The translations under genes were made by a program, and so were the position numbers. 64,000 nucleotides of DNA from the IMG/VR virus record IMGVR_UViG_3300037851_001014, positions 1-64,000 of that record. One strand, given 5' to 3'. Under the pieces are notes generated by a model that was given only the letters and a program-made list of their open reading frames with translations, had not been told where the DNA came from and did no database searches. Position 1 is the stretch's first letter. Each line of letters starts with the position of its first letter. Shown here piece after piece: positions 1 through 64,000 of the stretch. This DNA is from a virus. Lineage: Duplodnaviria; Caudoviricetes.

Positions 1-249
1 AAGCCCCGCCCGCTTTCCGGCAATGGACAAGTCCTGGCAGGGGAATCCACCGCAAATAAGATCGGCTGATCCTGCATTTTCTTTCGTGACATTCTTCACA
101 TCCTCTATTTGTTTTACGCCCGGAAACCGGCGAGATAATAATTTCAGGCAGGCTCGATCAATCTCGACCTGACCAACACACTTCATACCCGCCCGCTGTA
201 ACGCAAGGTCAAAGCCGCCAATTCCCGTAAATAATGACAGAAATTTCAA
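1..249 (-). CDS. C5-cytosine DNA methyltransferase, N-terminal part (runs off window start)
   Basis: Not in ORF track. TTG start at 249 with GGAG 7 nt upstream; translates MKFLSLFTGIGGFDLALQRAGMKCVGQVEID...DLICGGFPCQDLSIAGKRAGL, i.e. motif I (FxGxGG) and catalytic motif IV (GFPCQ). Confidence 0.95.
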   Translation of the reverse strand, partial: MKFLSLFTGIGGFDLALQRAGMKCVGQVEIDRACLKLLSRRFPGVKQIEDVKNVTKENAGSADLICGGFPCQDLSIAGKRAGL

Positions 250-543
250 AGTCTGCTCCAACCTACCATGTGCAGGGCTTCGTCAATGTCATGGATCACG
301 TTGACTACTCCGCCCGCCCACCGGATTTCCAGGTGAGCCTCGATTTCACGGGCGTTGAGCGGTTTGCCTGGCAACTTGATCTCGACCAGGTAGACGCTGC
401 CTGCATAGATAACCAGCGCATCAAACCCGGCAAGGATACCGTTCCGGTTCTCCAGCGTGGACGTGGTGGTATTTACGGGCAGCGTCAAGCCTTCTTACAT
501 GCCACATCCAATCGTCTTTATCCTTCAAATCGTTTTCGTCCAT
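246..543 (-). pseudogene. VRR-NUC / PD-(D/E)XK nuclease-like gene, apparently split by a frameshift
   Basis: 246..488 has ILAGFDALV..VYLVEIKLPGKPL..E....H......GG.V.VI, typical of VRR-NUC. The RBS-backed ATG at 543 (GGAGG) is in another frame and stops at 421. Confidence 0.45.
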
Positions 544-559
544 CTCGCCTCCTCGTATT

Positions 560-874
560 TCATCCTTTGCAAATCTTACATCTGCAATCGTTCACAAACC
601 ATTTCTCTGGCAAGGATACACCGCTTTCGTCAAAATACTCAAATCCAGCATCTTTGCAGTTTTGGTAGGTAAATGGTTTCCCGTCTAATTCCGGAAATCT
701 CCTGGCTCGGTAATCTACGAAATCGCTAAAGTCATCCACATAACCCATCGCCGCTGCTTTAGCCTTGCCCTCTGTGTCTGCATGCATCAATGTGCACCAC
801 ACATCACCGCTATTGACTATCCAAGCTCGCGTACAGGGTTTCGTTTCGTTAGCCTGCTCTGTTTTGGTTGGCAT
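560..874 (-). CDS. hypothetical phage protein
   Basis: 104-aa ORF, co-oriented with and tightly packed against neighbours; C-terminal CRCKIC. Confidence 0.7.
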   Translation of the reverse strand: MPTKTEQANETKPCTRAWIVNSGDVWCTLMHADTEGKAKAAAMGYVDDFSDFVDYRARRFPELDGKPFTYQNCKDAGFEYFDESGVSLPEKWFVNDCRCKICKG

Positions 875-952
875 TTCCCTCTACCTTTCTAATAGGCATT
901 GCAACGCAGGTTACTCAAGTAATCATATGCTTCTTGACCCCAAAATTCTACA

Positions 953-1222
953 TCATCCATTCAATACCTCCTCTGGCGGATTGCTTTCTTCGTCTTCGCG
1001 GACCCAATCGTTAATAGTCCTAAGCAAACCATCTCCTCGATCCCACAAACGGGTTATGGCTTTGTCTAGCTCGGTAGTCTCTGCCGCATCTTCGTCCCAC
1101 TCTTCAACAGCAGTAATGTGTTCTCTGCTTAGATCCTGGTAAGCAACTATAATTGCAAACTCAGTTGCTTCTTCTTTGTCAAGAGCATCCACTATGAAGG
1201 AAAAGTCTACCCTGTATTTCAT
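953..1222 (-). CDS. hypothetical acidic protein
   Basis: ATG at 1222 overlaps the upstream stop (ATGA coupling). Confidence 0.6.
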   Translation of the reverse strand: MKYRVDFSFIVDALDKEEATEFAIIVAYQDLSREHITAVEEWDEDAAETTELDKAITRLWDRGDGLLRTINDWVREDEESNPPEEVLNG

Positions 1223-1401
1223 TTGAATTCTATCTCGTACACAGCGGCAACCTGACTGTACCACCAGTCCTTATCCATACCATTGTAGAATACCATTAGC
1301 GTGTCGGCAACATTTCTAAGGGTCAGGCAGTCAATCGCTTCTCCAGCATCCACCCTTTTCCTTAGCTGTTCTTTAATCTCTCCGTATAGTTTATCCATCA
1401 T
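1219..1401 (-). CDS. hypothetical protein
   Basis: Likely start MMDKLYGE at 1401; overlaps both neighbours in operon fashion. Confidence 0.5.
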   Translation of the reverse strand: MMDKLYGEIKEQLRKRVDAGEAIDCLTLRNVADTLMVFYNGMDKDWWYSQVAAVYEIEFK

Positions 1402-1609
1402 GTGATGAATTACCTTTGGTATTAAATACGCCCGTCTTGATAGCAATGGCAATATAATAATATTCAGTTCGATTAATCTCTTTGGGCATAGGGAGAATGC
1501 TACCCCTATATGCATCGTACACCATACAAACAAAGAGAACAGCCTCTACCTGAGGCCCAAGAGCATCAGCAAACTCGGCCCATGTTGGATGTCGCATTTT
1601 AGTATCCAA
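1391..1609 (-). CDS. hypothetical protein
   Basis: 72-aa ORF in leftward gene run. Confidence 0.4.
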   Translation of the reverse strand: MDTKMRHPTWAEFADALGPQVEAVLFVCMVYDAYRGSILPMPKEINRTEYYYIAIAIKTGVFNTKGNSSHDG

Positions 1610-1870
1610 GCTCCTTAAGAATTTGCTTCTCCTCTTTGGCCCTCAGCTCTTTCACTTCGTCACCCCAACCTAAGTCTATGCACTTGTTCAGGAAAAACTT
1701 AGTATCAAGGCTCATCTACTACTCTAATCGCGATAGACCAACACAGATTTTCGTGAGCCCACTTAGCCTCTTCTTCCGTTAGCTCGGTGTCGTCAATCAC
1801 TTCATCGAGCCCATGGAGATCCAGCATCCAGGCGAAACTCTCGGCCACTTTCTGACGTACTTCTTCTTTA

Positions 1871-2074
1871 TCAATCATCGATTAGTTTCCTCACACCCAC
1901 TACGATTTTGCGACCATCGCCATACACCTCAGCGTGAGTCCCGCCGCGGCTCCATGAGTAGTCCAACTGCCAACCCTCCGGCAGCTGCAGCTCAACTGTT
2001 GAATGTTTCCACTTCTTACCCGTAGAAACATTCTCTTCGTCAACAACAACTTCAACTGGTTTTGCTGGTTTCAT
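1871..2074 (-). CDS. hypothetical protein
   Basis: 67-aa ORF, overlapping starts/stops with neighbours. Confidence 0.55.
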   Translation of the reverse strand: MKPAKPVEVVVDEENVSTGKKWKHSTVELQLPEGWQLDYSWSRGGTHAEVYGDGRKIVVGVRKLIDD

Positions 2075-2321
2075 TTTGTAATCTCTCCTGTTCCTTCAAG
2101 TATGGACGCGCATGAGTCTCGCACAAATGCATGGTAAACTGCTGGTGAGACAGCTCGCCGATCTGCGTCAGTAAGTACATTGACGCTCCACCGCAACGCT
2201 GAATCTCGCCGCCCCAGGGAAAGTGAATTGTGAAACGCCCTTCGCAGGTGAAATATACTGGCTGATTCCACTGGTTATACGTTACCTCATCGGGCTCTAT
2301 TGATACGAATTTGTTAGGCAT
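2052..2321 (-). CDS. hypothetical protein (possible Cys/His metal-binding)
   Basis: 89-aa ORF with RCGG...HLCETHA; starts 2 nt after upstream stop. Confidence 0.6.
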   Translation of the reverse strand: MPNKFVSIEPDEVTYNQWNQPVYFTCEGRFTIHFPWGGEIQRCGGASMYLLTQIGELSHQQFTMHLCETHARPYLKEQERLQNETSKTS

Positions 2322-2323
2322 TT

Positions 2324-3124
2324 TTAGTCATCCTCGTAAAACAACGCATGAGTTGCATCCAGAGCAAGATAGTAGTGTCCATTGCCGCAGCTACGATATT
2401 CCTCGGAGTACCATGCTTTAGCCTTTTCTGGATTGTACTGGTAGCTCACATCATAGCTAGTTCGACCGTCCAGAGCAATCTTGGTCTTGCTTTCCAGCGC
2501 CCACTTGATATTGCTCATCTTGCGATCATTGTCATATTTTCCCCAATACATCTTCTTAACCCTGGCGGGTTGATGCATGTGCCACAGGATATCTGTAATA
2601 ATACTGTCGCTATCCAGTAGACGAGGTTCGATTGCCCGAATTGTATCTATCCCGATCGGGCTAATTGTGTCCGTATAGCCAAGAGTTTCGTATGCAGTGT
2701 ACGCCTCGCGGATCTTGTCGTACCCAATTGACAGCGCCAGAGCAACATTAGAGGCAACCTCCTCCCACAGCCCAGATGCTTTCAACCTGGCAAGCACTTC
2801 CTCCCAGGACTTACGCCAAATTTTCCCTTGATCGCGCTCGGGTAAAGAGACTTTTACTTCAGTAATATCCCATCGACGCAGCCAATCAGCATCGAATACA
2901 ACGCCATATTTTCGTGATCCCTCACGCATAATCATCAAACGTTTTGTGTGCAACACTGCAACTCGACGATTATGTACTCTGCCTTTAGCTGTAGTCAGAA
3001 TAATATTTATATACCTACCTGCAGGTATATTCTCCAGCAGAAAGCTGTCTAATCCAGAAAAGTTGTCACCTGCAACAAATTGCTTTCTCATAGGAATTTC
3101 TTTACCCATTTTCCCGATTTCCAC
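2324..3124 (-). CDS. conserved hypothetical phage/MGE protein
   Basis: 266 aa; C-terminal AWYSEEYRSCGNGHYYLALDATHALFYEDD resembles a recurring uncharacterised family (recognised from memory). Confidence 0.8.
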   Translation of the reverse strand: MEIGKMGKEIPMRKQFVAGDNFSGLDSFLLENIPAGRYINIILTTAKGRVHNRRVAVLHTKRLMIMREGSRKYGVVFDADWLRRWDITEVKVSLPERDQGKIWRKSWEEVLARLKASGLWEEVASNVALALSIGYDKIREAYTAYETLGYTDTISPIGIDTIRAIEPRLLDSDSIITDILWHMHQPARVKKMYWGKYDNDRKMSNIKWALESKTKIALDGRTSYDVSYQYNPEKAKAWYSEEYRSCGNGHYYLALDATHALFYEDD

Positions 3125-3417
3125 TCCCAGACATACTTGCTGTTACGTCTGGGCGGTTTGATCTGGCGAGTTTCCGTGATATGCTCGCTGCCCTCAGTGT
3201 TAATGCACCTGTAACCACTTAATCGGTCATCATAAGCAAACACGTTGTCGCCAAGATAGCGAGCATCGATAGATTCATCACGGCCATGAAAGAAATTCTC
3301 CCACGGCAACCTTGTAACCCATAAGTCTTTCTGCTCCACAGGCTTTTCGCTGTCAGCCAGCCACCCAAAGGTAACCGCAATTCTGCCCTTATAGTTTTCG
3401 AAAACCCACATTCCCAT
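3088..3417 (-). CDS. hypothetical protein
   Basis: 109-aa Trp-rich ORF in operon. Confidence 0.7.
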   Translation of the reverse strand: MGMWVFENYKGRIAVTFGWLADSEKPVEQKDLWVTRLPWENFFHGRDESIDARYLGDNVFAYDDRLSGYRCINTEGSEHITETRQIKPPRRNSKYVWEWKSGKWVKKFL

Positions 3418-3426
3418 TTTATTTTT

Positions 3427-3807
3427 TTACTCCGAGACAGTATTCCCGTCTGGTATCTTCCATCCCATCTCACTTGCAAACTGCAGAAAGGTACCAGAGT
3501 CCAGACCATACTTGTCAAGATAGTCCTTGACAAACCATTCAACGCTCACAGAATGCCAATCCAGGCACCCCATTCTCTGGATAGTGACTGCTGCACTTTC
3601 GACGATATTGTTCTTGCTGGGCAATCGTCTGTTACGCAATGTCGCAACAACAGCCTTTTGGCAAACTCCATTGCCGTCAAACTCCAGAATCTCAAAAACT
3701 ATATTTAATACATACCCTACAGGATCGCCCCTTGGATACCAATATAGCTCTACAGCCCCATCGGGCTGCCTTGCTCTAGAAATCAATACAGATCTACTAC
3801 TACTCAC
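3427..3807 (-). CDS. hypothetical protein
   Basis: 126-aa ORF overlapping the upstream stop. Confidence 0.65.
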   Translation of the reverse strand: MSSSRSVLISRARQPDGAVELYWYPRGDPVGYVLNIVFEILEFDGNGVCQKAVVATLRNRRLPSKNNIVESAAVTIQRMGCLDWHSVSVEWFVKDYLDKYGLDSGTFLQFASEMGWKIPDGNTVSE

Positions 3808-5431
3808 TCAAGATGCTCTCAATCTCGCTTTTCAGCTTATCAAAATCCAGCAGTTGGGCAGACTTCATATTCGCTTCAATGTCCGGATAGTTCATTTCAA
3901 TAAGATCCAGGGCAAGTTGCTGTCGATCGCCAATGTTGAACGGTCGCCATGCCGAAACCCATCTGGATCCACTGTTGTTCATTACATACCGATTGAATTC
4001 CTCAACAGTAGGATCACCACCTTCGCTGACAAGAATGTGATGCATGTCAGATAAAGCATCAGACACGTCACCACTTGCAAGATCGCGCAATTTCATTTCA
4101 GCAGAATGGATCTGGTCTTCAAGAATACTGATTATGCGCTGTACCTTATCCATATCCACATTCTGTTGCGCAATCTTACCAACCAGAACACCGGTGACAG
4201 AATATGGATCCGGAATAGCAAGTTTGCGTAATTCATCTACGATCTTGTCCCAAGATACACGCTGCAAAAGCGCATGCACCAGATCGCGATGCTGTTCAAC
4301 CATGTTTAGTGCCTCGACCTCATAGCCATGCGGCACATCGTAGTCATCCTTTTCGATATTTAAGGATGATCCACAACGCGTGCAGCATGCCAGAGAGGCG
4401 TATTCCAGGAACTCCTTCATATCAGTACCCATCACCGGCTGACGATTACCACATTCGGAACAAGTTGCCAGGAAGATAGCTTTGAGATCTGCCCATTCAC
4501 GATAACTACTATTAGAAAGCTTAAGTTGGTAAGACTTATTCCAAACCTCATCCAAGTTACCCTCAGAATTAGTATGCACCTGGAGAGGCGTAATACCAAC
4601 ACGGATCTCTTTTACGTCATCGACATAACGGCGCATCTGTTCTGCATGAGTAGGAGCAATCACTTGCTCACCATCGGTATCGTAGTCTGATACAGAGATA
4701 ACCACGATACCATCAGGAAATGGATTACTGTTATAAGGACTACCCCAGCCTAGCTCACGCAGCATTTTTTCGGTAGCAGCCGCGGACTGCTTGCCCTTGC
4801 CACTGATTAGAGCAGATGCACCAAGCGCACGTGCAACACCTTCAAAATCATCGAACTGGCTATCCTTTTCAACGGCCAGGATCACGCGCAGGGTGGGATA
4901 CAAAGGTTCGGAAAACACTCTGTACATCCGACTTGAATCTTCGACCCACAAGTCCTGATAGGTAACGCGTTTGCTCTGCACCCACCCGGCATAAATCTGA
5001 CTCAGGCGCCCACTCCATTGGATATCGTTCATCTCGGCAACGCCCATTTGACCAGTCTTGGTCTTGCCCGTAGCAAATGCGAGGTATTGCGAGAATTGTT
5101 TGAAATACGCATACCAGTGACGACGAATACCGCGTCCCTTAAAGGTACTGTCAGGTCCGCCAATGCGATCGTAAATATACATCTGCATAAGGGCGGCAGC
5201 ACGACAACAGCCGTCCAGATTGGGCTGGTCTTTGCCATTTAGCCTACTGGCTATCTCGACAAATGACTTTGGATCATCTCTGAGCCACAAGACAATATAG
5301 TTGTCTCCACTGGAGGCAGCCTCCCTAAACATCTCCTCCACTCCATAAAAGTCATATCGTTTTGCCGCAATAGCCAATAAGCTACGCTCGTATTCCTTAG
5401 CGAGTGTATACCAATTTGTGAATTTATTCAT
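3800..5431 (-). CDS. TopoVI-A/Spo11-like (type IIB, Mini-A/JetD-like) TOPRIM protein with Zn-ribbon insertion
   Basis: Likely start MNKF at 5431 (ATGA coupling). Motifs IRRHWY (Tyr helix), VEKDS, SGKG, SDYDTDG, RVGITPLQV, YEVEAL follow Spo11/TopoVI-A order; CSEC and CTRC pairs are inserted. Confidence 0.75.
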   Translation of the reverse strand: MNKFTNWYTLAKEYERSLLAIAAKRYDFYGVEEMFREAASSGDNYIVLWLRDDPKSFVEIASRLNGKDQPNLDGCCRAAALMQMYIYDRIGGPDSTFKGRGIRRHWYAYFKQFSQYLAFATGKTKTGQMGVAEMNDIQWSGRLSQIYAGWVQSKRVTYQDLWVEDSSRMYRVFSEPLYPTLRVILAVEKDSQFDDFEGVARALGASALISGKGKQSAAATEKMLRELGWGSPYNSNPFPDGIVVISVSDYDTDGEQVIAPTHAEQMRRYVDDVKEIRVGITPLQVHTNSEGNLDEVWNKSYQLKLSNSSYREWADLKAIFLATCSECGNRQPVMGTDMKEFLEYASLACCTRCGSSLNIEKDDYDVPHGYEVEALNMVEQHRDLVHALLQRVSWDKIVDELRKLAIPDPYSVTGVLVGKIAQQNVDMDKVQRIISILEDQIHSAEMKLRDLASGDVSDALSDMHHILVSEGGDPTVEEFNRYVMNNSGSRWVSAWRPFNIGDRQQLALDLIEMNYPDIEANMKSAQLLDFDKLKSEIESILSE

Positions 5432-5619
5432 CTGTAATCCCTTCCTATATGTGTATGTACAAAACTCTGGGCAGTATTTTCTGCCCATTTCAATACAAGA
5501 CAAATCAATGCCTCTTTATCATCTGCTCCCAGATCTGCCAATGTATAACCTAGATCCAGAAGCACATTCTCAAATGATGCAATCTCTGTATCAATATCGA
5601 TAGAATTAACAAGATCCAT
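5428..5619 (-). CDS. hypothetical protein
   Basis: 63-aa ORF coupled to the downstream gene. Confidence 0.55.
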   Translation of the reverse strand: MDLVNSIDIDTEIASFENVLLDLGYTLADLGADDKEALICLVLKWAENTAQSFVHTHIGRDYR

Positions 5620-5765
5620 TTTGAATTAGACTTTCGCGTTTTGCCTGTAGCTCAATGTTGCACTGCCAACATATGCAAAACCAGGATTAATCGTAATCTC
5701 CTGCAAAACTTTTCTCTTACAGGACGGACAACTTGTGCTCAAAGTATCGTATTGCTCCATTAGCT

Positions 5766-6044
5766 TTATATGCCATTGCTTTCCCTCGCTAGTTGATTGA
5801 CCTGTAATCGGATATTAACAGCCTCTGCCTTCACGGCCTCAACATCCATGTGGTTTTCGACAACGCCAAGCACGGGAAAGAGATAACCTCGCGCTTGAAT
5901 CAGTAAAGACGCATGCTGCCATGCAGCATCTAGACCATCAGCTGAACCCAAGTATGCAGGCATTGTACGAGCACCGGCATCCCAACTCATATTTTTGGGA
6001 ACATAATACCCAACAATCAAGAGTATTTCGCCCATATTTTCCAA
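5766..6044 (-). CDS. hypothetical protein
   Basis: 92-aa ORF in operon. Confidence 0.6.
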   Translation of the reverse strand: MENMGEILLIVGYYVPKNMSWDAGARTMPAYLGSADGLDAAWQHASLLIQARGYLFPVLGVVENHMDVEAVKAEAVNIRLQVNQLARESNGI

Positions 6045-6247
6045 TGCTCTGCGTCACGATGAAATAGTCCTGGATTACGCACAACAGCATTCACCTGATT
6101 GCGTATCCAGCGTGGATCATCTTTATCAAACTCGTCAACTAGAGCTTTTACCACATCTTCTACTGCCTTGATGAAAGGCACTTTTCGGAGCATCATTTCA
6201 TCAAGAGTATCTGCAATACGTGTGCCCAAAGTTTCATCAGCCCCCAT
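6017..6247 (-). CDS. hypothetical protein
   Basis: 76-aa ORF overlapping neighbours. Confidence 0.6.
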   Translation of the reverse strand: MGADETLGTRIADTLDEMMLRKVPFIKAVEDVVKALVDEFDKDDPRWIRNQVNAVVRNPGLFHRDAEHWKIWAKYS

Positions 6248-6446
6248 TTATCAACTCCTGAATATTCACTTGAAGCTCAGTAAGAATTTCTTTTGCTTGC
6301 CCAGGCGTCAAGATCTTTACCACAATTAACATAACGCCATCCAGATAACAAGAATCAGCCAGGAAACTGACTGTTCGGTGCCCTTCTGCAGACTCGCCAA
6401 TAATCACCTCCGTACGCAGGTTAAGATTAGCCATGGATTTTCTCAA
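6237..6446 (-). CDS. hypothetical protein
   Basis: 69-aa ORF overlapping neighbours. Confidence 0.55.
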   Translation of the reverse strand: MRKSMANLNLRTEVIIGESAEGHRTVSFLADSCYLDGVMLIVVKILTPGQAKEILTELQVNIQELINGG

Positions 6447-6768
6447 GCAAATTTGTTACATAGGCATCCAATTGAATATCACTGAATGCCATTTTCGAAA
6501 AAGTCTCCGTAAGCACAGAATCGGTTACAAAGCGCATCTCGTGCACCAAGCAGGCAAATGCAACGCGACTAAGCCGATTAAGCTCTGGATGATTTCCGAC
6601 CATCAGCATCACATGAGCCTGAGTCATCGCATACAAAGCGCACAAACGATAATCAGGCCAATCTTGCTTTAGTAATTGATAAAACCCATCACTTTCAGCA
6701 AGATTGTCTTTCAGCAATTCATTGGCAAGCAACACCAATTCTTCTTTAATTGTTAGTACGTGTGTCAT
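6427..6768 (-). CDS. hypothetical helical protein
   Basis: 113-aa ORF in operon. Confidence 0.65.
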   Translation of the reverse strand: MTHVLTIKEELVLLANELLKDNLAESDGFYQLLKQDWPDYRLCALYAMTQAHVMLMVGNHPELNRLSRVAFACLVHEMRFVTDSVLTETFSKMAFSDIQLDAYVTNLLEKIHG

Positions 6769-7699
6769 TTAGCTTTCTTTCAATTTCGTCAACATCAGAC
6801 AAATGCAGATCTACCCTGACCTGTATGGCTTTCTTAACCAACTCCAACTGCCGAGTGTCCTCAGCCACAACGAGCAATACACCACCCTTAGGAAGAACAG
6901 CTATATAGCCATCTGCGGGCAAGGTACCAGGCGATTTGCGCACAATATTTGAGAGTCTCTTGCGAAACTCCTCAATAGTTAAGCCACCATCCTTTTTTGT
7001 CTTTACTATTTCATCAACAAGTAATTCGAGAGCCTCCTTTATACTCTCGTCTATTTGGTATGCTTTAGCAAGCTGCTCCGAGACATCTTCCTCGGACATT
7101 GCTTTTTTGACTTGTTCCCCCCGATAAATGGCATCATCTAGCAATCGACGAAGAGTCGGAACAGCAAACCTTGCCTTCTGAAAATTCTCAGCAACGCTAA
7201 AAATCTGCCAAACAGGAAACCCATTTGCCTCCATAATCGGAGTTAGCGTTCCACTCAAAAATGCTAGCTCGCTCATGATGGGTCTGTTTTCTTCGTTTTC
7301 CATTCCTTTGTAAAGTTCTTGAATATCGGCTATCTCAAGATACTTAAAATAACCATATTTCTTTATCTGGTAAGCAATCATGGCACCGACACGCTGCAGG
7401 ATACCGCTCAAATCATTTGATTTCTCAAACGCCTTCAGATGTGCTTCTGCCATCAAACGCGCATGTACATAGGCATCATTGTAAATATTCTCAATTGTGC
7501 TATCCACACTAATACCTGCGCGATTGGCCTGTTCTTCTACCTGCCCCCAGAAGTACAGGCTTACCAAATCATCGGCAACTTGTCTGAGATCGCTACTACT
7601 ACCAGAGATCCAAGAAGGTATTCCAACCACCTTTTGAGGAATCGCGTTATCATTCAAGAAACAATCTCTCCCATAACATGAGTTGTTGGAATAAGCCAA
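6746..7699 (-). CDS. hypothetical protein
   Basis: 317-aa ORF, mostly helical, no motif recognised; true start uncertain. Confidence 0.75.
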   Translation of the reverse strand: MAYSNNSCYGRDCFLNDNAIPQKVVGIPSWISGSSSDLRQVADDLVSLYFWGQVEEQANRAGISVDSTIENIYNDAYVHARLMAEAHLKAFEKSNDLSGILQRVGAMIAYQIKKYGYFKYLEIADIQELYKGMENEENRPIMSELAFLSGTLTPIMEANGFPVWQIFSVAENFQKARFAVPTLRRLLDDAIYRGEQVKKAMSEEDVSEQLAKAYQIDESIKEALELLVDEIVKTKKDGGLTIEEFRKRLSNIVRKSPGTLPADGYIAVLPKGGVLLVVAEDTRQLELVKKAIQVRVDLHLSDVDEIERKLNDTRTNN

Positions 7700-8184
7700 C
7701 TACCACTTTCAAACACAAGCTCATATTCACCCAAGTATATTTGCATTAAATCATAGTTCAGGCTTTTCCTATTATCAGATATCTGGTGCTCAATTTGCTC
7801 CCATATATAATAGGGAAAGAAGTAAGCCTTACGTGGTTTCATCTTGGCATTAATGCGATTTTTTCCAATAAGAAAGAATAACCAGGCCTCTACACCACGT
7901 TTCTCCCAATCAGCAAGAAATCGCTTTTGATGATCCTCGAGCTCGTTGAATGCTATACGATCAACATGGCCACCCTTACACTCAACCCACATAGGAGTAC
8001 TCCCTATAAATACAAGATAATCTACAATAGACGAACGTTGCTCAGCCTCGCCCTGCATACGCCTGGTAACAAAAATAGGCTGATGGCAATTAGGGCAATA
8101 ACGAACATCCTGCCACTTATGCGACCACCACCCAAGGCGATTGGCAAGCTGCTTAAACTCCATTTCAGCTATTTTTGCTGCCAT
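7654..8184 (-). CDS. RecU-like Holliday junction resolvase (PD-(D/E)XK) with CxxC insert
   Basis: IVDYL...WVECK...IAFNELEDHQKRFLADWEKRGVEAWLFF matches the RecU pattern D..E.K...HQ...L......G..A; also CPNC. Confidence 0.7.
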   Translation of the reverse strand: MAAKIAEMEFKQLANRLGWWSHKWQDVRYCPNCHQPIFVTRRMQGEAEQRSSIVDYLVFIGSTPMWVECKGGHVDRIAFNELEDHQKRFLADWEKRGVEAWLFFLIGKNRINAKMKPRKAYFFPYYIWEQIEHQISDNRKSLNYDLMQIYLGEYELVFESGSWLIPTTHVMGEIVS

Positions 8185-9044
8185 CTTTCATACACCTCCA
8201 CAAACCTCTTGCACTCTGGACAATCGTCCAGGATTACACCAGAACTACATCTGGCATGATAAGCCTCAAGTAAAGAAAGATACTCCTCCACAAGAGACTT
8301 TGATTGTACAAACGCAGGACGTAACATGGATACCTGCCGTGCACGAGCAATCTTGTCGTTTCGCACAATATCAGCAACATTTGTTGCACTTACCGTGTCG
8401 CCATGTTTGATCGCTTCGATCACTCGCTGCTGATCTTTCTCGCGTAACTTGCTTATAGCACGCACAGCAGATTTACTGATTTTTCCCTCTGCTGCTGCCG
8501 CAGTAATCTCGGGCGGAACAATCAGGCGTACTGCCTTATTAACTTGCTGAACACCCCAATGGAGTGTTCTGGAAATCTTTACCAGATCATCCGGTTTCAA
8601 GTTGTGGATATCCAACCCGAGATAATCTGCCGCCCGCATTACTGTATCAGCATCTGTGAGCGGATTATCCGATCGGTTGTGCTGAGCAATTGCTGCTATA
8701 AACATAGCCTTATCCAAGGAAATGTCCAGAACGATTGCAGGAATCTGATATTCCTCTGGATCGATTTTTCCCATAATGAAAACATCTTGTTCAGCTGCGT
8801 ATCGCAATGCTTTTATACGACGCTTACCATCTACGGGAAAAAGTTTACCTTCGTATTCGCAAAGGAGAACAGGAACAACAATACCCTGAGCTACAATGCT
8901 CTGAATCAAAGTATTATCTGGTTCAGCTGCAAGAAACTCCGGATGACTACTCGGAATAACATCTCTGAGTTTCACATAAGTATTTGTTGCTAATGTATCG
9001 TAGTTGGAAAATAGATCATAGTTCATAAGTATCGCTCCCATCAA
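8169..9044 (-). CDS. ParB/Srx N-terminal domain protein with HTH
   Basis: LIQSIVAQGIVVPVLL...VDGKRRIKAL (ParB-N arginine patch), followed by a helical HTH-like region. Confidence 0.85.
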   Translation of the reverse strand: MMGAILMNYDLFSNYDTLATNTYVKLRDVIPSSHPEFLAAEPDNTLIQSIVAQGIVVPVLLCEYEGKLFPVDGKRRIKALRYAAEQDVFIMGKIDPEEYQIPAIVLDISLDKAMFIAAIAQHNRSDNPLTDADTVMRAADYLGLDIHNLKPDDLVKISRTLHWGVQQVNKAVRLIVPPEITAAAAEGKISKSAVRAISKLREKDQQRVIEAIKHGDTVSATNVADIVRNDKIARARQVSMLRPAFVQSKSLVEEYLSLLEAYHARCSSGVILDDCPECKRFVEVYERWQQK

Positions 9045-9825
9045 GCTCCAACTCGGTCACGTCAAATCTATCCTCAAGTTTTTCCTTGAGTTCAGCAAGT
9101 TCTTCGGTAAGTTCTTCGCCGACAGTTCTGGTTATCATTATCTGCGTGATCGGGAAATGCATAAAGATAGCTGGCTGCCAGGACTCCACACCGATAGTTG
9201 GCGGAAATACCCGATAGTTCAGCCCATGCTTGTTTTTACGTACATAATTCCCACTAGCATTAAGCATTGCCTGAGTAATTGGTATCTCGCATGCCCAATG
9301 TGCAGAGCAATGATGTTCCCGGATGTACGACTGGTCGTGTACTGGATCTACGCGAGGTGGTGTTGCCCAGCAATGCCATTCCTGCGCACTGATGCCATCA
9401 AGTTCCGCCAGATATGCCGGAAGTCCGTGCTGATGTATTAGCAACCATTCACTATATCCTGGAATAAGTTTATCAAAATCCAAATTTGGACTTACCTTAC
9501 GTGCCCAACCCTTTGACCGAACTTCTGTAAAGTAATCCATCTTGTAAGGATAATCCTTCATCCCTACAATATCTAAAACATCATTGATGTCAGGACCATC
9601 ATCAAACAAACGGGCAACGTGGAAACCCTCAGCACTGTCATCATCAATAATACGGGGCCATATTTCAACCCCCAGAGAGCTCATTCCAGTAATATCTACA
9701 GGAATAACTGGATCATAAATCAAATCACTAACAGGAATTCCGTATGGAGACAAGGGACAAATAATGTAAACACTGTCCTCCTGAATATCTCCGCAACCTT
9801 TGTCAATTGCTCCCAATGTTGCCAT
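9016..9825 (-). CDS. conserved hypothetical phage protein (xGCG...Y N-terminal motif family)
   Basis: 269 aa; KGCG...VY...P.G.P, DYP...DY..EV...G..RKV...DF.KL resemble a widespread uncharacterised phage family (from memory). Confidence 0.75.
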   Translation of the reverse strand: MATLGAIDKGCGDIQEDSVYIICPLSPYGIPVSDLIYDPVIPVDITGMSSLGVEIWPRIIDDDSAEGFHVARLFDDGPDINDVLDIVGMKDYPYKMDYFTEVRSKGWARKVSPNLDFDKLIPGYSEWLLIHQHGLPAYLAELDGISAQEWHCWATPPRVDPVHDQSYIREHHCSAHWACEIPITQAMLNASGNYVRKNKHGLNYRVFPPTIGVESWQPAIFMHFPITQIMITRTVGEELTEELAELKEKLEDRFDVTELELDGSDTYEL

Positions 9826-10018
9826 TTAGGATCTCCTTTACAGCACTCTGTGCTCGACAATATGCACATGGCGAACCCAGAAGATCAGACTCGCTTGTAC
9901 ACTCACATTCAACGTGGAATTCATCAGCTAAGTACTCAAAGGCCTCGTACCACCTTTTTTCATCCATGCTTGCCAGATGTTCTAGCAGAGCAACCAAGAG
10001 GTAAACAGGACTTATCAT
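9803..10018 (-). CDS. hypothetical protein with CxC/CxxC
   Basis: 71 aa, CECTS...PCAYC. Confidence 0.55.
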   Translation of the reverse strand: MISPVYLLVALLEHLASMDEKRWYEAFEYLADEFHVECECTSESDLLGSPCAYCRAQSAVKEILNGNIGSN

Positions 10019-10103
10019 TGTGTATATTTTCTCCTAATAACACTTACCGAATTGTAACTCATATAGCCTATCCTGTCAAGAGAAATTCAGATATAATCTG
10101 AAT

Positions 10104-10673
10104 ATGGATATAACAGGAGTACAAGAACGACGGATAGCCCAAGTAACAGCAGTTTTGAGGCTAACGTTGTTGGGTCACTCAGTAGTAGATGCCTGCAAGG
10201 AAACTGGCATAGACGCAGCCACCTACTATCGCTGGCTTAAATCTGGATTGCCAGAGATCGAAAGTTTTCGGGCAACCATCCAGGCAGCACAAGAAACACA
10301 ACTGCTTGAACTTCTGGTTGCCCAGCAACGCGGTCTCCAGGACATAGTCAAAGCAATTGAGGATCCAGACTTGCCCATTATGCGCAAGCTCACTCTCATG
10401 ACCTATATTGACGATGCGATTGCTGAACGCCAGAAAGCCCTGGGCGTTAAGTCAACTGCAGACAATGCTGAGGAATACATTCAGCTTACCGGACCCGTGA
10501 CATCCATTGCAACTGGCAAGCAGTTAGTTGATCCTGAAATGTCACGCAGTCACACAATCAATATCAAACCCCAAGCTGATGGATCGGTAGATCTAACTCT
10601 CTTTGAACAGTCCAGAATTATCGATCTTCTACCAAAGTCACCAGAACATGAGCCAGATTTACCTGACTCTTAG
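10104..10673 (+). CDS. HTH protein, terminase small subunit-like or regulator
   Basis: N-terminal VVDACKETGIDAATYYRWLK HTH plus helical body; the only convincing + strand gene in the left arm. Confidence 0.7.
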   Translation: MDITGVQERRIAQVTAVLRLTLLGHSVVDACKETGIDAATYYRWLKSGLPEIESFRATIQAAQETQLLELLVAQQRGLQDIVKAIEDPDLPIMRKLTLMTYIDDAIAERQKALGVKSTADNAEEYIQLTGPVTSIATGKQLVDPEMSRSHTINIKPQADGSVDLTLFEQSRIIDLLPKSPEHEPDLPDS

Positions 10674-10944
10674 CGACTTCGTATTTCACCGTTTCTGCCT
10701 TTAGCCTGGTTTTTTCATTCAGCAAAATTTCTCGTTCTTCCATAGTGTATCCCTTTAGCTGAGCATCACGGACCATATCGTTCTTCCCATCAATGATCCC
10801 ATTCAGAATAAACTCAACTTCCTTATTGGCCAAGTTGAACTCAGCACGCATAACCGCTACGGATGCAGCAATCATAGCCGAAAAGCTTAATTCAAGTTCA
10901 TTGTGCAGCGCTACTAAATGATCAGTAGTAGTAATCTTGTTCAT
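10618..10944 (-). CDS. hypothetical protein
   Basis: 108-aa helical ORF. Confidence 0.6.
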   Translation of the reverse strand: MNKITTTDHLVALHNELELSFSAMIAASVAVMRAEFNLANKEVEFILNGIIDGKNDMVRDAQLKGYTMEEREILLNEKTRLKAETVKYEVAKSQVNLAHVLVTLVEDR

Positions 10945-11039
10945 TGTTCCTCTTTTCTTCCCCGCATAGTTCTGGCTAAAAACATGAGCAAATAATCATC
11001 AGGATCAAAAATTATTTCGATCCATAAATTTTCCAAAAG

Positions 11040-11076
11040 TGGACTGGAGGCTGAAATTAACCCAGCCTCCAGTCCA
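11040..11076 (-). terminator. rho-independent terminator after ssb
   Basis: Perfect 14-bp inverted repeat TGGACTGGAGGCTG/CAGCCTCCAGTCCA with 9-nt loop, followed on the - strand by CTTTT, 8 nt after the ssb stop. Confidence 0.8.
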
Positions 11077-11084
11077 AATTTTAC

Positions 11085-11513
11085 TTAGAAGGGAACGTTC
11101 TCGTCTTCCATCTGCGCGGCAACAGGATCAGGATAGCCATTACCATTGCTAATGCCACCCTCATCCTCGCCACGAGAAGAGAGAAAGCGCACGGTGTTGG
11201 CGGTGACTTCGAAATTGGCGCCCGGTCCATTTTGCCCCTGCCAGATCTTGGGTCCGCCCGTCTTGGGGTCAGGATTTAGCCGTCCCTCTACCAGCACCTT
11301 GCTGCCTTTGCGCAGGTACTGGTTGCAGGTCTCGGCTGTCTTGCCCCAGGTGGATACGCGGAACCAGATGGTTTCTTTGACCAGGTTGCCGTCCGAGCCG
11401 GTGTACTGGCGGTTGGTGGCGACGTTGAAGTTCGTCACCGCCTGACCGCTGGGGGTGTAGCGCATTTCGGGATCGCGGCCGAGATTCCCGACAATTATGA
11501 TGGTGTGGTACAT
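11085..11513 (-). CDS. ssb: single-stranded DNA-binding protein
   Basis: IIVGNLGRDPEMRYTPSGQAV..F.VAT, WFRVSTWGKTAE, KGSKVLVEGRL OB fold; acidic C-tail ending VPF. Confidence 0.98.
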   Translation of the reverse strand: MYHTIIIVGNLGRDPEMRYTPSGQAVTNFNVATNRQYTGSDGNLVKETIWFRVSTWGKTAETCNQYLRKGSKVLVEGRLNPDPKTGGPKIWQGQNGPGANFEVTANTVRFLSSRGEDEGGISNGNGYPDPVAAQMEDENVPF

Positions 11514-11528
11514 ATTTTTACATACTCC

Positions 11529-11741
11529 TTATTTAGCAGGTTTACCGAGCCATACTTGGCCACGGAGACCACCGGGAAATCCCTGATGGCCATTAGTGTT
11601 CGCGACAGCAATCTTATCACCCTTACTCGAAAGACCAAGTTCGATGCTGGGATCAACCACAATCACAAGCATCCCATCCACGATGGTAGCTTTGACATTT
11701 CCGCCAACAACAATCATATTGTTTAAATCAATAGTAATCAT
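11529..11741 (-). CDS. small conserved phage protein
   Basis: 70 aa, LVIVVDPS.ELGLSSKG.KIAVANT.G beta-rich motif. Confidence 0.7.
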   Translation of the reverse strand: MITIDLNNMIVVGGNVKATIVDGMLVIVVDPSIELGLSSKGDKIAVANTNGHQGFPGGLRGQVWLGKPAK

Positions 11742-11772
11742 GTTTTGTATTTTCCTTATTCAGTTCACAGAC

Positions 11773-11964
11773 TTATGAACATTCCTTCATCACCAAGAGA
11801 TTGATCTCCCGATCAACACGCTGCAAGCAGCTCAATAACGTTATTCCAACTGAACTTATTTCATAATCACCTCCATCAAAAACAACCAGATAGTTTTGAT
11901 CGGCAAGCATCTTGATATTCAAGTCGCCTATCTTCAACAAAGCCAGAACCAGATCTTCAATCAT
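11773..11964 (-). CDS. hypothetical protein
   Basis: 63-aa ORF. Confidence 0.5.
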   Translation of the reverse strand: MIEDLVLALLKIGDLNIKMLADQNYLVVFDGGDYEISSVGITLLSCLQRVDREINLLVMKECS

Positions 11965-12024
11965 TGTAATTTGACAGGTGCCCAGAGCACCCTCCTGCTG
12001 CGAAAATAGAGGAGGAAAGGTAAC

Positions 12025-12330
12025 TTATAGTAACTCCACAAGGGCTTTCCAGTCCCCCGTGTATTCCCCCTCTTCATAAAGAGTTGTTATTGCCACAAAC
12101 TTTTTCATTTCATGCTCGGTAAAGCCATTTTTGGGGATTCGATAAATAGGCTCACCATTATTCCATCCCCCACTACAACTACATCTCCTATCCCCATGCC
12201 CACAATGGTGGTTCTGGCAGCCATAGCTATCATAACCATAATAATCCCCCGGCTGGCACTTGGAGAAATCATCTAGTGTATGGATTTTTAGTGCATACCG
12301 TGCTATTTCAAGTGTATCTTTTGTAATCAT
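12025..12330 (-). CDS. Cys/His-rich hypothetical protein
   Basis: 101 aa, CQNHHCGH...CSC; GGAG upstream. Confidence 0.65.
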   Translation of the reverse strand: MITKDTLEIARYALKIHTLDDFSKCQPGDYYGYDSYGCQNHHCGHGDRRCSCSGGWNNGEPIYRIPKNGFTEHEMKKFVAITTLYEEGEYTGDWKALVELL

Positions 12331-12425
12331 CTTCTCTACTACTCCTGTTCTGAATATACCTGGTCCATCAATACGGATTCTTTCGTATCTTCTGCCACAT
12401 TGTTCGAAATGGATTCATTGTATGT

Positions 12426-13250
12426 TTATCCTGAAGAATTTACCATGCGCTTGTATCCACAATCCGGGCACCAGTAGCAATGGTCAAAATTGTCGAAGGG
12501 ATTAAATCCCAGATCTCTTGCTTCTTTGCCATAAACCTCCCTGCTATTAGGATGCGAGCATCCTAGTCTGAAGAACCTAACCTTGAATACTCCATCACCC
12601 CATTGAGCAGGAAAATAATTTCCCTTGCCCATGAGATCGCTCTCGTATCTACGCGACTGATATCGCTCAGCTGCAGCCAGAGCGTAATGTGGAAAGAAGT
12701 AGTAATGGACATTCCAATGATTGTCCAATCCATCCCATCCACCTGCGCCAGTATATTTTTTCTGAACGTAAATGGTATCTGCGGATATTTTATATTCACC
12801 CTTCATCCAAGCTATGCGCGGATGAACATTTGCCTCACTAGCAGACACACAAACACCCGCAGGCACAAAACTTGCATACTGTCGTATAAATACGTCTACT
12901 GGAAACTCTAAGGGTATTCCCATAAGCAAATGATCTCCTACGGACTTATAATAAAACCGTGGATTTGCCATAAGCGGACCCTTGCCCCAATCCAAGTAGA
13001 GCTGACTGAAACTCATACCAATCATTCCATAATCAGCAGCAACTAACCTGAGAAGGAACTCATGGTACTCGATCTCAACATGGGGATCTGGTAGCCTTTG
13101 CTCCTGCGGCCACTTGAGCCCAATATACTCAGGCTTGTACTGGCTATCGCTAATAATTCTACTGAATCTATCGTTCGTTTGCATAATACTCTCCAACGTC
13201 ACTATCGATCTTTTTAAGGCATTCTTCCAGTGAAGGTGCGCTCCACGCAA
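12426..13250 (-). CDS. hypothetical protein with C-terminal Zn finger
   Basis: 274-aa ORF, GCSH...CYWCPDCG; true start may be MQTND. Confidence 0.75.
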   Translation of the reverse strand: MRGAHLHWKNALKRSIVTLESIMQTNDRFSRIISDSQYKPEYIGLKWPQEQRLPDPHVEIEYHEFLLRLVAADYGMIGMSFSQLYLDWGKGPLMANPRFYYKSVGDHLLMGIPLEFPVDVFIRQYASFVPAGVCVSASEANVHPRIAWMKGEYKISADTIYVQKKYTGAGGWDGLDNHWNVHYYFFPHYALAAAERYQSRRYESDLMGKGNYFPAQWGDGVFKVRFFRLGCSHPNSREVYGKEARDLGFNPFDNFDHCYWCPDCGYKRMVNSSG

Positions 13251-13413
13251 ATATCAAGTCATATGTATAAGCATAGACCTCAACCGAAAATACAGGCCCC
13301 TCCTAATAGTAGTTAATTCGCATATCGCCCACAGTTGTGAGCAGACTAAGCAAAAGATCCATATTGCTGTTCCTCGACATTGTTTTTGTTCCTCTTGCAC
13401 CTGGTATTCAATT

Positions 13414-13584
13414 TCACTGGGTTTCCGTTACTCTGGCACCTAGACAATCGCGTAGAGATTTATCCTCATGCTGGATCCAATAGAATTCCTTACTATGAAC
13501 AATCCGCCTGATAGGCTTACCGCAAATAGGGCAAGGTTTGCCCTTAGTCAAGACCCAACGAGCAAACCAATCAGCCAGAGACAT
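13414..13584 (-). CDS. small Zn-ribbon-like protein
   Basis: Not in ORF track; MSLADWFARWVLTKGKPCPICGKPI...HED....C, 56 aa, directly follows the upstream stop. Confidence 0.55.
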   Translation of the reverse strand: MSLADWFARWVLTKGKPCPICGKPIRRIVHSKEFYWIQHEDKSLRDCLGARVTETQ

Positions 13585-13956
13585 TTAACAGTAATCCTTG
13601 AGTGCCTTTTCAACCCATTCTTGTGGCACAGTATCCTGAACTACAATACAACGGACTGGCGTACTCTCCGAATTTGCTTTAGTTCGCAAATCATTTACTG
13701 GTCTACCTTTGACGATACGCCAGTAACGCACAAAGTAACAGTCAAGTGGACCAAAAGCAGAACTACGACATGGTCCACTTACAATAAACCCAGGTTGAGA
13801 TCCATTTGGATAATCAAATGCTAGTGGGTCTTCAATATGATCGGGCTTATAAATAACCTGATCGCCTCGATGCAAATTGCTATTTGCCTTATGTAACTTT
13901 GTGCTCATTAAGTCAAATTGATTTCCACATCCATAAGTAATGAGTTGAAGTCTCAC
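13585..13956 (-). CDS. hypothetical phage protein
   Basis: 123 aa, GD.VIY.P...QPGFIVS...YFVRYW...LRTKANSE; RBS GGAGG upstream. Confidence 0.7.
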   Translation of the reverse strand: MRLQLITYGCGNQFDLMSTKLHKANSNLHRGDQVIYKPDHIEDPLAFDYPNGSQPGFIVSGPCRSSAFGPLDCYFVRYWRIVKGRPVNDLRTKANSESTPVRCIVVQDTVPQEWVEKALKDYC

Positions 13957-13977
13957 TTACCATTCCTCCATAATCAC

Positions 13978-14391
13978 TTACTTCACATATCCTGCATTTT
14001 GCAGGTATTTCCATACCTGCTGCAGTGTCCGCATTTTATCTTTGAAAAAAGCAGTAACTAGCTTGCCTTCTTCGTAAATCGCAATTCCCCACTTCTCATC
14101 TATCTTGCAGACAAATGCTGTACGAGAGGTATTAGGGTTCCACCAAGTTTCTTGCATACCACCTGATCGGCAAACCCGATCAATCTCCAGTACATCATAA
14201 CCATGCCTCTCTACTGCATGGTCGGTAGTTGCCATCACTTGAGGTAAACCACCAGCCATAATCATAAAGAGCATTACAGCAACAACCAACGATAGGAATA
14301 GCAACAAAACACTACCACCACCAGAGCGGTGATAAGTTTCTTCGGTCACAACACCGCGCTGATCCCACTTTGTAGCGAATTGTTTAGCCAT
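13978..14391 (-). CDS. single-TM protein with possible BECR/DUF4258-like RNase domain
   Basis: Hydrophobic segment VLLLFLSLVVAVMLFMIM, then TDHAVERHG ... IAIYEEGKLVTAFF. Confidence 0.55.
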   Translation of the reverse strand: MAKQFATKWDQRGVVTEETYHRSGGGSVLLLFLSLVVAVMLFMIMAGGLPQVMATTDHAVERHGYDVLEIDRVCRSGGMQETWWNPNTSRTAFVCKIDEKWGIAIYEEGKLVTAFFKDKMRTLQQVWKYLQNAGYVK

Positions 14392-14706
14392 GATGAAATA
14401 CAATCCACCAAGCCTCATGAACAGCATGCCAAAACATACCTGGTCGGCTATTCCAAATTACAGCCCAGGCAAATGATAATCTGTCTCTCATTTTTTTCTC
14501 CCTACTTAGTAGCAATATGGAATACCACCTAAATCAAAAAATGTTCGAAAGAGATTGAGTTCATTCTATACATAGCACAAGCAAACAAATGGCTATTGTT
14601 ACTGCAAGCAACACATAGCCAATGCAACCTTTCATTAAGAGAACCATGTTTGTAGATATTTATACTTATCAATTACCGTAATCTTCAACATTATATTGTG
14701 CATGAT

Positions 14707-15042
14707 TTATCCTGGTACTTGTCTCTGCATCCAATCCACTTCACAAAGGAGTTCTTGGTTATCATAACCAAAAACATCCTCGTCACCACAGTCCACGCAT
14801 TTGCCACTCACAGGCAAAGGCAGACCAAGTTCTTTACGACCTTCTTCCAGTATTTTCTGAGAAAAGGGTCCAAATTCATTTTCCTCAAGGCATACTGGAT
14901 TGTAGGAAAAAACCCAATGCACATAACAGGCTAAACAGGTACATGAATACAAATGACCTGCTGCAATTTTTGTACAATTCCAGGAAAATTCCCTATCCGC
15001 TCTGGCTTTTTGCAACCATTCCTTATAAAGAGATAGGACCAT
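14707..15042 (-). CDS. hypothetical Cys-rich protein
   Basis: Likely start MVLSLY at 15042; CTCLAC, CVDCG...LCEVD. Confidence 0.6.
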   Translation of the reverse strand: MVLSLYKEWLQKARADREFSWNCTKIAAGHLYSCTCLACYVHWVFSYNPVCLEENEFGPFSQKILEEGRKELGLPLPVSGKCVDCGDEDVFGYDNQELLCEVDWMQRQVPG

Positions 15043-15256
15043 TTCCCTCGATCTCCTTACGGATCTCAGCGGTTTCAATTGCAGCCTCTTCATCCACCTT
15101 AGCCTGGATCTCTTTTGAGGCCGCAATTGCCATAGAGGCAGTCTTATATCGTGTATCCGCGTAACGAATCATTTTCCCCTTTACACGTGCTACAGGAATA
15201 TAAAACTTATTCCCATCAGACGTTTTGACCTTCAGATATCTATCTTTGTCTTCCAC
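15023..15256 (-). CDS. hypothetical protein
   Basis: 77-aa ORF overlapping neighbours. Confidence 0.6.
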   Translation of the reverse strand: MEDKDRYLKVKTSDGNKFYIPVARVKGKMIRYADTRYKTASMAIAASKEIQAKVDEEAAIETAEIRKEIEGNGPISL

Positions 15257-15665
15257 GTTTCTTCTCCTCGCATTCAGATGTTATCTGAATATTAATTTTC
15301 CTGGATGAGATAAACTGAGACACAAATTGCAAAAACCGTGTTTCATCACAGCCATAATGTCGAGTCTTGTTGCCATCTGGATAAACAGCAACAAGATACC
15401 CGTCTTCTCTGGAAATTGAAACGCCGGCTGCCTTGATCTCATTAATCCTAGCAATCATGTCTTGAACTTCGTCAGACCGAGCAATTGCTAATTCGAGCGT
15501 TTCAAGTTGCTCTTTTAGGTGCTCGTTCAGAATATTCAAAGTGCGGATCTTCCGCAGCTGGCGTTCATCATAACGTACTAGACGCTCCCGTACCTTAAGG
15601 TACAAGGACAGCCGCCCCTCACTCCAAGATGAAGTTAATACGGTAAGAAGAGTCTCGTATTTCAT
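15240..15665 (-). CDS. hypothetical coiled-coil protein
   Basis: 141-aa ORF. Confidence 0.65.
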   Translation of the reverse strand: MKYETLLTVLTSSWSEGRLSLYLKVRERLVRYDERQLRKIRTLNILNEHLKEQLETLELAIARSDEVQDMIARINEIKAAGVSISREDGYLVAVYPDGNKTRHYGCDETRFLQFVSQFISSRKINIQITSECEEKKRGRQR

Positions 15666-15723
15666 ATGTCAAGCAGAATTGACCAATCGGCAAAAATCCA
15701 ACTACTCCCATACTGTCTCTTGC

Positions 15724-16062
15724 CTACAGAATCTCGACAACATCGAAAGCCCCAACCGGCGAGATGCTATTCCTGCGCATGATGACAATAAATGGTCTGT
15801 ATCCCAGACCCACCCGCATGTGCTCCATCAGGAGCACAGCTACTGTCGACAACCCTGGCAGATGCACCAGGATTGTGGATCTATCGCCGATTAGGTATGG
15901 CAAAGATTGTTCGTAAACTTTGCGCACCTGCGGAGCAAGTGGCTTATCCAAATCCATCTGGCATGGAATATCAACCAACTGGACAGGACCCCTTTTCATC
16001 ATTTCTTCAACCTGACGGATTTGTTCCGCCGTCATGGCATGAGAAAAATTAATTAGAATCAT
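15724..16062 (-). CDS. csx15: Csx15-family (type III CRISPR accessory, ring-nuclease-like) protein, stand-alone
   Basis: MILINFSHAMTAEQIRQVE...IPCQMD...PLAPQV...ILVHLPG...LGYRPFI..MR...FDVVEIL aligns by eye with the Csx15 consensus as I recall it (ILLNFSHPLTxEQxxQIE...IPVQxD...PLxPQ...LVNPP...GxFPxIxRLR...FEVAEI). Confidence 0.8.
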   Translation of the reverse strand: MILINFSHAMTAEQIRQVEEMMKRGPVQLVDIPCQMDLDKPLAPQVRKVYEQSLPYLIGDRSTILVHLPGLSTVAVLLMEHMRVGLGYRPFIVIMRRNSISPVGAFDVVEIL

Positions 16063-16934
16063 TCTTGGTCTCCTCTATACGGAATGCATTCTCCTTCGAT
16101 CCATTCATCTCCATCCCATACTTGCCAGGAATTCCTGGCGTATGACCATATTGTTCCATGGTCCCCAAAGCCCACGGACTCTGGCACTTCTTCTCCCGGC
16201 GGGAGTGCAACCCACAGGAACTGGTCCTCCGGTCCTGTTTCACTCCCAAAGTAGTAAAACAGGAGCTTTGTCAGTACCATTCCCTTTGGAGGAATGGGAA
16301 CAAATTCCTTTACCGGCTCTAGCGAGGAGCCAGCTTTGTCTACCCACTCCGCCCACTCCCAGTCATCCAGACTAGGAACGCCACCTTCTGGAGTCCAATT
16401 CTCTGGGCTCTGAACCCGGAAATTTGTCTTCCCTCCACCACCCCTGGTGGTAGAGAAATTCCAGCCGGTTTCCGTCACGGCCAGAATCACATTCTGCATA
16501 TCCGGGTCCCAGTTCCTTGAACGATATCGTTCTGGTGTTTTTATATCCACCCAGAATACAATACCGCCGCCTTCCTGATATCTAAAGGCAGCCTCTCTCC
16601 GAGAACCTAACCACATACTGTGATCGTCCAAACAAAACCATGCTACACCATTGTAGTCCATGATTTCTTTACAAATAGGACACCTGGGATTGTCCTTCTG
16701 TCGATTGGCAGAGTCAGCCATCGCTAACTCCGCCATGATTGTGCCAAATCCTTTGGTCATTTTTTCTCCTATAAAAGTTACCACACGTGGACGAGGGCTA
16801 TGCGTCCAAACCGCCCATTCTTCTGTGCTGCCGGCACATTCTTTGCCACCAACGACGCTTGCCACCTTCACTGGGGTGGAGATTATCCCCAAGGTCAATA
16901 TACCCCACATAAAGTCCCTCGTGGTATATCTCAA
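16059..16934 (-). CDS. hypothetical protein with CxxC Zn finger, Trp/Pro-rich
   Basis: Long ORF with RCPICKE..WFCLDDH; true start probably internal (MTKG or MAEL). Confidence 0.7.
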   Translation of the reverse strand: MRYTTRDFMWGILTLGIISTPVKVASVVGGKECAGSTEEWAVWTHSPRPRVVTFIGEKMTKGFGTIMAELAMADSANRQKDNPRCPICKEIMDYNGVAWFCLDDHSMWLGSRREAAFRYQEGGGIVFWVDIKTPERYRSRNWDPDMQNVILAVTETGWNFSTTRGGGGKTNFRVQSPENWTPEGGVPSLDDWEWAEWVDKAGSSLEPVKEFVPIPPKGMVLTKLLFYYFGSETGPEDQFLWVALPPGEEVPESVGFGDHGTIWSYARNSWQVWDGDEWIEGECIPYRGDQE

Positions 16935-17013
16935 TCAGGGAGTCAATCGCCGAGGCATAACTGCTCAAGTACTTTATTGATTGCAGTTATGCTCTCATTG
17001 TTCTCCTGCCAGC

Positions 17014-17042
17014 ATGATACCGCACGGTATCTATGCTGTCAA
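17014..17042 (-). promoter_or_regulatory. sigma70-type promoter with a palindromic operator in the spacer
   Basis: - strand TTGACA (17042-17037), 17-nt spacer, TATCAT (17019-17014). Palindrome GATACCG-CA-CGGTATC overlaps the spacer and -10. Confidence 0.8.
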
Positions 17043-17044
17043 GG

Positions 17045-17202
17045 GTTCAGATAACATCTGAACTGTTGCAGCCGGTCGCCACAAACCCCTGGAGGTCTGG
17101 GCGACCGGCAGTTACCCCATGCGCTTCCAGTTAGAGCGAACTGGCACGTAAGCGCAGGTCAGGCGCAAGGGCGGTCGCCACACAAAAAACGGGCGACCGC
17201 CC
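17045..17202. other. cluster of four intergenic hairpins, two of them related
   Basis: GTTCAGAT/ATCTGAAC; GCCGGTCGCC/GGCGACCGGC; GCGCTT-CCAGTT/AACTGG-(bulge)-AAGCGC; GGGCGGTCGCC/GGCGACCGCCC. Confidence 0.8.
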
Positions 17203-17235
17203 ACAGGCTCTGGCTAACGAATCAAAGCTGCTAGA

Positions 17236-18177
17236 TTACAGCAGCTCGATCGTGTAACCGTGTGCAACCCAATCGGCAACCTTTTTGGCAGCAGCACTCA
17301 CTGCCTCTGGGCTGCCGGGCTTGAAGTTCTGGAATAGTACGCCAGACTTCATGCCCGTTGGATAACACACACGGTAGGACTTGCCTTTCGGCAAGCCTGC
17401 CAGATCAACCACAGCACCGGTGCTGGTGGGCATTACGGTACTGGACCCCTTCGGCGGAGGAGGGTTGTCCCCGATGCGCCTGAAGGACTTGGCAATTTCT
17501 TGCCTGTCCTTCAGTTGCCGGACAAGAACCTCCGCGGGGTTCGCCGCGGTGGCTACCTCGATCACATTAGCCGCCATGTTGGCGGACTTTGGACCAAGGC
17601 TTACACCGAGCGCCGCTCCATCTGCCCAGGCGAACAGAGCCCTGCAGAACGCGAACGGGTTCGAGCTGTCCGCGTCTGGGTCTGTCTGATCAGACCCCGC
17701 GAAATCCCATTCTGCGTCGTAGCTCGCTTTCGCGAACTCGCCGTCGAACATGCGCAATTTCTGCACATTGCCCGACGCAGGCAGAACGTGATCCGGGATC
17801 ACGATCGTTTTACCATCAACGACGAGGTCGTTGAGGTAATCGCCACCAACCCATCCGACAAATCCGGTGCCGTGTTTAAACGTCACCTTCTTTGCCGATG
17901 TCAGGAAGATCTGGTTGCCCAGAATCCAGCTTTTAGCAATGATGCGTCGCATCGCGGCCAACGCCGAAAGCGCACCAGGCAACTCTTTGATATAGAGCTC
18001 CTGATCGCCCCAGCGATCATCGCTAATTGTCTGCCCGGGGTGGGCCAGTAGGAGGTTCCCGTAGGTTCCCTCCTCGTTCATCGCGAATGAAAGGACAAAG
18101 TCCTTAGTACCCGCGATGACATTCATGCTGAGACGAGTCCCAGCAGCAGGCGTGGTTTTGGTGGTTGAGATATCCAT
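17236..18177 (-). CDS. hypothetical early protein
   Basis: 313 aa, GC-rich codons, RBS AAGGA; no motif recognised. Confidence 0.85.
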   Translation of the reverse strand: MDISTTKTTPAAGTRLSMNVIAGTKDFVLSFAMNEEGTYGNLLLAHPGQTISDDRWGDQELYIKELPGALSALAAMRRIIAKSWILGNQIFLTSAKKVTFKHGTGFVGWVGGDYLNDLVVDGKTIVIPDHVLPASGNVQKLRMFDGEFAKASYDAEWDFAGSDQTDPDADSSNPFAFCRALFAWADGAALGVSLGPKSANMAANVIEVATAANPAEVLVRQLKDRQEIAKSFRRIGDNPPPPKGSSTVMPTSTGAVVDLAGLPKGKSYRVCYPTGMKSGVLFQNFKPGSPEAVSAAAKKVADWVAHGYTIELL

Positions 18178-18189
18178 ATATTGGTTTCC

Positions 18190-18411
18190 TTACCGACCGG
18201 GCCAGCCGAAGTTCTCCTCAGACAGCAGGAGCTCGGCTTCAAACTTGGAGAGAGCGTCCTCAAGAGACGTCCCTCCGCAGGTACAATCAGGATCGTCTGA
18301 CAGCCAGACGACCCACTCATTCAAGCCAACCTGCTTCACTGAAACAGGCTGATCCTGAATCATCAACTCCTGTACCCCCTTGGAGTTGGCGAGGGCCGGA
18401 ATCCCGGACAT
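18190..18411 (-). CDS. HicB-like antitoxin N-terminal fold protein
   Basis: WVVWLSDDPDCTCGGTSLEDALSKFEAEL resembles HicB (YvaxxPDlPGCxtxGxTxeEAl); no C-terminal DNA-binding domain. Confidence 0.5.
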   Translation of the reverse strand: MSGIPALANSKGVQELMIQDQPVSVKQVGLNEWVVWLSDDPDCTCGGTSLEDALSKFEAELLLSEENFGWPGR

Positions 18412-18413
18412 GG

Positions 18414-19670
18414 CTAGTTGTCCACGTCCGGGATGTCCTTCCCGGCCCGCGGTTGCCCGCGGTCGGTGCTGCGGCCCGCAGCGCGCAGACCCAAGGCGCG
18501 CTGCATAGCTGCGCCCATTGAGTCCGACAGGCCGCCGCGCCCGCGGGTGTGGTAGCGGATTACGGACGTAACTTTCGCGTCCTTCTCCGCCGCCCCCGCG
18601 AGCTTGCGCGCCTTCGCACAGGCTCCCCAGGCGTCGGCCAATTTCGGCCGAGCCTTTTGGCGCTGCGAATAAAATCGCAACGCCGTTACTGCCGCGACCA
18701 GCCTGCGAACAGGCAGGTCGATGCGGACCTTCTGCCCGTCGAGGAGCGTGTACTCCTCTCTCAAACCGGCAGCTCCTAGGAGCTGCCGTATCGCATCCTC
18801 GGTTGCCGAGTCATACAACTCGGCCTTTTCCGGGCCTGTTAGGTCCATCTTTGAAACGATCTTGTACCGCCCGGAGGCGGCCAAGACCGTGAAAGGAACG
18901 AGGTGCATTTCCTCGCCCTCTCTCGTTTCAAAGACAGTCCTTCCATCAAGGATCGCTGCCAGTACGCTAGCGTGGTGGTCGATCTGATCGTCCACCAGCC
19001 GCTTTGCAGCGGCGATCTTATCGGCGGCCTGCTTTTCGAGCAGGCCGGCCTGTTCGGCGACCGCGGTGCGGTCGCGCTTCAGGAGAGCAGCTACGGTCTT
19101 ATCTGACCGTGCTGCCGCGATCCAGGCTTCCCGAGCGGCAATTGCCCGCTCGAGAACCTCTAGCTTAGCCTTGGCGGCATATTTGCTCGCCAAGGCTAGC
19201 TTTTCCTTCAGGAGGGCGATTTCGCCCTCCTTCGCCTGGATCCCGGTCACCACTGCTTTTGCAGCGGCGACCTCCGCATCGCGCTCCGCCCGGCGCTTCT
19301 CCTCAGCGGCTTTCGCCGTCGAGATGAGCGCATTGATACCCTTGAGGGTATCCTCAAAGGCATCCTCGTCCTGGAAGCAGTCTATCAGGGACTGAAGTTC
19401 CGCAGTTCGTACATGGAACTGCAGAGCCTCGGCTCTGATAGTCTTGATTGAGGAGGGTTCAGGCGCAGGCGCAGGCTCGGGCTCGGGCTCGGAGTGGCGA
19501 CTGCCGTCGCCCTCCAGCAGTCCGACAGGCTTTGGGGCAGGTTTCCTGCCCCGGACAGGCTTCTGGGCGGGAGTTGCGGTCCCTTGCCCAGCGGATCTCG
19601 CGGCGTACCGCGAGTTGGCTTTCATCTTAGCCAACTCGGCCGCGATTTCCTTCGCATTTCTTCCGGACAT
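18414..19670 (-). CDS. Ala/Lys-rich coiled-coil hypothetical early protein
   Basis: 418 aa, Pro-rich linker PEPEPAPAPEP, long heptad-like helices; very GC-rich. Confidence 0.8.
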   Translation of the reverse strand: MSGRNAKEIAAELAKMKANSRYAARSAGQGTATPAQKPVRGRKPAPKPVGLLEGDGSRHSEPEPEPAPAPEPSSIKTIRAEALQFHVRTAELQSLIDCFQDEDAFEDTLKGINALISTAKAAEEKRRAERDAEVAAAKAVVTGIQAKEGEIALLKEKLALASKYAAKAKLEVLERAIAAREAWIAAARSDKTVAALLKRDRTAVAEQAGLLEKQAADKIAAAKRLVDDQIDHHASVLAAILDGRTVFETREGEEMHLVPFTVLAASGRYKIVSKMDLTGPEKAELYDSATEDAIRQLLGAAGLREEYTLLDGQKVRIDLPVRRLVAAVTALRFYSQRQKARPKLADAWGACAKARKLAGAAEKDAKVTSVIRYHTRGRGGLSDSMGAAMQRALGLRAAGRSTDRGQPRAGKDIPDVDN

Positions 19671-19679
19671 GTTTGCCTT

Positions 19680-20295
19680 TCTGGGGCCAAAGACCCCATG
19701 AGGTTGGAACTAGCAGGTAACCACCTGCCGGGGTGTATTTCCCTAACCCCCTTTGCCGACCTCGAGCTTGCGGATAACCTGATAGCCGTGCGCGGATTCT
19801 TGGGTACTGCGCCGGTTCGCTCGACCAGGTCTTTCATCCAGCTAGTGCTGGGCAATGTGCAGCATTAGACCATCGCCAGGGATTGTGTGAGCAAGCGCTC
19901 TGGGTTTGTGCGTGTCGTTCTGGTGCGCATGGTCTATGCTGCCTATCCTTCTCTCTCCGAGAGAGAGAACTGCGGCCTTGCACCGCCCTCGGGCTCTCAC
20001 CGAGACACCCCCTTGCGGGGGATGGGGAGTTGTTATTATTGGGTGACTCCTCCCACCCGTGTTGAAGACGATCTGGATCGTGGGCATCCAGGTTCGTCAG
20101 CACCCGTAAGGGTGCAGAAGCCAGCACACTGGCGTTATGTACGCCGCTTAGCGGCGATTGGTTCGCATGAGGCGTGGGAAATGGATATATTTCCCACACA
20201 CCTCACACGTCTCACCGTATATGTGAGCGTGTAAGGTGCGGGGAACACCGCACTTCCCACGCCGCAGGGCAGCCAGGTCCCGATTATGGACCTCG
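19680..20295 (-). ncRNA. candidate large structured RNA / structured leader
   Basis: At least 10 stems, including long-range GCAGCATAGACCAT/ATGGTCTAATGCTGC, CCCCC-GCAA-GGGGG and TTCTCTCTC/GAGAGAGAA. No convincing ORF between 19671 and 20147. Confidence 0.5.
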
Positions 20296-20480
20296 ACCAT
20301 TTCTGGTCGATAGTCCATCTCGGGTAAGGCCAGGACCATGTCTCTTATGGCCCAGACCTTTGTCTCTTCGACCTTGGCAGCCTGCGGCATCGCCACAGGC
20401 TTTGGCTCCTTGCGCCCAAAGCCTGTGGCGTGACGCCTCGGATAACGGTACTTCGGTTTCCCGAAGTTTCGCTTTCCCAT
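20148..20480 (-). CDS. basic hypothetical protein
   Basis: 110 aa, GAGGAG RBS, C-terminal CEVCG; its 3' half overlaps hairpins. Confidence 0.6.
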   Translation of the reverse strand: MGKRNFGKPKYRYPRRHATGFGRKEPKPVAMPQAAKVEETKVWAIRDMVLALPEMDYRPEMVEVHNRDLAALRRGKCGVPRTLHAHIYGETCEVCGKYIHFPRLMRTNRR

Positions 20481-20489
20481 GGCTCTCCT

Positions 20490-20762
20490 CTAGTACATCC
20501 ACTTGCAGAGCCTATTGCTCTGCTTGTGGGCGAGTGCGTTTTGTTGCTGCTTACGCAACGCAACGCATGCTTCGACTAGCGATTTTTCGGCCATCCCCTT
20601 CGAGAAGAGGATTTTAGCCTCTTTCTCCAGGGACAGGGCCTCTTTGTAGGACTTGTACAGTCCCCAGGGGCCCCGGTGCCGTTTTTCGGCACTGGCTGAG
20701 ATTTTGGGATTAGCCATTCGAGCTTTCGCTCTCTTGGCCTTTCCTTTCTTCTCGTTAGCCAT
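20490..20762 (-). CDS. highly basic hypothetical protein, first gene of the leftward arm
   Basis: 90 aa, Lys/Arg-rich; AAGGAG RBS. Confidence 0.7.
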   Translation of the reverse strand: MANEKKGKAKRAKARMANPKISASAEKRHRGPWGLYKSYKEALSLEKEAKILFSKGMAEKSLVEACVALRKQQQNALAHKQSNRLCKWMY

Positions 20763-21302
20763 TTCTATCTCCTTCTTTCTGGGATACCTGCCCGTAGTTG
20801 GTCTACGCCTCTCCTGGTGGTGCGAGGCGCACTGTGGCCAACAGTTGCACTCCTCTACCCAGGCGGGCAGGCTTGCCGTTCATGCAGTCAAAGACTGTGT
20901 GCTGCAGGCTTGCACGCACATGACCAGGGACAATCCACCTACTCCTATTAGTAGATTGCCCCTGGCTTCTGCCTACAAGCGAAACGGAGGCTTACTCCAG
21001 AGAACATCTAGGGGACAGCGCGCATGTTGTCCTCTATGATCTCCTCTGAGACTCGAACTCAAGTGTTCCACTCGGGCATAGCAATAAAGTGTTATGGGGG
21101 GGGAGGGGGTATGTTCACTTCTCCTCTCCACCACCCCCTTATATAGTCGTGCGAAAAATATTATGGCGAAACAGCCTGTTACCATTTGCGTCTATCCCGA
21201 AAACAGTCGTTGGGGGGTGGGTAATAATCTTTGCGGCTTGTTATTATTGAGTGTTTTGCATACTGGCAATTGTGAAAATTACCGATTGTGTCTACGGCAA
21301 TC

Positions 21303-21311
21303 TGATATACT
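21303..21311 (+). promoter_or_regulatory. extended -10 promoter for the rightward arm
   Basis: TGnTATACT about 20 nt upstream of the AGGAG RBS and the 21332 ATG. Confidence 0.5.
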
Positions 21312-21331
21312 GAAGTAGGAGACAATATACA

Positions 21332-21526
21332 ATGGCAAACATACAGAAGGTGAAGGTTCAGGTGAAAGTGGACTATGTGGAGGCCAGGTTGGTGGATGTG
21401 CTGGTCGATGGGAAGTCGATAGAGTTCGAGGGGGCGCAGTTGTACTGGAACACTGATGGGGAAATTGACTGGTTGGCTCTCCAGATACCGCGGCAGTATC
21501 TGGACATACTGGCGAGGGTGGTGTAG
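21332..21526 (+). CDS. small hypothetical beta-rich protein
   Basis: 64 aa, AGGAG RBS; resembles 21765..21968. Confidence 0.7.
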   Translation: MANIQKVKVQVKVDYVEARLVDVLVDGKSIEFEGAQLYWNTDGEIDWLALQIPRQYLDILARVV

Positions 21527-21764
21527 GAGATGGCAAATATACCTGCAAGAGCAGAGATAGCGATCTAGATTGATGAAGATGGCGAATATTGCAATGAGTT
21601 ATCCTCATGTTTCTGCACCTGAAGCAGGCTTAAGGAGCCACAATAAATCGTGTAAGTAAATACATGATATTGATTGATATTCATCGATAATTCACCATAT
21701 TTTTTGTCTAAGTATCACTTAAACAAAGCGGCACGTCTGTGCCATCCTTCCCGCAAATACTGAG

Positions 21765-21968
21765 GTGATGGAACTTGGTGGTACGGGGGTGCCGAAGATA
21801 AAGGATGTGTTAGCAGACGGCAAGAAGATCATCTGCGATGGTGTTGAGATGCGCTGGACTGCGGACTATAAAGATCACTTGTTGATACAGGTGCCTGCAA
21901 AATTTGTGCGGGTGATGTATGACATAGCAGTTCCGAAGGACGAAATAGATGGCGGCGATAGTGATTGA
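21765..21968 (+). CDS. small hypothetical protein, probable paralogue of 21332..21526
   Basis: DVLADGKKI...W..D...L.IQVP versus DVLVDGKSI...W..D...L.LQIP. Confidence 0.65.
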   Translation: MMELGGTGVPKIKDVLADGKKIICDGVEMRWTADYKDHLLIQVPAKFVRVMYDIAVPKDEIDGGDSD

Positions 21969-21986
21969 TCCATTTGATCACTTTGA

Positions 21987-22202
21987 TTGGGACGACGAAT
22001 GACGATCAGAGTGAAAGCCAGGGTGATGAAGAAGTTAACGATGTTGCTTCAGCCAGATGATGTGCTGGTGACGCATGAGACGCTTGGGCATGACATCATC
22101 GCCATAGAGAGAGACGGAAGCATCATCGGGCACTTGGATCTCGTGAAGGCGAAGGTGGTTTACCAGGATAAAACTGAAAGTTTTTGGATAGACTCGCCGT
22201 AG
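21987..22202 (+). CDS. small hypothetical protein
   Basis: 71-aa ORF. Confidence 0.55.
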   Translation: MGRRMTIRVKARVMKKLTMLLQPDDVLVTHETLGHDIIAIERDGSIIGHLDLVKAKVVYQDKTESFWIDSP

Positions 22203-22204
22203 CA

Positions 22205-22244
22205 TTGTAAAAAAATGACAGAGATGTTACAATATTGACATCTC
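22205..22244 (+). promoter_or_regulatory. sigma70-type promoter overlapped by a palindrome
   Basis: TTGTAA (22205-10), 17-nt spacer, TACAAT (22228-33). Near-perfect palindrome GAGATGT-TA-CAATATTG-ACATCTC at 22221-22244. Confidence 0.6.
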
Positions 22245-22266
22245 CTTGAATTGGGGTTTTGGGAAA

Positions 22267-22295
22267 GAACACGCCTGCTCTCCTCAGGCGTGTTC
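22267..22295. other. 11-bp stem-loop in the leader of the terminase operon
   Basis: GAACACGCCTG-CTCTCCT-CAGGCGTGTTC. Confidence 0.6.
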
Positions 22296-22340
22296 GCATT
22301 TATGGTAGAATTTTTGCAAACACACATGGAGGATGCGACA

Positions 22341-22562
22341 ATGCCAAACACAGCAAGTTTGCTAGTAGAAGGACCCGAGTGGGAAAGGTTGGTTACGATA
22401 TGGCTGGAAGAAAAGAAACCAGCCTTGATGCAGGTCGGCCATATCACCTACGAGGTAGCGACGCCGGACGGTCAGGACAGTCCGGTTTTTATTGCCAAGG
22501 GGAACGAACAAGGGATGTACAGCAGCACCAGCTTTATCTCTGGTGGGAAGGTGAGGAAATGA
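22341..22562 (+). CDS. hypothetical protein
   Basis: GGAGG RBS before MPNTASL. Confidence 0.6.
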   Translation: MPNTASLLVEGPEWERLVTIWLEEKKPALMQVGHITYEVATPDGQDSPVFIAKGNEQGMYSSTSFISGGKVRK

Positions 22563-22837
22563 ATGACGACTGTTTTGAAACTTCCCTGGAGGATATTGCG
22601 ACTGCGCTGGATGCCCGTGGTTACCCGTTTACGGTAAGGGTACAGCCATCGCCAGGGGCAAGCAAAATCACCTTGGTTTACGTGTTTGGCATGGAGGCTG
22701 TGGCTAACGATCTGGCCATGATACATTCGGGTAGAGCGGGTGAGTTGCAGGTAAGCATAGCGTCTGTGTGGGAGGCGCGAGATCGATGGCGGCGCAACCT
22801 GCAGGTTCATGGCGGTGTCCGTGAAAAAGCTAAGTAA
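22559..22837 (+). CDS. hypothetical protein upstream of TerL
   Basis: ATGA-coupled start MNDDCFE; overlaps the TerL start. Confidence 0.6.
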   Translation: MNDDCFETSLEDIATALDARGYPFTVRVQPSPGASKITLVYVFGMEAVANDLAMIHSGRAGELQVSIASVWEARDRWRRNLQVHGGVREKAK

Positions 22838-24461
22838 GGCGGAAATTGAGATTATCCAGGTTGGGCTCTCGTCGCCAGATAATCTCGATTACTTTTGCAA
22901 GTATTGGTACAACAAGGGCGGGGGAGAAGAGAGCTATTTCAAGTTCGACCGAAACTTTACGTCTGAGGGTGCGTGGCAGAATAAGTTAGTGTTCGCCAGC
23001 CAACCCCTTATTGTGGGCGTCATGGGAATTGGCAGCGGCAAGACGCTTGGAGTCGGGATGGCCGGCTTTACATGGGGGATGTCTACTGAGAATTTCCGGT
23101 TTATGAATGGGGCAAATTGGGCATACCAGAGCAAGCTGATGAAAGATCTGGTTATGGAACAAATCATTGACACACCTGCAGAGGATATGATCGAAAAAGA
23201 GGTAGATACACCATACCCAAAGATCTCCCTGGCATGGCGCATTGGTGGTGCAACCATCCGCTCGACAATGGAATTTATGAGCATGGACGGGCAAGCTGCT
23301 AAAATCTTCTCCTGGCGCGGTGATTGGATTAATCTGGACGAGGCTGCCCTGGTCAAAGACCTGGATATTGCCCTGATGAATCTCTCAACACGTCTTACCG
23401 GCAAGACTTCCAGAGGCAGAGAGTATCTGGGGCGCATGAGTCTGATGTCTAACCCTTGGGATAACGATTCCGCTTTGCATTTGTACTATTTCTACGACTT
23501 GGCGATTGACAGTCCAGGGGATTGTTTAAGCATCAGTATTCCAACAAGCGCGAACAAAAACGTCACGGATAGGCAAATCAGCAATGCATTGCGGTTCGTG
23601 CCCGAGAAAGGGGAACAAGAAAGGTTACTTGGAGGATTGAGACCGGAGGGGAAAGGGCGTTTCTTTACAAAATCTGGTATAGCGAGCTGCTCGGATCCGT
23701 ATATAAGCGAATACATTCAGATGAAATCTGAACAGAACACGCCTGGATACAGGACAATCAACGAAAGCGTGCTCGGATTGGTCGAATATGAGCTGCCGCG
23801 CACGTCAGATTACTGTTTTCTGGTTGGGGATCCGGGTTTTGGTAGCCTACCAGCACGCAACGCCCCTGTTTGCGCCGTTATTGATGCGTCCAGGCTCCCA
23901 GATGCTCCTGCAGCGGTTGTTGCCTTTTGGTGGGGGAATGGAGGAGGTTCAATCGGCCCATTTATCGAGAGATTTTACTCCTGGCAGGCAAAATATCGCC
24001 CTATTTTCAGCGGTGTGGATAGTACGGGGCCTCAATCCGGTATGGTTCAGGTGCTTAATATTCAGAGATTCTGGGATAGTGGTAACATGGAGAACATGCG
24101 AGCGTTTGGGGCAGATAAAATGATGCCTATAATTGGTCTGGATTTCTCTACAGGACGCAAAATGAGCATGCTTTTGAGCCTCAAGAACATGATAGAGCTG
24201 GGTTTGATCGTCTGGCCGTCAAGCGCGAAGGGCATTCGAACCCAGCTACAAAGCTATGATCCCCTGCTGGACAGGGGAGGAGAGCCGAAAATTGCGCAAG
24301 ATATTGTGGCTTGTCTCTCAATGGGTGCGTTTGTTATCCGTGCATACTACAACCTGGCTTTCGAGGTTGAGCGGAAAGACAGCGAAGCGATTGCAGCAGA
24401 CCTCGGTGAAGTTTTACGCAATATCCGAACGCCTCAAGACACCCGATCTTACAGATCTTGA
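22809..24461 (+). CDS. terL: terminase large subunit
   Basis: Walker A GIGSGKT, Walker B WINLDEAA, MSNP coupling motif, RNase H-like LVGDPG / VDSTG / DIVACL; directly upstream of the portal. Confidence 0.92.
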   Translation: MAVSVKKLSKAEIEIIQVGLSSPDNLDYFCKYWYNKGGGEESYFKFDRNFTSEGAWQNKLVFASQPLIVGVMGIGSGKTLGVGMAGFTWGMSTENFRFMNGANWAYQSKLMKDLVMEQIIDTPAEDMIEKEVDTPYPKISLAWRIGGATIRSTMEFMSMDGQAAKIFSWRGDWINLDEAALVKDLDIALMNLSTRLTGKTSRGREYLGRMSLMSNPWDNDSALHLYYFYDLAIDSPGDCLSISIPTSANKNVTDRQISNALRFVPEKGEQERLLGGLRPEGKGRFFTKSGIASCSDPYISEYIQMKSEQNTPGYRTINESVLGLVEYELPRTSDYCFLVGDPGFGSLPARNAPVCAVIDASRLPDAPAAVVAFWWGNGGGSIGPFIERFYSWQAKYRPIFSGVDSTGPQSGMVQVLNIQRFWDSGNMENMRAFGADKMMPIIGLDFSTGRKMSMLLSLKNMIELGLIVWPSSAKGIRTQLQSYDPLLDRGGEPKIAQDIVACLSMGAFVIRAYYNLAFEVERKDSEAIAADLGEVLRNIRTPQDTRSYRS

Positions 24462-24533
24462 GCCTCCGGACACTTCGCGGAGCTTCAGAGGGGGAGATTC
24501 CACGCGTCCTGATAGAGGTTATCGTCTTTAGTA

Positions 24534-24561
24534 TTGACATATTCGTAACTAATCGTACAAT
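24534..24561 (+). promoter_or_regulatory. sigma70-type promoter upstream of the portal
   Basis: TTGACA (24534-39), 16-nt spacer, TACAAT (24556-61). Confidence 0.7.
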
Positions 24562-24604
24562 AGCTTTACACACACCTTACACACCTAAAAACACCATCTT
24601 AGAC

Positions 24605-24640
24605 AAAGCACACACGCCCATGCGGATGGTGCTTTTTGTT
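24605..24640 (+). terminator. terminator/attenuator-like hairpin just before the portal start
   Basis: AAAGCAC...CGC-CCAT-GCG...GTGCTTT followed by TTGTT. Confidence 0.4.
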
Positions 24641-26261
24641 TTCATCGCCGGCAACAACTTATCCAGACCAGATGATAGGTCAGGCCGCACCCGAAGGCAT
24701 TGACCTTGGCCCATTTAACCTAGAAAACCTGCACGGATTTCCTGATGACTTGTATCAGGCACAGCGCACGCGCTATGCCAACCTGGAATACTGGTTTGAC
24801 GGTCGGAAATTCGAGGAAAAGCAGGTTCAGGGCGGGCGCACAGTCGACAAGTATCCCATACGCCTTAATCCCATCCGCGGTGCCGTTTTCAAACACGCCT
24901 ATGCCCTTTTTGGAGTAACCGAGGACGATTCAAGACCCCTTGCTCCTGCAGCGATCAAACTTGCAGACAGCAAGAAGGACAAGGCGACTGTCACGAAAGG
25001 GCAGGAGTTCCTTAATCGTGTATGGTATGCCAGTCATGGCAGATCCATCATGATGCGCAATGCAATTATTTCTCAGATTTATGGGGGATGTATCTACAAG
25101 GTATCTTATGTTCCCAGGCAGCTTTACAGGCGGATCCCGATCAGTGTCGAGAGCGTGCACCCAAGCAACTTCGTTGGCGTCCCTTTCAGCGGTGATGAGT
25201 TCCGACTGGAAGAAGCCTGGGTAGTGCGGGCGATATCCATGGACGAAGCGGAGCGCAAATACGGCGTTTCGATCAAAGTATCTCCCGGTGAGCCGGTGTA
25301 TTATATCGAATACTGGAATCCAGAGGAATACAAGGTCACGATCAATCGAGAACCAGTCTGGACTGGTGCCTACGATACCGGTGGCAAGAAAGTTTACTAC
25401 GATGGTGAAAACCCTTACGGAATTGTCCCGATGGTCTATACCCCGCATATCCGAACGACCGGTTTCTACGGCGACAGCCTTATCAGCAGTAACGTCCAGG
25501 GGATTGTCGAGGAGCTCAACAAGAGAGTGGCAGATTACGGTGATGCTGTCTCTGATGACAGCCATCCCTATTATTATCTTACCGGTTCGTCTGGGCGTCC
25601 AGATCTTTATGAATTAGCACCCGGATTGCGCATTATTCAGCCCCCAATCACTCCTGCGATCACTGGTAAGGAGGCACCGGCCGAGATAGGCAGCCTGGGG
25701 CAAACCAAGTCAAGCGCGGCCACCAAAGAGCTCACCGAGGAACTTTATGACCATTTCCGGCGCGAAGCCTTCATCCCTGCTGTTGCAGATGGTGAGGACG
25801 AGGGCAGCCAGCGGTCTTTCTTGACCCTGGCAATGCGCATGTGGCCGCTGCTCTCCCATACTGCAATCGAGCGCATTTATCACGGCGATGCGCTCAACTT
25901 GATTGACGAGTACATTTTTAGGATAGGCAACAACTGGAATCCCTCGGAAGTACCCGAGGTGCTTCTGGATGCGCGCATTGAACGTCGCTGGGCGCCATTA
26001 CTGCCACGCGATAGCGAGACATTTGTCAATGGACTGGTGAGTCGAGCTGGTGCTCATCTTGGATCGCTGGAACACCTTCTGTCTCAGCTACCCGATATCG
26101 AGGATGCCGAGGAAGAGGTTACCCAGATTTACTCCGAGATGGAGAAACTTGCCAAGATGCAAGCAGCGGCTCAGCCCAAACCCCAGCCGCAAACACCGCC
26201 CAAGAAGAAAACTATCGGAGGAACAAGTGGACGAGATACAGGAAAACCTAGCAGCAACTGA
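24636..26261 (+). CDS. portal protein
   Basis: 541 aa between TerL and the scaffold/capsid genes; YW...Y.V, NPYG.VPMVYTP typical of SPP1-like portals; start uncertain. Confidence 0.88.
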   Translation: MFSSPATTYPDQMIGQAAPEGIDLGPFNLENLHGFPDDLYQAQRTRYANLEYWFDGRKFEEKQVQGGRTVDKYPIRLNPIRGAVFKHAYALFGVTEDDSRPLAPAAIKLADSKKDKATVTKGQEFLNRVWYASHGRSIMMRNAIISQIYGGCIYKVSYVPRQLYRRIPISVESVHPSNFVGVPFSGDEFRLEEAWVVRAISMDEAERKYGVSIKVSPGEPVYYIEYWNPEEYKVTINREPVWTGAYDTGGKKVYYDGENPYGIVPMVYTPHIRTTGFYGDSLISSNVQGIVEELNKRVADYGDAVSDDSHPYYYLTGSSGRPDLYELAPGLRIIQPPITPAITGKEAPAEIGSLGQTKSSAATKELTEELYDHFRREAFIPAVADGEDEGSQRSFLTLAMRMWPLLSHTAIERIYHGDALNLIDEYIFRIGNNWNPSEVPEVLLDARIERRWAPLLPRDSETFVNGLVSRAGAHLGSLEHLLSQLPDIEDAEEEVTQIYSEMEKLAKMQAAAQPKPQPQTPPKKKTIGGTSGRDTGKPSSN

Positions 26262-26874
26262 GGCCCAGAACACTGCTACGGCTACCACAGTGGTCGAGAA
26301 ACCGACCGATTGGCAAGCATCCTATAAAGGCTTGCAAACCGCCTACAACAAGCAGCAGGCATCATTAGCTGCCCTGCAGGCAAAGTTTGATGAGCTTAAC
26401 GAGAAATATGCCGAGGTCGACCAGGCCGGAAAACTGTACTCTGCTGAAAAGCAGACCCTGCAGGGACAGATTGCAGAGATGCAGTCTGCCGTCAATGCCC
26501 TTACTGCCGAAAAGGCCAGGGTCGAGGGAACCCTCGCTCGCCAGAAACTCGTGATGAGCGACTACCCAGATCTTGCACAATTCGAGGCTGCAGGGCTTAC
26601 CCCGCAAGCAGAAAGCCTAGAGGAGCTGAAGGCCAAGATGGAGCAGTTCCGTGTCCTGCTGAAGAATCAGTCTGCAGCAGATATGTCTCGTGTTATGGCT
26701 GGTGCTGTCCCGAGCGGGACCCCAGCAGCACACTCCGACACATCTGAGGAGGCCGAATCGGAAGATTACCTGTGGTCAAAGGTCTCTGAGCATGCGGGAG
26801 ATTTCAACCGAACCGAGTTTGAAAAATATCGCTCGCGCCTGGATGCACTCCTGGCGCGTAGACGTAAATCCTAA
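26227..26874 (+). CDS. capsid scaffolding protein
   Basis: GGAGG RBS then GTG at 26227; acidic coiled coil (DWQASYKGLQ...), immediately upstream of the MCP. Confidence 0.8.
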   Translation: MDEIQENLAATEAQNTATATTVVEKPTDWQASYKGLQTAYNKQQASLAALQAKFDELNEKYAEVDQAGKLYSAEKQTLQGQIAEMQSAVNALTAEKARVEGTLARQKLVMSDYPDLAQFEAAGLTPQAESLEELKAKMEQFRVLLKNQSAADMSRVMAGAVPSGTPAAHSDTSEEAESEDYLWSKVSEHAGDFNRTEFEKYRSRLDALLARRRKS

Positions 26875-26885
26875 GTGAGGTTACT

Positions 26886-28256
26886 ATGGCTGATCCCATT
26901 ACCGATTACTACGCCGATAATCCTGTCGAGGTCCTCGACAAGAATCAGCGTACCTGGTATGACCCGGACATCCTGAGCCTTTTCCGTCAGCGGAGTTTGT
27001 TTACACCAATTATCCGCTACAAGAAAAATCTGGGCGATGTCCGTGCTACCACGATGGTTGTCTCGCAGTTGCTTGACCCCCATCCTAACTACAATCCGGT
27101 CGCCGCACGCCTGTTGTGGCTGCCTGCCATGCACATCGACTCTCGCAGTGTCGAGATCACCTTCAGCCACTATGCTGGAAAGATTGCTTTGCACGAGTAC
27201 GATGATTTGGTGACCTACTGGCAGCAGAACGGCCAGGCTGGCCTGCGCGGTATCCTGAATGGTGCTCTTGGGCAGCACATCGTGGATGTTCACGACTTCG
27301 TTGCCCGTAATGCCCTGATCGAAGGCGCGCTCGAAACGACCGGCTATGTGTACTATGCCGGAAACGCAACCACCTTTAACGATATGGATGCCTCGGATCT
27401 GTTCGTGCCCGAAATCGCGGCACAGATTCAGCTAGGCATGAAATACCGTGAAGTTGCAAGCGCCATGAACCCCGATGGATCTCCTGGTGCAGTTGTTTGC
27501 TACACCAGTCCTGGCGTCATCTATGACATCCAGAGTGATCCCGATTGGATTGAAGCCAAGAAGTATGCTGACCCCAATAGCCTGTTGCGCTACGAGGTTG
27601 GTACCTACAAGTCGGTGCGGTTTGTGGAATCGCCCCGCTTGACCCTGTGGAATGCCGGCGCACTGACCGCCCAGGCACCCATTTCTGCAGCCGCACACGC
27701 TGGCGATGGAGCACCTGTTCCTGCCAGTGCGAAAGTCGATGGCGTCTATCGCGTTGGTCAGTCCAGCGGTGGTATCGTCAATTTCCTGCAGCTCGGTGCC
27801 TTCGGGACTGGATCGATCAACGATATCGCAGTCAACGATATTGTCACTATCCACACTGCTCGCACCAGCGGGTACGGTGTAACCAATGGCGTCGATCCTT
27901 TTGATGGCAAGTTGCACAACCGCCGTGTCATCAGCAAAGATGTTGGAAATGGTCGCATCACCTTGGACAAGCCGATCATGGAAGACTTCGCCACCGATTT
28001 GGGCGGCGGCGTCTACGGCTATGTCACCAAGGGCTTTAACGTCCACTCAAGCATCTTTGTTGGTGCCCCGAACGCAATTGTCGCCGGTGTTGCACGTCCT
28101 GTACGTCTGCACACTCCTCCCCCGATCGATGACCTGGAAGCGATTTATCGCTACTCCTGGGACTCTCGTGAAGGGATGCAGCCCTATGCGCCCGAGGTCT
28201 TCGAAGTTGTCTTTTCGAGTGGATCGGTCCGCGTCAAGGGCGCAATGACCGTGTAA
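26886..28256 (+). CDS. major capsid protein (HK97 fold, N4-gp56-like) with insertion domain
   Basis: 456 aa; YSGK-like 'YAGKIALHE', YEVGTYKSVRFVESP, terminal YRYSW; strongly biased codons. Confidence 0.88.
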   Translation: MADPITDYYADNPVEVLDKNQRTWYDPDILSLFRQRSLFTPIIRYKKNLGDVRATTMVVSQLLDPHPNYNPVAARLLWLPAMHIDSRSVEITFSHYAGKIALHEYDDLVTYWQQNGQAGLRGILNGALGQHIVDVHDFVARNALIEGALETTGYVYYAGNATTFNDMDASDLFVPEIAAQIQLGMKYREVASAMNPDGSPGAVVCYTSPGVIYDIQSDPDWIEAKKYADPNSLLRYEVGTYKSVRFVESPRLTLWNAGALTAQAPISAAAHAGDGAPVPASAKVDGVYRVGQSSGGIVNFLQLGAFGTGSINDIAVNDIVTIHTARTSGYGVTNGVDPFDGKLHNRRVISKDVGNGRITLDKPIMEDFATDLGGGVYGYVTKGFNVHSSIFVGAPNAIVAGVARPVRLHTPPPIDDLEAIYRYSWDSREGMQPYAPEVFEVVFSSGSVRVKGAMTV

Positions 28257-28266
28257 GGAGCCAACC

Positions 28267-29325
28267 GTGACTAGCTGGATTATTAACGTCAACAAGATCC
28301 GCAACCTGTTCAAGACAGGTGCGGCTGGTACTGTCAATGGCCGCAACACGCAATCGCTGGCGACCGTGCTTGAGGACCTGGTGACAAGCCTGTCTGAACT
28401 GTACACCGGTGGAATGCTGCCGTACTCCGATGACGTGAGTTTGCCATCGGCCACTGGACTGACTTCTACCTTGTTCAGACGCTATCTGAACGCACCAGAT
28501 GCCGCAAGCGCAACTGCTGTTCATGCTGCCGCGAACCTAGCAGCAGATGCCCAGGATGTCGCAAGTAATATTACAAACCCAGACATTCCTCGCATCGTTA
28601 CCGTAAAAGGCAATGTTTCCGGCATCGCCGGCAACGTTGTGATTACCGGAACCAACATCGCGGGGGCGGCAAAGACAGACACGATTGCCTTGAACGGTAC
28701 AAGCGAAGTTCTTGGTGTCAAGGCCTTCAAGACCGTAACGAATATCAATTTGCCGGCGCGCACGCATACACCTGTTGCACAGGTGGAAACCGCCACTGCA
28801 GTTGGTACGATCACCGGAAGCGGCAACGCTGCTGTTGTTGTGACCGCAGCCGGTATGACCGGATCCCCCAAGACGCTGAACGTTGCTGTTCTGGAAAACG
28901 ATACTGCAGCCACCTGGGCCGGCAAAGTGCGTACTGCACTTGGTCTCGACGCTGCAGTAACCGCTCTGTTTGCCGTATCCGGTTCTGGCGCAGAGATCAT
29001 TTTGACCAAGCTGCTGCCCGCGGCCAACGACGCAACGCTGAATATCTCGCTGGACAATGGTACCTGCACAGGCATCACAACTGCCGCAACCTCAGCTGAC
29101 ACTGCCGCTGGTGTGCCTTATGACACCGTATCAGTCGGCATCAGCAAGAAAATCGGCATGCCGGCAATCTTGCCCTATGCGGCCAACCTGCACCTGCACT
29201 ACTTCGATGGCTCCAATGATGCCGGAGCACTCACAATCGACAGCGATGAGCTGGAGAAAAACGTGTATGAAGTAGCAGGCACGCCGGATGGCAGCAAGGA
29301 ACTGGATCTCTACTTCTTCTTGTAA
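28267..29325 (+). CDS. capsid decoration / minor structural protein
   Basis: 352 aa, Ala/Thr/Gly-rich beta protein directly after the MCP. Confidence 0.65.
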   Translation: MTSWIINVNKIRNLFKTGAAGTVNGRNTQSLATVLEDLVTSLSELYTGGMLPYSDDVSLPSATGLTSTLFRRYLNAPDAASATAVHAAANLAADAQDVASNITNPDIPRIVTVKGNVSGIAGNVVITGTNIAGAAKTDTIALNGTSEVLGVKAFKTVTNINLPARTHTPVAQVETATAVGTITGSGNAAVVVTAAGMTGSPKTLNVAVLENDTAATWAGKVRTALGLDAAVTALFAVSGSGAEIILTKLLPAANDATLNISLDNGTCTGITTAATSADTAAGVPYDTVSVGISKKIGMPAILPYAANLHLHYFDGSNDAGALTIDSDELEKNVYEVAGTPDGSKELDLYFFL

Positions 29326-29328
29326 AAG

Positions 29329-29973
29329 ATGGCTACGCTCGCTGATCTCGTAAGCAAGGTGCGCAGGTTGATCGCTGATGAAAATTCGGCACTCTACTCT
29401 GATGCCCTGATAACCGATGGGCTTCTGACAGCAATCGATGCGATATTGCCGTGGATGCCCAAGCAACTCACGCAAGCCCTTGTCGGAGATGGTGTTGCGG
29501 TTTCGTTTGCGCTGCCGTCAAACTGCTACAGAATTGTGGCGGTGCTCGACTCAAGCTCTGGTGCTTTTATCCCCGCTCTGCGCATGAACGCCTATGGTTC
29601 GCCTGGGGATAATCTAATGACAAACCAGGACTGGTGCGAGTATCCAGAGGGCTACGTGACGTTTGCTAATACAATTCAGGTCGATGAAAGCATGACTGTT
29701 TACTACTCAGCAGTGTGGCCAAAACCGTCAATCGGTTCAGATGTGATCTCTGTTCCGTCCTATGCACATCCCGCCCTGGCGTACTATGCTGCCAGCTACA
29801 CCTTGTTGAACAAGGCTACGTCTGGCGCAAGTCTAAATCAGTGGGATCAGGCAGGCGTCGATAGTGGTACGCCCGTGATGAACCCGATGAAAGACATGTC
29901 CAGTTACTTCCTAGAGCGGTTTCGCATAGAAATGGATCGCTTGCCACATCGAATACGAGGAGCTCATGGCTAA
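29329..29973 (+). CDS. head-tail adaptor/connector protein
   Basis: MATLADLVSKVRRLIADE...; position between the capsid and tail genes. Confidence 0.65.
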   Translation: MATLADLVSKVRRLIADENSALYSDALITDGLLTAIDAILPWMPKQLTQALVGDGVAVSFALPSNCYRIVAVLDSSSGAFIPALRMNAYGSPGDNLMTNQDWCEYPEGYVTFANTIQVDESMTVYYSAVWPKPSIGSDVISVPSYAHPALAYYAASYTLLNKATSGASLNQWDQAGVDSGTPVMNPMKDMSSYFLERFRIEMDRLPHRIRGAHG

Positions 29974-30529
29974 TCATATCGTACCAATGGTCGTTGATCG
30001 TATCATAGAGGTTCTTCAAACAGTCCTCATTACCAATGTTGCGTTTGGCGACCCCACCCGTGTAGACTTGGTTAAGTCTGGTCGTATTCAGGCTGACCCA
30101 AGTGTGACTGGCCCGCTACGTATCAGTGTAATGGGTGGCGACCCAGAAGATGTCAATCTTATGGACAAGATTGCCGACCCAGACAGCGATGATAACCGAA
30201 TGGCTTTCACTATACCGGCCCGAGAAATCGGCGGTGGTGAAATGTGGTGGCACAAAGGCACGGTAAAACTAGAGCTCTTTTTCCTTCTAACGGCAAACGC
30301 TCCATCTGAGGAAGATGCGCGTGAGTACGCCTACACAATCCTCGGCAGAATAACAGACACATTTGCAGACGGTATCTTTGTCGGAGATCTATCCGATGAC
30401 TTCGGCGAACATGCTGTGTTGCTACTTAGCACACAACACTCACTATTTCAGGCCGGAGGACCCTCAAACTCCTACCTCTGGAGAGGTAGAGTGGTTTGGG
30501 AGGCACTCGCGGAGCGCAATTCTCTATAA
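29966..30529 (+). CDS. tail completion/terminator-like protein
   Basis: 187 aa immediately before the tail tube gene; acidic, beta-rich C-terminus. Confidence 0.55.
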   Translation: MANHIVPMVVDRIIEVLQTVLITNVAFGDPTRVDLVKSGRIQADPSVTGPLRISVMGGDPEDVNLMDKIADPDSDDNRMAFTIPAREIGGGEMWWHKGTVKLELFFLLTANAPSEEDAREYAYTILGRITDTFADGIFVGDLSDDFGEHAVLLLSTQHSLFQAGGPSNSYLWRGRVVWEALAERNSL

Positions 30530-30541
30530 GGGAGAGTAAAT

Positions 30542-31927
30542 ATGGCTGTTACTGCACAAGCTGGGATTTTCGGGTTTGGACCTCAGGGACAGAAAGGCAC
30601 CGAGGCGAGTACGTACTACAAGCACAAGGCGATGGATATCGACCTTGGGCCGATCGATGATACTCGTTTGGGTGCTCTGGAAATTGGCTCTGGGCCATTC
30701 CCGACCTTTCCATACAAAGCTGGCTATGTGGTCGCCGGAGGCGCTGACCTTCAACCTCGCCTGGAAGATACCCTGGGATGGCTGTTTTATGCAGCTATGG
30801 GTGATCTTTCTACTGTTCAGGTTGGTGGCGATGCTGCCTATGACCACACCTTCAAGCCTCTCGCGGCAGATCTGTCTGCAGTGAAATGGCTTTCTGCTCG
30901 GAAGTATATTCCGAAGAAAGACAACAACGCAACGACTGATCTTGGCGAGAAATTCGTTGACTGCAAATTGCTGGGTATCAACCTGGCTTTCGAAAACGAT
31001 CAACCGGTTCGTGCACGCCTCGATTTTGAGGGACTGGCCTACGAACCCGTTCCGGATCCCTCCGGATGGGGATGGGGCAATGCTGCCTACGAGGACTACC
31101 AGTCCGTTCCGGTTGGCTGCGTCGCTGGCGGATACGTCAAGTTCACCGGCGCTGGCTTGACTGACGAAGCATTGCCCGTTGTTCGAGCAGCTGTGAGTAT
31201 CCAGAACGTTCCCTTGGATCTTCGCCAAGAAAAGATCATTGGATCGCCAACCCCCGAGGACATCACTGTTGTCGAGCGGCGTGTAACTTTCGATCTTTTG
31301 GTGAAGTGGAACAAGCCTGATATGTACTTAGCTGTTCAGACCAACGACTTCGACGGCACCGCCTGGAGCTCAACACCTTTGGTTGGTGAAGTCGAGTTGT
31401 ACATGCTGGCATCGTCTGTTATCGGCGCGACTTCTCACAAGTACGCCTTGACGATCAATGCCCCAGAAGTTATGATGCAGCTGAATGGGCCTCCGACGAT
31501 GGCAGCCGGGCAGGCAGTTATGCTGCGCTTGCTGGGTACTGCAATCGAGCCCAGCTCCGGCAGCTACACGACCGTGGTCATTCGCAACGGCGTAACCTCC
31601 TACTCCTGGCCTGCCGGCGGCGTTGATGCCCTGGCTCTGGATAGCAGCGTTCCGACCGACGGTGGAACTGGCATCTCCGTGTCTGCCGATCAGACCCTCA
31701 CCTTCAATAACCAACTCATCGAGAGCGCACCCACTCACGTGGTGTTGATGAAGGCCTCCGATGGCTCGATCGTTGCTAGTACCAAGACGCTCAGCGGCAG
31801 CCGCCTGGTTGTCACGATCAACCCAACCAGCAACCTGAGTGCGTCCACCGAATACATCATCTCGTACGCGGTGGAGGACATCTACGGCCAAAGCCTGGTC
31901 GGTGCGATCAACTTCACGACTGCGTAA
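30542..31927 (+). CDS. major tail tube protein with C-terminal Ig-like domain
   Basis: 461 aa; siphoviral tube-like N-terminus, then SVPTDGGTGISV...TLTFNNQL...VTINPTSNL...Y (Big_5-like). Confidence 0.8.
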   Translation: MAVTAQAGIFGFGPQGQKGTEASTYYKHKAMDIDLGPIDDTRLGALEIGSGPFPTFPYKAGYVVAGGADLQPRLEDTLGWLFYAAMGDLSTVQVGGDAAYDHTFKPLAADLSAVKWLSARKYIPKKDNNATTDLGEKFVDCKLLGINLAFENDQPVRARLDFEGLAYEPVPDPSGWGWGNAAYEDYQSVPVGCVAGGYVKFTGAGLTDEALPVVRAAVSIQNVPLDLRQEKIIGSPTPEDITVVERRVTFDLLVKWNKPDMYLAVQTNDFDGTAWSSTPLVGEVELYMLASSVIGATSHKYALTINAPEVMMQLNGPPTMAAGQAVMLRLLGTAIEPSSGSYTTVVIRNGVTSYSWPAGGVDALALDSSVPTDGGTGISVSADQTLTFNNQLIESAPTHVVLMKASDGSIVASTKTLSGSRLVVTINPTSNLSASTEYIISYAVEDIYGQSLVGAINFTTA

Positions 31928-31941
31928 CCATACAGTCTTAA

Positions 31942-31969
31942 CCCTGGGGAGGCACGCTCCTCCCCAGGG
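31942..31969 (+). other. GC-rich 11-bp hairpin after the tail tube gene
   Basis: CCCTGGGGAGG-CACGCT-CCTCCCCAGGG, no U-tract; may be an mRNA-stabilising or processing stem. Confidence 0.6.
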
Positions 31970-31995
31970 ACAATCTTACACACACGAGGTAAACA

Positions 31996-32478
31996 ATGCC
32001 ATTTACTGTAATTGCTCCGGAACAAAAGACCTTTGTTCTTACCAGTCTCGATGCTTATGGGGCGGTTGATCCAGAACATCCCACAACCATATCGATTAAA
32101 CAGGCACGAGTTAAACAGAACGCTGAGCGCTCACAGCTATTGAGCACCTTTAGAACAGAACGCGCTCGCAGCAAGGATGCTTACGGCGACGAGGTTGAGG
32201 CAACTGTTATCCAGTTGCCAGTGTATGACCTTGTTCTCAAAGAGATCTATCTGACAATGGTAGACTGCAATATCGGCACGCCGAACGGCAAGCCGCTTTT
32301 CACCTTTTCAAGGTCAAAAGATGGCAGTTACCTGAACATGACCTGGGCAGCTTTTGCAGACGCAGCAGGCCTGCTGCCCGATGAGGCCCTTGAGGAAATC
32401 CACGGCAAGGTTATTGAGGTAAACCCTCACTGGCGCATCAGTCAGGCAGACGAGGACTACAGCCTGGGGGAAGAATAG
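31996..32478 (+). CDS. tail assembly chaperone (G-like)
   Basis: 160 aa between the tail tube and tape measure genes; ends CTG GGG GAA GAA TAG. Confidence 0.8.
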   Translation: MPFTVIAPEQKTFVLTSLDAYGAVDPEHPTTISIKQARVKQNAERSQLLSTFRTERARSKDAYGDEVEATVIQLPVYDLVLKEIYLTMVDCNIGTPNGKPLFTFSRSKDGSYLNMTWAAFADAAGLLPDEALEEIHGKVIEVNPHWRISQADEDYSLGEE

Positions 32479-32795
32479 TATCCCGGAAATTGCGTGAGCT
32501 CGAAGCAATTCTCTGGGACTACTACGGGCAGCTAAACGAGATAGCTGCTGGCGTAAAGCCCAAGCCAGAAGATGTCATAGAGAAACCGGAAGCCTTGATG
32601 CGCTATGAGCAAGTCAGGGCACTCAACATTCCTTACGTAGCCGGTGGCCTTGAGGATCAACCCTACATAACGCTCATGGAAGACGGCGTAGTTGAGATGT
32701 TTCTGAAAGCGTGGAAGGGAATCCAGAAAAGGCAGGAGCAACAATGGCAGCAAGTATCGGACCACCAAGCGGAGAAGACTTTGCTAGGACCCTAG
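32466..32795 (+). CDS. -1 frameshift extension of the tail chaperone (GT-like)
   Basis: Slippery GGGGGAA at 32466-72; the -1 frame is open from there through 32490..32795. Confidence 0.75.
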   Translation, partial: GGRIVSRKLRELEAILWDYYGQLNEIAAGVKPKPEDVIEKPEALMRYEQVRALNIPYVAGGLEDQPYITLMEDGVVEMFLKAWKGIQKRQEQQWQQVSDHQAEKTLLGP

Positions 32796-35700
32796 AAGAA
32801 CTTATGGGGGACGAGTATCGTGTTCGCTATATGGGCGAAACCAGATACAATATTGTGCGCTCCAGCCCGCGAGGTGGGCCCAATGGGACTCCTGCTACCA
32901 TTTCTGGGAACTTCAGTTTTGACTTTTGGTCTGCGACTCGTTTCAAGAGCCAGTTTGGTGCAAATAAAGGTTCTGTTGAATATGCTCCGGTGGTGAAGCC
33001 AGATCCTTACGAAGAGAGAGGCTTTGTCGTTCCTGGTGGCATCACATCTGTTGTCGAGAGAAACGAGGAAGATAGAAAGAAGTATATCTCTTCTCACTTC
33101 GTAGAAAATCCAGTAACGAGGTTGGTAAACACACTGGTTTCTGCGTCTGATAGGACTCTTGAAGCAAGGGCGCGCGGCAGAGCAACCAGCACCTGGGAAG
33201 GCGCTGCCATGAACATTCTCTCCGAAGGGGCTCCTGGATCGGAAGAATATGCAGATGTAGCAGGCGGAACGCGGTTTGTAAATAGAAACAACATGTCGAT
33301 GGTGCGTTCTGCATCAAACATGCTTATTCTGCAAACCATTACCCCAGAGGATGCCGGAAAAGACGAAAGGTCGATGCGTTCCAGCGCACTGGAATCGCTC
33401 AAGTCCTGGATTAGTACTCCGGCAGTGGCGCGCGATAGCGGAAATTTCCTGGCCTTCAACCAACTTGGTCTGGCGATTGGGCGCAAAAATGCCAATACAC
33501 TGATACCTTATTCTCAGGGTTATAGATCTGTAACTGATCCGTCCGGCCGCGAATACGCTGAAGTTTATCTCCCTGGCGACCCCTCTAAGTCGAGCAAACA
33601 CTATAATGTCATGTACGGCCGACGCGAGGGCGTTACGCCGTTAGATGCCACAGGTGTGCCAATTCAAGCAGGAGCTATTCGGGGCGCTCGGGGGTGGGGC
33701 ATCAGGAGAACTACAGCAGATTATCGTGGGCAGGTACCGCAAGAGAGTTGGATTGGTGGCTTGCTGATGACCAGGTCGCTGCCAATTCCGGGAACCGGAC
33801 AGTATTTTCCACAGAATGTGTCTTCTGCTGGAATATCGTCTGTCGGGTTTGATACCGTGCGAGAATTGCCCGTAACCAGTGATATCGGCGGGCTTCTTTC
33901 CGGGACTGTCAAATACACACCCGCGTCCGACTTGATGGGCAGGCATCACCCCGGAATGACCAGAATGAGCTATGGCACACTGGAGGCACAGGGAGAGCTG
34001 CCAATTTCTCTCTCGACGAGAAACAAGGCGGGCGGCTTCAGACCAAGTAATCAGCAGTTGGTGTTGCCGCAGTATTACGATCCAAAAACCGGCCTGGGTA
34101 TGGTCTACAGCGAGGGAAACGCCAGGCTCGGGACAGAGATCACCGAGACACAGGCTGCGGCATTGTCCAAGTCGCTGGGAATTGACGTTCGGCTTGACCC
34201 CTTTTCTGATCGTGCGATGTGGCGTTCCGAGGGGTTCCTATCCACGGGCGCGAAAGTTGCCGGTCTTGGACTTAAGACGGCCTTGACCGCCATGCTTGGA
34301 AGACCGTCAATTGGGATTGGGAAAACTGATCTTCCTGTAGATATAGCCACCGGCGAAGTGAAGTCATTCCCCACGATGCTTCTTTCCAACTTTCCCACTC
34401 TTTCCAGGGCAAGGCAAGCCGATCTTTTGCGTGAAACTGGCGCGCGCCTGAATAACCCCGCTTTCACACGAGCGGCGTCGCGTGTCCAGAAAGGCGGATA
34501 TGGCGAAAGATTGGACATGGAAAGACTTGCAGAGGACATTTATGGCGTTGGAGCTCCAGTAAACGAGCTCATGAAAGAAGTTTACGGCACTGTCGTTCCC
34601 GGACTAGGAGAGAATCCTACCCAGGTGGAGATAGCCAGATACGCAGCGAGCGATGTTAATCTACGCAATCTTGAGCGGTACGGTATAGGGTTTATCGATC
34701 CCTCAATGGAAAGCAGGGGCGTTCGTGTTCCAGAGCTTAGTTGGCGTGTATCTAAGAAACAGTTCGTAGACCTTGAGCAGGCTTATCTTGCGGCAAACCG
34801 AGAGCGCGTTATAGCTGCCGGTGGCGATCCTAGGAAAATCTCTATCAAGGACGCACGCCAGGCCTTTTTGACAGAATATGGTCTGACGCCCGTGGCTAAC
34901 GAGCCCGGGATGTGGCAAGCGCACACTAAGGCAAGCGGTTTTTATATACGCGGGGCTTTGCCACTTGGGGTTGAGTGGTATGGTGCCGGACAAGTGCACG
35001 CAGAAGAGGCCCAGCTAGTCAATGCTATCTCACCAGAATGGGCTTACCGACTTGGGATTGGGTTGACGCCAGGATCAAAAGGGCGCGGTGGGTATGACAG
35101 AAACATATCACCAACTCGACAGGCGAAAATACTTGCCGCAAAGACTGTTGCGGCAATGTACGCAGATACTCCAATGGGCATAGAGCATTCTGTTGTGACG
35201 GATACAATGGCCGGCAATCTGGTAGCAGATACTGATTTTATGGCCTTGCTGGAGAGAAAGCCAGATAATCCTGGTACTGTTGCCGACTTTGATATCGTAA
35301 GGGAAAGAATGCAGAGGGAGATGGAGATTGCCTACGGGAATAAGGCAGCCAATGTGGACAAGGTTCCTTTGCAGTTCGGAGATCTTGAGGGCGCCTATCT
35401 CCTGCCTGCTGGATCAATCCGGGCCACTATGGCGGTGGATCAGGCTACAGGACAAGATCAAGCCAGACTTCTTGACAGATATTTAGGTACGCTTGGGCGC
35501 GCCTTGAGAGGGCAAGTAGCAGGCAAGCCAGGGGAAATTACGCATAGCCTGTATGGTCTCGCGGACACCTACGCCGAGTCGATGGGCGTAAGCTCACACA
35601 CGAAAAGCGACATGGTAAAAGATTTGATGGGTTCAGATCTCGGATGGTCTGTTGGTCGCTATGGCTGGGCAGGCGAGGTCCAGCAGCACCAAGTCACTGG

Positions 35701-38700
35701 CAGCAAGGCAGTCTGGCTGCAACAGATCAGGGCAGAGATAGCTGAACAGGTTGGCGTTGATACAGAGAACAATCCGCTCACAGATGCCGAGATCGAGGAA
35801 ATATATGGCAGTGTTGCAAATGTCTCTGCGTTTTCAGAGGGTGTTCCTGGCCTAGCAATGCGCTATCCAATCGTTGGCGGTTCCAAAGAATCTGCCCTGG
35901 GCGTTCGTTTTCTAACCCCCGAACAAGCGCAAAAGCAAGGTGTCGCTACTGTGGATACCCCCTTTGGGGATTACTGGAACATATCTACCGGGTTGTCTTC
36001 TATTTTCCAGGGCGACTTCGACTTAGATCAAATGGCGACGCTTATGGGTATAAAAGCGTATCGAGACAAAGGGGGCAAGCTACGCCATTCCTGGACGCAA
36101 CTGGACGAGAAAGGCAATATCGATCCAAAGTTAATGGCCTCTATCAACAGAAGCGCAACCATGAACTACCAGGACCTGCAGCGGAAAATGTTCCCATCGT
36201 CCGCTATGCAGAACAGGTTCAACCCGCTTCTTGGAGCGTTCTCTGATCGGTTCGCCGGTCAGAATGTTGGAGATCTCGGTTTTTCGTACAGGTTGATGCG
36301 TAAGCAAATGGCCGCATCCAGATTTTACAATATAGGCGAGCTGCTCACCGGAACGCATATTGTCCAGAAGGCAGCTGGCGAGGAAATGGGTGCGTCATAC
36401 AACCTGACGCGTGCTCTTGAATCGGCATCTATCATGTCTCGTTGGTCGACGGCAAGTATTCAAAAATCACGCGTCTCGCGTGCGCCAGTCTATCAGCCGT
36501 ACCTTGACAAAAGCACGTCTATTCCGGTATCGATGACTGAGATGTTTAGAACGGCGTATCTCAGCACTCCAGAAGGAGCAATGGCTCCTGAGCTTGGCTG
36601 GGCAACCCCAGAGGCTAAAGAGTTGTCTACCGAGCCTCAGTGGACAAAGAGAAAGATAGCACTGACTCCCGAGAATGCCATGCCGTTTCTGCGAGCTTTA
36701 ACCGAATCTGCCGCGCGTCCTCATGTTGTGCCTGGAAAGTTCGCTGATCTTCCATCGCCCAACCTGCTTGCCCGTGCCCTTGCGCCATACCCAGGGATGG
36801 CTTTTGGAACAATCAAGCCTAGGTACCTGAAAGCCTACAACAGCCAATTCAAGACATGGGAAGATCTTGTCGTAGGTGGTGGTACAGACGAGCAAATAGC
36901 ACAGGCGGGAAAATTCTTCAAGGGCGTGCCACTGGAGGCAGCTATTAAATCTGCCCAGGAGGCTACCTGGGGACTTGGAGAGAGCGATCAAGACTTGCTG
37001 CTCGGCAGACGCACAAAAGGCACTGCGGATGTAGTTGAGGCATGGTACAAACAGAACATTCCAGAAGATTTGCAACAGGTCTATGCCAGTACTCTTGCGC
37101 AGTCCATGATCGGAAAGGCCTACTTCTCGGCGCAGGCTGATGCAACCAAGACGATACCATCCTCATGGGAAAAGTCTGATTTTGGGGCAGAGACTGTTCA
37201 ACGGGCGCGCCGGTGGCGGGTTGGATACGACATGGCGCGTGGCATTGTCCCCGAAATGGGTGCGTTCAAGGAGACCTACGATTGGCTAAGTGGCATCGAT
37301 AGAAGTGTGCGATCCCAGGGAGCGGAGCTTATCTTGCGCATGGGCAAGCTCTTTGGCGCAGCCGAGGCTGTACCTTTGTCAATGGCCGGCTCTCAGATGC
37401 TCTATGAGAAAGCAATGGCAGCTCCAATATCCTTGCGCTCAAGTACCTATGGCGATATCGGGAATCCTGTTTATACGAACAAGCTCGTCGGAGGGAACAA
37501 AAGAGTCGACTCGGGATTATACTCGTCTGTTTTGAGCACGGTGGCGAGCACGCTCAATCTTGGCGGTATGGATGTTAATGCGCTGCAGGCTGCTTTCCTT
37601 CCAAGTGACGAACAAGGGCTTGCGCACATGAGACGCGGGAACAGGTTCGAAGACCGTCTCGCTAAAGTTGCTGGCGAAGCCATGTATCACAGCGGACTGT
37701 CTGGATACGCAAATCTTGGCTCGGGCGATCCAACGAAAGCGGTTTCGTCGGCTTTCTCTCTTGTTGAGGACATAGAGCTTGGGGACGGCCAAAGAACGAC
37801 AGTCGTAATGCACGGAACGCCAGACTTTCTTCTCCCAATTGGCGGCAAACTGTACGAAGTTGAGACCAAGAATCCCCAAAAGCAGGCCGGTACGAAAGCT
37901 GCGCAGATGGAGAAGTACAAGGCGCAGACTGATATGGTTCGCTATATCATAGAGAAAAAGGTTGGTCGCATACTTAATCCAAATTTAGCGCAAGGCTTTA
38001 GGGACAAAGAGGCTGCCGAGCTTAGATCATCTTTGCGTTGGTATATGCCAGAAGAGCAGATTGATGAGGCATACGAAATGCTCCTCGCCCAGGGTGGCGC
38101 TGGCTCGATCTTGTTCAATGTTGGCGCTGACACAGATCTGTACAAAAGCATAATGCACGGGAAAATCGACAAAGCGCATGCTCAAGTCATGAAAGAAGTG
38201 GCGTCTGAAGATAGCCCGTATGTGGTCGAGAGGGTAGAACCTCTTGCGGGCGGACAATACGCAGAGCGTTTTGAGAAAAACAAAATGCGTGCTATCCGGG
38301 AAGTTTACAGCAAGCGCGGCGGTGTCCTCGAAGAGCTTGTTGGACTGTTGTCGCCTGCACAAAAGTTTCACAGAATGCGCCTTGGGCAAAACCCAGACCT
38401 GGCGACCACGTGGCAATCGAGACGAGCAATGGATGTTCTTCAGCGCGCTCGGCATGGACTTCTGTCTCTTGGAAAATACTTCTACGATCTAAGGGAGGCG
38501 GCTCATGCCGCCAGCCCTGGAGCAACGAGAGCGGCAACTCCCGAGGAACAAGCCGCAGCTGCATCTACTCCTCCCCAGCCACCTCCAGTGGCACAAAACG
38601 CATCATCGCCGCGGGCACAAACAGCAACCCCAGGAACAGCACCCGCAAGTCAGACACCAATTACCAACGCCGCAGATATGCCTATTGAGGAACTACGTGC

Positions 38701-41700
38701 ACGGGCTAGCATGCTTGGATTATCCAGGACAGCTGCTGCGAAGAAAACAAAAGAGCAATTGGTTGAGTTTCTCGATCCAGCAAATAAGGACAGGACACCA
38801 GTAGGCCAGAGGCTGAGCAAGTCAAGCATAAGCGATCTTCAGAGAGGTCTACTGGAGGCAGATTCAGCAATGGCTTATGCACCTTACGTGCCTCCTCCTG
38901 CCACGCCTGTTCAGGCAAATCCTGGACCGACTGCAGGAGCCGCGCCCCCTCCTTCAGTCCCGCCAACGCCTGGTGTCAACGCTGCTGCTGCAGCCGCAGC
39001 AACGGCCGGGCTTGCGGCGATGGCTGGTGGTGGTCAACCTGGTAGCCCTGGTGATACAAGTGGTTCCCCGGGACAGCCACCCGAGGGAGGCGGGTTTATC
39101 AAGCCGACCTCAGTGGCGCAGCAGATCGTCGGACTTTACCGCACGCGGGGACAGGCAATCCAGGAGGCAGCAATTGCCCTGCGAACTCAGTTTGGCGTTA
39201 CAGAACGTGGAACTTTGAGGAGAGGTATTACGGGACGCGAGGAAGAATTTGCCCAGGCAGCCCTAAAGCATCAAGAGGCGATTATGGACGCCCAGGCTCT
39301 GGTGGCTATGGGAGTGGCTTTCCAGAAAGGGCCGCGTGGCGTCGATATGGGCTTTCTTGACAAAGATGCTGCTGATATCATAGACAAGGTAACGACAACT
39401 GGCACACCTATGGGGAAAGATCTGTTAGATCTGGAGGGCGCCGGGCAGGAGATGACCAGATATAGCAAAGCGGCGATCAAGAGAGCCAGGCTTGCAAACC
39501 TCGAAAGAAGGCTTGCCACAGGTGGTGTCGGCGACCAGATATCTAGTTGGTTTGGGGATGGTGTTACTCCCATGGATCCTGACGACCTGGCTGCCCAGAT
39601 AGAGAAAAACCCAGCAGCCGCCGAGGCTTTCAGAATTGCTAGGAACTTTTCCAAAAAAGATGCTACCCGTATGGCGAGCGAGTTCCCAAGATCCGCAGCA
39701 CTCATACAGTACACAGAGGGCATGAAGGGCCATCCTGGGTTTGATGCCGCTATCAAAGAAAAGCCCGCTGCGACCAAGTCTCTCATTGCTGATGACGTAA
39801 AGGCGACGTGGGCGGAGAAGTTTACCAGGGCCGCTGACGAAGCCACTGCAGCGCTCAAGAAGTTTAGTGGAGCCGCCCAAAAAACAAGTGATCTCCACGA
39901 GAAAACAGCCCAGGCGTTGAAGGCTCTGAGCATAGAGGAAGCCTACGGCAAGCTCATTACAGCTGCCGCCAAGGTTGGCAAGGAGCCAGAGAAGGACAAC
40001 CTTGGCAGACTCAAGCTATCGCCTACGGGAAGAGCACAGTACGAGAGTCTGACAGCACAGGAGGCCGCCGCGGCTGAGATTGGCGATGTCGAATCGTACC
40101 AAAGCGCCCTGACTGGATTCCAGCAGGCTACTACAGCCCCCACTACCAAGAAAGGGGCTATTGGGAGGCTTGTTGACAGACTTGCTGGGCCTCCTGAACC
40201 AGACGATCCGGCGATCAACATGCGCCGATTCCTGGGTGGCTTTGGCCTGATGTACCTTCGCAGTCTGTGGGGCATTGCGACTGGCGGTCTTGGATACGGT
40301 ATGCAGGAGCGCGCTGAGACAATGCAGCAGCTTGGCGGTCCCTCGGCGCAGATGTTTGGGGCGATATACAGACCGAATGTCCCTGGTGTTGCTTTGAGAA
40401 ACATTATGGGTGCTACTGGCGTAGGCGGAAACCCGCTGCTGCAGTTCCAGGAGATGTATGCACGCACCCCCTTGCTGCAGGACGCAGGTACCGCACTTGG
40501 CGCAGGGCTAGGAACCTATGCTCTTGCCCAGCAGGTCGGAATGTGGAGCGGCAGCAATACCCTAAAGAGCATCCTTGGTAAATGGGCTGTTCCAATCGCA
40601 GCTGGGGTTAGCGCAGCAACGTTGCTGTCTTCCGCTGCCGGAAAGCTGTCAGACACAGAGAGCGTTGGCTACCGTCTTGCTACGGCGCCTGTGCTCGGAA
40701 AATCATTCACCGACGAGTGGGCATACTTGATGGGCAGTCAGCAGCAAAAGGAGCAGATTGGCATCGCAATAGGACAATATGAAAGAATAACAAAGGGTGG
40801 ATTTTCTCAAGGTAGCACCAGGAACATTCGGTCTGTGTCGCAGATGATTCCCGTCGATACTCCAGTAGGAGAGTATTTTGGAACAGTTGAGGAGAAGATC
40901 AGCCTGGCTGCGACCGGACGACCGGACTTGTACAATACTCTTACCGAGGGCCAAAGAGCTAGCACCTATCAGCGTCTGACGCAAGCCCAGATATCGCATT
41001 TTGCCCCACAGTTTTCGGCAGAGGCGAGTCAGGCTGCTATGGATTTTGCCTTTAGAACAAGAGCCGTTATGGGGCAGACAGGAATGCAGACGCTCACGGC
41101 ACGCATCCAGCAGGGTTACTCTCCGCAGATTGCCCAGGCATACATGGCAGCAAGTGGTTATTCTGTAGCCGGAATGTATGCTGGTGCTGCTGGCCCTGGG
41201 ACGCAAGCCAACCTGATGAACTATTACAATACGCTTGCTCCAATGGCCACAACGCAGAACTTGCCGTATCTCGAAGCGGCCATTGGCGTCATGGGAGCGA
41301 CAATTCCCATGAATACCTATATAACCCAGATGGGCATGCGTGGTGCGATCGGCATGGACACCGAGGCATATCAAAAGGCATTGGCTGCCCTGGTACCAGG
41401 AAGCTCGCAATACAACCAATACACTGCCGCAGGTGCTCAATGGGCGCGGCTGCAGGAATTTGGACGTGCAGCATCACCGCCGAATCCTGTAGACTTCACA
41501 ACTATGAATGCTCAGGAAACGCGCCTTGAGGAGCTAAGGCAGGCTGAAATGCAAGAAAGCCTGAACACAGAGGATGCTCTGCAAAGAGCATTGGTTCTCA
41601 GGGGCTTCTCCGCCCAAGACGCCTACGCCTTCACCAGGGGGATTTATACAACAGCGAGGGGCGGCCAGCTGAGCGAGTATGAAACCACCACCGAGCTTGG

Positions 41701-43864
41701 CAGAGAACTGGAAAGACAGCAGCGACTTGGGCTAGTGGAGAAGTGGTTTACCGATCGCGGTGTTTCTGCTCGACAGCGCAAGCAGATGTATGCCCCAGAA
41801 TACGAAAAAATGAGCATCTCTCAACTGCAGCAATACATGCAGAAGCAGAGCGTCGCAGAAGGGCTAGAGAGTGCACTTATCGGTGCAGGCGTAAGCTATA
41901 ACATCAGCGACATTCTGGCCATACCTGGTGGCACTATGCAGCAGGCAGCTGTATCTGCTTCAGTGGCCCAGGAGATTCAAGCGCAAGCTGCCAGCGGAGT
42001 AACTGGTTTTAGCCTGACGCAGCTTTACGAAAACGCAAAAGGAGCGGGGCCTCAAGAGTTTGCTGGTATGGTTTCTACGCAGCAGTGGATGCGCGAGACA
42101 ATGGCTCCCCTGATGCGGCAAACAGGCAGGATGCCAGGATGGGCTGCTGATGCATGGGCAACTAGCGGCCAGAGTGCTGCAAACTGGGGAGCGAACGTTC
42201 CTCGTGCATGGCGGGATATCTATCAAGGTGTTGCCCAATATGACCCCTGGGCATCTACCCAAATGTATGCCTATCAGCAGATGGGAATACAGCCACCCAA
42301 CATCGGATTGCCAGAATTGACTAATCTCCCGTCCGAGATGGTAACACGGGACATCTGGCAAACCGGCCCGATGGCCGGACTTCCGCTCAATGCGCCAATG
42401 TGGACAGTCTCCGGTGCGTCGCACCCCAACTTCCCGCTACTGCAGGCTACTACTGGCGGAGCAGTGAATTGGGGTACTGGCGTAGGCAAGGCATTCTCTC
42501 AGGGATACACGATACCCGGAATGAGCTTCCCCGTTGCAGGCATTATGGGTATGCAGAGTTACATGCAGCAGCTGCAGTATCAGTCTGGCATGGCGCAAAT
42601 CGGCAACCAGCTCGCTCAGCTTAACATGTCGATGGCTTTCCAGACTGGCGTTGGCCTGGATGCATATGCGGGAATAATCAACCCACAGACCAACAAGCCG
42701 TTCGGATTCAATACCGGCCCTTCTAGCTGGAGTATTCCTGGCGTTGGCAGATACACATCTGAGGGCGGTGGCATGTGGGGCATCCAGGATGCCATGCGTA
42801 ACCTAGGTTATGCTCAACAGGAATGGCAGTTTGGTTTTCAGGAACGCCAACTTGGGATGAGTCGCTCGCAGTTTGCCGAGAACTTCTCTCTCAACAGGCA
42901 ACAGACCTTGATGCAGCGTGGCTGGGCAATGCAGGATTGGGGCTACCAGGACACCACCCGCAATCTGCAGTGGCAGTGGCGGCAAGAGGACTATGCCGAA
43001 CAGGCAAGATTCATGACCGGTCGCGATCGGCGTCTTGCAGAGCGCGGAATGAAGCGCGAGACCACCATGTTCAATCTTGAGACTGAACAGATCGATAAAC
43101 AACGCGAGCGGCAGAAAGAGATGTGGAAACTGGAGGACGAGCGCTTCAAGCTGCAGAAGAAACACTTCGAAGAGCAGATGGTCATGCAGGAAGAGCAGCA
43201 AGATATGATGCGCAAGTTCTATGCCGAGCGTATCGCCCTTGAAGAAGAGCAGATCAAGCTGCAGCGTGCCCAGCAGGTTCAGCAGGCGGAATATCAGAAG
43301 CAATCCCTGGGTATCCAGGCGGCCATGCTTGCGGCCCAAAAGGAATACTCAGAGATCCAATCCGGGATCGAGCTTGCTAACTTGGCGATCCAGTCTGGCA
43401 TTGCCGATGTTCAGGCCAAACAGTCCGGACTCGTCACCTTAACCGAGGATAATATAGAAGCTGTGTTTGCCTCGCTAAACGACTGGATTGCTAGAGTTCT
43501 CGGTACTCTAGGCGGGGGACCTCCTGTGCCCACCACCACGAACCCCCCGCATAGTCAGAGTGGCTATATACCAGAAGAGGATATAGAGTCAGATCCGCCC
43601 ACTCACGGCGGTGCGCACGGCACTTTTGTCAGTGCTGGTCAAGGAACCGTTGTCAGCGAGGAGGGGCTAATCGAGTTCTTTACTCCCCAGAACAGCGGCA
43701 CGATAATCCCGCTCAAGTCGTTCAATGCCTGGACAACCACTGTGATGCCATCGCAAAAGCCGGTTGTTGAAACGAGCACACCCAAGACCATAAACATTTT
43801 CATTGGTGATCAACACCTCAAGACGTTTGTGCTGGACGCGATAGACGAAGCGCTGGAGGCATAG
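32744..43864 (+). CDS. giant tape measure protein fused to a two-barrel RNA polymerase-like region and a PD-(D/E)XK nuclease
   Basis: AGGAG RBS and ATG at 32744; canonical TMP position. C-terminal GG...VVSEEG.IEFFTP..SGTIIP TMP motif; GDFDLDQMA 36011-37; RYP 35861-69; GAKVAGLGLK 34247-76; GTPDF...YEVETK 37814-70. Confidence 0.85.
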   Translation: MAASIGPPSGEDFARTLEELMGDEYRVRYMGETRYNIVRSSPRGGPNGTPATISGNFSFDFWSATRFKSQFGANKGSVEYAPVVKPDPYEERGFVVPGGITSVVERNEEDRKKYISSHFVENPVTRLVNTLVSASDRTLEARARGRATSTWEGAAMNILSEGAPGSEEYADVAGGTRFVNRNNMSMVRSASNMLILQTITPEDAGKDERSMRSSALESLKSWISTPAVARDSGNFLAFNQLGLAIGRKNANTLIPYSQGYRSVTDPSGREYAEVYLPGDPSKSSKHYNVMYGRREGVTPLDATGVPIQAGAIRGARGWGIRRTTADYRGQVPQESWIGGLLMTRSLPIPGTGQYFPQNVSSAGISSVGFDTVRELPVTSDIGGLLSGTVKYTPASDLMGRHHPGMTRMSYGTLEAQGELPISLSTRNKAGGFRPSNQQLVLPQYYDPKTGLGMVYSEGNARLGTEITETQAAALSKSLGIDVRLDPFSDRAMWRSEGFLSTGAKVAGLGLKTALTAMLGRPSIGIGKTDLPVDIATGEVKSFPTMLLSNFPTLSRARQADLLRETGARLNNPAFTRAASRVQKGGYGERLDMERLAEDIYGVGAPVNELMKEVYGTVVPGLGENPTQVEIARYAASDVNLRNLERYGIGFIDPSMESRGVRVPELSWRVSKKQFVDLEQAYLAANRERVIAAGGDPRKISIKDARQAFLTEYGLTPVANEPGMWQAHTKASGFYIRGALPLGVEWYGAGQVHAEEAQLVNAISPEWAYRLGIGLTPGSKGRGGYDRNISPTRQAKILAAKTVAAMYADTPMGIEHSVVTDTMAGNLVADTDFMALLERKPDNPGTVADFDIVRERMQREMEIAYGNKAANVDKVPLQFGDLEGAYLLPAGSIRATMAVDQATGQDQARLLDRYLGTLGRALRGQVAGKPGEITHSLYGLADTYAESMGVSSHTKSDMVKDLMGSDLGWSVGRYGWAGEVQQHQVTGSKAVWLQQIRAEIAEQVGVDTENNPLTDAEIEEIYGSVANVSAFSEGVPGLAMRYPIVGGSKESALGVRFLTPEQAQKQGVATVDTPFGDYWNISTGLSSIFQGDFDLDQMATLMGIKAYRDKGGKLRHSWTQLDEKGNIDPKLMASINRSATMNYQDLQRKMFPSSAMQNRFNPLLGAFSDRFAGQNVGDLGFSYRLMRKQMAASRFYNIGELLTGTHIVQKAAGEEMGASYNLTRALESASIMSRWSTASIQKSRVSRAPVYQPYLDKSTSIPVSMTEMFRTAYLSTPEGAMAPELGWATPEAKELSTEPQWTKRKIALTPENAMPFLRALTESAARPHVVPGKFADLPSPNLLARALAPYPGMAFGTIKPRYLKAYNSQFKTWEDLVVGGGTDEQIAQAGKFFKGVPLEAAIKSAQEATWGLGESDQDLLLGRRTKGTADVVEAWYKQNIPEDLQQVYASTLAQSMIGKAYFSAQADATKTIPSSWEKSDFGAETVQRARRWRVGYDMARGIVPEMGAFKETYDWLSGIDRSVRSQGAELILRMGKLFGAAEAVPLSMAGSQMLYEKAMAAPISLRSSTYGDIGNPVYTNKLVGGNKRVDSGLYSSVLSTVASTLNLGGMDVNALQAAFLPSDEQGLAHMRRGNRFEDRLAKVAGEAMYHSGLSGYANLGSGDPTKAVSSAFSLVEDIELGDGQRTTVVMHGTPDFLLPIGGKLYEVETKNPQKQAGTKAAQMEKYKAQTDMVRYIIEKKVGRILNPNLAQGFRDKEAAELRSSLRWYMPEEQIDEAYEMLLAQGGAGSILFNVGADTDLYKSIMHGKIDKAHAQVMKEVASEDSPYVVERVEPLAGGQYAERFEKNKMRAIREVYSKRGGVLEELVGLLSPAQKFHRMRLGQNPDLATTWQSRRAMDVLQRARHGLLSLGKYFYDLREAAHAASPGATRAATPEEQAAAASTPPQPPPVAQNASSPRAQTATPGTAPASQTPITNAADMPIEELRARASMLGLSRTAAAKKTKEQLVEFLDPANKDRTPVGQRLSKSSISDLQRGLLEADSAMAYAPYVPPPATPVQANPGPTAGAAPPPSVPPTPGVNAAAAAAATAGLAAMAGGGQPGSPGDTSGSPGQPPEGGGFIKPTSVAQQIVGLYRTRGQAIQEAAIALRTQFGVTERGTLRRGITGREEEFAQAALKHQEAIMDAQALVAMGVAFQKGPRGVDMGFLDKDAADIIDKVTTTGTPMGKDLLDLEGAGQEMTRYSKAAIKRARLANLERRLATGGVGDQISSWFGDGVTPMDPDDLAAQIEKNPAAAEAFRIARNFSKKDATRMASEFPRSAALIQYTEGMKGHPGFDAAIKEKPAATKSLIADDVKATWAEKFTRAADEATAALKKFSGAAQKTSDLHEKTAQALKALSIEEAYGKLITAAAKVGKEPEKDNLGRLKLSPTGRAQYESLTAQEAAAAEIGDVESYQSALTGFQQATTAPTTKKGAIGRLVDRLAGPPEPDDPAINMRRFLGGFGLMYLRSLWGIATGGLGYGMQERAETMQQLGGPSAQMFGAIYRPNVPGVALRNIMGATGVGGNPLLQFQEMYARTPLLQDAGTALGAGLGTYALAQQVGMWSGSNTLKSILGKWAVPIAAGVSAATLLSSAAGKLSDTESVGYRLATAPVLGKSFTDEWAYLMGSQQQKEQIGIAIGQYERITKGGFSQGSTRNIRSVSQMIPVDTPVGEYFGTVEEKISLAATGRPDLYNTLTEGQRASTYQRLTQAQISHFAPQFSAEASQAAMDFAFRTRAVMGQTGMQTLTARIQQGYSPQIAQAYMAASGYSVAGMYAGAAGPGTQANLMNYYNTLAPMATTQNLPYLEAAIGVMGATIPMNTYITQMGMRGAIGMDTEAYQKALAALVPGSSQYNQYTAAGAQWARLQEFGRAASPPNPVDFTTMNAQETRLEELRQAEMQESLNTEDALQRALVLRGFSAQDAYAFTRGIYTTARGGQLSEYETTTELGRELERQQRLGLVEKWFTDRGVSARQRKQMYAPEYEKMSISQLQQYMQKQSVAEGLESALIGAGVSYNISDILAIPGGTMQQAAVSASVAQEIQAQAASGVTGFSLTQLYENAKGAGPQEFAGMVSTQQWMRETMAPLMRQTGRMPGWAADAWATSGQSAANWGANVPRAWRDIYQGVAQYDPWASTQMYAYQQMGIQPPNIGLPELTNLPSEMVTRDIWQTGPMAGLPLNAPMWTVSGASHPNFPLLQATTGGAVNWGTGVGKAFSQGYTIPGMSFPVAGIMGMQSYMQQLQYQSGMAQIGNQLAQLNMSMAFQTGVGLDAYAGIINPQTNKPFGFNTGPSSWSIPGVGRYTSEGGGMWGIQDAMRNLGYAQQEWQFGFQERQLGMSRSQFAENFSLNRQQTLMQRGWAMQDWGYQDTTRNLQWQWRQEDYAEQARFMTGRDRRLAERGMKRETTMFNLETEQIDKQRERQKEMWKLEDERFKLQKKHFEEQMVMQEEQQDMMRKFYAERIALEEEQIKLQRAQQVQQAEYQKQSLGIQAAMLAAQKEYSEIQSGIELANLAIQSGIADVQAKQSGLVTLTEDNIEAVFASLNDWIARVLGTLGGGPPVPTTTNPPHSQSGYIPEEDIESDPPTHGGAHGTFVSAGQGTVVSEEGLIEFFTPQNSGTIIPLKSFNAWTTTVMPSQKPVVETSTPKTINIFIGDQHLKTFVLDAIDEALEA

Positions 43865-43865
43865 A

Positions 43866-44297
43866 ATGGCTAACCGGTATATTATCATCCAGGAAAACGG
43901 GACAGGCGGACTAACGAAGTGGTTTAGGGCCGTATCCTGGCGTTTGGTTTTGCGCAACAATAAAACTGTAGAGCCTGTAATTGATGCGTCACCGGACGTT
44001 CAGCACGGGAGGCAGATGAGATTCTTCCAGTATGTGCTCAAGATCCCCTATGTCTTGCGTGCTGGAGAGAATGCCAACTACGGCACGTATGCCGATCTTT
44101 GCAATATCTACTCTCGCAACAGTCCCAATAGCGGAACTCCGTTGCCGTCATTCAAGTTTACCGCACACAACTCCGCCGACGCCAATGCCGTGGATGCCAT
44201 TTTTGTCAACCCAGAAACAGTGATCGAGCCCGCCACGACGATCATCGATACAGACAATGCTGTCTATTTTGTGCAGGTGGAGATTCTGGTACTATGA
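43866..44297 (+). CDS. distal tail protein-like
   Basis: 143 aa directly after the TMP. Confidence 0.55.
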   Translation: MANRYIIIQENGTGGLTKWFRAVSWRLVLRNNKTVEPVIDASPDVQHGRQMRFFQYVLKIPYVLRAGENANYGTYADLCNIYSRNSPNSGTPLPSFKFTAHNSADANAVDAIFVNPETVIEPATTIIDTDNAVYFVQVEILVL

Positions 44298-47200
44298 GAT
44301 CTGTAACCGGCACCCTGCAGAACGCTATCGAGAGCAAGCAGCAGTATTTTCTTGCCCGCGCTACCTCATATAAAACACGCTTGCTTGGGTCTGACTTCGC
44401 ATCGTCCAGTTATCCCATAACGGGATCTGACGATGCTGGATTTGATACATCTCCTCTTTACCAGGTACTCAGCATCAATACAGCAAGCCATCTGGCTGTT
44501 ACCTGGTATAAGATTGGTGGCACGCTGCAGTATTCTATACAGGACAGCGCAACACTTACGGACACCGCGATTGCCATTTCGTGCAAGCCTGGCTATTGCG
44601 CAGGGTATCTATGGTATTGGGACGGTACGTATATCGTCAAGAGGGCGGTGGACTGGACAAAGGTGACCGCCAGAGACGCAACTCCATTTTCTTCGTCCGC
44701 AACGAAAGACATGTCTTCCAAAGTTATCGTTAATGTCATTGGCCTTAGTACCACAGAGGCTCTGGCGATCGAGGACATTGATGGTGGCTTGCGCCCTGTT
44801 TACATCGATGTTGGCGATGATTTTTCAAGTGATGCTGATTGGCGCTTTATGTTTCCGCAGTTTGCCGACTATACTGATGGATCAACGCCAAGCACTGCAG
44901 AGAAACTCGCATACGATTTTGCTGCAATCAAATTTGGCGACGAGGTATTCATATATGGCACCGAACCGTACCAGATGACCATTCGTGCCAGTGTCTACAA
45001 TACCCTATACGATTATTGGGAAGATGCATTTACCCTTCTGCCAATGGAGAAAGAAACCAGTTTATGCTCCCTGGCTGTTACATCGGCTTACATGGGTGAG
45101 GACAACAAAATATATCTTGGGTGCTTTTTTGGCAGGGAGGATGCTGTTGTCCAGAGATATTATTCCCTCGTTCTCAAGTCGTCTAATGGCAGAGTATTCT
45201 CAATTGATGCTGCGTCGGTTGTTGATGATGGCGGATACCGTATGCAGGCGTTTTATTACGATGCCCAGAATAAACTATTTCTTGGAAATAGCAATCGCAT
45301 CTTAAGTGCCAACGCCACTTATCGTTATGGCGTTCCTTTGGCCAGCAGTCCAAGTACGGCCATTGACAGGATAATATCGTTCGATGATAGCAGCTATCAA
45401 GCGAGCTTGCGCGTAGCTGCCGGGAAAGAAGAATACTACGATGATCCAAATATTGTCACAGGCGCATTGTGTATTGTCGAAACTGGCTTAAAAACCGCGT
45501 CCGGCGATGAATATATCACCTACGGCACCTATATCGTGGCAGAGGTGTCTGAGGGGTTTGCGAATGCGGTACAGACCATGGTGATACGCCTTTTGCACGA
45601 GAGCATGTACAAGCTGAACGAGTCATCCATGCCTTTCTATACCGAGGTTGCTGGCAAGGCGTCTAAGTACCAAGAGTTCAGATCTACCAAGAATGGACTG
45701 CTTTACAGCGCTGGGGCCAAACACTTGGACGCATCCTACGAGACAAAGTTCAGAGTCAACTTTTTTACCCATGAGGCGTATACCAATTCAGGAGCAGGGA
45801 TCACGGGCGTCACCATGATGGCTGATGGGGGAGTGAGCTGGCATGAGGCAGCAGGCAGCCATAAACTGGGCCTCGTTACGCCGGGCCTGAAAGAATATCG
45901 CGTTCTCGACGACTATCCTGTTGTTGCTCTGCAGACAGTGCAGGTAAACTTGTATGGCTGGAGCCACTCGGACGTCGGGGGTGGAAGCACCAATGATGCA
46001 GTGGACTTGGTCATGATCCTGGAGCTGCCGGATGGCACAGAGGACACAATCATTACCACAGACCACTACAAGTGGCCCAACAGCTATCCTGTAGACGGAG
46101 GTGGCACGCCGCCGTCCGTGAATGACCCGATCGCGTTGTCGGTGACAAACCTCGAGATTGGCAGCAAGATTAAGCAAGTGGGCATGGTCTTCGAGTGTGC
46201 CACTGCGACACACTTTTGTCCATCTGCTATCCAGTTCGAGTCGGGCATCTATGTGCGCCAGCCATTTGGCAGTGGCAATCTTCCCTGGAGCGACCAGGAC
46301 GATGGATTGGGTATCATGCTAGATGGTGTCGGGGTTCCTAGAGTGATGTTCGCAACAGAGCCATATGCAGTGACCGAGTTCTCTGTCCAGGCTGACTTTT
46401 CGGACACAACTGTGTTCACCTGGAATGATGATATATTCCCCGTGGCCTGGGGCTTGGTCGGGCATGCCACTGACTACAAAAATTACGTTGCGGCTGTTTA
46501 CGACCGGGCCGATGGCGTGGATGGGACTTGGAAGATCTGGCATTACAAAGATGGATTTCGCACGACTCTTGCCTCGGCCACAGGAGGGACTTATAAGCCA
46601 CACACCGGCGATCTTCCGTACAGTCCCGTGCGGTTTCTGTTTACTTACAGGGGTGGTACCTACCGCTTATATATGAAGGACTGGCTAAACGCTAAGTTCG
46701 TTGAGGTATTGAGTTATACCTGGGACAAGACCGATCGCTGGATGGTCGAGAATGATGTCCCTCTTAAGGTTGGTATCTTTGGTTTGATTGCTCCGCCAAT
46801 GTTCAGGATTGCTGGTTATTCGTATGGGTCTTCGGAGTCTGGCAATCTATCAGATGGAATAGCCTGTATGCCCGAGGAAGACTCTCTCTTGAACAGCTTT
46901 GCCGCAAGCGGGGAAGTGGTCATTAATGGCAATGTATTCGCATACACAGATATTGCCACGGGTGGTTTGGCGCGCACTGGCCCCTACGCCTATCTGGACA
47001 GCGGAAGCTATGGCTCTGATTATGGGATAGAACTGCGCTGGTTTGATTATGACATGGAGGATGAAGACCTGGGCTCTGTGGAAATGCTGATCGCAGCCGA
47101 GGACGGTGCCTACTTGCTGAACGGCATCGAATCCAGAATCGCCGGCGGCGGCAGCGATGATGATTTGCTTAATAGGATGATCCTCAAGACAGCCAACGAC

Positions 47201-48499
47201 AACTCGGCCGGGAAAAAGTCCAAGTCGAGTCAGGTCTACTTGGTGCGCGGGCTTTTGGGAATATCTATGGTGGTTGACAATGGCACGTCTATCAGCCGGT
47301 GGGACTGGTGTTACCAGAATTACAGCGGCGAGATACGCTGCGTGGCCTTTGGCGCCTCTGGCGGAGACGCGGACGAGACAGTAGAGACGCTATCGAGAAA
47401 GATTGCAGGTATGTGTGATGCAGCTCTCGTCTTTACTGGCAACACCACAGGGAGTGGCGATGTCACAACATCTCCTCAAGATATTGCTACGTTGGCAAAC
47501 AGCGACTCGATAGATCTGTATGTAGACTACCCGCAACTTGCCACAAACGACTGGATTGGAGTACAGCTAAACATTTCGTTCAGACCAGATTTGAACGACA
47601 CCTATTGCCGACTCGATATCATCAAAGAAATCAGCAACTACAAGGCTGTTTTGCGTACGTATCCATCCAATGGCGTCATGGATGCCATTACCTGGGTAGC
47701 GGCGTCCAGCACTGTTAATCGTGTGCGGGTGTTCGCAAGGGAGAACTTTATAACACTCTACCACAATGGCAAGATGATCTATACCTTTATGGCCAGCGAC
47801 GTGGACTGGACAGACATGACGACCATTACTCTCGTAGGGTCCACAACCCTGGCCGGATGCACCTGGGAGATATCCGAGCAGAGCGACTGGCGCGAAGCGA
47901 TCTTTATGGATCTTGAAACAAACGGTGCGTCTGCCATGGAAGACGTGATCCAAGAACGCCCCGTTGAGAGATACCCGCTTTCAGACGGTTCGATTGCGTT
48001 GAGCTATAATCAGACAAGAGACAGGGTTGTATTCGGGTATGCTCCTCAGAAGGTTGAACACGCTATGAGCGTTCCATCAGCGCTTGGGTCGGATACACTT
48101 ATTTATGGTGCCGATGATGTCACCGTTATGATGGACGCCGACGCCATGGATGCAGTTGGCTTCAAGACACGTGTTCTCCGGCTGCCAAATCTAAGATCTG
48201 GGGCAGCGAGGGCGGCAAATATCGTGGTGGATCGGTACATTCAGAGTATGGATATAATCTCTGTCACGGCGCATATTGATTACCGCCCAGAGATAGGCGA
48301 TATTGTCGTTTCGTTTTACAATTTGCCATCGGGCAGATCCAGAACGTACGATTTTATTGTCGAGGATATACAGCTTGACTCAACTCGGCGAGTTGCGCTA
48401 TACCGAGGTAGACTTCTTGCCGAAGGAACAACGGCCATAGGCTTGCTTTCCGAGAGCCTTGCGAGCACGACCCTGTCTGCTGCTGGAGATGTAACGTAG
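44294..48499 (+). CDS. tail tip/hub (Tal/central fibre-like) protein
   Basis: 1401 aa, aromatic-rich beta domains, C-terminal DYRPEIGDIV motif typical of hub proteins. Confidence 0.7.
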   Translation: MRSVTGTLQNAIESKQQYFLARATSYKTRLLGSDFASSSYPITGSDDAGFDTSPLYQVLSINTASHLAVTWYKIGGTLQYSIQDSATLTDTAIAISCKPGYCAGYLWYWDGTYIVKRAVDWTKVTARDATPFSSSATKDMSSKVIVNVIGLSTTEALAIEDIDGGLRPVYIDVGDDFSSDADWRFMFPQFADYTDGSTPSTAEKLAYDFAAIKFGDEVFIYGTEPYQMTIRASVYNTLYDYWEDAFTLLPMEKETSLCSLAVTSAYMGEDNKIYLGCFFGREDAVVQRYYSLVLKSSNGRVFSIDAASVVDDGGYRMQAFYYDAQNKLFLGNSNRILSANATYRYGVPLASSPSTAIDRIISFDDSSYQASLRVAAGKEEYYDDPNIVTGALCIVETGLKTASGDEYITYGTYIVAEVSEGFANAVQTMVIRLLHESMYKLNESSMPFYTEVAGKASKYQEFRSTKNGLLYSAGAKHLDASYETKFRVNFFTHEAYTNSGAGITGVTMMADGGVSWHEAAGSHKLGLVTPGLKEYRVLDDYPVVALQTVQVNLYGWSHSDVGGGSTNDAVDLVMILELPDGTEDTIITTDHYKWPNSYPVDGGGTPPSVNDPIALSVTNLEIGSKIKQVGMVFECATATHFCPSAIQFESGIYVRQPFGSGNLPWSDQDDGLGIMLDGVGVPRVMFATEPYAVTEFSVQADFSDTTVFTWNDDIFPVAWGLVGHATDYKNYVAAVYDRADGVDGTWKIWHYKDGFRTTLASATGGTYKPHTGDLPYSPVRFLFTYRGGTYRLYMKDWLNAKFVEVLSYTWDKTDRWMVENDVPLKVGIFGLIAPPMFRIAGYSYGSSESGNLSDGIACMPEEDSLLNSFAASGEVVINGNVFAYTDIATGGLARTGPYAYLDSGSYGSDYGIELRWFDYDMEDEDLGSVEMLIAAEDGAYLLNGIESRIAGGGSDDDLLNRMILKTANDNSAGKKSKSSQVYLVRGLLGISMVVDNGTSISRWDWCYQNYSGEIRCVAFGASGGDADETVETLSRKIAGMCDAALVFTGNTTGSGDVTTSPQDIATLANSDSIDLYVDYPQLATNDWIGVQLNISFRPDLNDTYCRLDIIKEISNYKAVLRTYPSNGVMDAITWVAASSTVNRVRVFARENFITLYHNGKMIYTFMASDVDWTDMTTITLVGSTTLAGCTWEISEQSDWREAIFMDLETNGASAMEDVIQERPVERYPLSDGSIALSYNQTRDRVVFGYAPQKVEHAMSVPSALGSDTLIYGADDVTVMMDADAMDAVGFKTRVLRLPNLRSGAARAANIVVDRYIQSMDIISVTAHIDYRPEIGDIVVSFYNLPSGRSRTYDFIVEDIQLDSTRRVALYRGRLLAEGTTAIGLLSESLASTTLSAAGDVT

Positions 48500-49411
48500 A
48501 TGAGCAAAACATCCAGGCGCATCCTAGATATTACACAGGCAAAGCTGCTGCCGGCTGTTGTTATCGAGCCGATTGGCAACGGTTTGCGTGCGACGGTGCG
48601 TGTCTCGAACGGCAGTATATTCCGCAATCTTTTTGTCGTGGGTGGGCCTGCCTACGTCAATCTGCCGGGCCAAGTTGATTTTAGCGGCTCGATTCCTGTA
48701 TTTCTTGCGTCGGCGGTGCCGGACATAACAGTTGGTTCAACCTATGGCACAACTCTTGATGACGTTGTACAGAGAGAAGATCAACGCCAACCACCCCCAG
48801 GATCGTCGTCTCAAGTCCAGGAGGGGCCAGGAATCGACTTGGTCAGCAGTACGATCGGGCTGGGTGGGGACACGATCCTGCTGTACGACAGCGGGGGGCA
48901 GCCGGTGGCAGAGTTTGCAGCCACCTCCGCGGGGCTCGATGCAGCCATTGCTGGCGCGGGCAGCGGAGATATCGTTTTGCTTCCTGCGATTACCGTCGAC
49001 GGAAACCATACCGTTGTAGACGGAATTACTGTTATGGGCATGGATAGAGACAGAAGTGTTCTATCTGGCCTGATAACGGTCGGCTCAGCTGCTGCCCTTG
49101 ATACCCTTTCTGTAATCAGGACAGCTAACGACGCAAACGACCTAGTTGGTGTCAAGAATACCAATGGCAATAATCCGGCGTATATCAGGAACTGCACGCT
49201 CGACGTGCGGCAAAGTGGGGCTGGAGGCGCATACTGTATTTATACAGATGGCGGGCTAGACACACTCAACGGGTCAGTTGATGTCCGATATTCTACCCTG
49301 TACGCGTCGTCAGTCGGCGGGTATGGATATGCCGGCGCATCAGCGGCTGGACTCATATACGCCCGCTGGTGCCAGGTATATGGCTCAACGGACAGGTGGA
49401 TAGTTATATGA
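48500..49411 (+). CDS. minor tail protein with beta-helix-like C-terminus
   Basis: 303 aa; GDIVLLPA...GITVMG...SVLSG pectin-lyase-like pattern. Confidence 0.6.
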   Translation: MSKTSRRILDITQAKLLPAVVIEPIGNGLRATVRVSNGSIFRNLFVVGGPAYVNLPGQVDFSGSIPVFLASAVPDITVGSTYGTTLDDVVQREDQRQPPPGSSSQVQEGPGIDLVSSTIGLGGDTILLYDSGGQPVAEFAATSAGLDAAIAGAGSGDIVLLPAITVDGNHTVVDGITVMGMDRDRSVLSGLITVGSAAALDTLSVIRTANDANDLVGVKNTNGNNPAYIRNCTLDVRQSGAGGAYCIYTDGGLDTLNGSVDVRYSTLYASSVGGYGYAGASAAGLIYARWCQVYGSTDRWIVI

Positions 49412-51333
49412 CACGAGCACTTGTAGCATTGTGCGAAGCAACTTATGGTGGTGTGTATTACACCGACAACCTTAATTTTGGGAACCCGTCCGCACAGCCA
49501 GTATGGACAAGGCTGAGTACAAGCGGCTTAGCTAACTTGATGATACAAGTAATGCAGGTGGATCCAGTCGACCCCTACGGGGTTATTTACGTGCAGCTAG
49601 TGAACCGAGATATTTACAAGTGGAACGGCTCTGGGTGGACGAAGATCATGGACCTGGCGACAGCCAGAGCATGGATAGGGGGAGTTTATGATAACGGTAA
49701 TGCCAATTTTGGCTTTATTGCTGCGAACAAGGCGGAATCGCACGCTGGGCATATATATGTCATGTTTGGATCGGGTCCTGCGACGGGAGGAGGAATTAAG
49801 GTACTGCGCTCTGTAGACTATGGCGAAAACTGGACATATCATGCCTATTATGATGCGATCACTGCCAGTCCCACGGCATGGGTGTCCGCATACGGCAACG
49901 ATATATTTATGTCGCATGGCCATGGTTCGAATAAATTGCTCGGCAGGTCTAGCGACAACGGGTCTAGCACGCCATACTTTTACACCATATGGGGAATCGG
50001 TGGCAGTGGCGACCAGATAAACATAGACCCGACAGAGGTAGACAAGGTTTATTACTATGATTATTATGACAGTGCGCTGCATCGCTATACGGTTTCGCCT
50101 AACGCAACCACGCAACTGCAGGGCAGCATAACAGATTTATCTCTTGTGTATTCGAATTTGGCTGCTTACGCGGATTTTGCGGGAGCGCAGTGGTTTGACA
50201 GGCAAGCTAATGGACACCAGAGAATACTTGCAGACGGCAAGCTCTATGTGACATATGACGAGTGGGCAACGATCGAGGAAGCCACACCGACAGACTGGAA
50301 CTTCACTGTATTCAATGGCGTAAAGGTATCCAATATAGCGTCACCAAAAGAGAATGTTGATTACATTCTGATCGGACTATCGGAGCCATCGGAAGCTGGT
50401 AAGCCGCGTTTATTTGCGAAGTTAGGAGAAGATACAAGTGAGGCACCGTGGCACGTGGCAGGGACGAACCACAATACGTCACCCTATACAGGTGCGCTGC
50501 CTTCGGTGGCAGGCATGGAGGTTGCGACCTATGGGATCTACGTTGGTGCAGGTATGGCGAGCAGCGGAGTATATGTTTATGCCAATGAGCAGGGAGACAT
50601 AACCAATATTCCAGATGCGAACGGGCTAGGGACGCCGCTGTTTGGCGACCGGGGGAGCTGGCGAGACCTGCCGGCAGACGGGTATGACATTTACCACGCG
50701 GAGGACGTGAACGCAGCGACGCCACAGATTCATGCACCCTGGGATGAGGCCAGTCCGCCGGCAGCAGGATATGGAATCGTATCAGACGGGAACAAGTGGG
50801 AGGTATCCAGCGACGAGATCGCCCTGGTGAGCGATCTGCACGATGCGGTGACGCTGGATGCGGATGCGGCGACGATCCTGGACCTGAGCACGCAGGAGAT
50901 CGGGCTGGATACGCAGACGGCGAACACGGTGCTGGCAGGACCGACGACAGGGGCGGCAGACGAGCCGACTTTCCGGGCGCTGGTGGAGGCTGACCTGCCG
51001 GCGACCACGATCGTAGAATCGGAAGCGCACGAGCACATAATCAACGAGGATCACAGTTCTGAGTGCGACGGGATCGTGGACACATTCGCGCTTCAGGTTG
51101 CATTTCGGTACAAAAGTACCCAGGTATATTTATCTGGTCTGCGCCAGATCTTTGGGGTGGATTACGATGAAGTGGCTGATAGCATTGTTTTCGTAACGCC
51201 ACCCGCAATAAGCGACACGCTGACCGTGGACTACATCACGACATACGCTGCCTATGTGGCATTCGGCTCGTTATTACTTTCCTCTGGCGACTACTTGCTG
51301 CTTGAGGACGGCGACAATATTTTTACGGAGTAG
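49408..51333 (+). CDS. tail fibre / receptor-binding protein (BNR/Asp-box propeller)
   Basis: ATGA-coupled start; Asp-boxes SVDYGENW and SSDNG; fibre motif ANTVLAGPTTG...PTFRALVEADLP; C-terminal LLLEDGD. Confidence 0.75.
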   Translation: MTRALVALCEATYGGVYYTDNLNFGNPSAQPVWTRLSTSGLANLMIQVMQVDPVDPYGVIYVQLVNRDIYKWNGSGWTKIMDLATARAWIGGVYDNGNANFGFIAANKAESHAGHIYVMFGSGPATGGGIKVLRSVDYGENWTYHAYYDAITASPTAWVSAYGNDIFMSHGHGSNKLLGRSSDNGSSTPYFYTIWGIGGSGDQINIDPTEVDKVYYYDYYDSALHRYTVSPNATTQLQGSITDLSLVYSNLAAYADFAGAQWFDRQANGHQRILADGKLYVTYDEWATIEEATPTDWNFTVFNGVKVSNIASPKENVDYILIGLSEPSEAGKPRLFAKLGEDTSEAPWHVAGTNHNTSPYTGALPSVAGMEVATYGIYVGAGMASSGVYVYANEQGDITNIPDANGLGTPLFGDRGSWRDLPADGYDIYHAEDVNAATPQIHAPWDEASPPAAGYGIVSDGNKWEVSSDEIALVSDLHDAVTLDADAATILDLSTQEIGLDTQTANTVLAGPTTGAADEPTFRALVEADLPATTIVESEAHEHIINEDHSSECDGIVDTFALQVAFRYKSTQVYLSGLRQIFGVDYDEVADSIVFVTPPAISDTLTVDYITTYAAYVAFGSLLLSSGDYLLLEDGDNIFTE

Positions 51334-51339
51334 ATAAAG

Positions 51340-51858
51340 ATGGCAGATGTCAAGGTAGAAGATCTAGCGGCAATCGCAAGTCCGGCATTAACAGACTTGC
51401 TCTACGTCGTGGCCGATCCGGGGGGTACGCCGGCAAGCAAGAAGGCAACCCTGGCGAATATTGCCCTGGCGCTTGGCTTTGGGGCGTTGACAGACTGGAC
51501 ACCCACCATTACACAGAGCAGTACGATAACTAAGACAATAGTGGGTGCTAAATATTGCAGGATCGGGCAACTGGTGTTTTTGGATGCTGCTATGAACATT
51601 ACAGGTGCGGGGTCAACTGGCAATGCGATAATAATATCAAATCTGCCAGTTGCGGCTGCCGCGAATGGTGTTTGTGGTACAGCAAGGATAGATAATACTG
51701 GAACACTACTTTATGAAGGTGCAGCGTACATGAATGCAGGTGCAGGGCAGATAACATTTAGGGCACACCTGGAAACAAATGATATCGGGGCAGATCCCAG
51801 CTTTGCACTAGCGAACGGGGACGTCATTAAGTTTCACGCAATGTATGTGGCAGCTTGA
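51340..51858 (+). CDS. tail fibre tip/adhesin paralogue 1
   Basis: MADVKVEDL...DPGGTPASKKATLAN...DWTP followed by a variable beta domain. Confidence 0.7.
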   Translation: MADVKVEDLAAIASPALTDLLYVVADPGGTPASKKATLANIALALGFGALTDWTPTITQSSTITKTIVGAKYCRIGQLVFLDAAMNITGAGSTGNAIIISNLPVAAAANGVCGTARIDNTGTLLYEGAAYMNAGAGQITFRAHLETNDIGADPSFALANGDVIKFHAMYVAA

Positions 51859-52523
51859 CAAAGGGAGCATAAATGGCAGATACTAAGGTAACTGGACTCA
51901 CGGAAATAACCAACCCTGCACTAACAGACTTGGTGTATGTGGCTGCCGATCCGGGGGGTACGCCGGCAAGCAAGAAGGCAACCCTGGCGAATATTGCCCT
52001 GGCGCTTGGCTTTGGGGCGTTGACAGACTGGACACCGGTCATTATGCAGGGTGTAACAGTGGCTAGCACGACAATATATGCCAAATACTGCAGGATTGGG
52101 CCATTGATGTATATATGTGCCAGTGTAGCTATCGTGGGTGCGGGAACATCTGGCGCCGCTGTCTTTGTAACAGGTATGCCAGATAATCCTGCCTATATAG
52201 GCGGCTTTGGTATAGGGCTTGTGGAAAATGCTGGAACAGCGTTCTACGCGGGCGAAGCAGAATGCAACACAAATGGCACCATCGGATTTATTTGTCACCT
52301 AGAGATATCTGCTATAGGCATAGACCCAAACTTCGCATTGGCGAGCGGGGACGGCCTTTATTTTTTCGCGGTTTACCCAGTCTAGGCAAAAGGAGATAAC
52401 CGATATGGCAGACACTAAAGTATCGGAACTTGCGGAAATAACTAACCCGGCATTAACAGACTTGCTCTACGTCGTGGCCGATCCGGGGGGTACGCCGGCA
52501 AGCAAGAAGGCAACCCTGGCGAA
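51382..52523 (+). repeat. identical direct repeats in the 5' parts of the three paralogues
   Basis: 92 bp identical at 51412-51503 and 51945-52036; 77 bp identical at 51382-51458 and 52447-52523. Confidence 0.9.
51873..52385 (+). CDS. tail fibre tip/adhesin paralogue 2
   Basis: Same N-terminus and the same DPxFALAxGD C-terminus as paralogue 1. Confidence 0.7.
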   Translation: MADTKVTGLTEITNPALTDLVYVAADPGGTPASKKATLANIALALGFGALTDWTPVIMQGVTVASTTIYAKYCRIGPLMYICASVAIVGAGTSGAAVFVTGMPDNPAYIGGFGIGLVENAGTAFYAGEAECNTNGTIGFICHLEISAIGIDPNFALASGDGLYFFAVYPV

Positions 52524-52926
52524 CTTCAAGCTGGCGATCGGCTTCGGAGCATTGACGGACTGGACACCGTCTATTACCCAGAGCGTATCTGTTAGTAAAA
52601 CAGTCACATACGCCAAATATTATACTATTGGGCCATTGATGTATATATGTGCACTTATGTCGATCACAGGCGCGGGAACCGGGAACAACAATATTTTTAT
52701 TGGGAACTTACCTGCTCAGCCCGCCAGCAATGGGGTTTATGGTACGGCATGGATACTAAACAATGGAACAGCCTATTATCACGGACCGGCTTATTACACA
52801 ACCGGGGCAGGAGGCGCGTTCTATTTCATTTGCCATCTAGAAGTGGCTGGGTGTGGAATAGACCCAAACTTTGCACTAGCGTCTAGTGACATGATCGCAT
52901 TTTGTGCGCTATACCCCACAGCGTGA
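52405..52926 (+). CDS. tail fibre tip/adhesin paralogue 3
   Basis: Same architecture as paralogues 1 and 2. Confidence 0.7.
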   Translation: MADTKVSELAEITNPALTDLLYVVADPGGTPASKKATLANFKLAIGFGALTDWTPSITQSVSVSKTVTYAKYYTIGPLMYICALMSITGAGTGNNNIFIGNLPAQPASNGVYGTAWILNNGTAYYHGPAYYTTGAGGAFYFICHLEVAGCGIDPNFALASSDMIAFCALYPTA

Positions 52927-52934
52927 GGAGCCCC

Positions 52935-53171
52935 ATGAGAAACAGATACAGTATAGCCATAAGGTTTGTAGCTTTTGTAGCGGCGTTGGCGGTTGGAACA
53001 TTTGCTCTTGGGCTGTTCTACCACGATGTCAGTCCGCAATTAAGAGTTGCATTTGGAACTGTTCTGTTCTGGTCTGCCATTTACGGATCGACTGCCTTCC
53101 AAGTAGAACTCACAAAACAATTATTCAAGACAAAGACAACCGCCAAAAAAGAACGGCAATACGATTCGTAG
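52935..53171 (+). CDS. small two-TM membrane protein
   Basis: GAGGAG RBS; two hydrophobic helices and a basic tail. Confidence 0.65.
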   Translation: MRNRYSIAIRFVAFVAALAVGTFALGLFYHDVSPQLRVAFGTVLFWSAIYGSTAFQVELTKQLFKTKTTAKKERQYDS

Positions 53172-53186
53172 AGATGGAGGTTTCCT

Positions 53187-54224
53187 TTGATAACACCAAA
53201 CCAATACTCGCAGATGCAACATCTGCGAACTGCCGGCAATACCTACAGCGAAATAGCCAGCGCCACTGGTCTTTCTTACGATCAAGTGCGCAGGGCTATT
53301 GAATCGGATTTGGCTATTACGGTTGAGAAGTCGCCATTTCCAGTCTTTGATGATCCACTGGAGGCTGAGGGGGATGCACTGGTTCTGCCAGACGTCGAGG
53401 CACCTTTTCATGACAGCGTCTTTCTCGAAAAGACAATTGACTTGGCGGCGGCATGGGGAATAGAGCGCGTAATATTCGCAGGCGACGCGCTGCATTTCAA
53501 CAGTCTGTCTTCGTTCTCGCCTGGCTACACATCAGCAGAAGCAAAATCGAAACTCGACCCGGATGCTGAAAGAAAACTACTTGCCTTTGCCCATTCTCTT
53601 CCCGAAAAGGAGCGAGAAGAGATGATTATGTTTGTTGTAGATCTCTCGAGTAACATTGCCGACGAAAATTTCTCGTCCGAGCTGCAGATTTCTCGCAGGG
53701 TTTTGCAAGATGTGACCATAGCTTTCCGACATGTCGACTACGTTCTGGGTAATCACGATACCAGATTTCTGAAAATGATTGGGACGCCAATCTTTCCGGA
53801 AGAATTGTTGCGCTTGCTGGAAGTAAAAGACAAGTGGCGCATTGCGCCATACTTCTATATGAGGTTGCATTCCGGTGAACGGACATGGCTTATCGAGCAC
53901 CCAAAAAACTCAGCCAAGAGTTCTGCCCAACGTCTGGCAAGCAAGCATTTGGCCAATGTGGCCATGGCGCACTCGCACAGGTGGGCTGTAGAGTACGACG
54001 CATCAGGCGCATACTATGCTATACATATGGGATGCTGCGTGGATGAGACGCGTCTACCTTATGTGGCGCAAAGGCACAGCACAGTAGACAAACACAAGCT
54101 GGGTGCGCTGATTATCAGGGACGGCTTTCCGCACTTGTTGGGAGAGGAGACACCGTTCACTGCGATGAAGCGCATGTACCGTGCTAAAAACACAAAGACC
54201 AACCAGAACAATGGCAATGGTTGA
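53187..54224 (+). CDS. HTH + calcineurin-like metallophosphoesterase
   Basis: N-terminal TYSEIASATGLSYDQVRR HTH; motifs PDVEAPFHD, AGDALH, GNHD, EHP, AHSHR. Confidence 0.88.
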   Translation: MITPNQYSQMQHLRTAGNTYSEIASATGLSYDQVRRAIESDLAITVEKSPFPVFDDPLEAEGDALVLPDVEAPFHDSVFLEKTIDLAAAWGIERVIFAGDALHFNSLSSFSPGYTSAEAKSKLDPDAERKLLAFAHSLPEKEREEMIMFVVDLSSNIADENFSSELQISRRVLQDVTIAFRHVDYVLGNHDTRFLKMIGTPIFPEELLRLLEVKDKWRIAPYFYMRLHSGERTWLIEHPKNSAKSSAQRLASKHLANVAMAHSHRWAVEYDASGAYYAIHMGCCVDETRLPYVAQRHSTVDKHKLGALIIRDGFPHLLGEETPFTAMKRMYRAKNTKTNQNNGNG

Positions 54225-54380
54225 TCTTTGTTCGACTACCACCCAGGAGAGCCTTGCACTCCCTTTGCGGACTCGCAGCACCGTGCCAGCGGGCTGCAGT
54301 AGGTTTCCGCTTTCGGCCTTTCACAGATGGGCTTCTGTCTGGTGTACACAAGCACATTATACTATTCCTGGAGGTGTGTC

Positions 54381-54851
54381 ATGGCCCTGAGCGGATCTGA
54401 CAAAGCGGAGATTGAGAAGATTGTTGCAGCACAAATACAACCAACAAACAACAGAGTGGAGGAGCTTGTCAGATTACTCAAGGGGAGCAATGGCACGAAG
54501 GGGCTGGTCGTGGAGGTGGCGTTGATAGCGCAACAGCTAACAAACCTAGACAAGTCACTCCAGCAGTATAGCGCTATTGCCCTGGAGGCACGACAGGATA
54601 TTGTCGGCTGTAAAATGGAGGAATTTGGGAAGATGGCACGGCTGTCATCCAGGATGGATGTAATTGAGGCGATTGCTCTTCCAGAAGAAGAGCAGACAGC
54701 CACAGAGCATCTCCCTACCGAGAAAAAGGATAGGTCAGAGGAATTTGGCGGCTGGGTATGGTTTCGCGATAAGGCAGTATGGCCAATTCTCTTTGCGATT
54801 ACCCTCTATGTTATTATGGAAATCGTAAAGATACTTCTGAAGCATTTATAA
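54381..54851 (+). CDS. coiled-coil protein with C-terminal TM (lysis-associated)
   Basis: GGAGG RBS; C-terminal WPILFAITLYVIMEIV helix; directly upstream of the endolysin. Confidence 0.6.
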   Translation: MALSGSDKAEIEKIVAAQIQPTNNRVEELVRLLKGSNGTKGLVVEVALIAQQLTNLDKSLQQYSAIALEARQDIVGCKMEEFGKMARLSSRMDVIEAIALPEEEQTATEHLPTEKKDRSEEFGGWVWFRDKAVWPILFAITLYVIMEIVKILLKHL

Positions 54852-54877
54852 TATAGGGCACAAGGAGGTGCCCGACC

Positions 54878-55861
54878 ATGAAACTCGTGATTGATATTTC
54901 CCATTGGCAAAACCTGACGGATGCCAACTATGTAGAGCTGAAGGCGCATGGCGTGTCGGGGGTTATCGCCAAGCTGGGGCAGGGGCGATACGAAGACAAC
55001 ATGGCAGAGACCCACGCCAGGATGGCAGCCAAGCACAACTTGCCGTTTGCTGGATATTTCTGGCACGATCCCATCGACCAGATCCAGCCCCAACTGGACA
55101 ATGCAAACCGCCTTATCAACAAGTACGATCCCGCTTTTCTGGCAGTCGATACCGAACAGTGGTGGCTGTCTTGGTCGGAGTGGTACAACTATTATGTGCG
55201 CAGGAACGGTATTCGCCCACGAGTTATGTCGCCCGACAAGATCTACGAGCAGGCATATGGTTTCACAACCCAGCTGCATACTGCCATGTCCAGGGTGCTG
55301 CCGATTGGTGCCTATACGGGCGACTGGTTTATCAAGAGTTATTGCCGCAGACTGCCTTCTCTCATCAAGATGGTGGACTTTTACTGGCGAGCATGGTATC
55401 CAGACATTGACGCAAATGACAATCGCGTCATTGAGTGGGTCGAGCTACTTAAGCCACGCCCATTCCAGGTTGAGCCTGGGGCACCACACTACGAGATCTG
55501 GCAGTTCGCCGTAGCCGACCTTCCTGGTGCCTTGCCAAGGCTTGACTACAATTGGTGCACCGAAGGTTTTTATGCAAATACCTTTGCCAAACAGTTGGCC
55601 GAGGAAGAGGCAGAGAATGAGGACGATGAGGTTCAGAGCCCATCTGAACCTGTCTGGCAGGTGCTGGTTGACGCGCTTAATGTTCGTGCCCACCCAAACA
55701 AGCGTGCTCCAAAGGCCGGGCTTTACAAACGGGGCGCTCTTGTAGAGGGCACCGAAGTCCCTACTGAGGAAGGTCGCTGGATCAAAGTGGGCGAAGAGGG
55801 CTATATGTGCATCGAGCTCAATGGCAAGATATTTCTAAAGGAGGTGGATAGTGGCGAGTAA
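54878..55861 (+). CDS. endolysin: GH25 muramidase + SH3b cell-wall-binding domain
   Basis: VIDISHWQ, KLGQG, YFWH, AVDTE, YTG, IWQF (GH25); acidic linker; LNVRAHP...RWIK (SH3b). Confidence 0.9.
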   Translation: MKLVIDISHWQNLTDANYVELKAHGVSGVIAKLGQGRYEDNMAETHARMAAKHNLPFAGYFWHDPIDQIQPQLDNANRLINKYDPAFLAVDTEQWWLSWSEWYNYYVRRNGIRPRVMSPDKIYEQAYGFTTQLHTAMSRVLPIGAYTGDWFIKSYCRRLPSLIKMVDFYWRAWYPDIDANDNRVIEWVELLKPRPFQVEPGAPHYEIWQFAVADLPGALPRLDYNWCTEGFYANTFAKQLAEEEAENEDDEVQSPSEPVWQVLVDALNVRAHPNKRAPKAGLYKRGALVEGTEVPTEEGRWIKVGEEGYMCIELNGKIFLKEVDSGE

Positions 55862-56060
55862 ACTGTTTGGTAAGCCGCGCAGCCAGGTCATCAAGCGGCC
55901 AGGAGCCTTCAAGGCAAAGGCTAAGAAAGCGGGCATGAGCACGTCCGCTATGGCCGCAAGTGTGCTCAAGAAGGGCAGCAAAGCATCTGCCCGTACCAAG
56001 CGTCAAGCCAAATTGGCTAAAGCGTTTGCAACCATGCGGCGCAAGAAGAAAGGAGGCTAA
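55851..56060 (+). CDS. small basic phage protein (IKRPGAF family)
   Basis: 69 aa, Lys/Ala/Arg-rich, IKRPGAFKAKAKKAGMS...QA.LA..F. Confidence 0.7.
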   Translation: MASKLFGKPRSQVIKRPGAFKAKAKKAGMSTSAMAASVLKKGSKASARTKRQAKLAKAFATMRRKKKGG

Positions 56061-56062
56061 TT

Positions 56063-56464
56063 GTGGAAGAGTTATTAAAGTTGATCGAGTTGCTCAAAGG
56101 AGTCGGCATCACGCCGAATGTCAATATCGAGATCTTGGTTGATCTACCCGGAAACGAAGAAGAGGAAGCCCCTCCGCCTGCTGACGAAAAATTTGTGTTC
56201 AAAACCGTGACAGCGGAACCGCGGGCGAACCTGCGTTTTGCTTCCAGCTATAACGCTGCCGGCAGGCCGGTCATGCAGATCTACCCAAAGGACACTGCGC
56301 CGGTAAGCGACCGGGTTCAGTACAATTCTGGGACCGGGGTTGTGCTGAAGGCTGATGTTGTCAAGGCCGATGGGGGTGGGCTGTATTGGGCGCTTGACCC
56401 CAATCACACCGAATTCGGTAAAACGTTTCCGCAGCTCTACCTGCGAAACGAGGACGTTTCTTAA
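56063..56464 (+). CDS. hypothetical protein, possible SH3-like domain
   Basis: 133 aa, RANLRFA...VQY..G..V...WA; GGAGG RBS. Confidence 0.6.
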   Translation: MEELLKLIELLKGVGITPNVNIEILVDLPGNEEEEAPPPADEKFVFKTVTAEPRANLRFASSYNAAGRPVMQIYPKDTAPVSDRVQYNSGTGVVLKADVVKADGGGLYWALDPNHTEFGKTFPQLYLRNEDVS

Positions 56465-56475
56465 GGAGAAAGACG

Positions 56476-56808
56476 ATGGATGTAACTTTTGATATGCTTC
56501 CGGTACTGGCTGTCTTGATGGTTTTCCTGCCCAGCATTGTGCCTGGGTTCAAGGGTTGGTTCGAGGGTCTCTCCCCGGAAGGTAAACAGCTCTTTCAAGC
56601 AGGAGTCCTGCTGCTGATTACCCTGGGCGGCGTACTGCTGAGCGTGCTGGATATCCAGCAGATCTACGGCGGTGACACCTGGCAAGCCTGGGTACGGGCA
56701 CCGTTTATTGACTTTTTTGTTGCATTGGCGATGAACGCCGGGGTCTACAAAGGTACCAATTATATGGCCAACGCTGCCTTTAAGCTCAAAAAGTCTAACG
56801 TGGCATAA
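56476..56808 (+). CDS. holin-like membrane protein
   Basis: 110 aa, three hydrophobic helices and a basic C-tail; last gene of the late operon. Confidence 0.6.
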   Translation: MDVTFDMLPVLAVLMVFLPSIVPGFKGWFEGLSPEGKQLFQAGVLLLITLGGVLLSVLDIQQIYGGDTWQAWVRAPFIDFFVALAMNAGVYKGTNYMANAAFKLKKSNVA

Positions 56809-56995
56809 CCTTCACGTAACTCCCCCTGATCTGCTGCGGCTCAATCACAAATCCCTCTCTATCTGCGATGATAGAGAGGGATTTATATTTGCATCCTCTA
56901 GAATTACAGGGGCGGTAAATGATGTTACGGCTCACGTACTCAACGCTTTCGAGCACTAATTCAACCCCACAGGATGGACAATAGGCTACGGTCAT
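56795..56995 (-). CDS. small Zn-ribbon-like protein
   Basis: 66 aa, YCPSCG...PCNSRGC. Confidence 0.45.
   Translation of the reverse strand: MTVAYCPSCGVELVLESVEYVSRNIIYRPCNSRGCKYKSLSIIADREGFVIEPQQIRGSYVKVMPR
56849..56884. terminator. 15-bp inverted repeat at the convergence point (likely bidirectional terminator)
   Basis: AAATCCCTCTCTATC-TGCGAT-GATAGAGAGGGATTT, 40 nt after the last + strand stop. Confidence 0.7.
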
Positions 56996-57648
56996 TGAGT
57001 GTACCTCGTCTGTTTGCCGTATTCCAACTCATACTGTTCGATGAATTTCTGGCAGAAGCGTTCGCCGGTAGGCGTCCAGCTCCATCCAGCAGCGTGGTGG
57101 TCGGGATTCTTCCAGACCGCAAGATCTCGATCCATCAAGTTGGCTCGCAACTCGCGGAATTCCAGTCCGTACACTCTGCCCGGACCCATCCATACGCCCT
57201 CTGCGGTCTGCCCAGACAGACCACCGCCGCGCAGGAAAGCATAGAACTGATCCTCGGTGCCAGGGATGTTGATGCGTTTCTGCGTGGGCCGAAGCGTATC
57301 TGGCTTGACATCTAGCATCCACATGGATGTTTCCGGCTTGCCAACTACGCCATCATTGTTGATATCGACGCCAGTAAACATTTCAAGCTGGCTGCGGATC
57401 CTCACCCACAAGTGAACCAAGAAGAACCACATCGCGTTTGCCCCCGCCGCACCGGCAACCAGCATGGACACGATCACCCATTTGAAAGACAGCCCGGCGG
57501 CAATCGCCAGGGCCATAGACAGCACTGCCAGAAGGCCGCCGGTGAATAAAGCGAAGACGATGTTCGTTACCGCTGCCTGAGTGCTCAGGTAGTGGATGCG
57601 AACGTCTGGGGAATTAAGCTCCCTGTTTGTAGATGTGTCTGTTCCCAT
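56992..57648 (-). CDS. two-TM membrane protein with cytoplasmic winged-helix-like domain
   Basis: Likely start MGTDT at 57648; two TM helices, DINNDGVVG, C-terminal G.SWTPTG. Confidence 0.7.
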   Translation of the reverse strand: MGTDTSTNRELNSPDVRIHYLSTQAAVTNIVFALFTGGLLAVLSMALAIAAGLSFKWVIVSMLVAGAAGANAMWFFLVHLWVRIRSQLEMFTGVDINNDGVVGKPETSMWMLDVKPDTLRPTQKRINIPGTEDQFYAFLRGGGLSGQTAEGVWMGPGRVYGLEFRELRANLMDRDLAVWKNPDHHAAGWSWTPTGERFCQKFIEQYELEYGKQTRYTQ

Positions 57649-57974
57649 AGTTCCCTCACGGCATGTCTCATTTGCTTGTCTGGTAGAGAGCTGCCATCCC
57701 GAGAGAAACCAAACCACCAGGTGGCATTGTCTATAGGATAATGCACATTCCAGTATTGTGCAAGCAGGAATAATGCCTGTGGATCGCCTGTGCGCACCCA
57801 CATCGTACCATCGTGTTCAGTGCGGGAAGGGTTGAAGAAATCAATAAAGATGTGCACCAGGTGCCATTTAGATCTCTCGGTCTCTTGCAAGGGCGGTCTC
57901 GATACAACGAACCACACACCCGCCTCACGAAACACATCTTTCCGGTATTTCCATGCGTACTTGCTATCGACCAT
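57585..57974 (-). CDS. hypothetical protein
   Basis: 129-aa aromatic-rich ORF. Confidence 0.55.
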   Translation of the reverse strand: MVDSKYAWKYRKDVFREAGVWFVVSRPPLQETERSKWHLVHIFIDFFNPSRTEHDGTMWVRTGDPQALFLLAQYWNVHYPIDNATWWFGFSRDGSSLPDKQMRHAVRELWEQTHLQTGSLIPQTFASTT

Positions 57975-58149
57975 CGGTCTTTATTTCCTTTGGTCTGTGT
58001 GTTGGGCAATAGCATTTTTTATCAGGCGTTATAGTCCAGCCACGCCCTAGCGCTTCTATCACGGCCTCGACTTTCCGGTTGGTGCCGTATCTCTCCATCT
58101 GTCTACATCCTTCGCAATCACATTGAATTAACCAGTATCTTTTAATCAT
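57964..58149 (-). CDS. small Cys-rich protein
   Basis: 61 aa, CDCEGC...GW...CYCPTH. Confidence 0.65.
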   Translation of the reverse strand: MIKRYWLIQCDCEGCRQMERYGTNRKVEAVIEALGRGWTITPDKKCYCPTHRPKEIKTDGR

Positions 58150-58730
58150 TTGTTTGATCTCCGAGCAATCTCAACCAAGAACTCCGCCAGGGCTGGTGTG
58201 GTACGTGCCCTATACTTTTTGGTTACGAACTTCTTGGTGCGCCCAGCGTGTGCGCTGGTATCAATCACATGAGTAACGGCATCCAGGGTAAAGGTGTATG
58301 TCGGCAGCTGGACTCTTTCTATGCCGCAGATGTAAAGCCACGTTCGTTTGACTGCAAGAAAGTCAAACCACCGCTGGTCTATATCAAGGGTCCAGCCACC
58401 ATACTCGTCGTATTCCGACTGTTCTGGTCTAGGAAGATCACAATATGCCCATAGCTTAGAGTATGCCGGATGTTCCAGTACGCCGCCCCATAGGCGCACC
58501 TGTTCGACTGCCCAGGGGGAATATGCCATGATTTCCTTTGTGCCCTGGACAGTGGCGAGCTTATACATTCGTCCCCAACCAGCACACGGAGGATGGGCGA
58601 CGACAGGCATCCCATCCGGAAATGCCAAGGCGTTTCGCTCGGCATCGTAGCAATCCACCCCAGGCATAGTTTTGTAATGCGAGTCTTTCAGGACAAATAG
58701 AGCTGCAACATTGTACCGACTGTTGGTCAT
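58146..58730 (-). CDS. atypical C5-cytosine methyltransferase-like protein
   Basis: VAALFV...Y...VDCYD..R.A, catalytic-like AHPPC, VLEHP, WLY; degenerate motif I. Confidence 0.65.
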   Translation of the reverse strand: MTNSRYNVAALFVLKDSHYKTMPGVDCYDAERNALAFPDGMPVVAHPPCAGWGRMYKLATVQGTKEIMAYSPWAVEQVRLWGGVLEHPAYSKLWAYCDLPRPEQSEYDEYGGWTLDIDQRWFDFLAVKRTWLYICGIERVQLPTYTFTLDAVTHVIDTSAHAGRTKKFVTKKYRARTTPALAEFLVEIARRSNK

Positions 58731-59059
58731 AAGTATTCTGTCAACGCGGGGAGTATCTCTATTGCTTTCTCGATGGGAACCTTTTTGACACACGCACTGC
58801 CTCTACTTATATACACAGTGGACGCAAGGCAGCAGAGCCGTATAGAGCCAAGCACAAAAAACTTTCTAGTGAGCGCGATCACCCGGGTGTATCTTTCCAC
58901 CTTAAAGTGAGACGGACCTACTGTTCCGTCATTCCGCATACCCCATAGGGCAATTTCGTGCAAGTGCGACTCGATATACGCCACCCTTAAGTTTGGGCAA
59001 ATATTCAATATTAGGCGTTTCTCGAGTCGGGCTACATTCAAGTGATCTTTCACATCCAC
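58727..59059 (-). CDS. hypothetical protein
   Basis: ORF coupled to both neighbours; start uncertain. Confidence 0.5.
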   Translation of the reverse strand: MDVKDHLNVARLEKRLILNICPNLRVAYIESHLHEIALWGMRNDGTVGPSHFKVERYTRVIALTRKFFVLGSIRLCCLASTVYISRGSACVKKVPIEKAIEILPALTEYL

Positions 59060-59382
59060 TGGATCGTGTACTTCCCGTTGTAGCTGTAGTCGCCGAAGGA
59101 AGCATCTCCCCATTCAATATGCAGCTGTAGCTTATCGCCTTCCCCCTGCTCGACAGAAAGACGCTCGCACGCAAGCCGCTTATTATCAGCGGGGTTTCCG
59201 AGAATCGTTGCGACACAAAAGGAGGCGCTAACTGTCTCTATTAGTGCGCGTGCATCGAGAAGATGTATTGCAATGGCCGTTTTCCAACCTGACGCGTACC
59301 CTGGTGGAGTAGCCGGCCTGGGCGCTACAGAGTATGCATACTCTGTCAGAATTTCACTTGCTTCAATATCGTTCATATTCAA
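59050..59382 (-). CDS. hypothetical protein
   Basis: 110-aa ORF. Confidence 0.6.
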   Translation of the reverse strand: MNMNDIEASEILTEYAYSVAPRPATPPGYASGWKTAIAIHLLDARALIETVSASFCVATILGNPADNKRLACERLSVEQGEGDKLQLHIEWGDASFGDYSYNGKYTIQWM

Positions 59383-59390
59383 CTCTCTTT

Positions 59391-60074
59391 TTATATCCAG
59401 CCTATTTCTGGAGGATGAGGATCCTCCAGCCTATCCCACACAAACCAAGCAAAAGCAATCATGCCTCTGTTCTTGAGAGGGGAACCGCCTCGACTTAGTG
59501 TAAGACGCTTGCGGAACACCCATACACGAGACAGCCCGGTTTCCTCCAGTATCGATGATCGCTTTGCTCCTTCGAGAACAGCTAACTTGCCAAGAAAAGC
59601 AAATTTCTTTACATTCAAGCGGTAGGCAGCGAGAATGAAATCTTCAAAGAACTTGAATGGAGGATTGGTGATTATGCTATTTATGTCAAGAATATCGCGT
59701 AGCTGGATAAAATCTTTCCCAGTATAGCCATATCCATGATCGTGTAGATCTGTGCTCACCACATTATGGCTTCCATAGTAGTGCTCAAGCACCTTTGAGA
59801 TAGACCCATCTCCGCAAGCCGGTTCGAGAATAGGGGGCTCGAACACTTCTACATCCAGCAGCGCCTCTGTTGCAAGAAAGGGTGTCGGATAAAAATCATC
59901 AATTGGTCGTCCGGGCGACGACCCAACAATGCTTTGGGCTTTAATAGTAGTAGCCATAGATAACATCTCTTGGTATGTAACGCCCCACGGCGTGCTTGCA
60001 ATTACGTCTTTCTCACTCATTTTTAGAAATGGAGACGGAAAGGCGTCGTTAGGGTCGGGGTATTGGTCCGTCAT
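59391..60074 (-). CDS. N6-adenine (or N4-cytosine) DNA methyltransferase, phage orphan type
   Basis: DDFYPTP, ILEPACGDG (SAM binding), IITNPPF (catalytic). Confidence 0.92.
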   Translation of the reverse strand: MTDQYPDPNDAFPSPFLKMSEKDVIASTPWGVTYQEMLSMATTIKAQSIVGSSPGRPIDDFYPTPFLATEALLDVEVFEPPILEPACGDGSISKVLEHYYGSHNVVSTDLHDHGYGYTGKDFIQLRDILDINSIITNPPFKFFEDFILAAYRLNVKKFAFLGKLAVLEGAKRSSILEETGLSRVWVFRKRLTLSRGGSPLKNRGMIAFAWFVWDRLEDPHPPEIGWI

Positions 60075-60176
60075 TCTTCTTATAGGTCTTCCAACAGTAT
60101 AGCCTGCCGATTGTTTCTTGTAGCAGGTAATTGGATTACATAACTCGGCATATATTTATACTCTCCTTTGTTATAA

Positions 60177-60229
60177 AGTTACTGCACTTTCTCTTAAAGT
60201 GCAGTAACTGATTATTAGGTTTAACCTAA
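60177..60229. promoter_or_regulatory. 14-bp hairpin plus adjacent 7-bp palindrome upstream of the methyltransferase operon
   Basis: AGTTACTGCACTTT-CTCTT-AAAGTGCAGTAACT (60177-60209) and TTAGGTT-T-AACCTAA (60215-60229). Confidence 0.6.
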
Positions 60230-60232
60230 CAA

Positions 60233-60466
60233 TCAATTGTCGTCTCTCGAAACAAGAGAACCGGTTTCAACAAATGTATGCAAATAGGGTAACAGGCTTT
60301 TTGCCTGTTCCCTGCTCAAATGCATCCGCTTATTGCCGACACCGAGCCAGATAGCATCTTCACTGGCTAAACTACTCTCTTGAATCGAGCAGTCATTCCC
60401 GTACAAATCCTCGAAATCCGCACGTAAAAAACCCCGATCGGTTATTTCAAAATGTAGTTTAAACAT
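60233..60466 (-). CDS. conserved small phage protein
   Basis: TDRGF....F.D.YG..CSIQESSLA.EDAIWLG motif, recurrent in phages (from memory). Confidence 0.75.
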   Translation of the reverse strand: MFKLHFEITDRGFLRADFEDLYGNDCSIQESSLASEDAIWLGVGNKRMHLSREQAKSLLPYLHTFVETGSLVSRDDN

Positions 60467-60512
60467 TCTGGTTCCATTTCCACCTGTACCGCTTCCGGCT
60501 TTTTTCCACCTG

Positions 60513-60788
60513 CTATCCAGAGGCTATCGCAGCTACTATACTAATGGTGATTTGCGCAGTCTCGCTGCGGCCACCCGCTGTGGTGATTGTGTTGGTCAGG
60601 GTGTATGCAGTACCTAATGTGCCGCCACTCAGCCAGATCGTGGTTATCTTAGTGGTATTGGACCTGGTGACTTCGGTTATACCCGCCGGAACTGTCCATG
60701 AGCTGGTTGCGATCGTGTCGCTCCCGAGCCAGTTGGTCCAGTCTACACCAAAATCCTTAGTCGCTGTTACGCTTTTGCTTAGTCCCAT
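60513..60788 (-). CDS. small Ig-like virion protein (DY/FxxDWxxWL...WLSGG family)
   Basis: KDFGVDWTNWLGSDTIATSSWTVP...TTIWLSGGT.G..Y..TN.ITT..GR; AGGAG RBS. Confidence 0.7.
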   Translation of the reverse strand: MGLSKSVTATKDFGVDWTNWLGSDTIATSSWTVPAGITEVTRSNTTKITTIWLSGGTLGTAYTLTNTITTAGGRSETAQITISIVAAIASG

Positions 60789-60798
60789 CAGGTTGCTC

Positions 60799-63700
60799 CT
60801 ATTTACGAATAAATCGGTTTTCGATCGGTATGCCCAAGTCGCGATTTTCTTCCTTTACCGCTATTTCGTCCTGTTCAGATGCTATCTGAATATTACGCTG
60901 CTCGTTCTGAGCACGGTAGAAGTATGGCAGCTGTGCCAATGTTAGTCGGTGCCCAGGCAAATAGCTTACTGTGCCGTAGCTTCGTAGCGGATCTAGCACT
61001 ACGCTCAAAGTACCAACCCATGCCAGTTGCCCTGCCGATTGCAATGCAGTAGAGGCAAGAGTAACGTGCAGCACGCCTTCCATGGTGGTTGCGGACCCAG
61101 CGGCATCCAGCGACAATGGATCAAGGGTACTTGACAGATCGCCGGCAAGGTTGATAAGCGTCTGGGACGAGAGCGATGTATTGTCAAGGTTCTTCGCTGT
61201 AACCCCAGAGATACTAACGTTCCCAGATCCAGCAACAGACACGCCAGTAAGCGTGGCCAAGAGAATGCCGGTTAGCGGTGTTTCCGTTTCACCAGATGCG
61301 TCGAGAGACACATCCCCAAGCGAGCTTGTCAGTGCGCCTGATACAGACGCCGTAGCACTGGACAGGCAAGTTATTCCAGCCAGGGCGATTGTAGCCGAAC
61401 CAGAAAGCGAGACAACGCCCAGATTGGCGGCCTGCAGATCTGCAAGCTGTTTGTCAAGTGCCCCAGATACTGCCCCAGATATAGCTCCAGACGCATCCAG
61501 GTCAACGGGATCCAGGGCCTTGGCTAAAGACCCAGATACTTGTACGGATCCGAGCAGCGACGTTGCGAGCCCCACAAGGGTCACGCTCAGCATACCAGTT
61601 ATATCGGTCTCCGCAGCTATCCCTTCCGCAACAAGGCCTATCCCACTTAGGGATAAATTAAGCTCGCCGCTTACTGAAACAGTGCCATCCCCGGAAACGG
61701 ATATCCCATCTAGCGACTTGTCGGTTGTGCCCATTGCCCGGGTTGCACCACTTGCGTCCAGTTGGACATCGGACAAGACGGCGTCAAGCGATCCAGAATG
61801 CCGTGGCGTTCCTTCGCTTTCGAGCATCAGCCCACCCAGGGTTTTCTCTGCAGATCCAACGACCTGTGCTGTTGCCTGGGAAGATAGAGCCGTGTCGCTT
61901 AGAGTCTTCGCGACTGCGCCAGACAACGAGACTGCTGCTGAGCTTTCCAGAATGGCGCCGTCAAGGCTTTTGTCCAGAGATGCGGCTACGCCAATATTGA
62001 TGCTTGCCAGCAAGCCAATGCCATCAAGCGTCTTGTCCAGGTCACCTGTTATATCTGATACTGCTACGCCCTCGGCATCTAGCAAAACTCCGTCTAGGGT
62101 TTTAGATAAAGCACCAGAGACCAGTGCGCTTGCAGTCGCAGAGAGAGTAGTGTTGTCGAGCGTTTTGCCGAGAGTGCCCATTGCCTGGGCGGTACCTGCT
62201 GACTGAGCGATTGCGGCGTCAAGGGTTTTGGTAAGAGCGCCGGAAGCTGCAACGCCTCCAGCTGCACTTGCTAAAATACCGTCCAGGGTCTTGGCAAGCG
62301 ATCCGGTGTGGTAGACCAATCCATCGGAACCCAATGCAATATCGTCGAGCGTTATTGCCAGAGACCCTACGGCTACAACAGCGCCGGTTGAACTTATACC
62401 AATGCCATCAAGAGTCTTGGAGAACGATCCGGCCAGGCTTGTTGCACCTGCGGCAAAGACCCCTATTCCATCAAGCGTTTTCGAGAATGTACCACTCAGG
62501 ATAATCGTGCCCGCAGAAGCCGAAAGCATACCCGCCAGGGTTTTGTCTAAAGAGCCGGCGGCTGCCAGCGTCCCATCGGCCTCAAGAGTTGCGGTAGCAA
62601 GAGTTTTGGATAGAGATCCTGCTACCTGAACTGTGCCTGCGGACACCAGTGTACTTGACGCCAGAGTTTTGGATGTTTGCCCCCACGACGGGACCGTGCC
62701 AGCAGATGAAGATGTTGCACTGGCAAGAGTCTTCGAGAGAGTTCCGGTTACCGCTGTCGCAGCTGCCATAAAAGTTGCAATCGCCGCCGCCCAGTCGACA
62801 CTATCTGTTCCGGTATGCGCTGCCGTTTGAGCAGTAGTGGCGCTGACAACCTCGGCAGCAGTATATATATTTACGTTACTTGCATCGCCACCACCGGTTG
62901 TCCCAACTTGTTGCTCGTTCCCACTGACGTTTCCAGAGCCGGTTGTCCAAGAGCCTTTAAGGTCTCCCGCATCACCGCTATCCTCAGTCCCAGCAACTCC
63001 AATAACAAGCTCATCAGCCTGCGAGAGGGTTGCGGTTGCGCCCGACGACTGAGATGTCCCCGTTCCGGTTGCCGTTGCAGATTTGTCAAACGGCATCTCC
63101 ACCGTTGCGCCAGTAAAGTTGCGGTAAATAACCGCGTTTACAGACTGGCTTAGATAGGAGGTTGTGTATAGCGTTCTGGCCGTTAATCCATTGTACGTGC
63201 TGTCGTTTACGTCAAGCCTGACATAATTGCTTGCCGTTCCATCGCCATATTCCAGCAAGACGTAGACGTATTCTCCAGCAGTTAGCCCAACCGATCCAGA
63301 ATTGAAGGTGTAGAAAGTTGACGATGTTGTTAGCGTTGACACATCTATCGTTCCGAGTGTCCCCAAGATGCTGTCATCTGACGCTTTTCTTATCCTAAGT
63401 GTTGCTGTTCCGGTTGGCGATCCACTTTTTTGTAGCAACAAATCAATTCGCGAAACCGTGCAACTTCCCGGAACAAAACCAAAACCAGCCCGCTTTTGGG
63501 TATCATTTAAGAGCACTAGTACAGTTGATACCGAATTGATTTCGTCGGGCATTGTCATATATCCAGACAATCCAGTTACTTTGTATACAGATGCTGCTTT
63601 TGCCCCACTCGAAGATAAAACCAATGTCTTGCCTGTTATATTTGACAGAACTTTGCCAGCCAGGATTGTTGTTGCTACATTCCCGGAGTTAACAGAACTT

Positions 63701-63885
63701 GCAATCATGAATAACGGCAGGGCGTTACCAAGATAGCCGGCTTCCGACACATAGCGCGCAGAGACCTGTGAATCTCCTGCGTAGCAGGCAACAATCCAGT
63801 CGCCAACACTGGAACTAATAGTAACGCTGACGGTACTGTCGACTTTGTTTTGATTTGTGCCCAGGGGAGTGATGCTGATCGCCAT
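60799..63885 (-). CDS. large virion fibre/decoration protein with about 28 tandem 21-aa repeats
   Basis: 1028 aa; repeat consensus GxLxKTLDxxxLxAxGxxxxx at about 60975-62745; globular Ser/Thr-rich N-terminal domains. Confidence 0.75.
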   Translation of the reverse strand: MAISITPLGTNQNKVDSTVSVTISSSVGDWIVACYAGDSQVSARYVSEAGYLGNALPLFMIASSVNSGNVATTILAGKVLSNITGKTLVLSSSGAKAASVYKVTGLSGYMTMPDEINSVSTVLVLLNDTQKRAGFGFVPGSCTVSRIDLLLQKSGSPTGTATLRIRKASDDSILGTLGTIDVSTLTTSSTFYTFNSGSVGLTAGEYVYVLLEYGDGTASNYVRLDVNDSTYNGLTARTLYTTSYLSQSVNAVIYRNFTGATVEMPFDKSATATGTGTSQSSGATATLSQADELVIGVAGTEDSGDAGDLKGSWTTGSGNVSGNEQQVGTTGGGDASNVNIYTAAEVVSATTAQTAAHTGTDSVDWAAAIATFMAAATAVTGTLSKTLASATSSSAGTVPSWGQTSKTLASSTLVSAGTVQVAGSLSKTLATATLEADGTLAAAGSLDKTLAGMLSASAGTIILSGTFSKTLDGIGVFAAGATSLAGSFSKTLDGIGISSTGAVVAVGSLAITLDDIALGSDGLVYHTGSLAKTLDGILASAAGGVAASGALTKTLDAAIAQSAGTAQAMGTLGKTLDNTTLSATASALVSGALSKTLDGVLLDAEGVAVSDITGDLDKTLDGIGLLASINIGVAASLDKSLDGAILESSAAVSLSGAVAKTLSDTALSSQATAQVVGSAEKTLGGLMLESEGTPRHSGSLDAVLSDVQLDASGATRAMGTTDKSLDGISVSGDGTVSVSGELNLSLSGIGLVAEGIAAETDITGMLSVTLVGLATSLLGSVQVSGSLAKALDPVDLDASGAISGAVSGALDKQLADLQAANLGVVSLSGSATIALAGITCLSSATASVSGALTSSLGDVSLDASGETETPLTGILLATLTGVSVAGSGNVSISGVTAKNLDNTSLSSQTLINLAGDLSSTLDPLSLDAAGSATTMEGVLHVTLASTALQSAGQLAWVGTLSVVLDPLRSYGTVSYLPGHRLTLAQLPYFYRAQNEQRNIQIASEQDEIAVKEENRDLGIPIENRFIRK

Positions 63886-64000
63886 ACTACGCAGCCGCCG
63901 GGTACTTAACTTGCACGACGTAATTGCCCATCATAATTCCCCCGTTCACACTATCCCACCCAAGCTGAATGCCAGTCACGTTCCAGCTTGTCGTTGCGTT

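Follow-up and report, generated by a model that had tools for sequence, protein, structure and literature searches.

In published cases of structured coding sequence, the excess ranges from a few per cent to about 15%. Katz and Burge reportedly found in 2003 that bacterial coding regions are under selection for local mRNA secondary structure, and genome-scale ordered RNA structure (GORS) is said by Simmonds and colleagues to occur in some RNA viruses. The hairpin promoters of the N4 virion RNA polymerase (vRNAP) are few and have conserved stem and loop sequences. In Thermus phage P23-45, whose vRNAP is the characterized homolog of the putative enzyme of the phage analyzed here, the polymerase recognizes a linear AT-rich promoter (PMC10770324).

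Here, we analyzed the first 64 kb (the window) of a linear 82.8-kb IMG/VR virus record from a freshwater metagenome. The phage is tailed and has an SPP1-type portal and a capsid gene; a 3,717-aa tape-measure ORF was also detected. Its genes lie on the − strand to the left of ~20.8 kb, and the packaging and structural genes lie on the + strand. The original prediction for this DNA was a novel structured RNA of about 600 nt, read on the − strand at 19680–20295. We found that ~5 kb of the − strand (15724–20762), consisting of seven consecutive genes and two spacers and overlapping a GC island, is hyper-folded, and the existence of this block is computationally well supported on this single sequence. 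The sequence was identical, with zero differences, in contigs of two freshwater DNA runs from different studies, which excludes an assembly artifact; no RNA run was listed among its carriers. A seven-gene hyper-folded mRNA block is unusual, and a literature search found no report of hyper-folded phage mRNA blocks. This 5-kb coding block is a more interesting object than the gene-free gap (19671–20147) that lies within it.

Results

Stems and signals in the gap

The gap is a spacer of 477 untranslated nt between the 110-aa and 418-aa ORFs on the − strand and contains ~13 short hairpins. It had been described as lacking a credible ORF, and its frames indeed showed neither the GC1-high/GC2-low/GC3-high pattern of the neighboring genes nor a Shine-Dalgarno site. 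A faint coding-like GC periodicity was visible at 19940–19701, in the frame common to both neighboring ORFs.

All of the originally listed stems were present on the − strand, and most had pair probabilities of 0.66–1.0 in the partition function. The high-probability stems included CGCCGC/GCGGCG (20156–20142), GCACCC/GGGTGC (20115–20100), GACGA-CTGGAT/ATCCAG-TCGTC (20098–20067), CCCCC-gcaa-GGGGG (20021–20008), TTCTCTCTC/GAGAGAGAA (19969–19949), GGCAGGT/ACCTGCT (19729–19712) and TGGGGTC/GGCCCCA (19698–19682), all on the − strand. An interrupted 13–14-bp stem on the same strand, GCAGCA-AGACCAT / ATGGTCT-TGCTGC (19859–19942), reached a pair probability of 0.99–1.0 and enclosed a C/A-rich, G-poor loop of ~55 nt. 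The outer stem GACC-TCGAGC/GCTCGA-GGTC (19831–19758) was retained in the centroid, but only its inner GCGC/GCGC pair exceeded a pair probability of 0.6. The stop codon of the 110-aa gene falls within the first hairpin of the gap, and the last one stops 8 nt short of the ribosome site of the 418-aa gene.

The minimum free energy (MFE) of the gap was −192.5 kcal/mol, compared with −167.5 ± 6.0 kcal/mol for 100 dinucleotide shuffles (z −4.19), and the gap contained 17 perfect hairpins (stem of at least 5, loop of 3–12) versus 3.9 ± 1.9 in the shuffles (maximum 9), confirming that it folds better than composition-matched controls. Excess folding energy amounted to 16% for the − strand and 21% for the + strand; the + strand is thus no less folded than the − strand, and there is no strand preference. 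GNRA loops accounted for 1 of the 6 tetraloops in the gap. The global fold was poorly defined, with an MFE frequency of 0 and a centroid that kept only local hairpins.

The original prediction had recognized no riboswitch, ribozyme or intron in the structure, which likewise matched no known RNA family: Rfam 15 gave 0 matches at gathering thresholds across the whole window. A permissive search (E ≤ 10) of 19300–20800 yielded best E values of 0.5–6, far below threshold and consistent with miRNA/sRNA noise, and ARAGORN found no tRNA or tmRNA. We also considered a group I or group II intron splitting one gene, a candidate that was rejected because no intron model matched and five stops separate the same-frame ORFs.

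No sigma70-type promoter was found in the gap and no promoter/terminator pair flanks it; a single weak terminator-like site was present on the − strand (19986–19972). The sole AT-rich spot in the gap is a 16-mer, CACCCAATAATAACAA (20030..20045, −), which is followed by a C-tract, with the GNRA-looped hairpin CCCCC-gcaa-GGGGG (20008–20021, −) lying just 3′ of it. A second copy, 15/16 identical and likewise followed by a C-tract, is located in the divergent control region (21238..21253, −). These two copies are the only ones in the whole 82.8-kb genome, a number that, by our estimate, is not compelling in genome-wide statistics; each copy is intergenic and lies 360–475 nt upstream of a gene, and the two share a strand. 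Apart from this two-copy 16-mer, a genome-wide search for repeated motifs that might represent a phage promoter gave nothing convincing. The 16-mer at 20045–20030 is a candidate for an internal promoter or a protein-binding site.

Within a hyper-folded block, the gap folds least

To place the gap among its surroundings, equal 477-nt segments across 16–22 kb were compared with their dinucleotide shuffles. The gap segment (shuffle mean −168.0 kcal/mol in this comparison, z −3.2) was the least folded part of the ~5-kb block. The 477-nt coding segments on either side of it gave z values of −7 to −15; for example, the MFE of segment 18804–19280 was −279.9 kcal/mol against a shuffle mean of −183.8 kcal/mol (z −13), and that of segment 20148–20624 was −253.7 against −160.7 kcal/mol (z −15). 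The idea that the gap stands out structurally was therefore rejected, since its z of −3 to −4 and 16% excess compare with −7 to −15 and 19–55% for its neighbors. The original prediction that stems continue into the 20148..20480 ORF was correct, and they also run, more strongly, through all of the neighboring genes.

These observations bear on the reading of the gap as a discrete, novel structured ncRNA, either processed from the mRNA or transcribed apart from it. Such an RNA would explain why 477 nt of a tightly packed phage arm lack a credible ORF and carry 17 hairpins where 3.9 were expected (z −4.2), and why a possibly promoter-like AT-rich motif occurs at 20045–20030. Yet the Rfam search returned only noise even at E ≤ 10, neither a terminator nor a sigma70-type promoter bounds the gap, its robust elements are simple local hairpins with no defined multi-helix junctions, and the surrounding coding sequence is more structured than the gap, which shows no strand preference. 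We regard a discrete ncRNA as distinctly unlikely. Of the original prediction, the non-random stems and the lack of a known RNA family stand, and the discrete ~600-nt ncRNA is not supported. Our best reading does not make the gap a stand-alone RNA of the ribozyme, riboswitch or GOLLD type; on balance, the gap is probably an untranslated linker within ~5 kb of almost fully hairpin-folded phage mRNAs (15724–20762, −).

Folding excess in seven consecutive genes depends on synonymous codon choice

The ORFs of the block fold as chains of perfect 6–15-bp stems with 3–12-nt loops, spaced 30–40 nt apart. Perfect hairpins with a stem of at least 7 occurred at 5–12 per kb at 17–21 kb, compared with ~1 per kb genome-wide, and the block contained 31 of them versus 2.7 in dinucleotide shuffles. 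Since P23-45, at 57% GC, has only ~1.3 perfect hairpins per kb, GC content alone does not explain those of the block.

We then used synonymous shuffles, which preserve the protein and the codon usage of each gene. The seven consecutive block genes showed 19–55% excess folding energy over these shuffles (z −4 to −15), versus −1 to 21% for 19 other genes of the genome, among which the capsid gene alone reached z −6, with an excess of 12%. For pieces of the 418-, 110- and 313-aa genes, z was −7.5 to −14.5, compared with −2.8 for the capsid gene, and synonymous and codon-permutation shuffles taken together gave z values of −7.5 to −16 for the block ORFs. These results show that the folding excess is set by synonymous codon choice and not by the amino-acid sequence.

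The first gene of the leftward arm is the 90-aa ORF (20490..20762, −; AAGGAG ribosome site), with 47% excess and z −9.7. It is followed by the 110-aa ORF (20148..20480, −; GAGGAG ribosome site), the most hyper-folded gene of the block (55%, z −11), which contains a perfect 15-bp hairpin at 20391–20430 and has a weak, sub-threshold match to a DksA/TraR zinc finger. Directly 3′ of the gap lies the 418-aa ORFan (18414..19670, −; 36%, z −15), with 13 perfect hairpins (stem of at least 7) in 1.26 kb, and then the 73-aa ORF (18190..18411, −; 19%, z −4.0) and the 313-aa ORFan (17236..18177, −; 28%, z −12). A second spacer (16935..17235, −) had 49–55% excess energy and z −8 to −9 on both strands; it carries a terminator-like 11-bp stem (17169–17202) and then a near-consensus sigma70-type promoter (17042–17014, −). 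Beyond it are the 291-aa ORF (16059..16934, −; 24%, z −9.5) and a 112-aa Csx15-like gene (15724..16062, −), the last hyper-folded gene (25%, z −6.6).

The gap had been placed at the head of the early transcript, a position that does not hold, since the leftward arm opens at 20762, where the first of its genes to have a good ribosome site begins. Further upstream, a 109-aa ORF (21279–21608, −) is probably spurious, given its odd GC pattern and proline/serine-rich translation, and the opposite strand carries a 64-aa ORF that has a good ribosome site (21332–21526, +). Because the 109-aa ORF looks spurious, the leftward arm effectively begins with the 90-aa gene.

The block thus begins where the leftward arm does, beside the divergent control region, as might be expected if it were a pre-early unit whose nascent-RNA hairpins aid the putative clamp-less, tape-measure-fused vRNAP of the phage. 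In such a case, the hairpins would peel the transcript from the template and guard against backtracking and R-loops during first-DNA entry, before ribosomes are coupled. The pre-early genes of P23-45 sit likewise beside a strand switch (PMC10770324), in a region that is mildly hairpin-enriched (3–5 per kb vs ~1.3) and also has an 847-nt non-coding spacer. However, these pre-early genes have 4–25% excess energy, like the other genes of P23-45, and the hairpins there are one conserved intergenic terminator family. Moreover, the second half of our block sits behind the near-consensus sigma70-type promoter, a repeated promoter motif was not found here, and the two nearest phages (L002 and L003, below) show nothing comparable in the 10 kb preceding the terminase gene. 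We consider a role in assisting the vRNAP to be very unlikely.

Strand bias, base composition and openness

Among the block tetraloop hairpins with a perfect stem of at least 5 (n = 30), GNRA or UNCG loops were found in 11/30 on the sense (−) strand and in 1/30 on the + strand, compared with a chance expectation of ~1.4 among 30 tetraloop hairpins. MFE folds showed the same sense-strand GNRA/UNCG trend. In addition, the first half of the 291-aa gene (16059–16535) had z −8.8 on the sense strand versus −2.9 on the antisense strand. The asymmetry of G-U pairs was dropped as a strand test, since the rest of the arm is equally asymmetric from its base composition. The GNRA/UNCG bias of the sense strand points to RNA hairpins rather than DNA hairpins at the level of the block. 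Considered by itself, the gap gives neutral strand evidence, and the RNA-level argument rests on the whole block.

The strand evidence also weighs on the possibility that the stems act as DNA, as hairpins or cruciforms serving as N4-style vRNAP promoters, a replication origin, or an injection or packaging signal. The gap and the 16935–17235 spacer have about equal z values on both strands, as such elements would, and the gap is near the divergent control region. Against this, the hairpins have no common stem or loop sequence and there are no iterons, most of them are intragenic, the tetraloop bias is specific to one strand, the characterized homologous vRNAP uses a linear AT-rich motif (PMC10770324), and a far better origin- or operator-like array is found at 82539–82640 of the genome. 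The suggestion that the stems are DNA hairpin signals for the virion RNAP is accordingly disfavored by the absence of a shared hairpin sequence and the intragenic location of most hairpins, and we hold any DNA-level role to be highly improbable.

The GC island (~17000–21000) has 58–61% GC. In the block, paired positions had a GC content of 0.64 and unpaired positions one of 0.40, the latter near the phage background, and GC3 was 0.64 in the block versus 0.41 in the remaining arm. We therefore favor the view that the GC island is largely a footprint of the stems. Inverted repeats flanking the island (16670–16695 / 20928–20953, 73% complementary) were also considered and were at chance level, as estimated for a 9-nt seed over 6 kb.

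The start regions of five of the seven block genes were more open (probability of being unpaired 0.42–0.61) than the block average of 0.32; the remaining two were at 0.29 and 0.39. Unpaired runs of at least 10 nt occurred at 2.7 per kb in the block and 5.1 per kb in a control stretch.

Coding capacity, homologs and related phages

The block genes adjoin one another, and several have strong Shine-Dalgarno sites. The open frames of 431 (the 418-aa ORFan) and 317 codons exceeded those in all 200 island shuffles (maximum 302). The 112-aa protein matched PADLOC models of Csx15, a CRISPR type III-associated family, with an E value of 2.3e-7. No homologs of the 418-, 313- and 112-aa proteins were found in a 5.8-billion-sequence library, nor any of the 418-aa protein in a 1.8-billion representative library, and the ESM Atlas offered no usable neighbors for the two large ORFans, whose language-model folds were poor (pLDDT 0.49 and 0.38). 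Protein-level searches of PHROGs and Pfam gave no matches or sub-threshold ones. We took the block ORFans to be real but probably fast-evolving proteins.

At the DNA level, the gap had no relatives among 50,697 phage records and no copy in its own genome besides itself, and a search in IMG/VR via the flanking proteins found no related loci. The nearest phages identified via the terminase, L002 and L003, have terminases 63–65% identical to that of this phage; their early arm is not conserved, and no hairpin-dense island was present within 10 kb upstream of the terminase gene in either. The hyper-folded block is currently visible in this one genome only.

The ORFan character of these genes is what one would expect if the hairpins were a by-product, left by template switching or quasi-palindrome correction in weakly constrained ORFan DNA, with the gap as a decayed gene. 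Weak protein constraint in the poorly folding ORFans might let hairpins build up neutrally. The stems are mostly perfect Watson–Crick and each is unique in sequence, the z-scores are alike on both strands, the large genes are ORFans whose products are predicted to fold poorly, and the faint periodicity of the gap part 19940–19701 lies in the frame of both neighbors, all of which agree with such an origin. On the other hand, a by-product would not readily produce the sense-strand excess of GNRA/UNCG loops (11 vs 1) or five of seven ribosome sites more open than the block average. The recognizable Csx15-family gene is hyper-folded too, as is the 291-aa gene, which lies beyond the GC peak and shows the effect mainly on the sense strand, and no such process is seen in the other ~78 kb of the genome. 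We judge a purely mutational origin to be unlikely.

Discussion

The reading of the gap that we prefer, as an untranslated linker in hairpin-folded mRNAs, can be laid out along the − strand. The block mRNAs would comprise at least two transcription units, each a chain of short GC-rich hairpins. The 110-aa gene would then extend its 3′ tail over the first ~100 nt of the gap, and the last ~360 nt would form a hairpin-rich leader of the 418-aa gene; the 16-mer with its C-tract (20045–20030) could serve as an internal promoter or bind a protein. Selection may keep the block transcripts nearly free of long single-stranded stretches, so that the folded transcripts would live longer or be harder to reach for enzymes and guides that require single-stranded RNA. 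The activities that might be blunted include RNase E-type decay, Rho loading on untranslated RNA, HEPN RNases and type III crRNA pairing. The protective function is an inference, and so are the assignment of the 16-mer as a promoter and of the genes as "early". Among the points that speak against this explanation are that it concerns one genome and that the gap and the 418-, 313- and 112-aa proteins have no homologs.

The presence of a Csx15-like gene in the block suggests a fit with an anti-defense cassette. A broader proposal is that the whole early/anti-defense cassette is "armored", with about two thirds of its 5 kb of mRNA paired as a shield against host weapons specific for single-stranded RNA; those proposed are type III crRNA pairing, cOA-activated HEPN RNases, RNase E and Rho. 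Both codons and spacers would have been selected for such pairing, and the GC island would be its footprint. We put this forward as a tentative possibility.

If the folding is adaptive, the phage would hold a counter-defense or expression strategy in the silent sites of its genes and not in a protein. "Foreign-looking" GC islands made of ORFans would also be explained, their GC coming from stems and not from a donor genome. A caution also follows for annotation: in such islands, a gene-free gap rich in hairpins calls for the same tests on its neighboring ORFs before it is taken as an ncRNA gene.

Several described systems resemble this locus in part. GOLLD (RF01998), ROOL, OLE and HEARO RNAs are likewise phage-carried, GC-enriched, hairpin-rich and hundreds of nucleotides long. 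They differ from the present case in that no Rfam match was obtained here and the structure runs through ORFs and is weaker in the gene-free part. The N4 hairpin promoters share with the block the occurrence of short hairpins near the start of the early region in a phage with a putative virion RNAP, whereas the stems here are all different, are mostly intragenic and carry RNA tetraloops on the sense strand.

The likeness to P23-45 lies in the layout: a leftward arm runs from a strand switch beside the terminase module, with small unknown genes, hairpin enrichment and a long non-coding spacer (847 nt there vs 477 nt here). In contrast, the hairpins of P23-45 are a repeated 26-nt intergenic terminator motif of the GAGAGGGC-gcta-GCCCTCTC type, its genes are not hyper-folded, and its promoter motif (of the TTTATTCCTTT type, repeated before the pre-early genes) is absent here.

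The coding regions discussed by Katz and Burge and the GORS of RNA viruses are alike in that coding RNA beats synonymous or dinucleotide shuffles by means of a local chain of stems with no shared motif. Unlike those cases, the folding described here is concentrated in one 5-kb block of a dsDNA phage, where the excess amounts to 19–55% and z extends to −15.

Results

Within the minus-strand block of hyper-folded genes and spacers, the longest perfect stem was a 15-bp hairpin with a 10-nt loop (window 20391-20430, minus strand), which lay inside the 110-aa ORF. In the same ORF, an imperfect helix of about 35 bp (20260-20174, minus strand) covered the putative zinc-finger codons. Gene-by-gene comparison with synonymous shuffles revealed that, outside the block, a z of -6 was reached by the capsid gene alone (26886-28256, plus strand), whose mRNA displayed a moderate but significant 12% excess of folding.

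In the 477-nt untranslated spacer of the block, the 13-14-bp stem enclosed a 21-codon ORF (window 19867-19929, minus strand), with its ATG within the 5' arm of the stem and its TAA within the 3' arm. Since no good ribosome site was found for this ORF, it is probably a coincidence arising from the CAT/ATG palindrome.

Near 21 kb, a Pro/Ser-rich 109-aa ORF on the minus strand (window 21279-21608; GC3 0.31) looks spurious, and opposite to it the plus strand carries a 64-aa ORF (window 21332-21526) whose ribosome site reads TAGGAG. The strand switch is therefore closer to 20.8-21.3 kb than to 21.7-22.2 kb.

Repeats were also observed elsewhere. Three paralogous genes of about 170 aa each stand in tandem at window 51340-52926 (plus strand), and 11-mers recur among them at a spacing of about 533 nt. 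At the right end of the contig, beyond the window (82539-82640 of the 82.8-kb record), seven overlapping perfect hairpins were built from alternating GGTGAAC and GTTCACC units at about 10-12-bp spacing. This array, the top local folding signal of the genome's plus strand, consists of inverted repeats that resemble an operator or origin array.

Comparison with Thermus phage P23-45

The pre-early region of P23-45, a phage with a tape-measure-fused virion RNAP, has an 847-nt non-coding spacer (38117-38963) in which two sigma70-like TTGACA promoters occur together with long tracts of polypyrimidine, and each of its pre-early genes carries a TTTATTCCTTT-type motif immediately 5' of the start codon.

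Follow-up and report, generated by a model that had tools for sequence, protein, structure and literature searches.

Whether a phage can carry an enzyme for transcribing its first genes inside the very protein that sets the length of its tail is the question raised by one giant gene of an uncultured phage (83 kb; contig ~80% complete). The analysis covered a stretch of 64,000 nucleotides, referred to here as the window. In it, a single open frame on the plus strand (32711-43864) translates into 3,717 codons from GTG 32711, the codon from which all residue numbers are counted. Translation most likely begins at ATG 32744 instead. This codon has AGGAG ahead of it at 32732-32736 and agrees with the N-terminal consensus of the family; an independent public assembly encodes the identical 3,706-aa protein. 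Judged from sequence and predicted structure, the product is very probably a tape-measure-fused virion RNA polymerase (RNAP) of a new sequence family.

The giant protein is a tape measure by its position, its hydrophobic segments and a C-terminal core common to other giant tape measures. Portal, capsid and Ig-domain tail protein genes lie upstream, and the gene precedes the tail-tip and lysis genes, with an endolysin gene downstream. Before it, a 160-aa ORF (31996-32478) overlaps an open -1 frame (32418-32795) by its final 60 nt. G/GT-like frameshift chaperones typically precede tape measure genes and show the same arrangement of overlapping ORFs; a family search returned no match for this pair. 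The preliminary description had called the gene a tape measure by its place after the chaperone pair and by its C-terminal motif (residues 3643-3668, nt 43637-43714), and both grounds hold. Because no curated tape-measure model in Pfam or PHROGs matches the giant protein or its 12 full-length relatives, this identity rests on position and architecture. With its Gly-rich hydrophobic segments the tape measure probably inserts into the membrane, and the conservation profile gives 45% identity across the family for residues 2501-2550.

Table 1. Features of the tape measure locus in the window (nucleotide positions; residues counted from GTG 32711).
Feature	Residues	Position	Strand	Remark
Tail assembly chaperone pair		31996..32795	+	stop-to-stop ORFs
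Giant tape measure gene		32744..43864	+	3,706 aa from ATG 32744
Beta-rich flap/wall-like domain	378-511	33842..34243	+	resembles RNAP second-largest subunits
Lys-pair loop, K515 and K522	513-523	34247..34279	+	consensus A-K-x-A-x-x-G-x-K; invariant 13/13
E549 and K551 (G-E-V-K-S-F-P), after Lys loop		34352..34372	+	invariant columns E179 and K181, alignment A2
Mostly helical connector between modules, ~400 residues	561-960	34391..35590	+	predicted secondary structure
Double-psi beta-barrel A, beta'-like	974-1156	35630..36178	+	predicted fold
Candidate bridge helix, 35-residue predicted helix, with the Y-Q-P-x-L-D motif that follows	1208-1242	36332..36508	+	model 878-912, pLDDT < 50
PD-(D/E)xK nuclease-like motifs	P1704-D1705, E1718-x-K1720	37631..37870	+	read from sequence
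Conserved Gly-rich hydrophobic segments	2505-2645	40223..40645	+	hydropathy peak 2621-2644
Conserved C-terminal tape-measure core, W/Q/R-rich and coiled-coil		42158..43864	+	40-62% identity across family

An exhaustive HMMER search defined the family, returning 13 metagenomic relatives, 12 of them giant proteins of 3,011-4,095 aa with ~30% identity; beyond these, only a weak 850-aa hit and the query's own database copy matched. The family belongs to uncultured phages of 77-95 kb, and none of the ten relatives looked up bears a functional name, all being labelled hypothetical or unnamed. Translation of the giant frame places Q-G-D-F-D-L-D-Q-M-A at residues 1100-1109 (nt 36008-36037), M-R-Y-P at 1050-1053 (nt 35858-35869) and the Lys-pair stretch G-A-K-V-A-G-L-G-L-K-T at 513-523, exactly where the preliminary description had located these polymerase-like motifs. 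Across the giant protein and its 12 full-length relatives, G-D-x-D-x-D, R-[YW]-P, K-x6-K and Y-Q-P-x-L-D are each present in 13/13 sequences, and most other alignment columns vary. Spacing is conserved as well, with 51-54 residues from R-x-P to the first Asp and 587-644 from the Lys motif to the Asp loop. Conservation across the family raises the motif resemblance above chance.

The fold predicted around the Asp loop is a double-psi beta-barrel that contains R1051-Y-P1053 (nt 35861-35869) and the metal loop residues D1102, D1104 and D1106 (nt 36014-36028). In an unbiased search of 48,161 PDB chains, its best matches are beta'-type RNAP subunits, which exceed generic barrels by 2-3 Z units in alignments that run past the barrel. 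Cellular RNAP subunits also outscore QDE-1, and the absence of gp66 (6VR4) among the best 50 matches listed excludes nothing. A beta'-type double-psi barrel with a D-x-D-x-D loop marks the two-barrel polymerase superfamily, and the predicted structure contains one. The preliminary description had staked its reading on a pair of such barrels, on conservation of D-F-D-L-D among homologues and on NTP polymerisation; one barrel, the beta'-like one, is predicted, and the Asp loop is kept in every full-length family sequence. The predicted secondary structure around the metal loop runs strand, short helix, Asp loop, strand, the same pattern that surrounds N-A-D-F-D-G-D in beta'. Given the shallow alignment behind the model (14 rows), the beta'-like motif may have steered AF2, and pLDDT falls below 50 in the Asp loop, the Lys loop and everything past model residue 836, the bridge helix/trigger loop region. 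RNAPs of nudiviruses, giant viruses and jumbo phages are among the best BFVD matches, as is a 'minor tail protein' from an uncultured siphovirus. Gly never occupies position 4 of the family's metal loop. In crAss gp66, a non-Gly metal loop accompanies a crystal conformation incompatible with catalysis (bioRxiv 10.1101/2020.03.07.982082).

Candidate counterparts of other two-barrel polymerase elements lie on both sides of this barrel. Downstream, the helix listed in Table 1 may, on the model, correspond to a bridge helix. M1226, Y1230 and R1234 are invariant in it, and 9 of 13 sequences carry [ST]-Y-[ND]-x-T-R, which we take to resemble the bridge-helix signature G-Y-x-x-R-R-L. The invariant Y-Q-P-x-L-D (1261-1266) follows, and both elements keep a constant distance from the Asp loop, in a region of pLDDT < 50 that has no structural match. 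Upstream, the domain ahead of the Lys pair finds its only structural matches in beta flap and Rpb2 wall domains. The Lys pair comes directly after it, in the same order as K1065/K1073 after the flap in beta, and is a candidate counterpart of that loop; longer structural alignments place model residues 149-156 onto beta 1066-1077, with the Lys loop itself at pLDDT < 50. Foldseek with the N-terminal model returned nothing at E <= 1e-3, and the absence of gp96 and gp64 from the best 50 matches listed for that model shows nothing. Within the connector between the two modules, a beta-hairpin (754-766, nt 34970-35008) is conserved, with E755, G758 and E765 invariant, and structural alignments to QDE-1, gp62 and gp96 start there (model 425-427).

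Neither gp96 nor the Pfam RNAP models could be tied to the family by any sequence-based method. Searches with the whole protein were empty in Pfam (E <= 1), PHROGs and PDB sequences, and the 12 relatives found no family in Pfam (E <= 0.01) or PHROGs. RNA_pol_Rpb1_2, RNA_pol_Rpb2_6 and the RdRP model PF05183 match neither the giant protein nor its relatives. A PDB profile search with the family alignment gave coiled-coil noise only, a word-indexed homologue search found only the protein itself, and 50,697 phage records yielded no tblastn match. The profile comparison with gp96 and gp64 that the preliminary description had proposed did not bear out a relationship, as hhalign of the family against these single sequences yields probabilities of 0.1-1.5% (0.1% for gp96 residues 1-1250). 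Against self-made Chloroflexota profiles, the values are not significant either, although the motif register is right for both rpoC (E 0.074) and rpoB (E 0.19), where A-K is placed on D-K. A protein language-model search ranks viral PF05183 (QDE-1-type) clusters first with a score of 0.82, which serves as a lead only. Since gp96 is described as likewise undetectable by sequence (PMC10770324), a missing Pfam match does not exclude membership of the two-barrel superfamily.

The conserved motifs, together with the predicted fold and the place of the gene, make it likely in our view that residues ~330-1330 form a single-chain two-barrel RNAP that is injected with the tape measure and transcribes the first-entering genes. 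The simplest competing explanation, that the motifs are chance resemblances in a long and compositionally ordinary protein, has next to no probability left. It draws on the bare D-x-D-x-D, which alone is weak evidence because about 9 are expected by chance in six frames of the window. Indeed, the only other sizeable contig ORF with this pattern, 3800-5503 (D-Y-D-T-D-G), reads like a TOPRIM-type protein and was discarded as a polymerase candidate. For D-F-D-x-D-Q-M-A, however, the residue composition of the giant protein predicts 2e-6 chance occurrences over its 3,717 aa and 8e-5 over all six frames of 64 kb. The family-wide invariance of the motifs and a predicted fold that matches independently of them effectively refute chance as an explanation.

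A barrel of polymerase descent or of generic double-psi type might also lack activity and serve as a structural or plug domain, or act on cell walls in the manner of RlpA or MltA-3D barrels, a kind that tail proteins often carry. This appears quite improbable, as neither MltA nor RlpA structures occur among the best 50 matches listed, and the Z-score lead of RNAP subunits over generic barrels comes with alignments that exceed the barrel. An inactive relic would need none of the three Asp, the R-x-P and the two Lys that are invariant in 13 sequences, and the flap-like domain stands in the correct order. Slightly more weight, though still little, goes to a genuine two-barrel polymerase with another role, namely making replication primers, copying RNA as QDE-1 does, or working on the ends of host or phage DNA jointly with the adjacent PD-(D/E)xK nuclease. 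The better scores of cellular RNAP subunits over QDE-1 speak against this, as does the precedent of gp96 and gp66, which are all the virion-carried two-barrel polymerases characterised so far and both transcribe early genes (PMC10770324; bioRxiv 10.1101/2020.03.07.982082). Between genes, repeat and k-mer scans turned up only a dispersed 17-bp palindrome, which related loci lack, and no motif restricted to a single arm. A search with gp64 found no match on the contig, such proteins being known to evade sequence searches, and the T7-type Pfam model PF00940 matched neither the contig nor any of its control genomes, so that its silence is uninformative. No promoter set, second polymerase or genome end was identified on the contig, a point against the main reading; the missing promoter set says little, because the contig is incomplete.

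By analogy with gp96, the phage probably injects its own transcription enzyme. In the proposed architecture, a beta-like module with flap-like domain and Lys pair would be followed by the helical connector, then by the beta'-like double-psi barrel with its Mg-binding G-D-F-D-L-D loop, and finally by the bridge-helix-like element. Being part of the tape measure, the polymerase would be built into the tail lumen and, on infection, exit along with the rest of the tape measure, whose hydrophobic middle part would become inserted in the membrane. The N-terminal polymerase, adjoining the leading end of the DNA, would regain its fold and transcribe the first-entering genes without host RNA polymerase. 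Presence in the virion, ejection, catalysis and the choice of transcribed genes are what we infer for the present protein. The same course has been demonstrated for P23-45 gp96 by Chaban et al. (PMC10770324).

MAGs labelled Leptolinea sp. and Anaerolineaceae include contigs whose tape measures share the C-terminal 760 residues; identity is 40-53% across the 180 most conserved of these. On the Leptolinea MAG contig, the tape measure has 3,419 aa and matches by BLASTP with 32% identity over 763 residues (E 3e-80). It also has the Gly-rich hydrophobic segment and carries V-G-E-N-G-P-E-L as its C-terminal motif, the usual form at tape measure C-termini. These relatives lend indirect support to the Chloroflexota host that had been guessed for the phage, a host that fits the sequence comparisons, and the hosts of the family as a whole are probably Anaerolineae. 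A search of 401 genomes from the class of the Leptolinea MAG, and of the three MAGs themselves, did not recover the polymerase region. Sister tape measures on Anaerolineae-associated contigs have a different N-terminus with its own G-D-x-D-x-D signature; for that of the Leptolinea MAG, Pfam gave nothing and a language-model search of the N-terminus no usable match. Downstream of the polymerase part, P-D ... E-x-K was found by regular-expression search in 8/13 family sequences, the giant protein included. We raise tentatively, as a possibility more doubtful than likely, that polymerase and tape measure became fused a second time and independently, when a beta/beta'-like single-chain polymerase with flap, long connector and non-Gly loop was captured with a PD-(D/E)xK nuclease onto a scaffold with exchangeable N-terminal 'cargo'. 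If so, tape measures would serve generally to deliver interchangeable enzyme modules, and polymerase and nuclease would act jointly on the entering DNA.

In the literature searched, proof of a transcription enzyme borne by the tail ruler is confined to Thermus phage P23-45 with its close relatives, which upholds the earlier view of a rare strategy, demonstrated in one narrow phage group. The present family, which comprises at least 13 giant proteins of uncultured phages and is unrelated to that group in sequence, has the same architecture. If the protein is active, tape-measure-borne polymerases would be a recurring solution rather than a curiosity. The family would then offer a second, differently built enzyme for asking how a polymerase of >1,000 residues passes a tail tube, how a Gly-less metal loop functions and what a fused nuclease contributes. 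It also exposes a blind spot, as Pfam, PHROGs and PDB sequence searches recognise none of these proteins.

Compared with cellular beta and beta' (E. coli rpoB and rpoC; Rpb2 and Rpb1), the present protein is one chain with a far smaller polymerase part, a Lys spacing of 7 instead of the 8 of beta, and no recognised Zn-binding, clamp, dock or sigma-binding elements. Crass-like phi14:2 gp66 does carry D-F-D-I-D, as the preliminary description held (bioRxiv 10.1101/2020.03.07.982082). Whereas gp66 is a virion protein in its own right, from a short-tailed phage, and belongs with QDE-1 to the PF05183 clade (PDB 6VR4, 2J7N, 7Y7P), the present protein is a tape measure that the PF05183 model does not match. 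The preliminary description of P23-45 gp96 as a tape-measure-fused virion RNAP likewise agrees with the published biochemistry and structures (Chaban et al. 2024, PMC10770324; PDB 8H2M, 8H2N), and the gp96 system extends to the Thermus phages P74-26, G20c and TSP4 (Oshimavirus). Unlike gp96, to which tblastn against phage records, hhalign and HMMER found no sequence homology, the present protein has a metal loop without Gly, as in gp66, and a PD-(D/E)xK motif downstream. Its long helical connector also differs from that of gp96 (residues 613-679; PMC10770324), and both the Lys-to-Asp spacing and the predicted helices depart from the short connector that goes with the clamp-less flat build of gp96. 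Nevertheless, as in gp96, the polymerase module is N-terminal in the tape measure, at residues ~330-1330 of 3,717.

The polymerase-like part lies within one very long open frame, and its translation places the three polymerase motifs of the preliminary description at exactly the coordinates claimed there. On sequence grounds, the true start is likely ATG 32744, giving a protein of 3,706 aa. The database gene call begins at Met32 (3,686 aa; within window 32711-32806). ATG 32744 is favored over this start because it reproduces the N-terminal consensus of the family, is preceded by AGGAG (32732-32736), and yields exactly the 3,706-aa protein encoded in an independent public assembly.

Since no curated family model (Pfam, PHROGs) matches any part of the subject protein or its 12 full-length relatives, tape measure identity rests on position and architecture. 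The 160-aa ORF with its overlapping -1 frame is the usual arrangement of a frameshifting chaperone, so that the position of the tape measure behind such a gene, as first described, stands. A conserved Gly-rich hydrophobic region occupies residues 2505-2645, the C-terminal core is well conserved across the family, and the 763 C-terminal residues share 32% identity with another giant tape-measure-like protein (BLAST). The 461-aa Big_5 protein lacks a tail family match, and its assignment as major tail protein depends solely on where it lies. The IMG/VR record is 82,822 bp long, with an estimated completeness of 80%, and the window is its first 64 kb.

Features of the giant tape measure gene and of the surrounding contig (window positions unless stated; residues numbered from GTG 32711)
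Feature	Position	Strand	Residues	Basis
Portal	upstream of tape measure gene	same as tape measure		PHROG 64, Pfam SPP1_portal
Capsid protein	upstream of tape measure gene	same as tape measure		
461-aa protein with Big_5 Ig domain	upstream	same as tape measure		
160-aa ORF, 3' end overlapping open -1 frame	upstream of tape measure	same as tape measure		
Giant open frame, 3,717 codons from GTG	32711..43864	+		
Lys-pair stretch	34247-34279	+	513-523	translation
M-R-Y-P	35858-35869	+	1050-1053	translation
Q-G-D-F-D-L-D-Q-M-A	36008-36037	+	1100-1109	translation
PD-(D/E)xK nuclease-like motifs	37631-37870	+	1641-1720	read from sequence
SAP/Rho-N-like, helix-turn-helix-looking stretch	38684-38773		1992-2021	read by eye
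C-terminal motif	43637-43714	+		translation
Large unannotated tail genes and endolysin	downstream of tape measure gene			
567-aa ORF	3800-5503	-		
Palindrome, exact copies	10086, 15273, 17046, 23716, 60874			
Palindrome, one-mismatch copies	28474, 55632; contig position 74289			
Three tandem paralogous genes, ~172 aa each	51340-52926			
Right arm (L010)	contig 64001-82822			
3,419-aa tape measure of Leptolinea-labelled MAG	L008:752-11011			

Searching 1.84 billion representatives exhaustively with HMMER (cut-off E <= 1e-20) recovered 13 relatives besides the query's own database copy, all at ~30% identity: 12 proteins of 3,011-4,095 aa and one 560-aa fragment. A weak 850-aa match (E 6e-6) was also listed. 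Ten relatives were looked up; they come from metagenome assemblies, on contigs of up to 77-95 kb, and are nameless or called "hypothetical protein". Conservation of the Asp loop among homologues, a point raised in the preliminary description, holds throughout, with G-D-x-D-x-D kept in 13/13 sequences (subject plus 12 full-length relatives). Across this set, position 2 of the metal loop is F, Y, E or Q and position 4 is L, A, W, Y or Q, never G. The loop is accompanied by R-[YW]-P 51-54 residues upstream of the first Asp, A-K-x-A-x-x-G-x-K 587-644 residues upstream, and an invariant Y-Q-P-x-L-D 153-163 residues downstream.

Structure prediction points to a beta'-like module around this loop. 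Residues 331-1500 were modeled with AlphaFold2 without templates from a 14-row alignment, and pLDDT was mostly 70-90 at model residues 55-830, with low confidence beyond. Foldseek against the PDB returned 24 matches at E <= 1e-3, every one of them the largest subunit of an RNA polymerase, whether bacterial beta', Rpa190, archaeal RpoA or the beta'-like chain of phage AR9. A second structural search, independent of Foldseek, covered 48,161 representative chains. Among its best 50 matches, rows 1-14 (scores 7.4-9.3) comprised Pol I, Pol II, Pol III, Pol IV and Pol V, archaeal RpoA', mycobacterial and plastid beta', vaccinia and ASFV, the AR9 and PhiKZ non-virion RNAPs, and QDE-1. Lower rows held generic double-psi barrels (Cdc48-N and designed DPBBs, 5-7), P74-26 gp62 (6.8) and P23-45 gp96 (5.4-5.5). 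The model predicts a strand, a short helix, the Asp loop and a further strand, and the same pattern surrounds N-A-D-F-D-G-D in beta'. With largest-subunit chains at the top of both searches, the predicted fold supports the double-psi barrel proposed around the Asp loop. The best BFVD matches are an uncharacterized protein encoded by Microcystis phage MaMV-DC (842 columns, E 5e-9) and a "minor tail protein" of the uncultured siphovirus Siphoviridae sp. ctnpt50 (E 4.6e-5), together with RNAPs from nudiviruses, giant viruses and jumbo phages. Judged from the model, the first two are further candidates for unannotated tail-associated polymerases.

Modeling residues 371-790 on their own (mean pLDDT 75, with the Lys loop at low confidence) suggests a second, beta-like module. 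Foldseek gave no significant match for this model, its weak top rows being enriched in beta and Rpb2 chains. In the second structural search, 50/50 matches listed were second-largest RNAP subunits. Model residues 8-144 align with the flap/wall domain (E. coli beta 830-1059, Rpa135 803-908, Rpb2 810-925), and longer alignments continue as far as model 149-156, set against beta 1066-1077. At the sequence level, hhalign found no significant link of the family to gp96 or gp64 (probabilities 0.1-1.5%), to a profile of 28 Chloroflexota rpoC segments (best local alignment E 0.074) or to an rpoB profile (E 0.19). The rpoC alignment sets L-L-G-S-D on L-L-G-K-R, R-Y-P on R-A-P and G-D-F-D-L-D on A-D-F-D-G-D, and the rpoB alignment sets A-K on D-K and L-R-x-P on L-R-V-P. 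These registers match the structural alignments and by themselves are no evidence. In a language-model search, the top-ranked clusters were viral and of PF05183 (QDE-1) type, with a score of 0.82; this is no more than a lead.

Directly downstream of the polymerase part, nuclease-like motifs follow in the order R-R-G-N-R-F-E-D, P-D-F and E-x-K (D1705, E1718, K1720), and a regular-expression search found P-D ... E-x-K in 8/13 family sequences, subject included. Between these motifs and the ruler part, the SAP/Rho-N-like stretch is flanked by Pro/Ala-rich low-complexity linkers.

The polymerase part was not found in 401 genomes of the Leptolinea MAG's class, but MAGs named "uncultured Leptolinea sp." and "Anaerolineaceae bacterium" include contigs that carry relatives of the tape-measure C-terminus, which fits the Chloroflexota host proposed in the preliminary description. 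This host evidence is indirect, because binning can misplace phage contigs. For the tape measure on one Leptolinea-labelled contig (L008, 66,957 bp), similarity to the subject protein is confined to the membrane segment and the last 760 residues, and BLAST shows no relationship for its 2,200 N-terminal residues. Pfam and language-model searches gave nothing for this protein. Its N-terminus contains R-D-P, then I-H-P, then G-D-N-D-A-D, a beta'-like order; this may be the same scaffold loaded with a different, second polymerase as cargo.

Elsewhere on the 82.8-kb contig, a 17-bp palindrome, TTCAGAT-N3-ATCTGAA (7-bp stem, 3-nt loop), occurs in five exact and three one-mismatch copies, where a rough estimate gives far fewer than one exact copy by chance. 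Three copies fall within late genes; the other five are intergenic or immediately precede minus-strand (early-side) genes. The palindrome is absent from the related loci compared; it may act as an operator or serve the virion polymerase as a hairpin-type promoter. The tandem paralogues share 275-nt N-terminal blocks that are 74-77% identical (repeat family D1). The left minus-strand arm (window 1-16000), where most proteins examined have no family match, has a G+C content of 42-47%; this rises to 53-61% between 16 and 20 kb and is ~49-55% across the structural arm (window 22000-56000). The right arm encodes a DnaB-like helicase, a C-5 cytosine methylase, DUF5131, a DUF4942 methyltransferase-like protein, RadC and an AAA_24 protein, and neither a DNA nor an RNA polymerase was recognized there. 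The contig, which is an estimated 80% complete, shows no second polymerase of the gp64 kind. The 567-aa ORF of the left arm, with V-E-K-D-S, S-G-K-G, D-Y-D-T-D-G and two Cys pairs, was rejected as a second RNA polymerase despite its D-x-D-x-D; it has no Pfam match and reads as TOPRIM / TopoVI-A-like.

Chance resemblance of the motifs is excluded. On its own, D-x-D-x-D turns up often (~9 times expected across the six reading frames of the window), and D-F-D-x-D-Q-M-A has 8e-5 expected occurrences in the same frames; judged from the sequences, conservation is a stronger argument against chance than this rarity. That the barrel is inactive or acts on the wall is improbable, disfavored as it is both by how the structural matches rank and by the invariance of the catalytic set. 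Somewhat less remote, though still unlikely, is a polymerase with another task, which could be making primers, copying RNA templates or working with the nuclease.

The closest parallel to a polymerase carried by the tape measure is gp96 of Thermus phage P23-45. Its polymerase is found in virions within the full-length protein, binds pre-early genes at the end of the genome and transcribes them, and has no detectable sequence similarity to known RNAPs; its D-F-D-G-D loop spans residues 779-783 and its minimal active fragment 327-1124 (PMC10770324). With its predicted RNAP-like fold and conserved catalytic residues, the subject protein shares gp96's overall design, and on this basis we infer the same mechanism. 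The polymerase-tape measure would be packaged in the tail and ejected as a unit, hydrophobic segments would insert into the membrane, and the first DNA entering the cell would then be transcribed by the fused polymerase. The principle is already published and thus not categorically new. The searchable literature contains no report of tape-measure-fused polymerases outside Thermus phages, and the viral survey in the supplement of Chaban et al. gives gp96-type proteins only for these phages (PMC10770324). The proteins described here form a separate, unannotated family of distinct build, probably from a different host phylum. Unlike gp96, to which it has no sequence relationship and which is clamp-less, the subject protein has a long, helical connector, a flap-like domain and a PD-(D/E)xK motif downstream of the polymerase. 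Its metal loop also differs from that of gp96 in lacking Gly, a trait shared with the virion RNAP gp66 of crAss-like phi14:2 (D-F-D-I-D), whose loop adopts a crystal conformation incompatible with catalysis, yet the enzyme is active (bioRxiv 10.1101/2020.03.07.982082).

What the first reader, a model, noticed from the sequence alone, without database searches (positions are those of the whole stretch)
37620..37960. RecB/Cas4-type PD-(D/E)XK nuclease embedded in the same tape measure protein
Seen in order: HMRRGNRFEDRL (motif I), HGTPDF (II), YEVETK (III, ExK) and KYKAQTDMVRY (Q-containing motif IV). The domain sits between the RNAP region and the helical tape. A combined polymerase + nuclease + tape polyprotein is, to my knowledge, not a described architecture. 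Inference: an injected nuclease could degrade host DNA or RNA, process the incoming genome end, or counter defence at entry; the phage's own methyltransferases might protect its DNA.
Basis: partly seen in the sequence, partly recalled or inferred. Interest (0 to 1): 0.8.

Follow-up and report, generated by a model that had tools for sequence, protein, structure and literature searches.

The report
Nuclease domain inside giant tape-measure protein
The 3,717-residue tail "ruler" protein of this uncultured 83-kb phage carries, between an RNA-polymerase-like front part and the ruler part, a diverged DNA-cutting domain of the RecB type with its catalytic residues intact. The phage probably brings a ready-made nuclease into the cell with its DNA, an arrangement I found in no paper.

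Summary
All four motifs lie in one 3,717-aa ORF (32711-43864, +) at the stated coordinates.

The motifs alone are weak evidence, because a loose version of the pattern turns up in 14% of shuffles of this protein. The window's copy also hits nothing directly in Pfam, PHROGs, PDB sequences or 1.84 billion representative proteins.

The support comes from relatives:
- 12 of 28 distinct giant homologues from IMG/VR and JGI metagenomes carry the same domain at the same place, about 450-550 residues after a conserved G-D-x-D-x-D loop.
- At about 20% identity, the only invariant or near-invariant columns are G1643, D1705 and K1720. Position 1718 is always Glu or Asp.
- A profile built without the window's protein finds it at residues 1635-1742 (25.7 bits, E 6e-10).
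- Three relatives pass Pfam's own cut-off for PDDEXK_1.

It is not a Cas4 proper, since the whole protein has no cysteine.

Tape-measure-fused RNA polymerase is already known from Thermus phage P23-45, and no nuclease is mentioned there. Function is inferred, not shown.

This scan has noted the same polymerase-nuclease-ruler order in several other phage lineages on other DNA.

The parts
32711..43864 (+). Giant ORF (3,717 aa from GTG 32711; 3,686 aa from ATG 32804). It is a tape-measure-like tail protein with an N-terminal enzyme part.
   Evidence: ORF list and translation. It lies after portal, capsid, an Ig-domain tail-tube-like gene and small chaperone-like ORFs. 28 distinct homologues of 2.8-4.0 thousand aa were found. 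No Pfam or PHROG tape-measure model matches it.
36014..36028 (+). D-F-D-L-D loop (D1102, D1104, D1106) of the RNA-polymerase-like front part
   Evidence: All three Asp are invariant in alignment A1. A G-D/N-x-D-x-D/E loop is found about 970-1300 residues into 25 of 29 distinct full-length homologues listed (one further copy has it at 1483). The fold was not tested here.
37412..38095 (+). PD-(D/E)XK (RecB-like) nuclease domain, residues 1568-1795
   Evidence: Alignments A2 and A3. Leave-one-out profile hit at 1635-1742. Three homologous domains pass the PF12705 cut-off. AlphaFold model with A3. VIA-align matches to the AddA nuclease domain and Cas4.
37439..37462 (+). N-terminal small-residue/Ser motif (residues 1577-1584), the counterpart of the h-x-A-S-E-L-G motif of the relatives
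   Evidence: Seen upstream of motif I in all 12 members. The alignment here is loose, and the model is unreliable in this part (pLDDT about 30).
37637..37651 (+). Motif I, G-x-x-F-E (G1643-E1647)
   Evidence: G is invariant in 11/11 of A3. Glu is present in 10 of 12 and His in 2 (L004, L021). It lies on helix 67-87 of the model.
37823..37825 (+). Motif II, catalytic Asp D1705
   Evidence: Near-invariant column in A3. It is present in all 12 once L021 is read by eye. It sits at the start of strand 139-143 of the model.
37862..37870 (+). Motif III, E-x-K (E1718, K1720)
   Evidence: K is invariant and the first position is Glu or Asp in 12 of 12. It follows strand 146-150 of the model directly.
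37925..37945 (+). Motif IV, Q1739 ... Y1745 on the following helix
   Evidence: At least seven relatives have Q-x-x-x-Y. The window's copy has Tyr two residues later. It lies on helix 162-188 of the model (pLDDT 80-90 from model residue 171 on).
38498..39100 (+). Pro/Ala/Gly/Ser-rich linker (about residues 1930-2130) that separates the enzyme part from the ruler part
   Evidence: Composition by 100-aa blocks. Where relatives have a clear Pro-rich linker, it always follows the nuclease. In nuclease-less relatives it comes several hundred residues earlier.
40223..40630 (+). Gly-rich hydrophobic region with the conserved G-G-F-G-L-M-Y motif and one predicted hydrophobic helix (2621-2639)
   Evidence: This was the pattern used to fetch relatives. 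Hydropathy scan.
42518..43600 (+). Conserved C-terminal Gln/Glu/Arg-rich region (about residues 3270-3630), the best-conserved part of the family
   Evidence: 33-49% identity to P0004-P0006. Many invariant columns in A1.
30542..31927 (+). Tail-tube-like gene with a C-terminal Ig-like domain, upstream of the giant ORF
   Evidence: Pfam Big_5, E 2.5e-10.

Best explanation
Residues about 1568-1795 of the giant tail protein form a real, probably active, metal-dependent nuclease domain of the PD-(D/E)XK superfamily. It belongs to the RecB/AddA/Cas4/YqaJ-like group but has no iron-sulfur cluster. It sits on the N-terminal 'cargo' side of a flexible Pro/Ala-rich linker, together with the RNA-polymerase-like module.

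Shown by sequence and comparison: the domain, its catalytic residues, its fixed position in the protein, and its presence in 12 of 28 relatives.

Inferred from what is established for siphovirus tape-measure proteins, and from what P23-45 gp96 was proposed to do: the protein leaves the tail at infection, and its N-terminal part comes out last, next to the leading DNA end.

Inferred mechanism: D1705, E1718 and K1720 hold the metal and the attacking water, as in RecB-type nucleases. The enzyme then works on DNA at the site of genome entry. Enzymes of this group mostly act at DNA ends, and relatives of this phage have terminally repeated linear genomes. My preferred substrate is therefore the incoming genome's own end: 5' resection that prepares it for annealing of the terminal repeats, or makes it a poor substrate for host RecBCD/AddAB.

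My odds: genuine PD-(D/E)XK nuclease fold about 0.8; catalytically active about 0.65; delivered into or at the cell with the tape measure about 0.6; own-end processing as the specific task about 0.35.
For: - The motifs are in the right order in one ORF.
- 12 distinct giant homologues carry the domain 450-550 residues after the G-D-x-D-x-D loop.
- A profile of 10 members found two new members that were not used to build it (L032 at E 9.5e-25, L025 at E 2.8e-5).
- A leave-one-out profile finds the window's copy (25.7 bits, E 6.1e-10, residues 1635-1742).
- In alignment A3 (mean column identity 23%) the only invariant or near-invariant columns are G1643, D1705 and K1720. Position 1718 is Glu or Asp in all members.
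- Pfam PDDEXK_1 (PF12705, cut-off 22 bits) scores L013 at 25.5, L004 at 22.9 and L032 at 22.7 bits, and L025 at 16.3. Ten equivalent 601-aa stretches of nuclease-less relatives gave no such hit.
- PHROG 'exonuclease' and 'CRISPR/Cas system associated' families hit some members (at most two members each; best E 1.3e-5).
- The AlphaFold2 model built with A3 has pLDDT 64.5 and pTM 0.64. Motif I lies on a helix, D1705 and E-x-K on the two strands of a hairpin, and Q/Y on the next helix.
- The nuclease lies before the Pro-rich linker in every relative that has both.
- Complete relatives have direct terminal repeats.
Against: - The window's own copy matches no Pfam, PHROG or PDB sequence model.
- The motifs alone occur by chance in 14% of shuffles.
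- The model's first 32 residues and residues 90-111 are unreliable.
- Motif IV in the window's copy has unusual Q-to-Y spacing.
- The domain is missing from 16 of 28 relatives, including four 100%-complete genomes (three of them with terminal repeats) that have no detectable PF12705 gene or family copy elsewhere. It therefore cannot be essential for entry, transcription or circularisation in this phage group, which weakens the own-end-processing reading.
- No experiment, virion proteome or transcript data exist for this lineage, and it has no cultured relative.
Confidence: 0.6

Rival explanations
1. The same nuclease is an accessory weapon. Once injected with the polymerase, it cuts host, plasmid or competitor-phage DNA (host shut-off or counter-defence), while the phage's own DNA is spared by modification or by being shielded.
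For: The domain is optional: 12 of 28 relatives have it. It is scattered on the tree of the conserved C-terminal region (about 7 changes; well-supported branches force at least 2). The closest relative of the window's protein (P0004) lacks it. No replacement copy exists in complete nuclease-less genomes. This is the pattern expected of arms-race accessories. The record encodes C5 DNA methyltransferases.
Against: RecB/Cas4/YqaJ-like nucleases mostly need DNA ends or single strands, and they are not known to read methylation (general knowledge, not tested here). A circular host chromosome offers no ends. Only a few tape-measure copies enter per infection. Nothing links the methyltransferases to this domain.
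Confidence: 0.25
2. The nuclease serves the fused polymerase. It either strips one strand at the leading genome end so that the polymerase gets a single-stranded template or promoter, or it cuts RNA (transcript processing or primer making).
For: The polymerase-like module and the nuclease are always on the same side of the linker, in the order polymerase then nuclease. Unchecked notes of this scan report the same order in several unrelated giant tape-measure lineages, which would suggest functional coupling. The P23-45 virion polymerase lacks a clamp (PMC10770324).
Against: 16 of 28 relatives keep the D-x-D-x-D module without the nuclease. P23-45 gp96 works without one (no nuclease mentioned). 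Nothing here shows that the polymerase part needs single-stranded DNA. Most RecB-like domains are DNases.
Confidence: 0.1
3. The domain has the nuclease fold but no longer cuts. It serves as a DNA-end-binding or structural module that holds the genome end to the tape measure.
For: Ejection proteins that bind and protect genome ends exist (80alpha gp44; title and abstract of PMC7290940 seen). Motif IV spacing is atypical in the window's copy.
Against: Inactive PD-(D/E)XK domains usually lose the acidic or Lys residues. Here D, E/D and K are kept in all 12 members at about 20% overall identity.
Confidence: 0.08
4. The resemblance is chance or convergent. The stretch is a linker domain of some other fold and not a nuclease.
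Against: The leave-one-out profile hit (E 6.1e-10). Three homologues pass Pfam's curated cut-off for PDDEXK_1, while ten control stretches do not. Conservation is confined to the catalytic columns. The three best re-aligned PDB chains are all RecB-family nucleases.
Confidence: 0.07

Closest known systems
Thermus phage P23-45 gp96 (also P74-26, G20c, TSP4): tape-measure protein fused to a virion RNA polymerase (Nat Commun 2024, PMC10770324)
   Same: Both are giant tail tape-measure proteins of long-tailed phages whose N-terminal part carries a D-x-D-x-D polymerase signature. The enzyme part lies ahead of the membrane and ruler parts. Genomes are about 83-86 kb with terminal repeats.
   Different: No nuclease is mentioned in that paper ('nuclease', 'Cas4' and 'RecB' occur 0 times). 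gp96 has a metallopeptidase domain, which was not found here. No sequence similarity was detectable: a profile of the family against all PDB sequences gave no polymerase hit. The protein here has 3,717 residues against 5,002.
RecB/AddA/AddB-type nuclease domains, Pfam PDDEXK_1 (PF12705); e.g. the AddA nuclease domain in PDB 3u44 and 4ceh
   Same: The motif order is the same: G-x-x-x-E/H helix, catalytic Asp, (D/E)-x-K, then Q...Y helix. Three homologous domains pass the Pfam cut-off. These are the best whole-domain structural matches.
Cas4 nucleases (Saccharolobus SSO0001, PDB 4ic1; ACE1, PDB 9iab)
   Different: There is no CRISPR context.
Lambda Exo / YqaJ-like phage exonucleases (PF09588)
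   Same: These are phage-encoded PD-(D/E)XK exonucleases that resect DNA ends for annealing. A small-residue/Ser motif lies ahead of motif I (the resemblance is recalled, not tested).
   Different: No match to PF09588 anywhere in the record, even at E 10. Those enzymes are stand-alone early proteins paired with an annealing protein, not virion parts.
Ejection or pilot proteins that deal with genome ends (80alpha gp44, PMC7290940; T4 gp2, from general knowledge)
   Same: They are delivered with the DNA and act at the genome ends on entry.
   Different: They bind and protect ends and are not nucleases. There is no homology.

Membership tests
PD-(D/E)XK nuclease superfamily, RecB-like group (Pfam PDDEXK_1, PF12705) | Catalytic Asp (motif II) followed by (D/E)-x-K (motif III), in that order on adjacent strands | tested here: met
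   D1705, E1718 and K1720. All three are kept in all 12 homologous domains. In the model they lie on the two strands of a hairpin.
PD-(D/E)XK nuclease superfamily, RecB-like group (Pfam PDDEXK_1, PF12705) | The window's own copy scores above the curated Pfam cut-off | tested here: not met
   No Pfam family even at E 10 for residues 1564-1830. PF12705 was not found in the record at E 10. This is an operational criterion, not a structural one.
PD-(D/E)XK nuclease superfamily, RecB-like group (Pfam PDDEXK_1, PF12705) | Homologous domains at the same position score above the Pfam cut-off, and the window's copy is statistically tied to them | tested here: met
   L013 scores 25.5, L004 22.9 and L032 22.7 bits against a cut-off of 22. 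The leave-one-out profile hits the window's copy at 25.7 bits, E 6.1e-10. Ten control stretches were negative.
PD-(D/E)XK nuclease superfamily, RecB-like group (Pfam PDDEXK_1, PF12705) | Alpha-beta-beta-beta-alpha core fold that superposes on solved members | tested here: inconclusive
PD-(D/E)XK nuclease superfamily, RecB-like group (Pfam PDDEXK_1, PF12705) | Q-h-x-x-Y motif IV on the helix after motif III | tested here: inconclusive
   At least seven relatives have Q-x-x-x-Y. The window's copy has Q1739 with Tyr at +6.
PD-(D/E)XK nuclease superfamily, RecB-like group (Pfam PDDEXK_1, PF12705) | Metal-dependent nucleic-acid cleavage | not testable with these tools
   Needs a biochemical assay.
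Cas4 (PF01930) | Four conserved Cys that bind an Fe-S cluster | tested here: not met
   There are zero cysteines in the 3,717-aa protein and none in the 12 aligned domains.
YqaJ / lambda exonuclease (PF09588) | Match to the family model | tested here: not met
   No match in the record at E 10. None among Pfam hits of the 11 members.
Tape-measure-fused virion RNA polymerase (P23-45 gp96 type) | Conserved D-x-D-x-D metal loop in the N-terminal part of a giant tape-measure protein | tested here: met
   D1102, D1104 and D1106 are invariant in A1. The loop is found in most homologues.
Tape-measure-fused virion RNA polymerase (P23-45 gp96 type) | Two double-psi beta-barrel fold or sequence homology to gp96 | tested here: inconclusive
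   The family profile against PDB sequences gave no polymerase hit.
Phage tail tape-measure protein | Gene position after the tail tube and chaperone genes and before the distal tail genes; long helical and hydrophobic regions | tested here: met
   Gene order is portal, capsid, Ig-domain tube-like gene, small ORFs, giant ORF, then 143-aa and 1,401-aa ORFs. There is a hydrophobic Gly-rich region and a Gln/Glu-rich C-terminal region.
Phage tail tape-measure protein | Match to a curated tape-measure family model | tested here: not met
   No Pfam or PHROG family for the whole protein or its five pieces.

The most novel reading that the evidence does not exclude
The nuclease and the polymerase-like module form one injected machine. 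As the tape measure's N-terminal cargo emerges just ahead of the DNA, the RecB-like domain resects the 5' strand of the leading genome end. The exposed 3' strand is both hidden from RecBCD/AddAB and handed directly to the clamp-less tail-borne polymerase as a single-stranded template for the first phage transcripts. If so, the repeated polymerase-nuclease-ruler order noted by this scan in unrelated giant tape-measure lineages would reflect a general, undescribed way of starting phage infection.
Probability: 0.1. Interest if true: 0.9.

Novelty: new variant of a known kind. Interest (0 to 1): 0.6.

Why it matters
Tape-measure proteins were long seen as rulers and channel formers. In 2024 one was shown to carry a virion RNA polymerase. 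A conserved, apparently active DNA nuclease in the same polypeptide would mean that some long-tailed phages deliver at least two nucleic-acid enzymes through the tail before any phage gene is expressed.

That bears on three questions: how linear genomes survive host end-dependent nucleases, how the first transcripts are made, and how phages disarm hosts at time zero.

The domain is present in 12 of 28 relatives and absent from otherwise similar complete genomes. This gives a natural comparison set for finding out what it is for. The family is also an example of a nuclease too diverged for direct database annotation that becomes recognisable only through its metagenomic relatives.

Tried and rejected
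Searches with the window's own copy that found nothing:
- Pfam and PHROGs on the whole protein and on five pieces, including the domain at E 10.
- PDB sequences.
- PF12705 and PF09588 against the whole record.
- phmmer of the domain against 1.84 billion representatives. It found only itself plus a repeat artefact, P0003.
- The word-indexed search of long proteins with the domain region, which found only itself.
- jackhmmer from the single domain against the relatives, which found only itself.
- IMG/VR scans with the single domain and with the single whole protein.

Searches with family profiles, or for other relatives, that found nothing:
- The A3 profile against proteins of 83-466 aa found no stand-alone relative.
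- The A3 profile against PDB sequences gave only chance hits at E 0.2 or worse.
- The scan of GTDB genome contigs found no prophage relative.
- blastn and tblastn against 50,697 GenBank phages found nothing for the front part, the C-terminal part or L013's nuclease domain.

Structure:
- Single-sequence AlphaFold failed (pLDDT 36.7).
- Foldseek against PDB and BFVD gave nothing at E 0.001 or better. A phage RecB-like exonuclease appears only at rank 20, E 0.62.
- The ESM Atlas gave only weak leads (Tox-REase-9 at 0.85, rank 28).

Tools that could not be used:
P0005 therefore could not be cut to its domain for the tool-side alignment, and the contigs of P0004-P0006 were not seen.
- Relatives cannot be drawn for a virus record.

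Considered and rejected:
- An intein or homing-endonuclease insertion. The domain is as diverged as its flanks, it has no Cys, and its type is not the usual intein endonuclease.
- A fusion artefact from a sequencing error. The ORF is continuous in 12 independent contigs.
Full report
**What is there.** The window belongs to an IMG/VR virus record of 82,822 bases, classed as linear and about 80% complete. On the + strand from about 22.8 kb, the genes run in this order: a portal (PHROG 64, Pfam SPP1_portal); a capsid protein; a 461-aa protein ending in an Ig-like domain (Big_5), in the place of a tail tube; small ORFs; one ORF of 3,717 codons (32711-43864); and ORFs of 143 and 1,401 aa. By position and build the giant ORF is the tape-measure protein, although no curated tape-measure model matches it. 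The D-F-D-L-D loop lies upstream at residues 1102-1106.

**Is it more than chance?** Taken alone, no.
- A loose pattern for the four motifs in order occurs in 278 of 2,000 shuffles of this protein. It also hits unrelated places in related proteins.
- The window's copy matches nothing directly: no Pfam or PHROG family even at E 10, no PDB sequence, and neither PF12705 nor PF09588 anywhere in the record.
- phmmer against 1.84 billion representative proteins returned only itself and a repeat artefact.
- A single-sequence AlphaFold model was useless (pLDDT 36.7).

**Relatives decide it.** A whole-length search found three distant homologues of 2,851-3,121 aa. An alignment of these fetched 20 loci from IMG/VR and 27 from JGI metagenomes. 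That gives 28 distinct giant proteins of 2.8-4.0 thousand aa. Almost all of them have a G-D-x-D-x-D loop about 970-1300 residues in.

Twelve of them carry the same set of motifs 450-550 residues after that loop. These are the window's protein, P0005, L002, L004, L005, L009, L013, L014, L018, L021, L025 and L032. The set is a small-residue/Ser motif, G-x-x-F-E (His instead of Glu in L004 and L021), a catalytic Asp, (D/E)-x-K, and a Gln-containing helix that reads Q-x-x-x-Y in at least seven of them.

- A profile of ten members found L032 (E 9.5e-25) and L025 (E 2.8e-5), neither of which had been used to build it, at the same position.
- With each member left out in turn, the profile of the others finds the window's copy at residues 1635-1742 with 25.7 bits and E 6.1e-10. 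This is by far the best match in the whole protein.
- P0005 and L014 are tied in more weakly.
- L004 and L021 are tied in hardly at all and may be a separate sub-type.
- In the 11-sequence alignment A3 (identity to the window's copy 11-24%, mean column identity 23%), the only invariant or near-invariant columns are G1643, D1705 and K1720. Position 1718 is Glu or Asp in every member.

**Link to a known family.** Scanned singly, L013 (25.5 bits), L004 (22.9) and L032 (22.7) pass Pfam's curated cut-off of 22 bits for PDDEXK_1 (PF12705). The matches cover profile positions about 108-208. L025 scores 16.3 bits. As a control, the equivalent 601-residue stretches of ten nuclease-less relatives gave no such hit at E 0.1. 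PHROG families annotated 'exonuclease' and 'CRISPR/Cas system associated' hit some members, at most two each (best E 1.3e-5).

**Structure.** With alignment A3, AlphaFold2 gave pLDDT 64.5 and pTM 0.64, with blocks of 70-90 over the strand region and the C-terminal helices.
- Motif I lies on helix 67-87 of the model.
- D1705 opens strand 139-143.
- E1718 and K1720 follow the partner strand 146-150.
- Q1739 and Y1745 lie on helix 162-188.

This is the layout of the PD-(D/E)XK core. Foldseek found nothing significant in PDB or BFVD. VIA-align gave only weak scores:

**What it is not.** The whole protein contains no cysteine. The four-Cys Fe-S cluster of Cas4 and AddB is therefore absent. The domain is a RecB/AddA-like member of the superfamily, not a Cas4.

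**Architecture.** After the nuclease come helices, and then a Pro/Ala/Gly/Ser-rich stretch at about residues 1930-2130. That stretch holds a weak Rho_N/SAP-like hit. Wherever relatives have a clear Pro-rich linker, it follows the nuclease. In relatives without the nuclease it comes several hundred residues earlier. The interval from the D-x-D-x-D loop to the conserved hydrophobic motif also tends to be shorter in those relatives. So the nuclease belongs with the polymerase-like module to an N-terminal enzyme part, tethered to the ruler part.

**Distribution.** On a tree of the conserved C-terminal region, the nuclease-bearing proteins are scattered. About seven changes are needed, and well-supported branches force at least two. 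The deep branches are unresolved. P0004, which groups with the window's protein and L002, lacks the domain. Four 100%-complete nuclease-less relatives of 82-89 kb, three of them with direct terminal repeats, have no PF12705 gene and no copy of this family elsewhere (positive control). The domain is thus an optional module of this phage group.

**Mechanism (inferred).** By analogy with RecB-type nucleases, D1705, E1718 and K1720 would bind the metal and activate water.

The tape measure leaves the tail at infection. For P23-45 the authors proposed that the fused polymerase stays at the pore and transcribes the DNA as it enters (PMC10770324). The N-terminal end of a tape measure lies towards the head (general knowledge), so this enzyme part would emerge last, next to the leading DNA end.

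RecB-like nucleases mostly act at ends, and this phage group has terminally repeated linear genomes. I therefore favour processing of the incoming genome end. Because the domain is optional, an accessory role against host or competitor DNA is nearly as likely. A role in feeding the polymerase is possible. None of this can be settled by computation.

**Known or new.** The tape-measure-polymerase fusion is published for P23-45 and its relatives. That paper does not contain the words nuclease, Cas4 or RecB, and it describes metallopeptidase and membrane domains instead. My full-text searches for a nuclease in a tape-measure protein found nothing relevant. That is absence in the library searched, not proof of absence.

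Notes of this scan, mostly unchecked, report the same polymerase-nuclease-ruler order in several other, larger and unrelated tape-measure lineages. So the scan has found this arrangement before on other DNA. I did not test those cases.

I class the finding as a new variant of a known kind: a known enzyme fold in a known type of cargo-carrying tape measure, in a combination not found described, here in a lineage with no cultured relative.

Noticed in passing
window 32711-43864: The 3,717-aa protein contains not a single cysteine. None is visible in the 12 aligned nuclease domains either.
   Followed up: partly
window 38675-38764: There is a weak Rho_N/SAP-like helix-extended-helix hit (E 0.11, below the cut-off) at residues 1989-2018, between two Pro/Ala-rich stretches of the linker. 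It could be a nucleic-acid-binding tether.
   Followed up: no
window 4-249 (-) and record 79038-80000 (-): The record holds two C5 cytosine DNA methyltransferase genes (PF00145). One is complete (244 bits). The other is cut by the start of the record.
   Followed up: no
records of L010, L011, L015 (IMG/VR): Complete relatives of this phage are 82-85 kb with direct terminal repeats. The window's 82.8-kb record is therefore probably close to full length.
   Followed up: no
L004:8174-8710 and L021:8171-8623: These two relatives have a shorter nuclease variant with His instead of Glu in motif I, as in Cas4/AddB. The leave-one-out profile barely links it to the other ten, yet L004 passes PF12705. 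It is either very diverged or was recruited separately at the same site.
   Followed up: partly
window 2324-19670 (-): Nine of the larger ORFs of the lower-GC (43-47% over 1-16 kb) leftward arm, plus one at 56992-57801 (-), have no Pfam match at E 0.001. This is a very unexplored gene set.
   Followed up: no
window 34247-34279 and 36014-36028: K515, K522 and D1102/D1104/D1106 of the polymerase-like part are invariant among four very distant full-length homologues. This fits the separate first-stage note of a two-barrel polymerase. The fold was not tested here.
   Followed up: partly
L018 (record IMGVR_UViG_3300013138_001783): IMG/VR classes this nuclease-bearing relative's record as a provirus. 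No relative was found in 185,579 GTDB species genomes.
   Followed up: no
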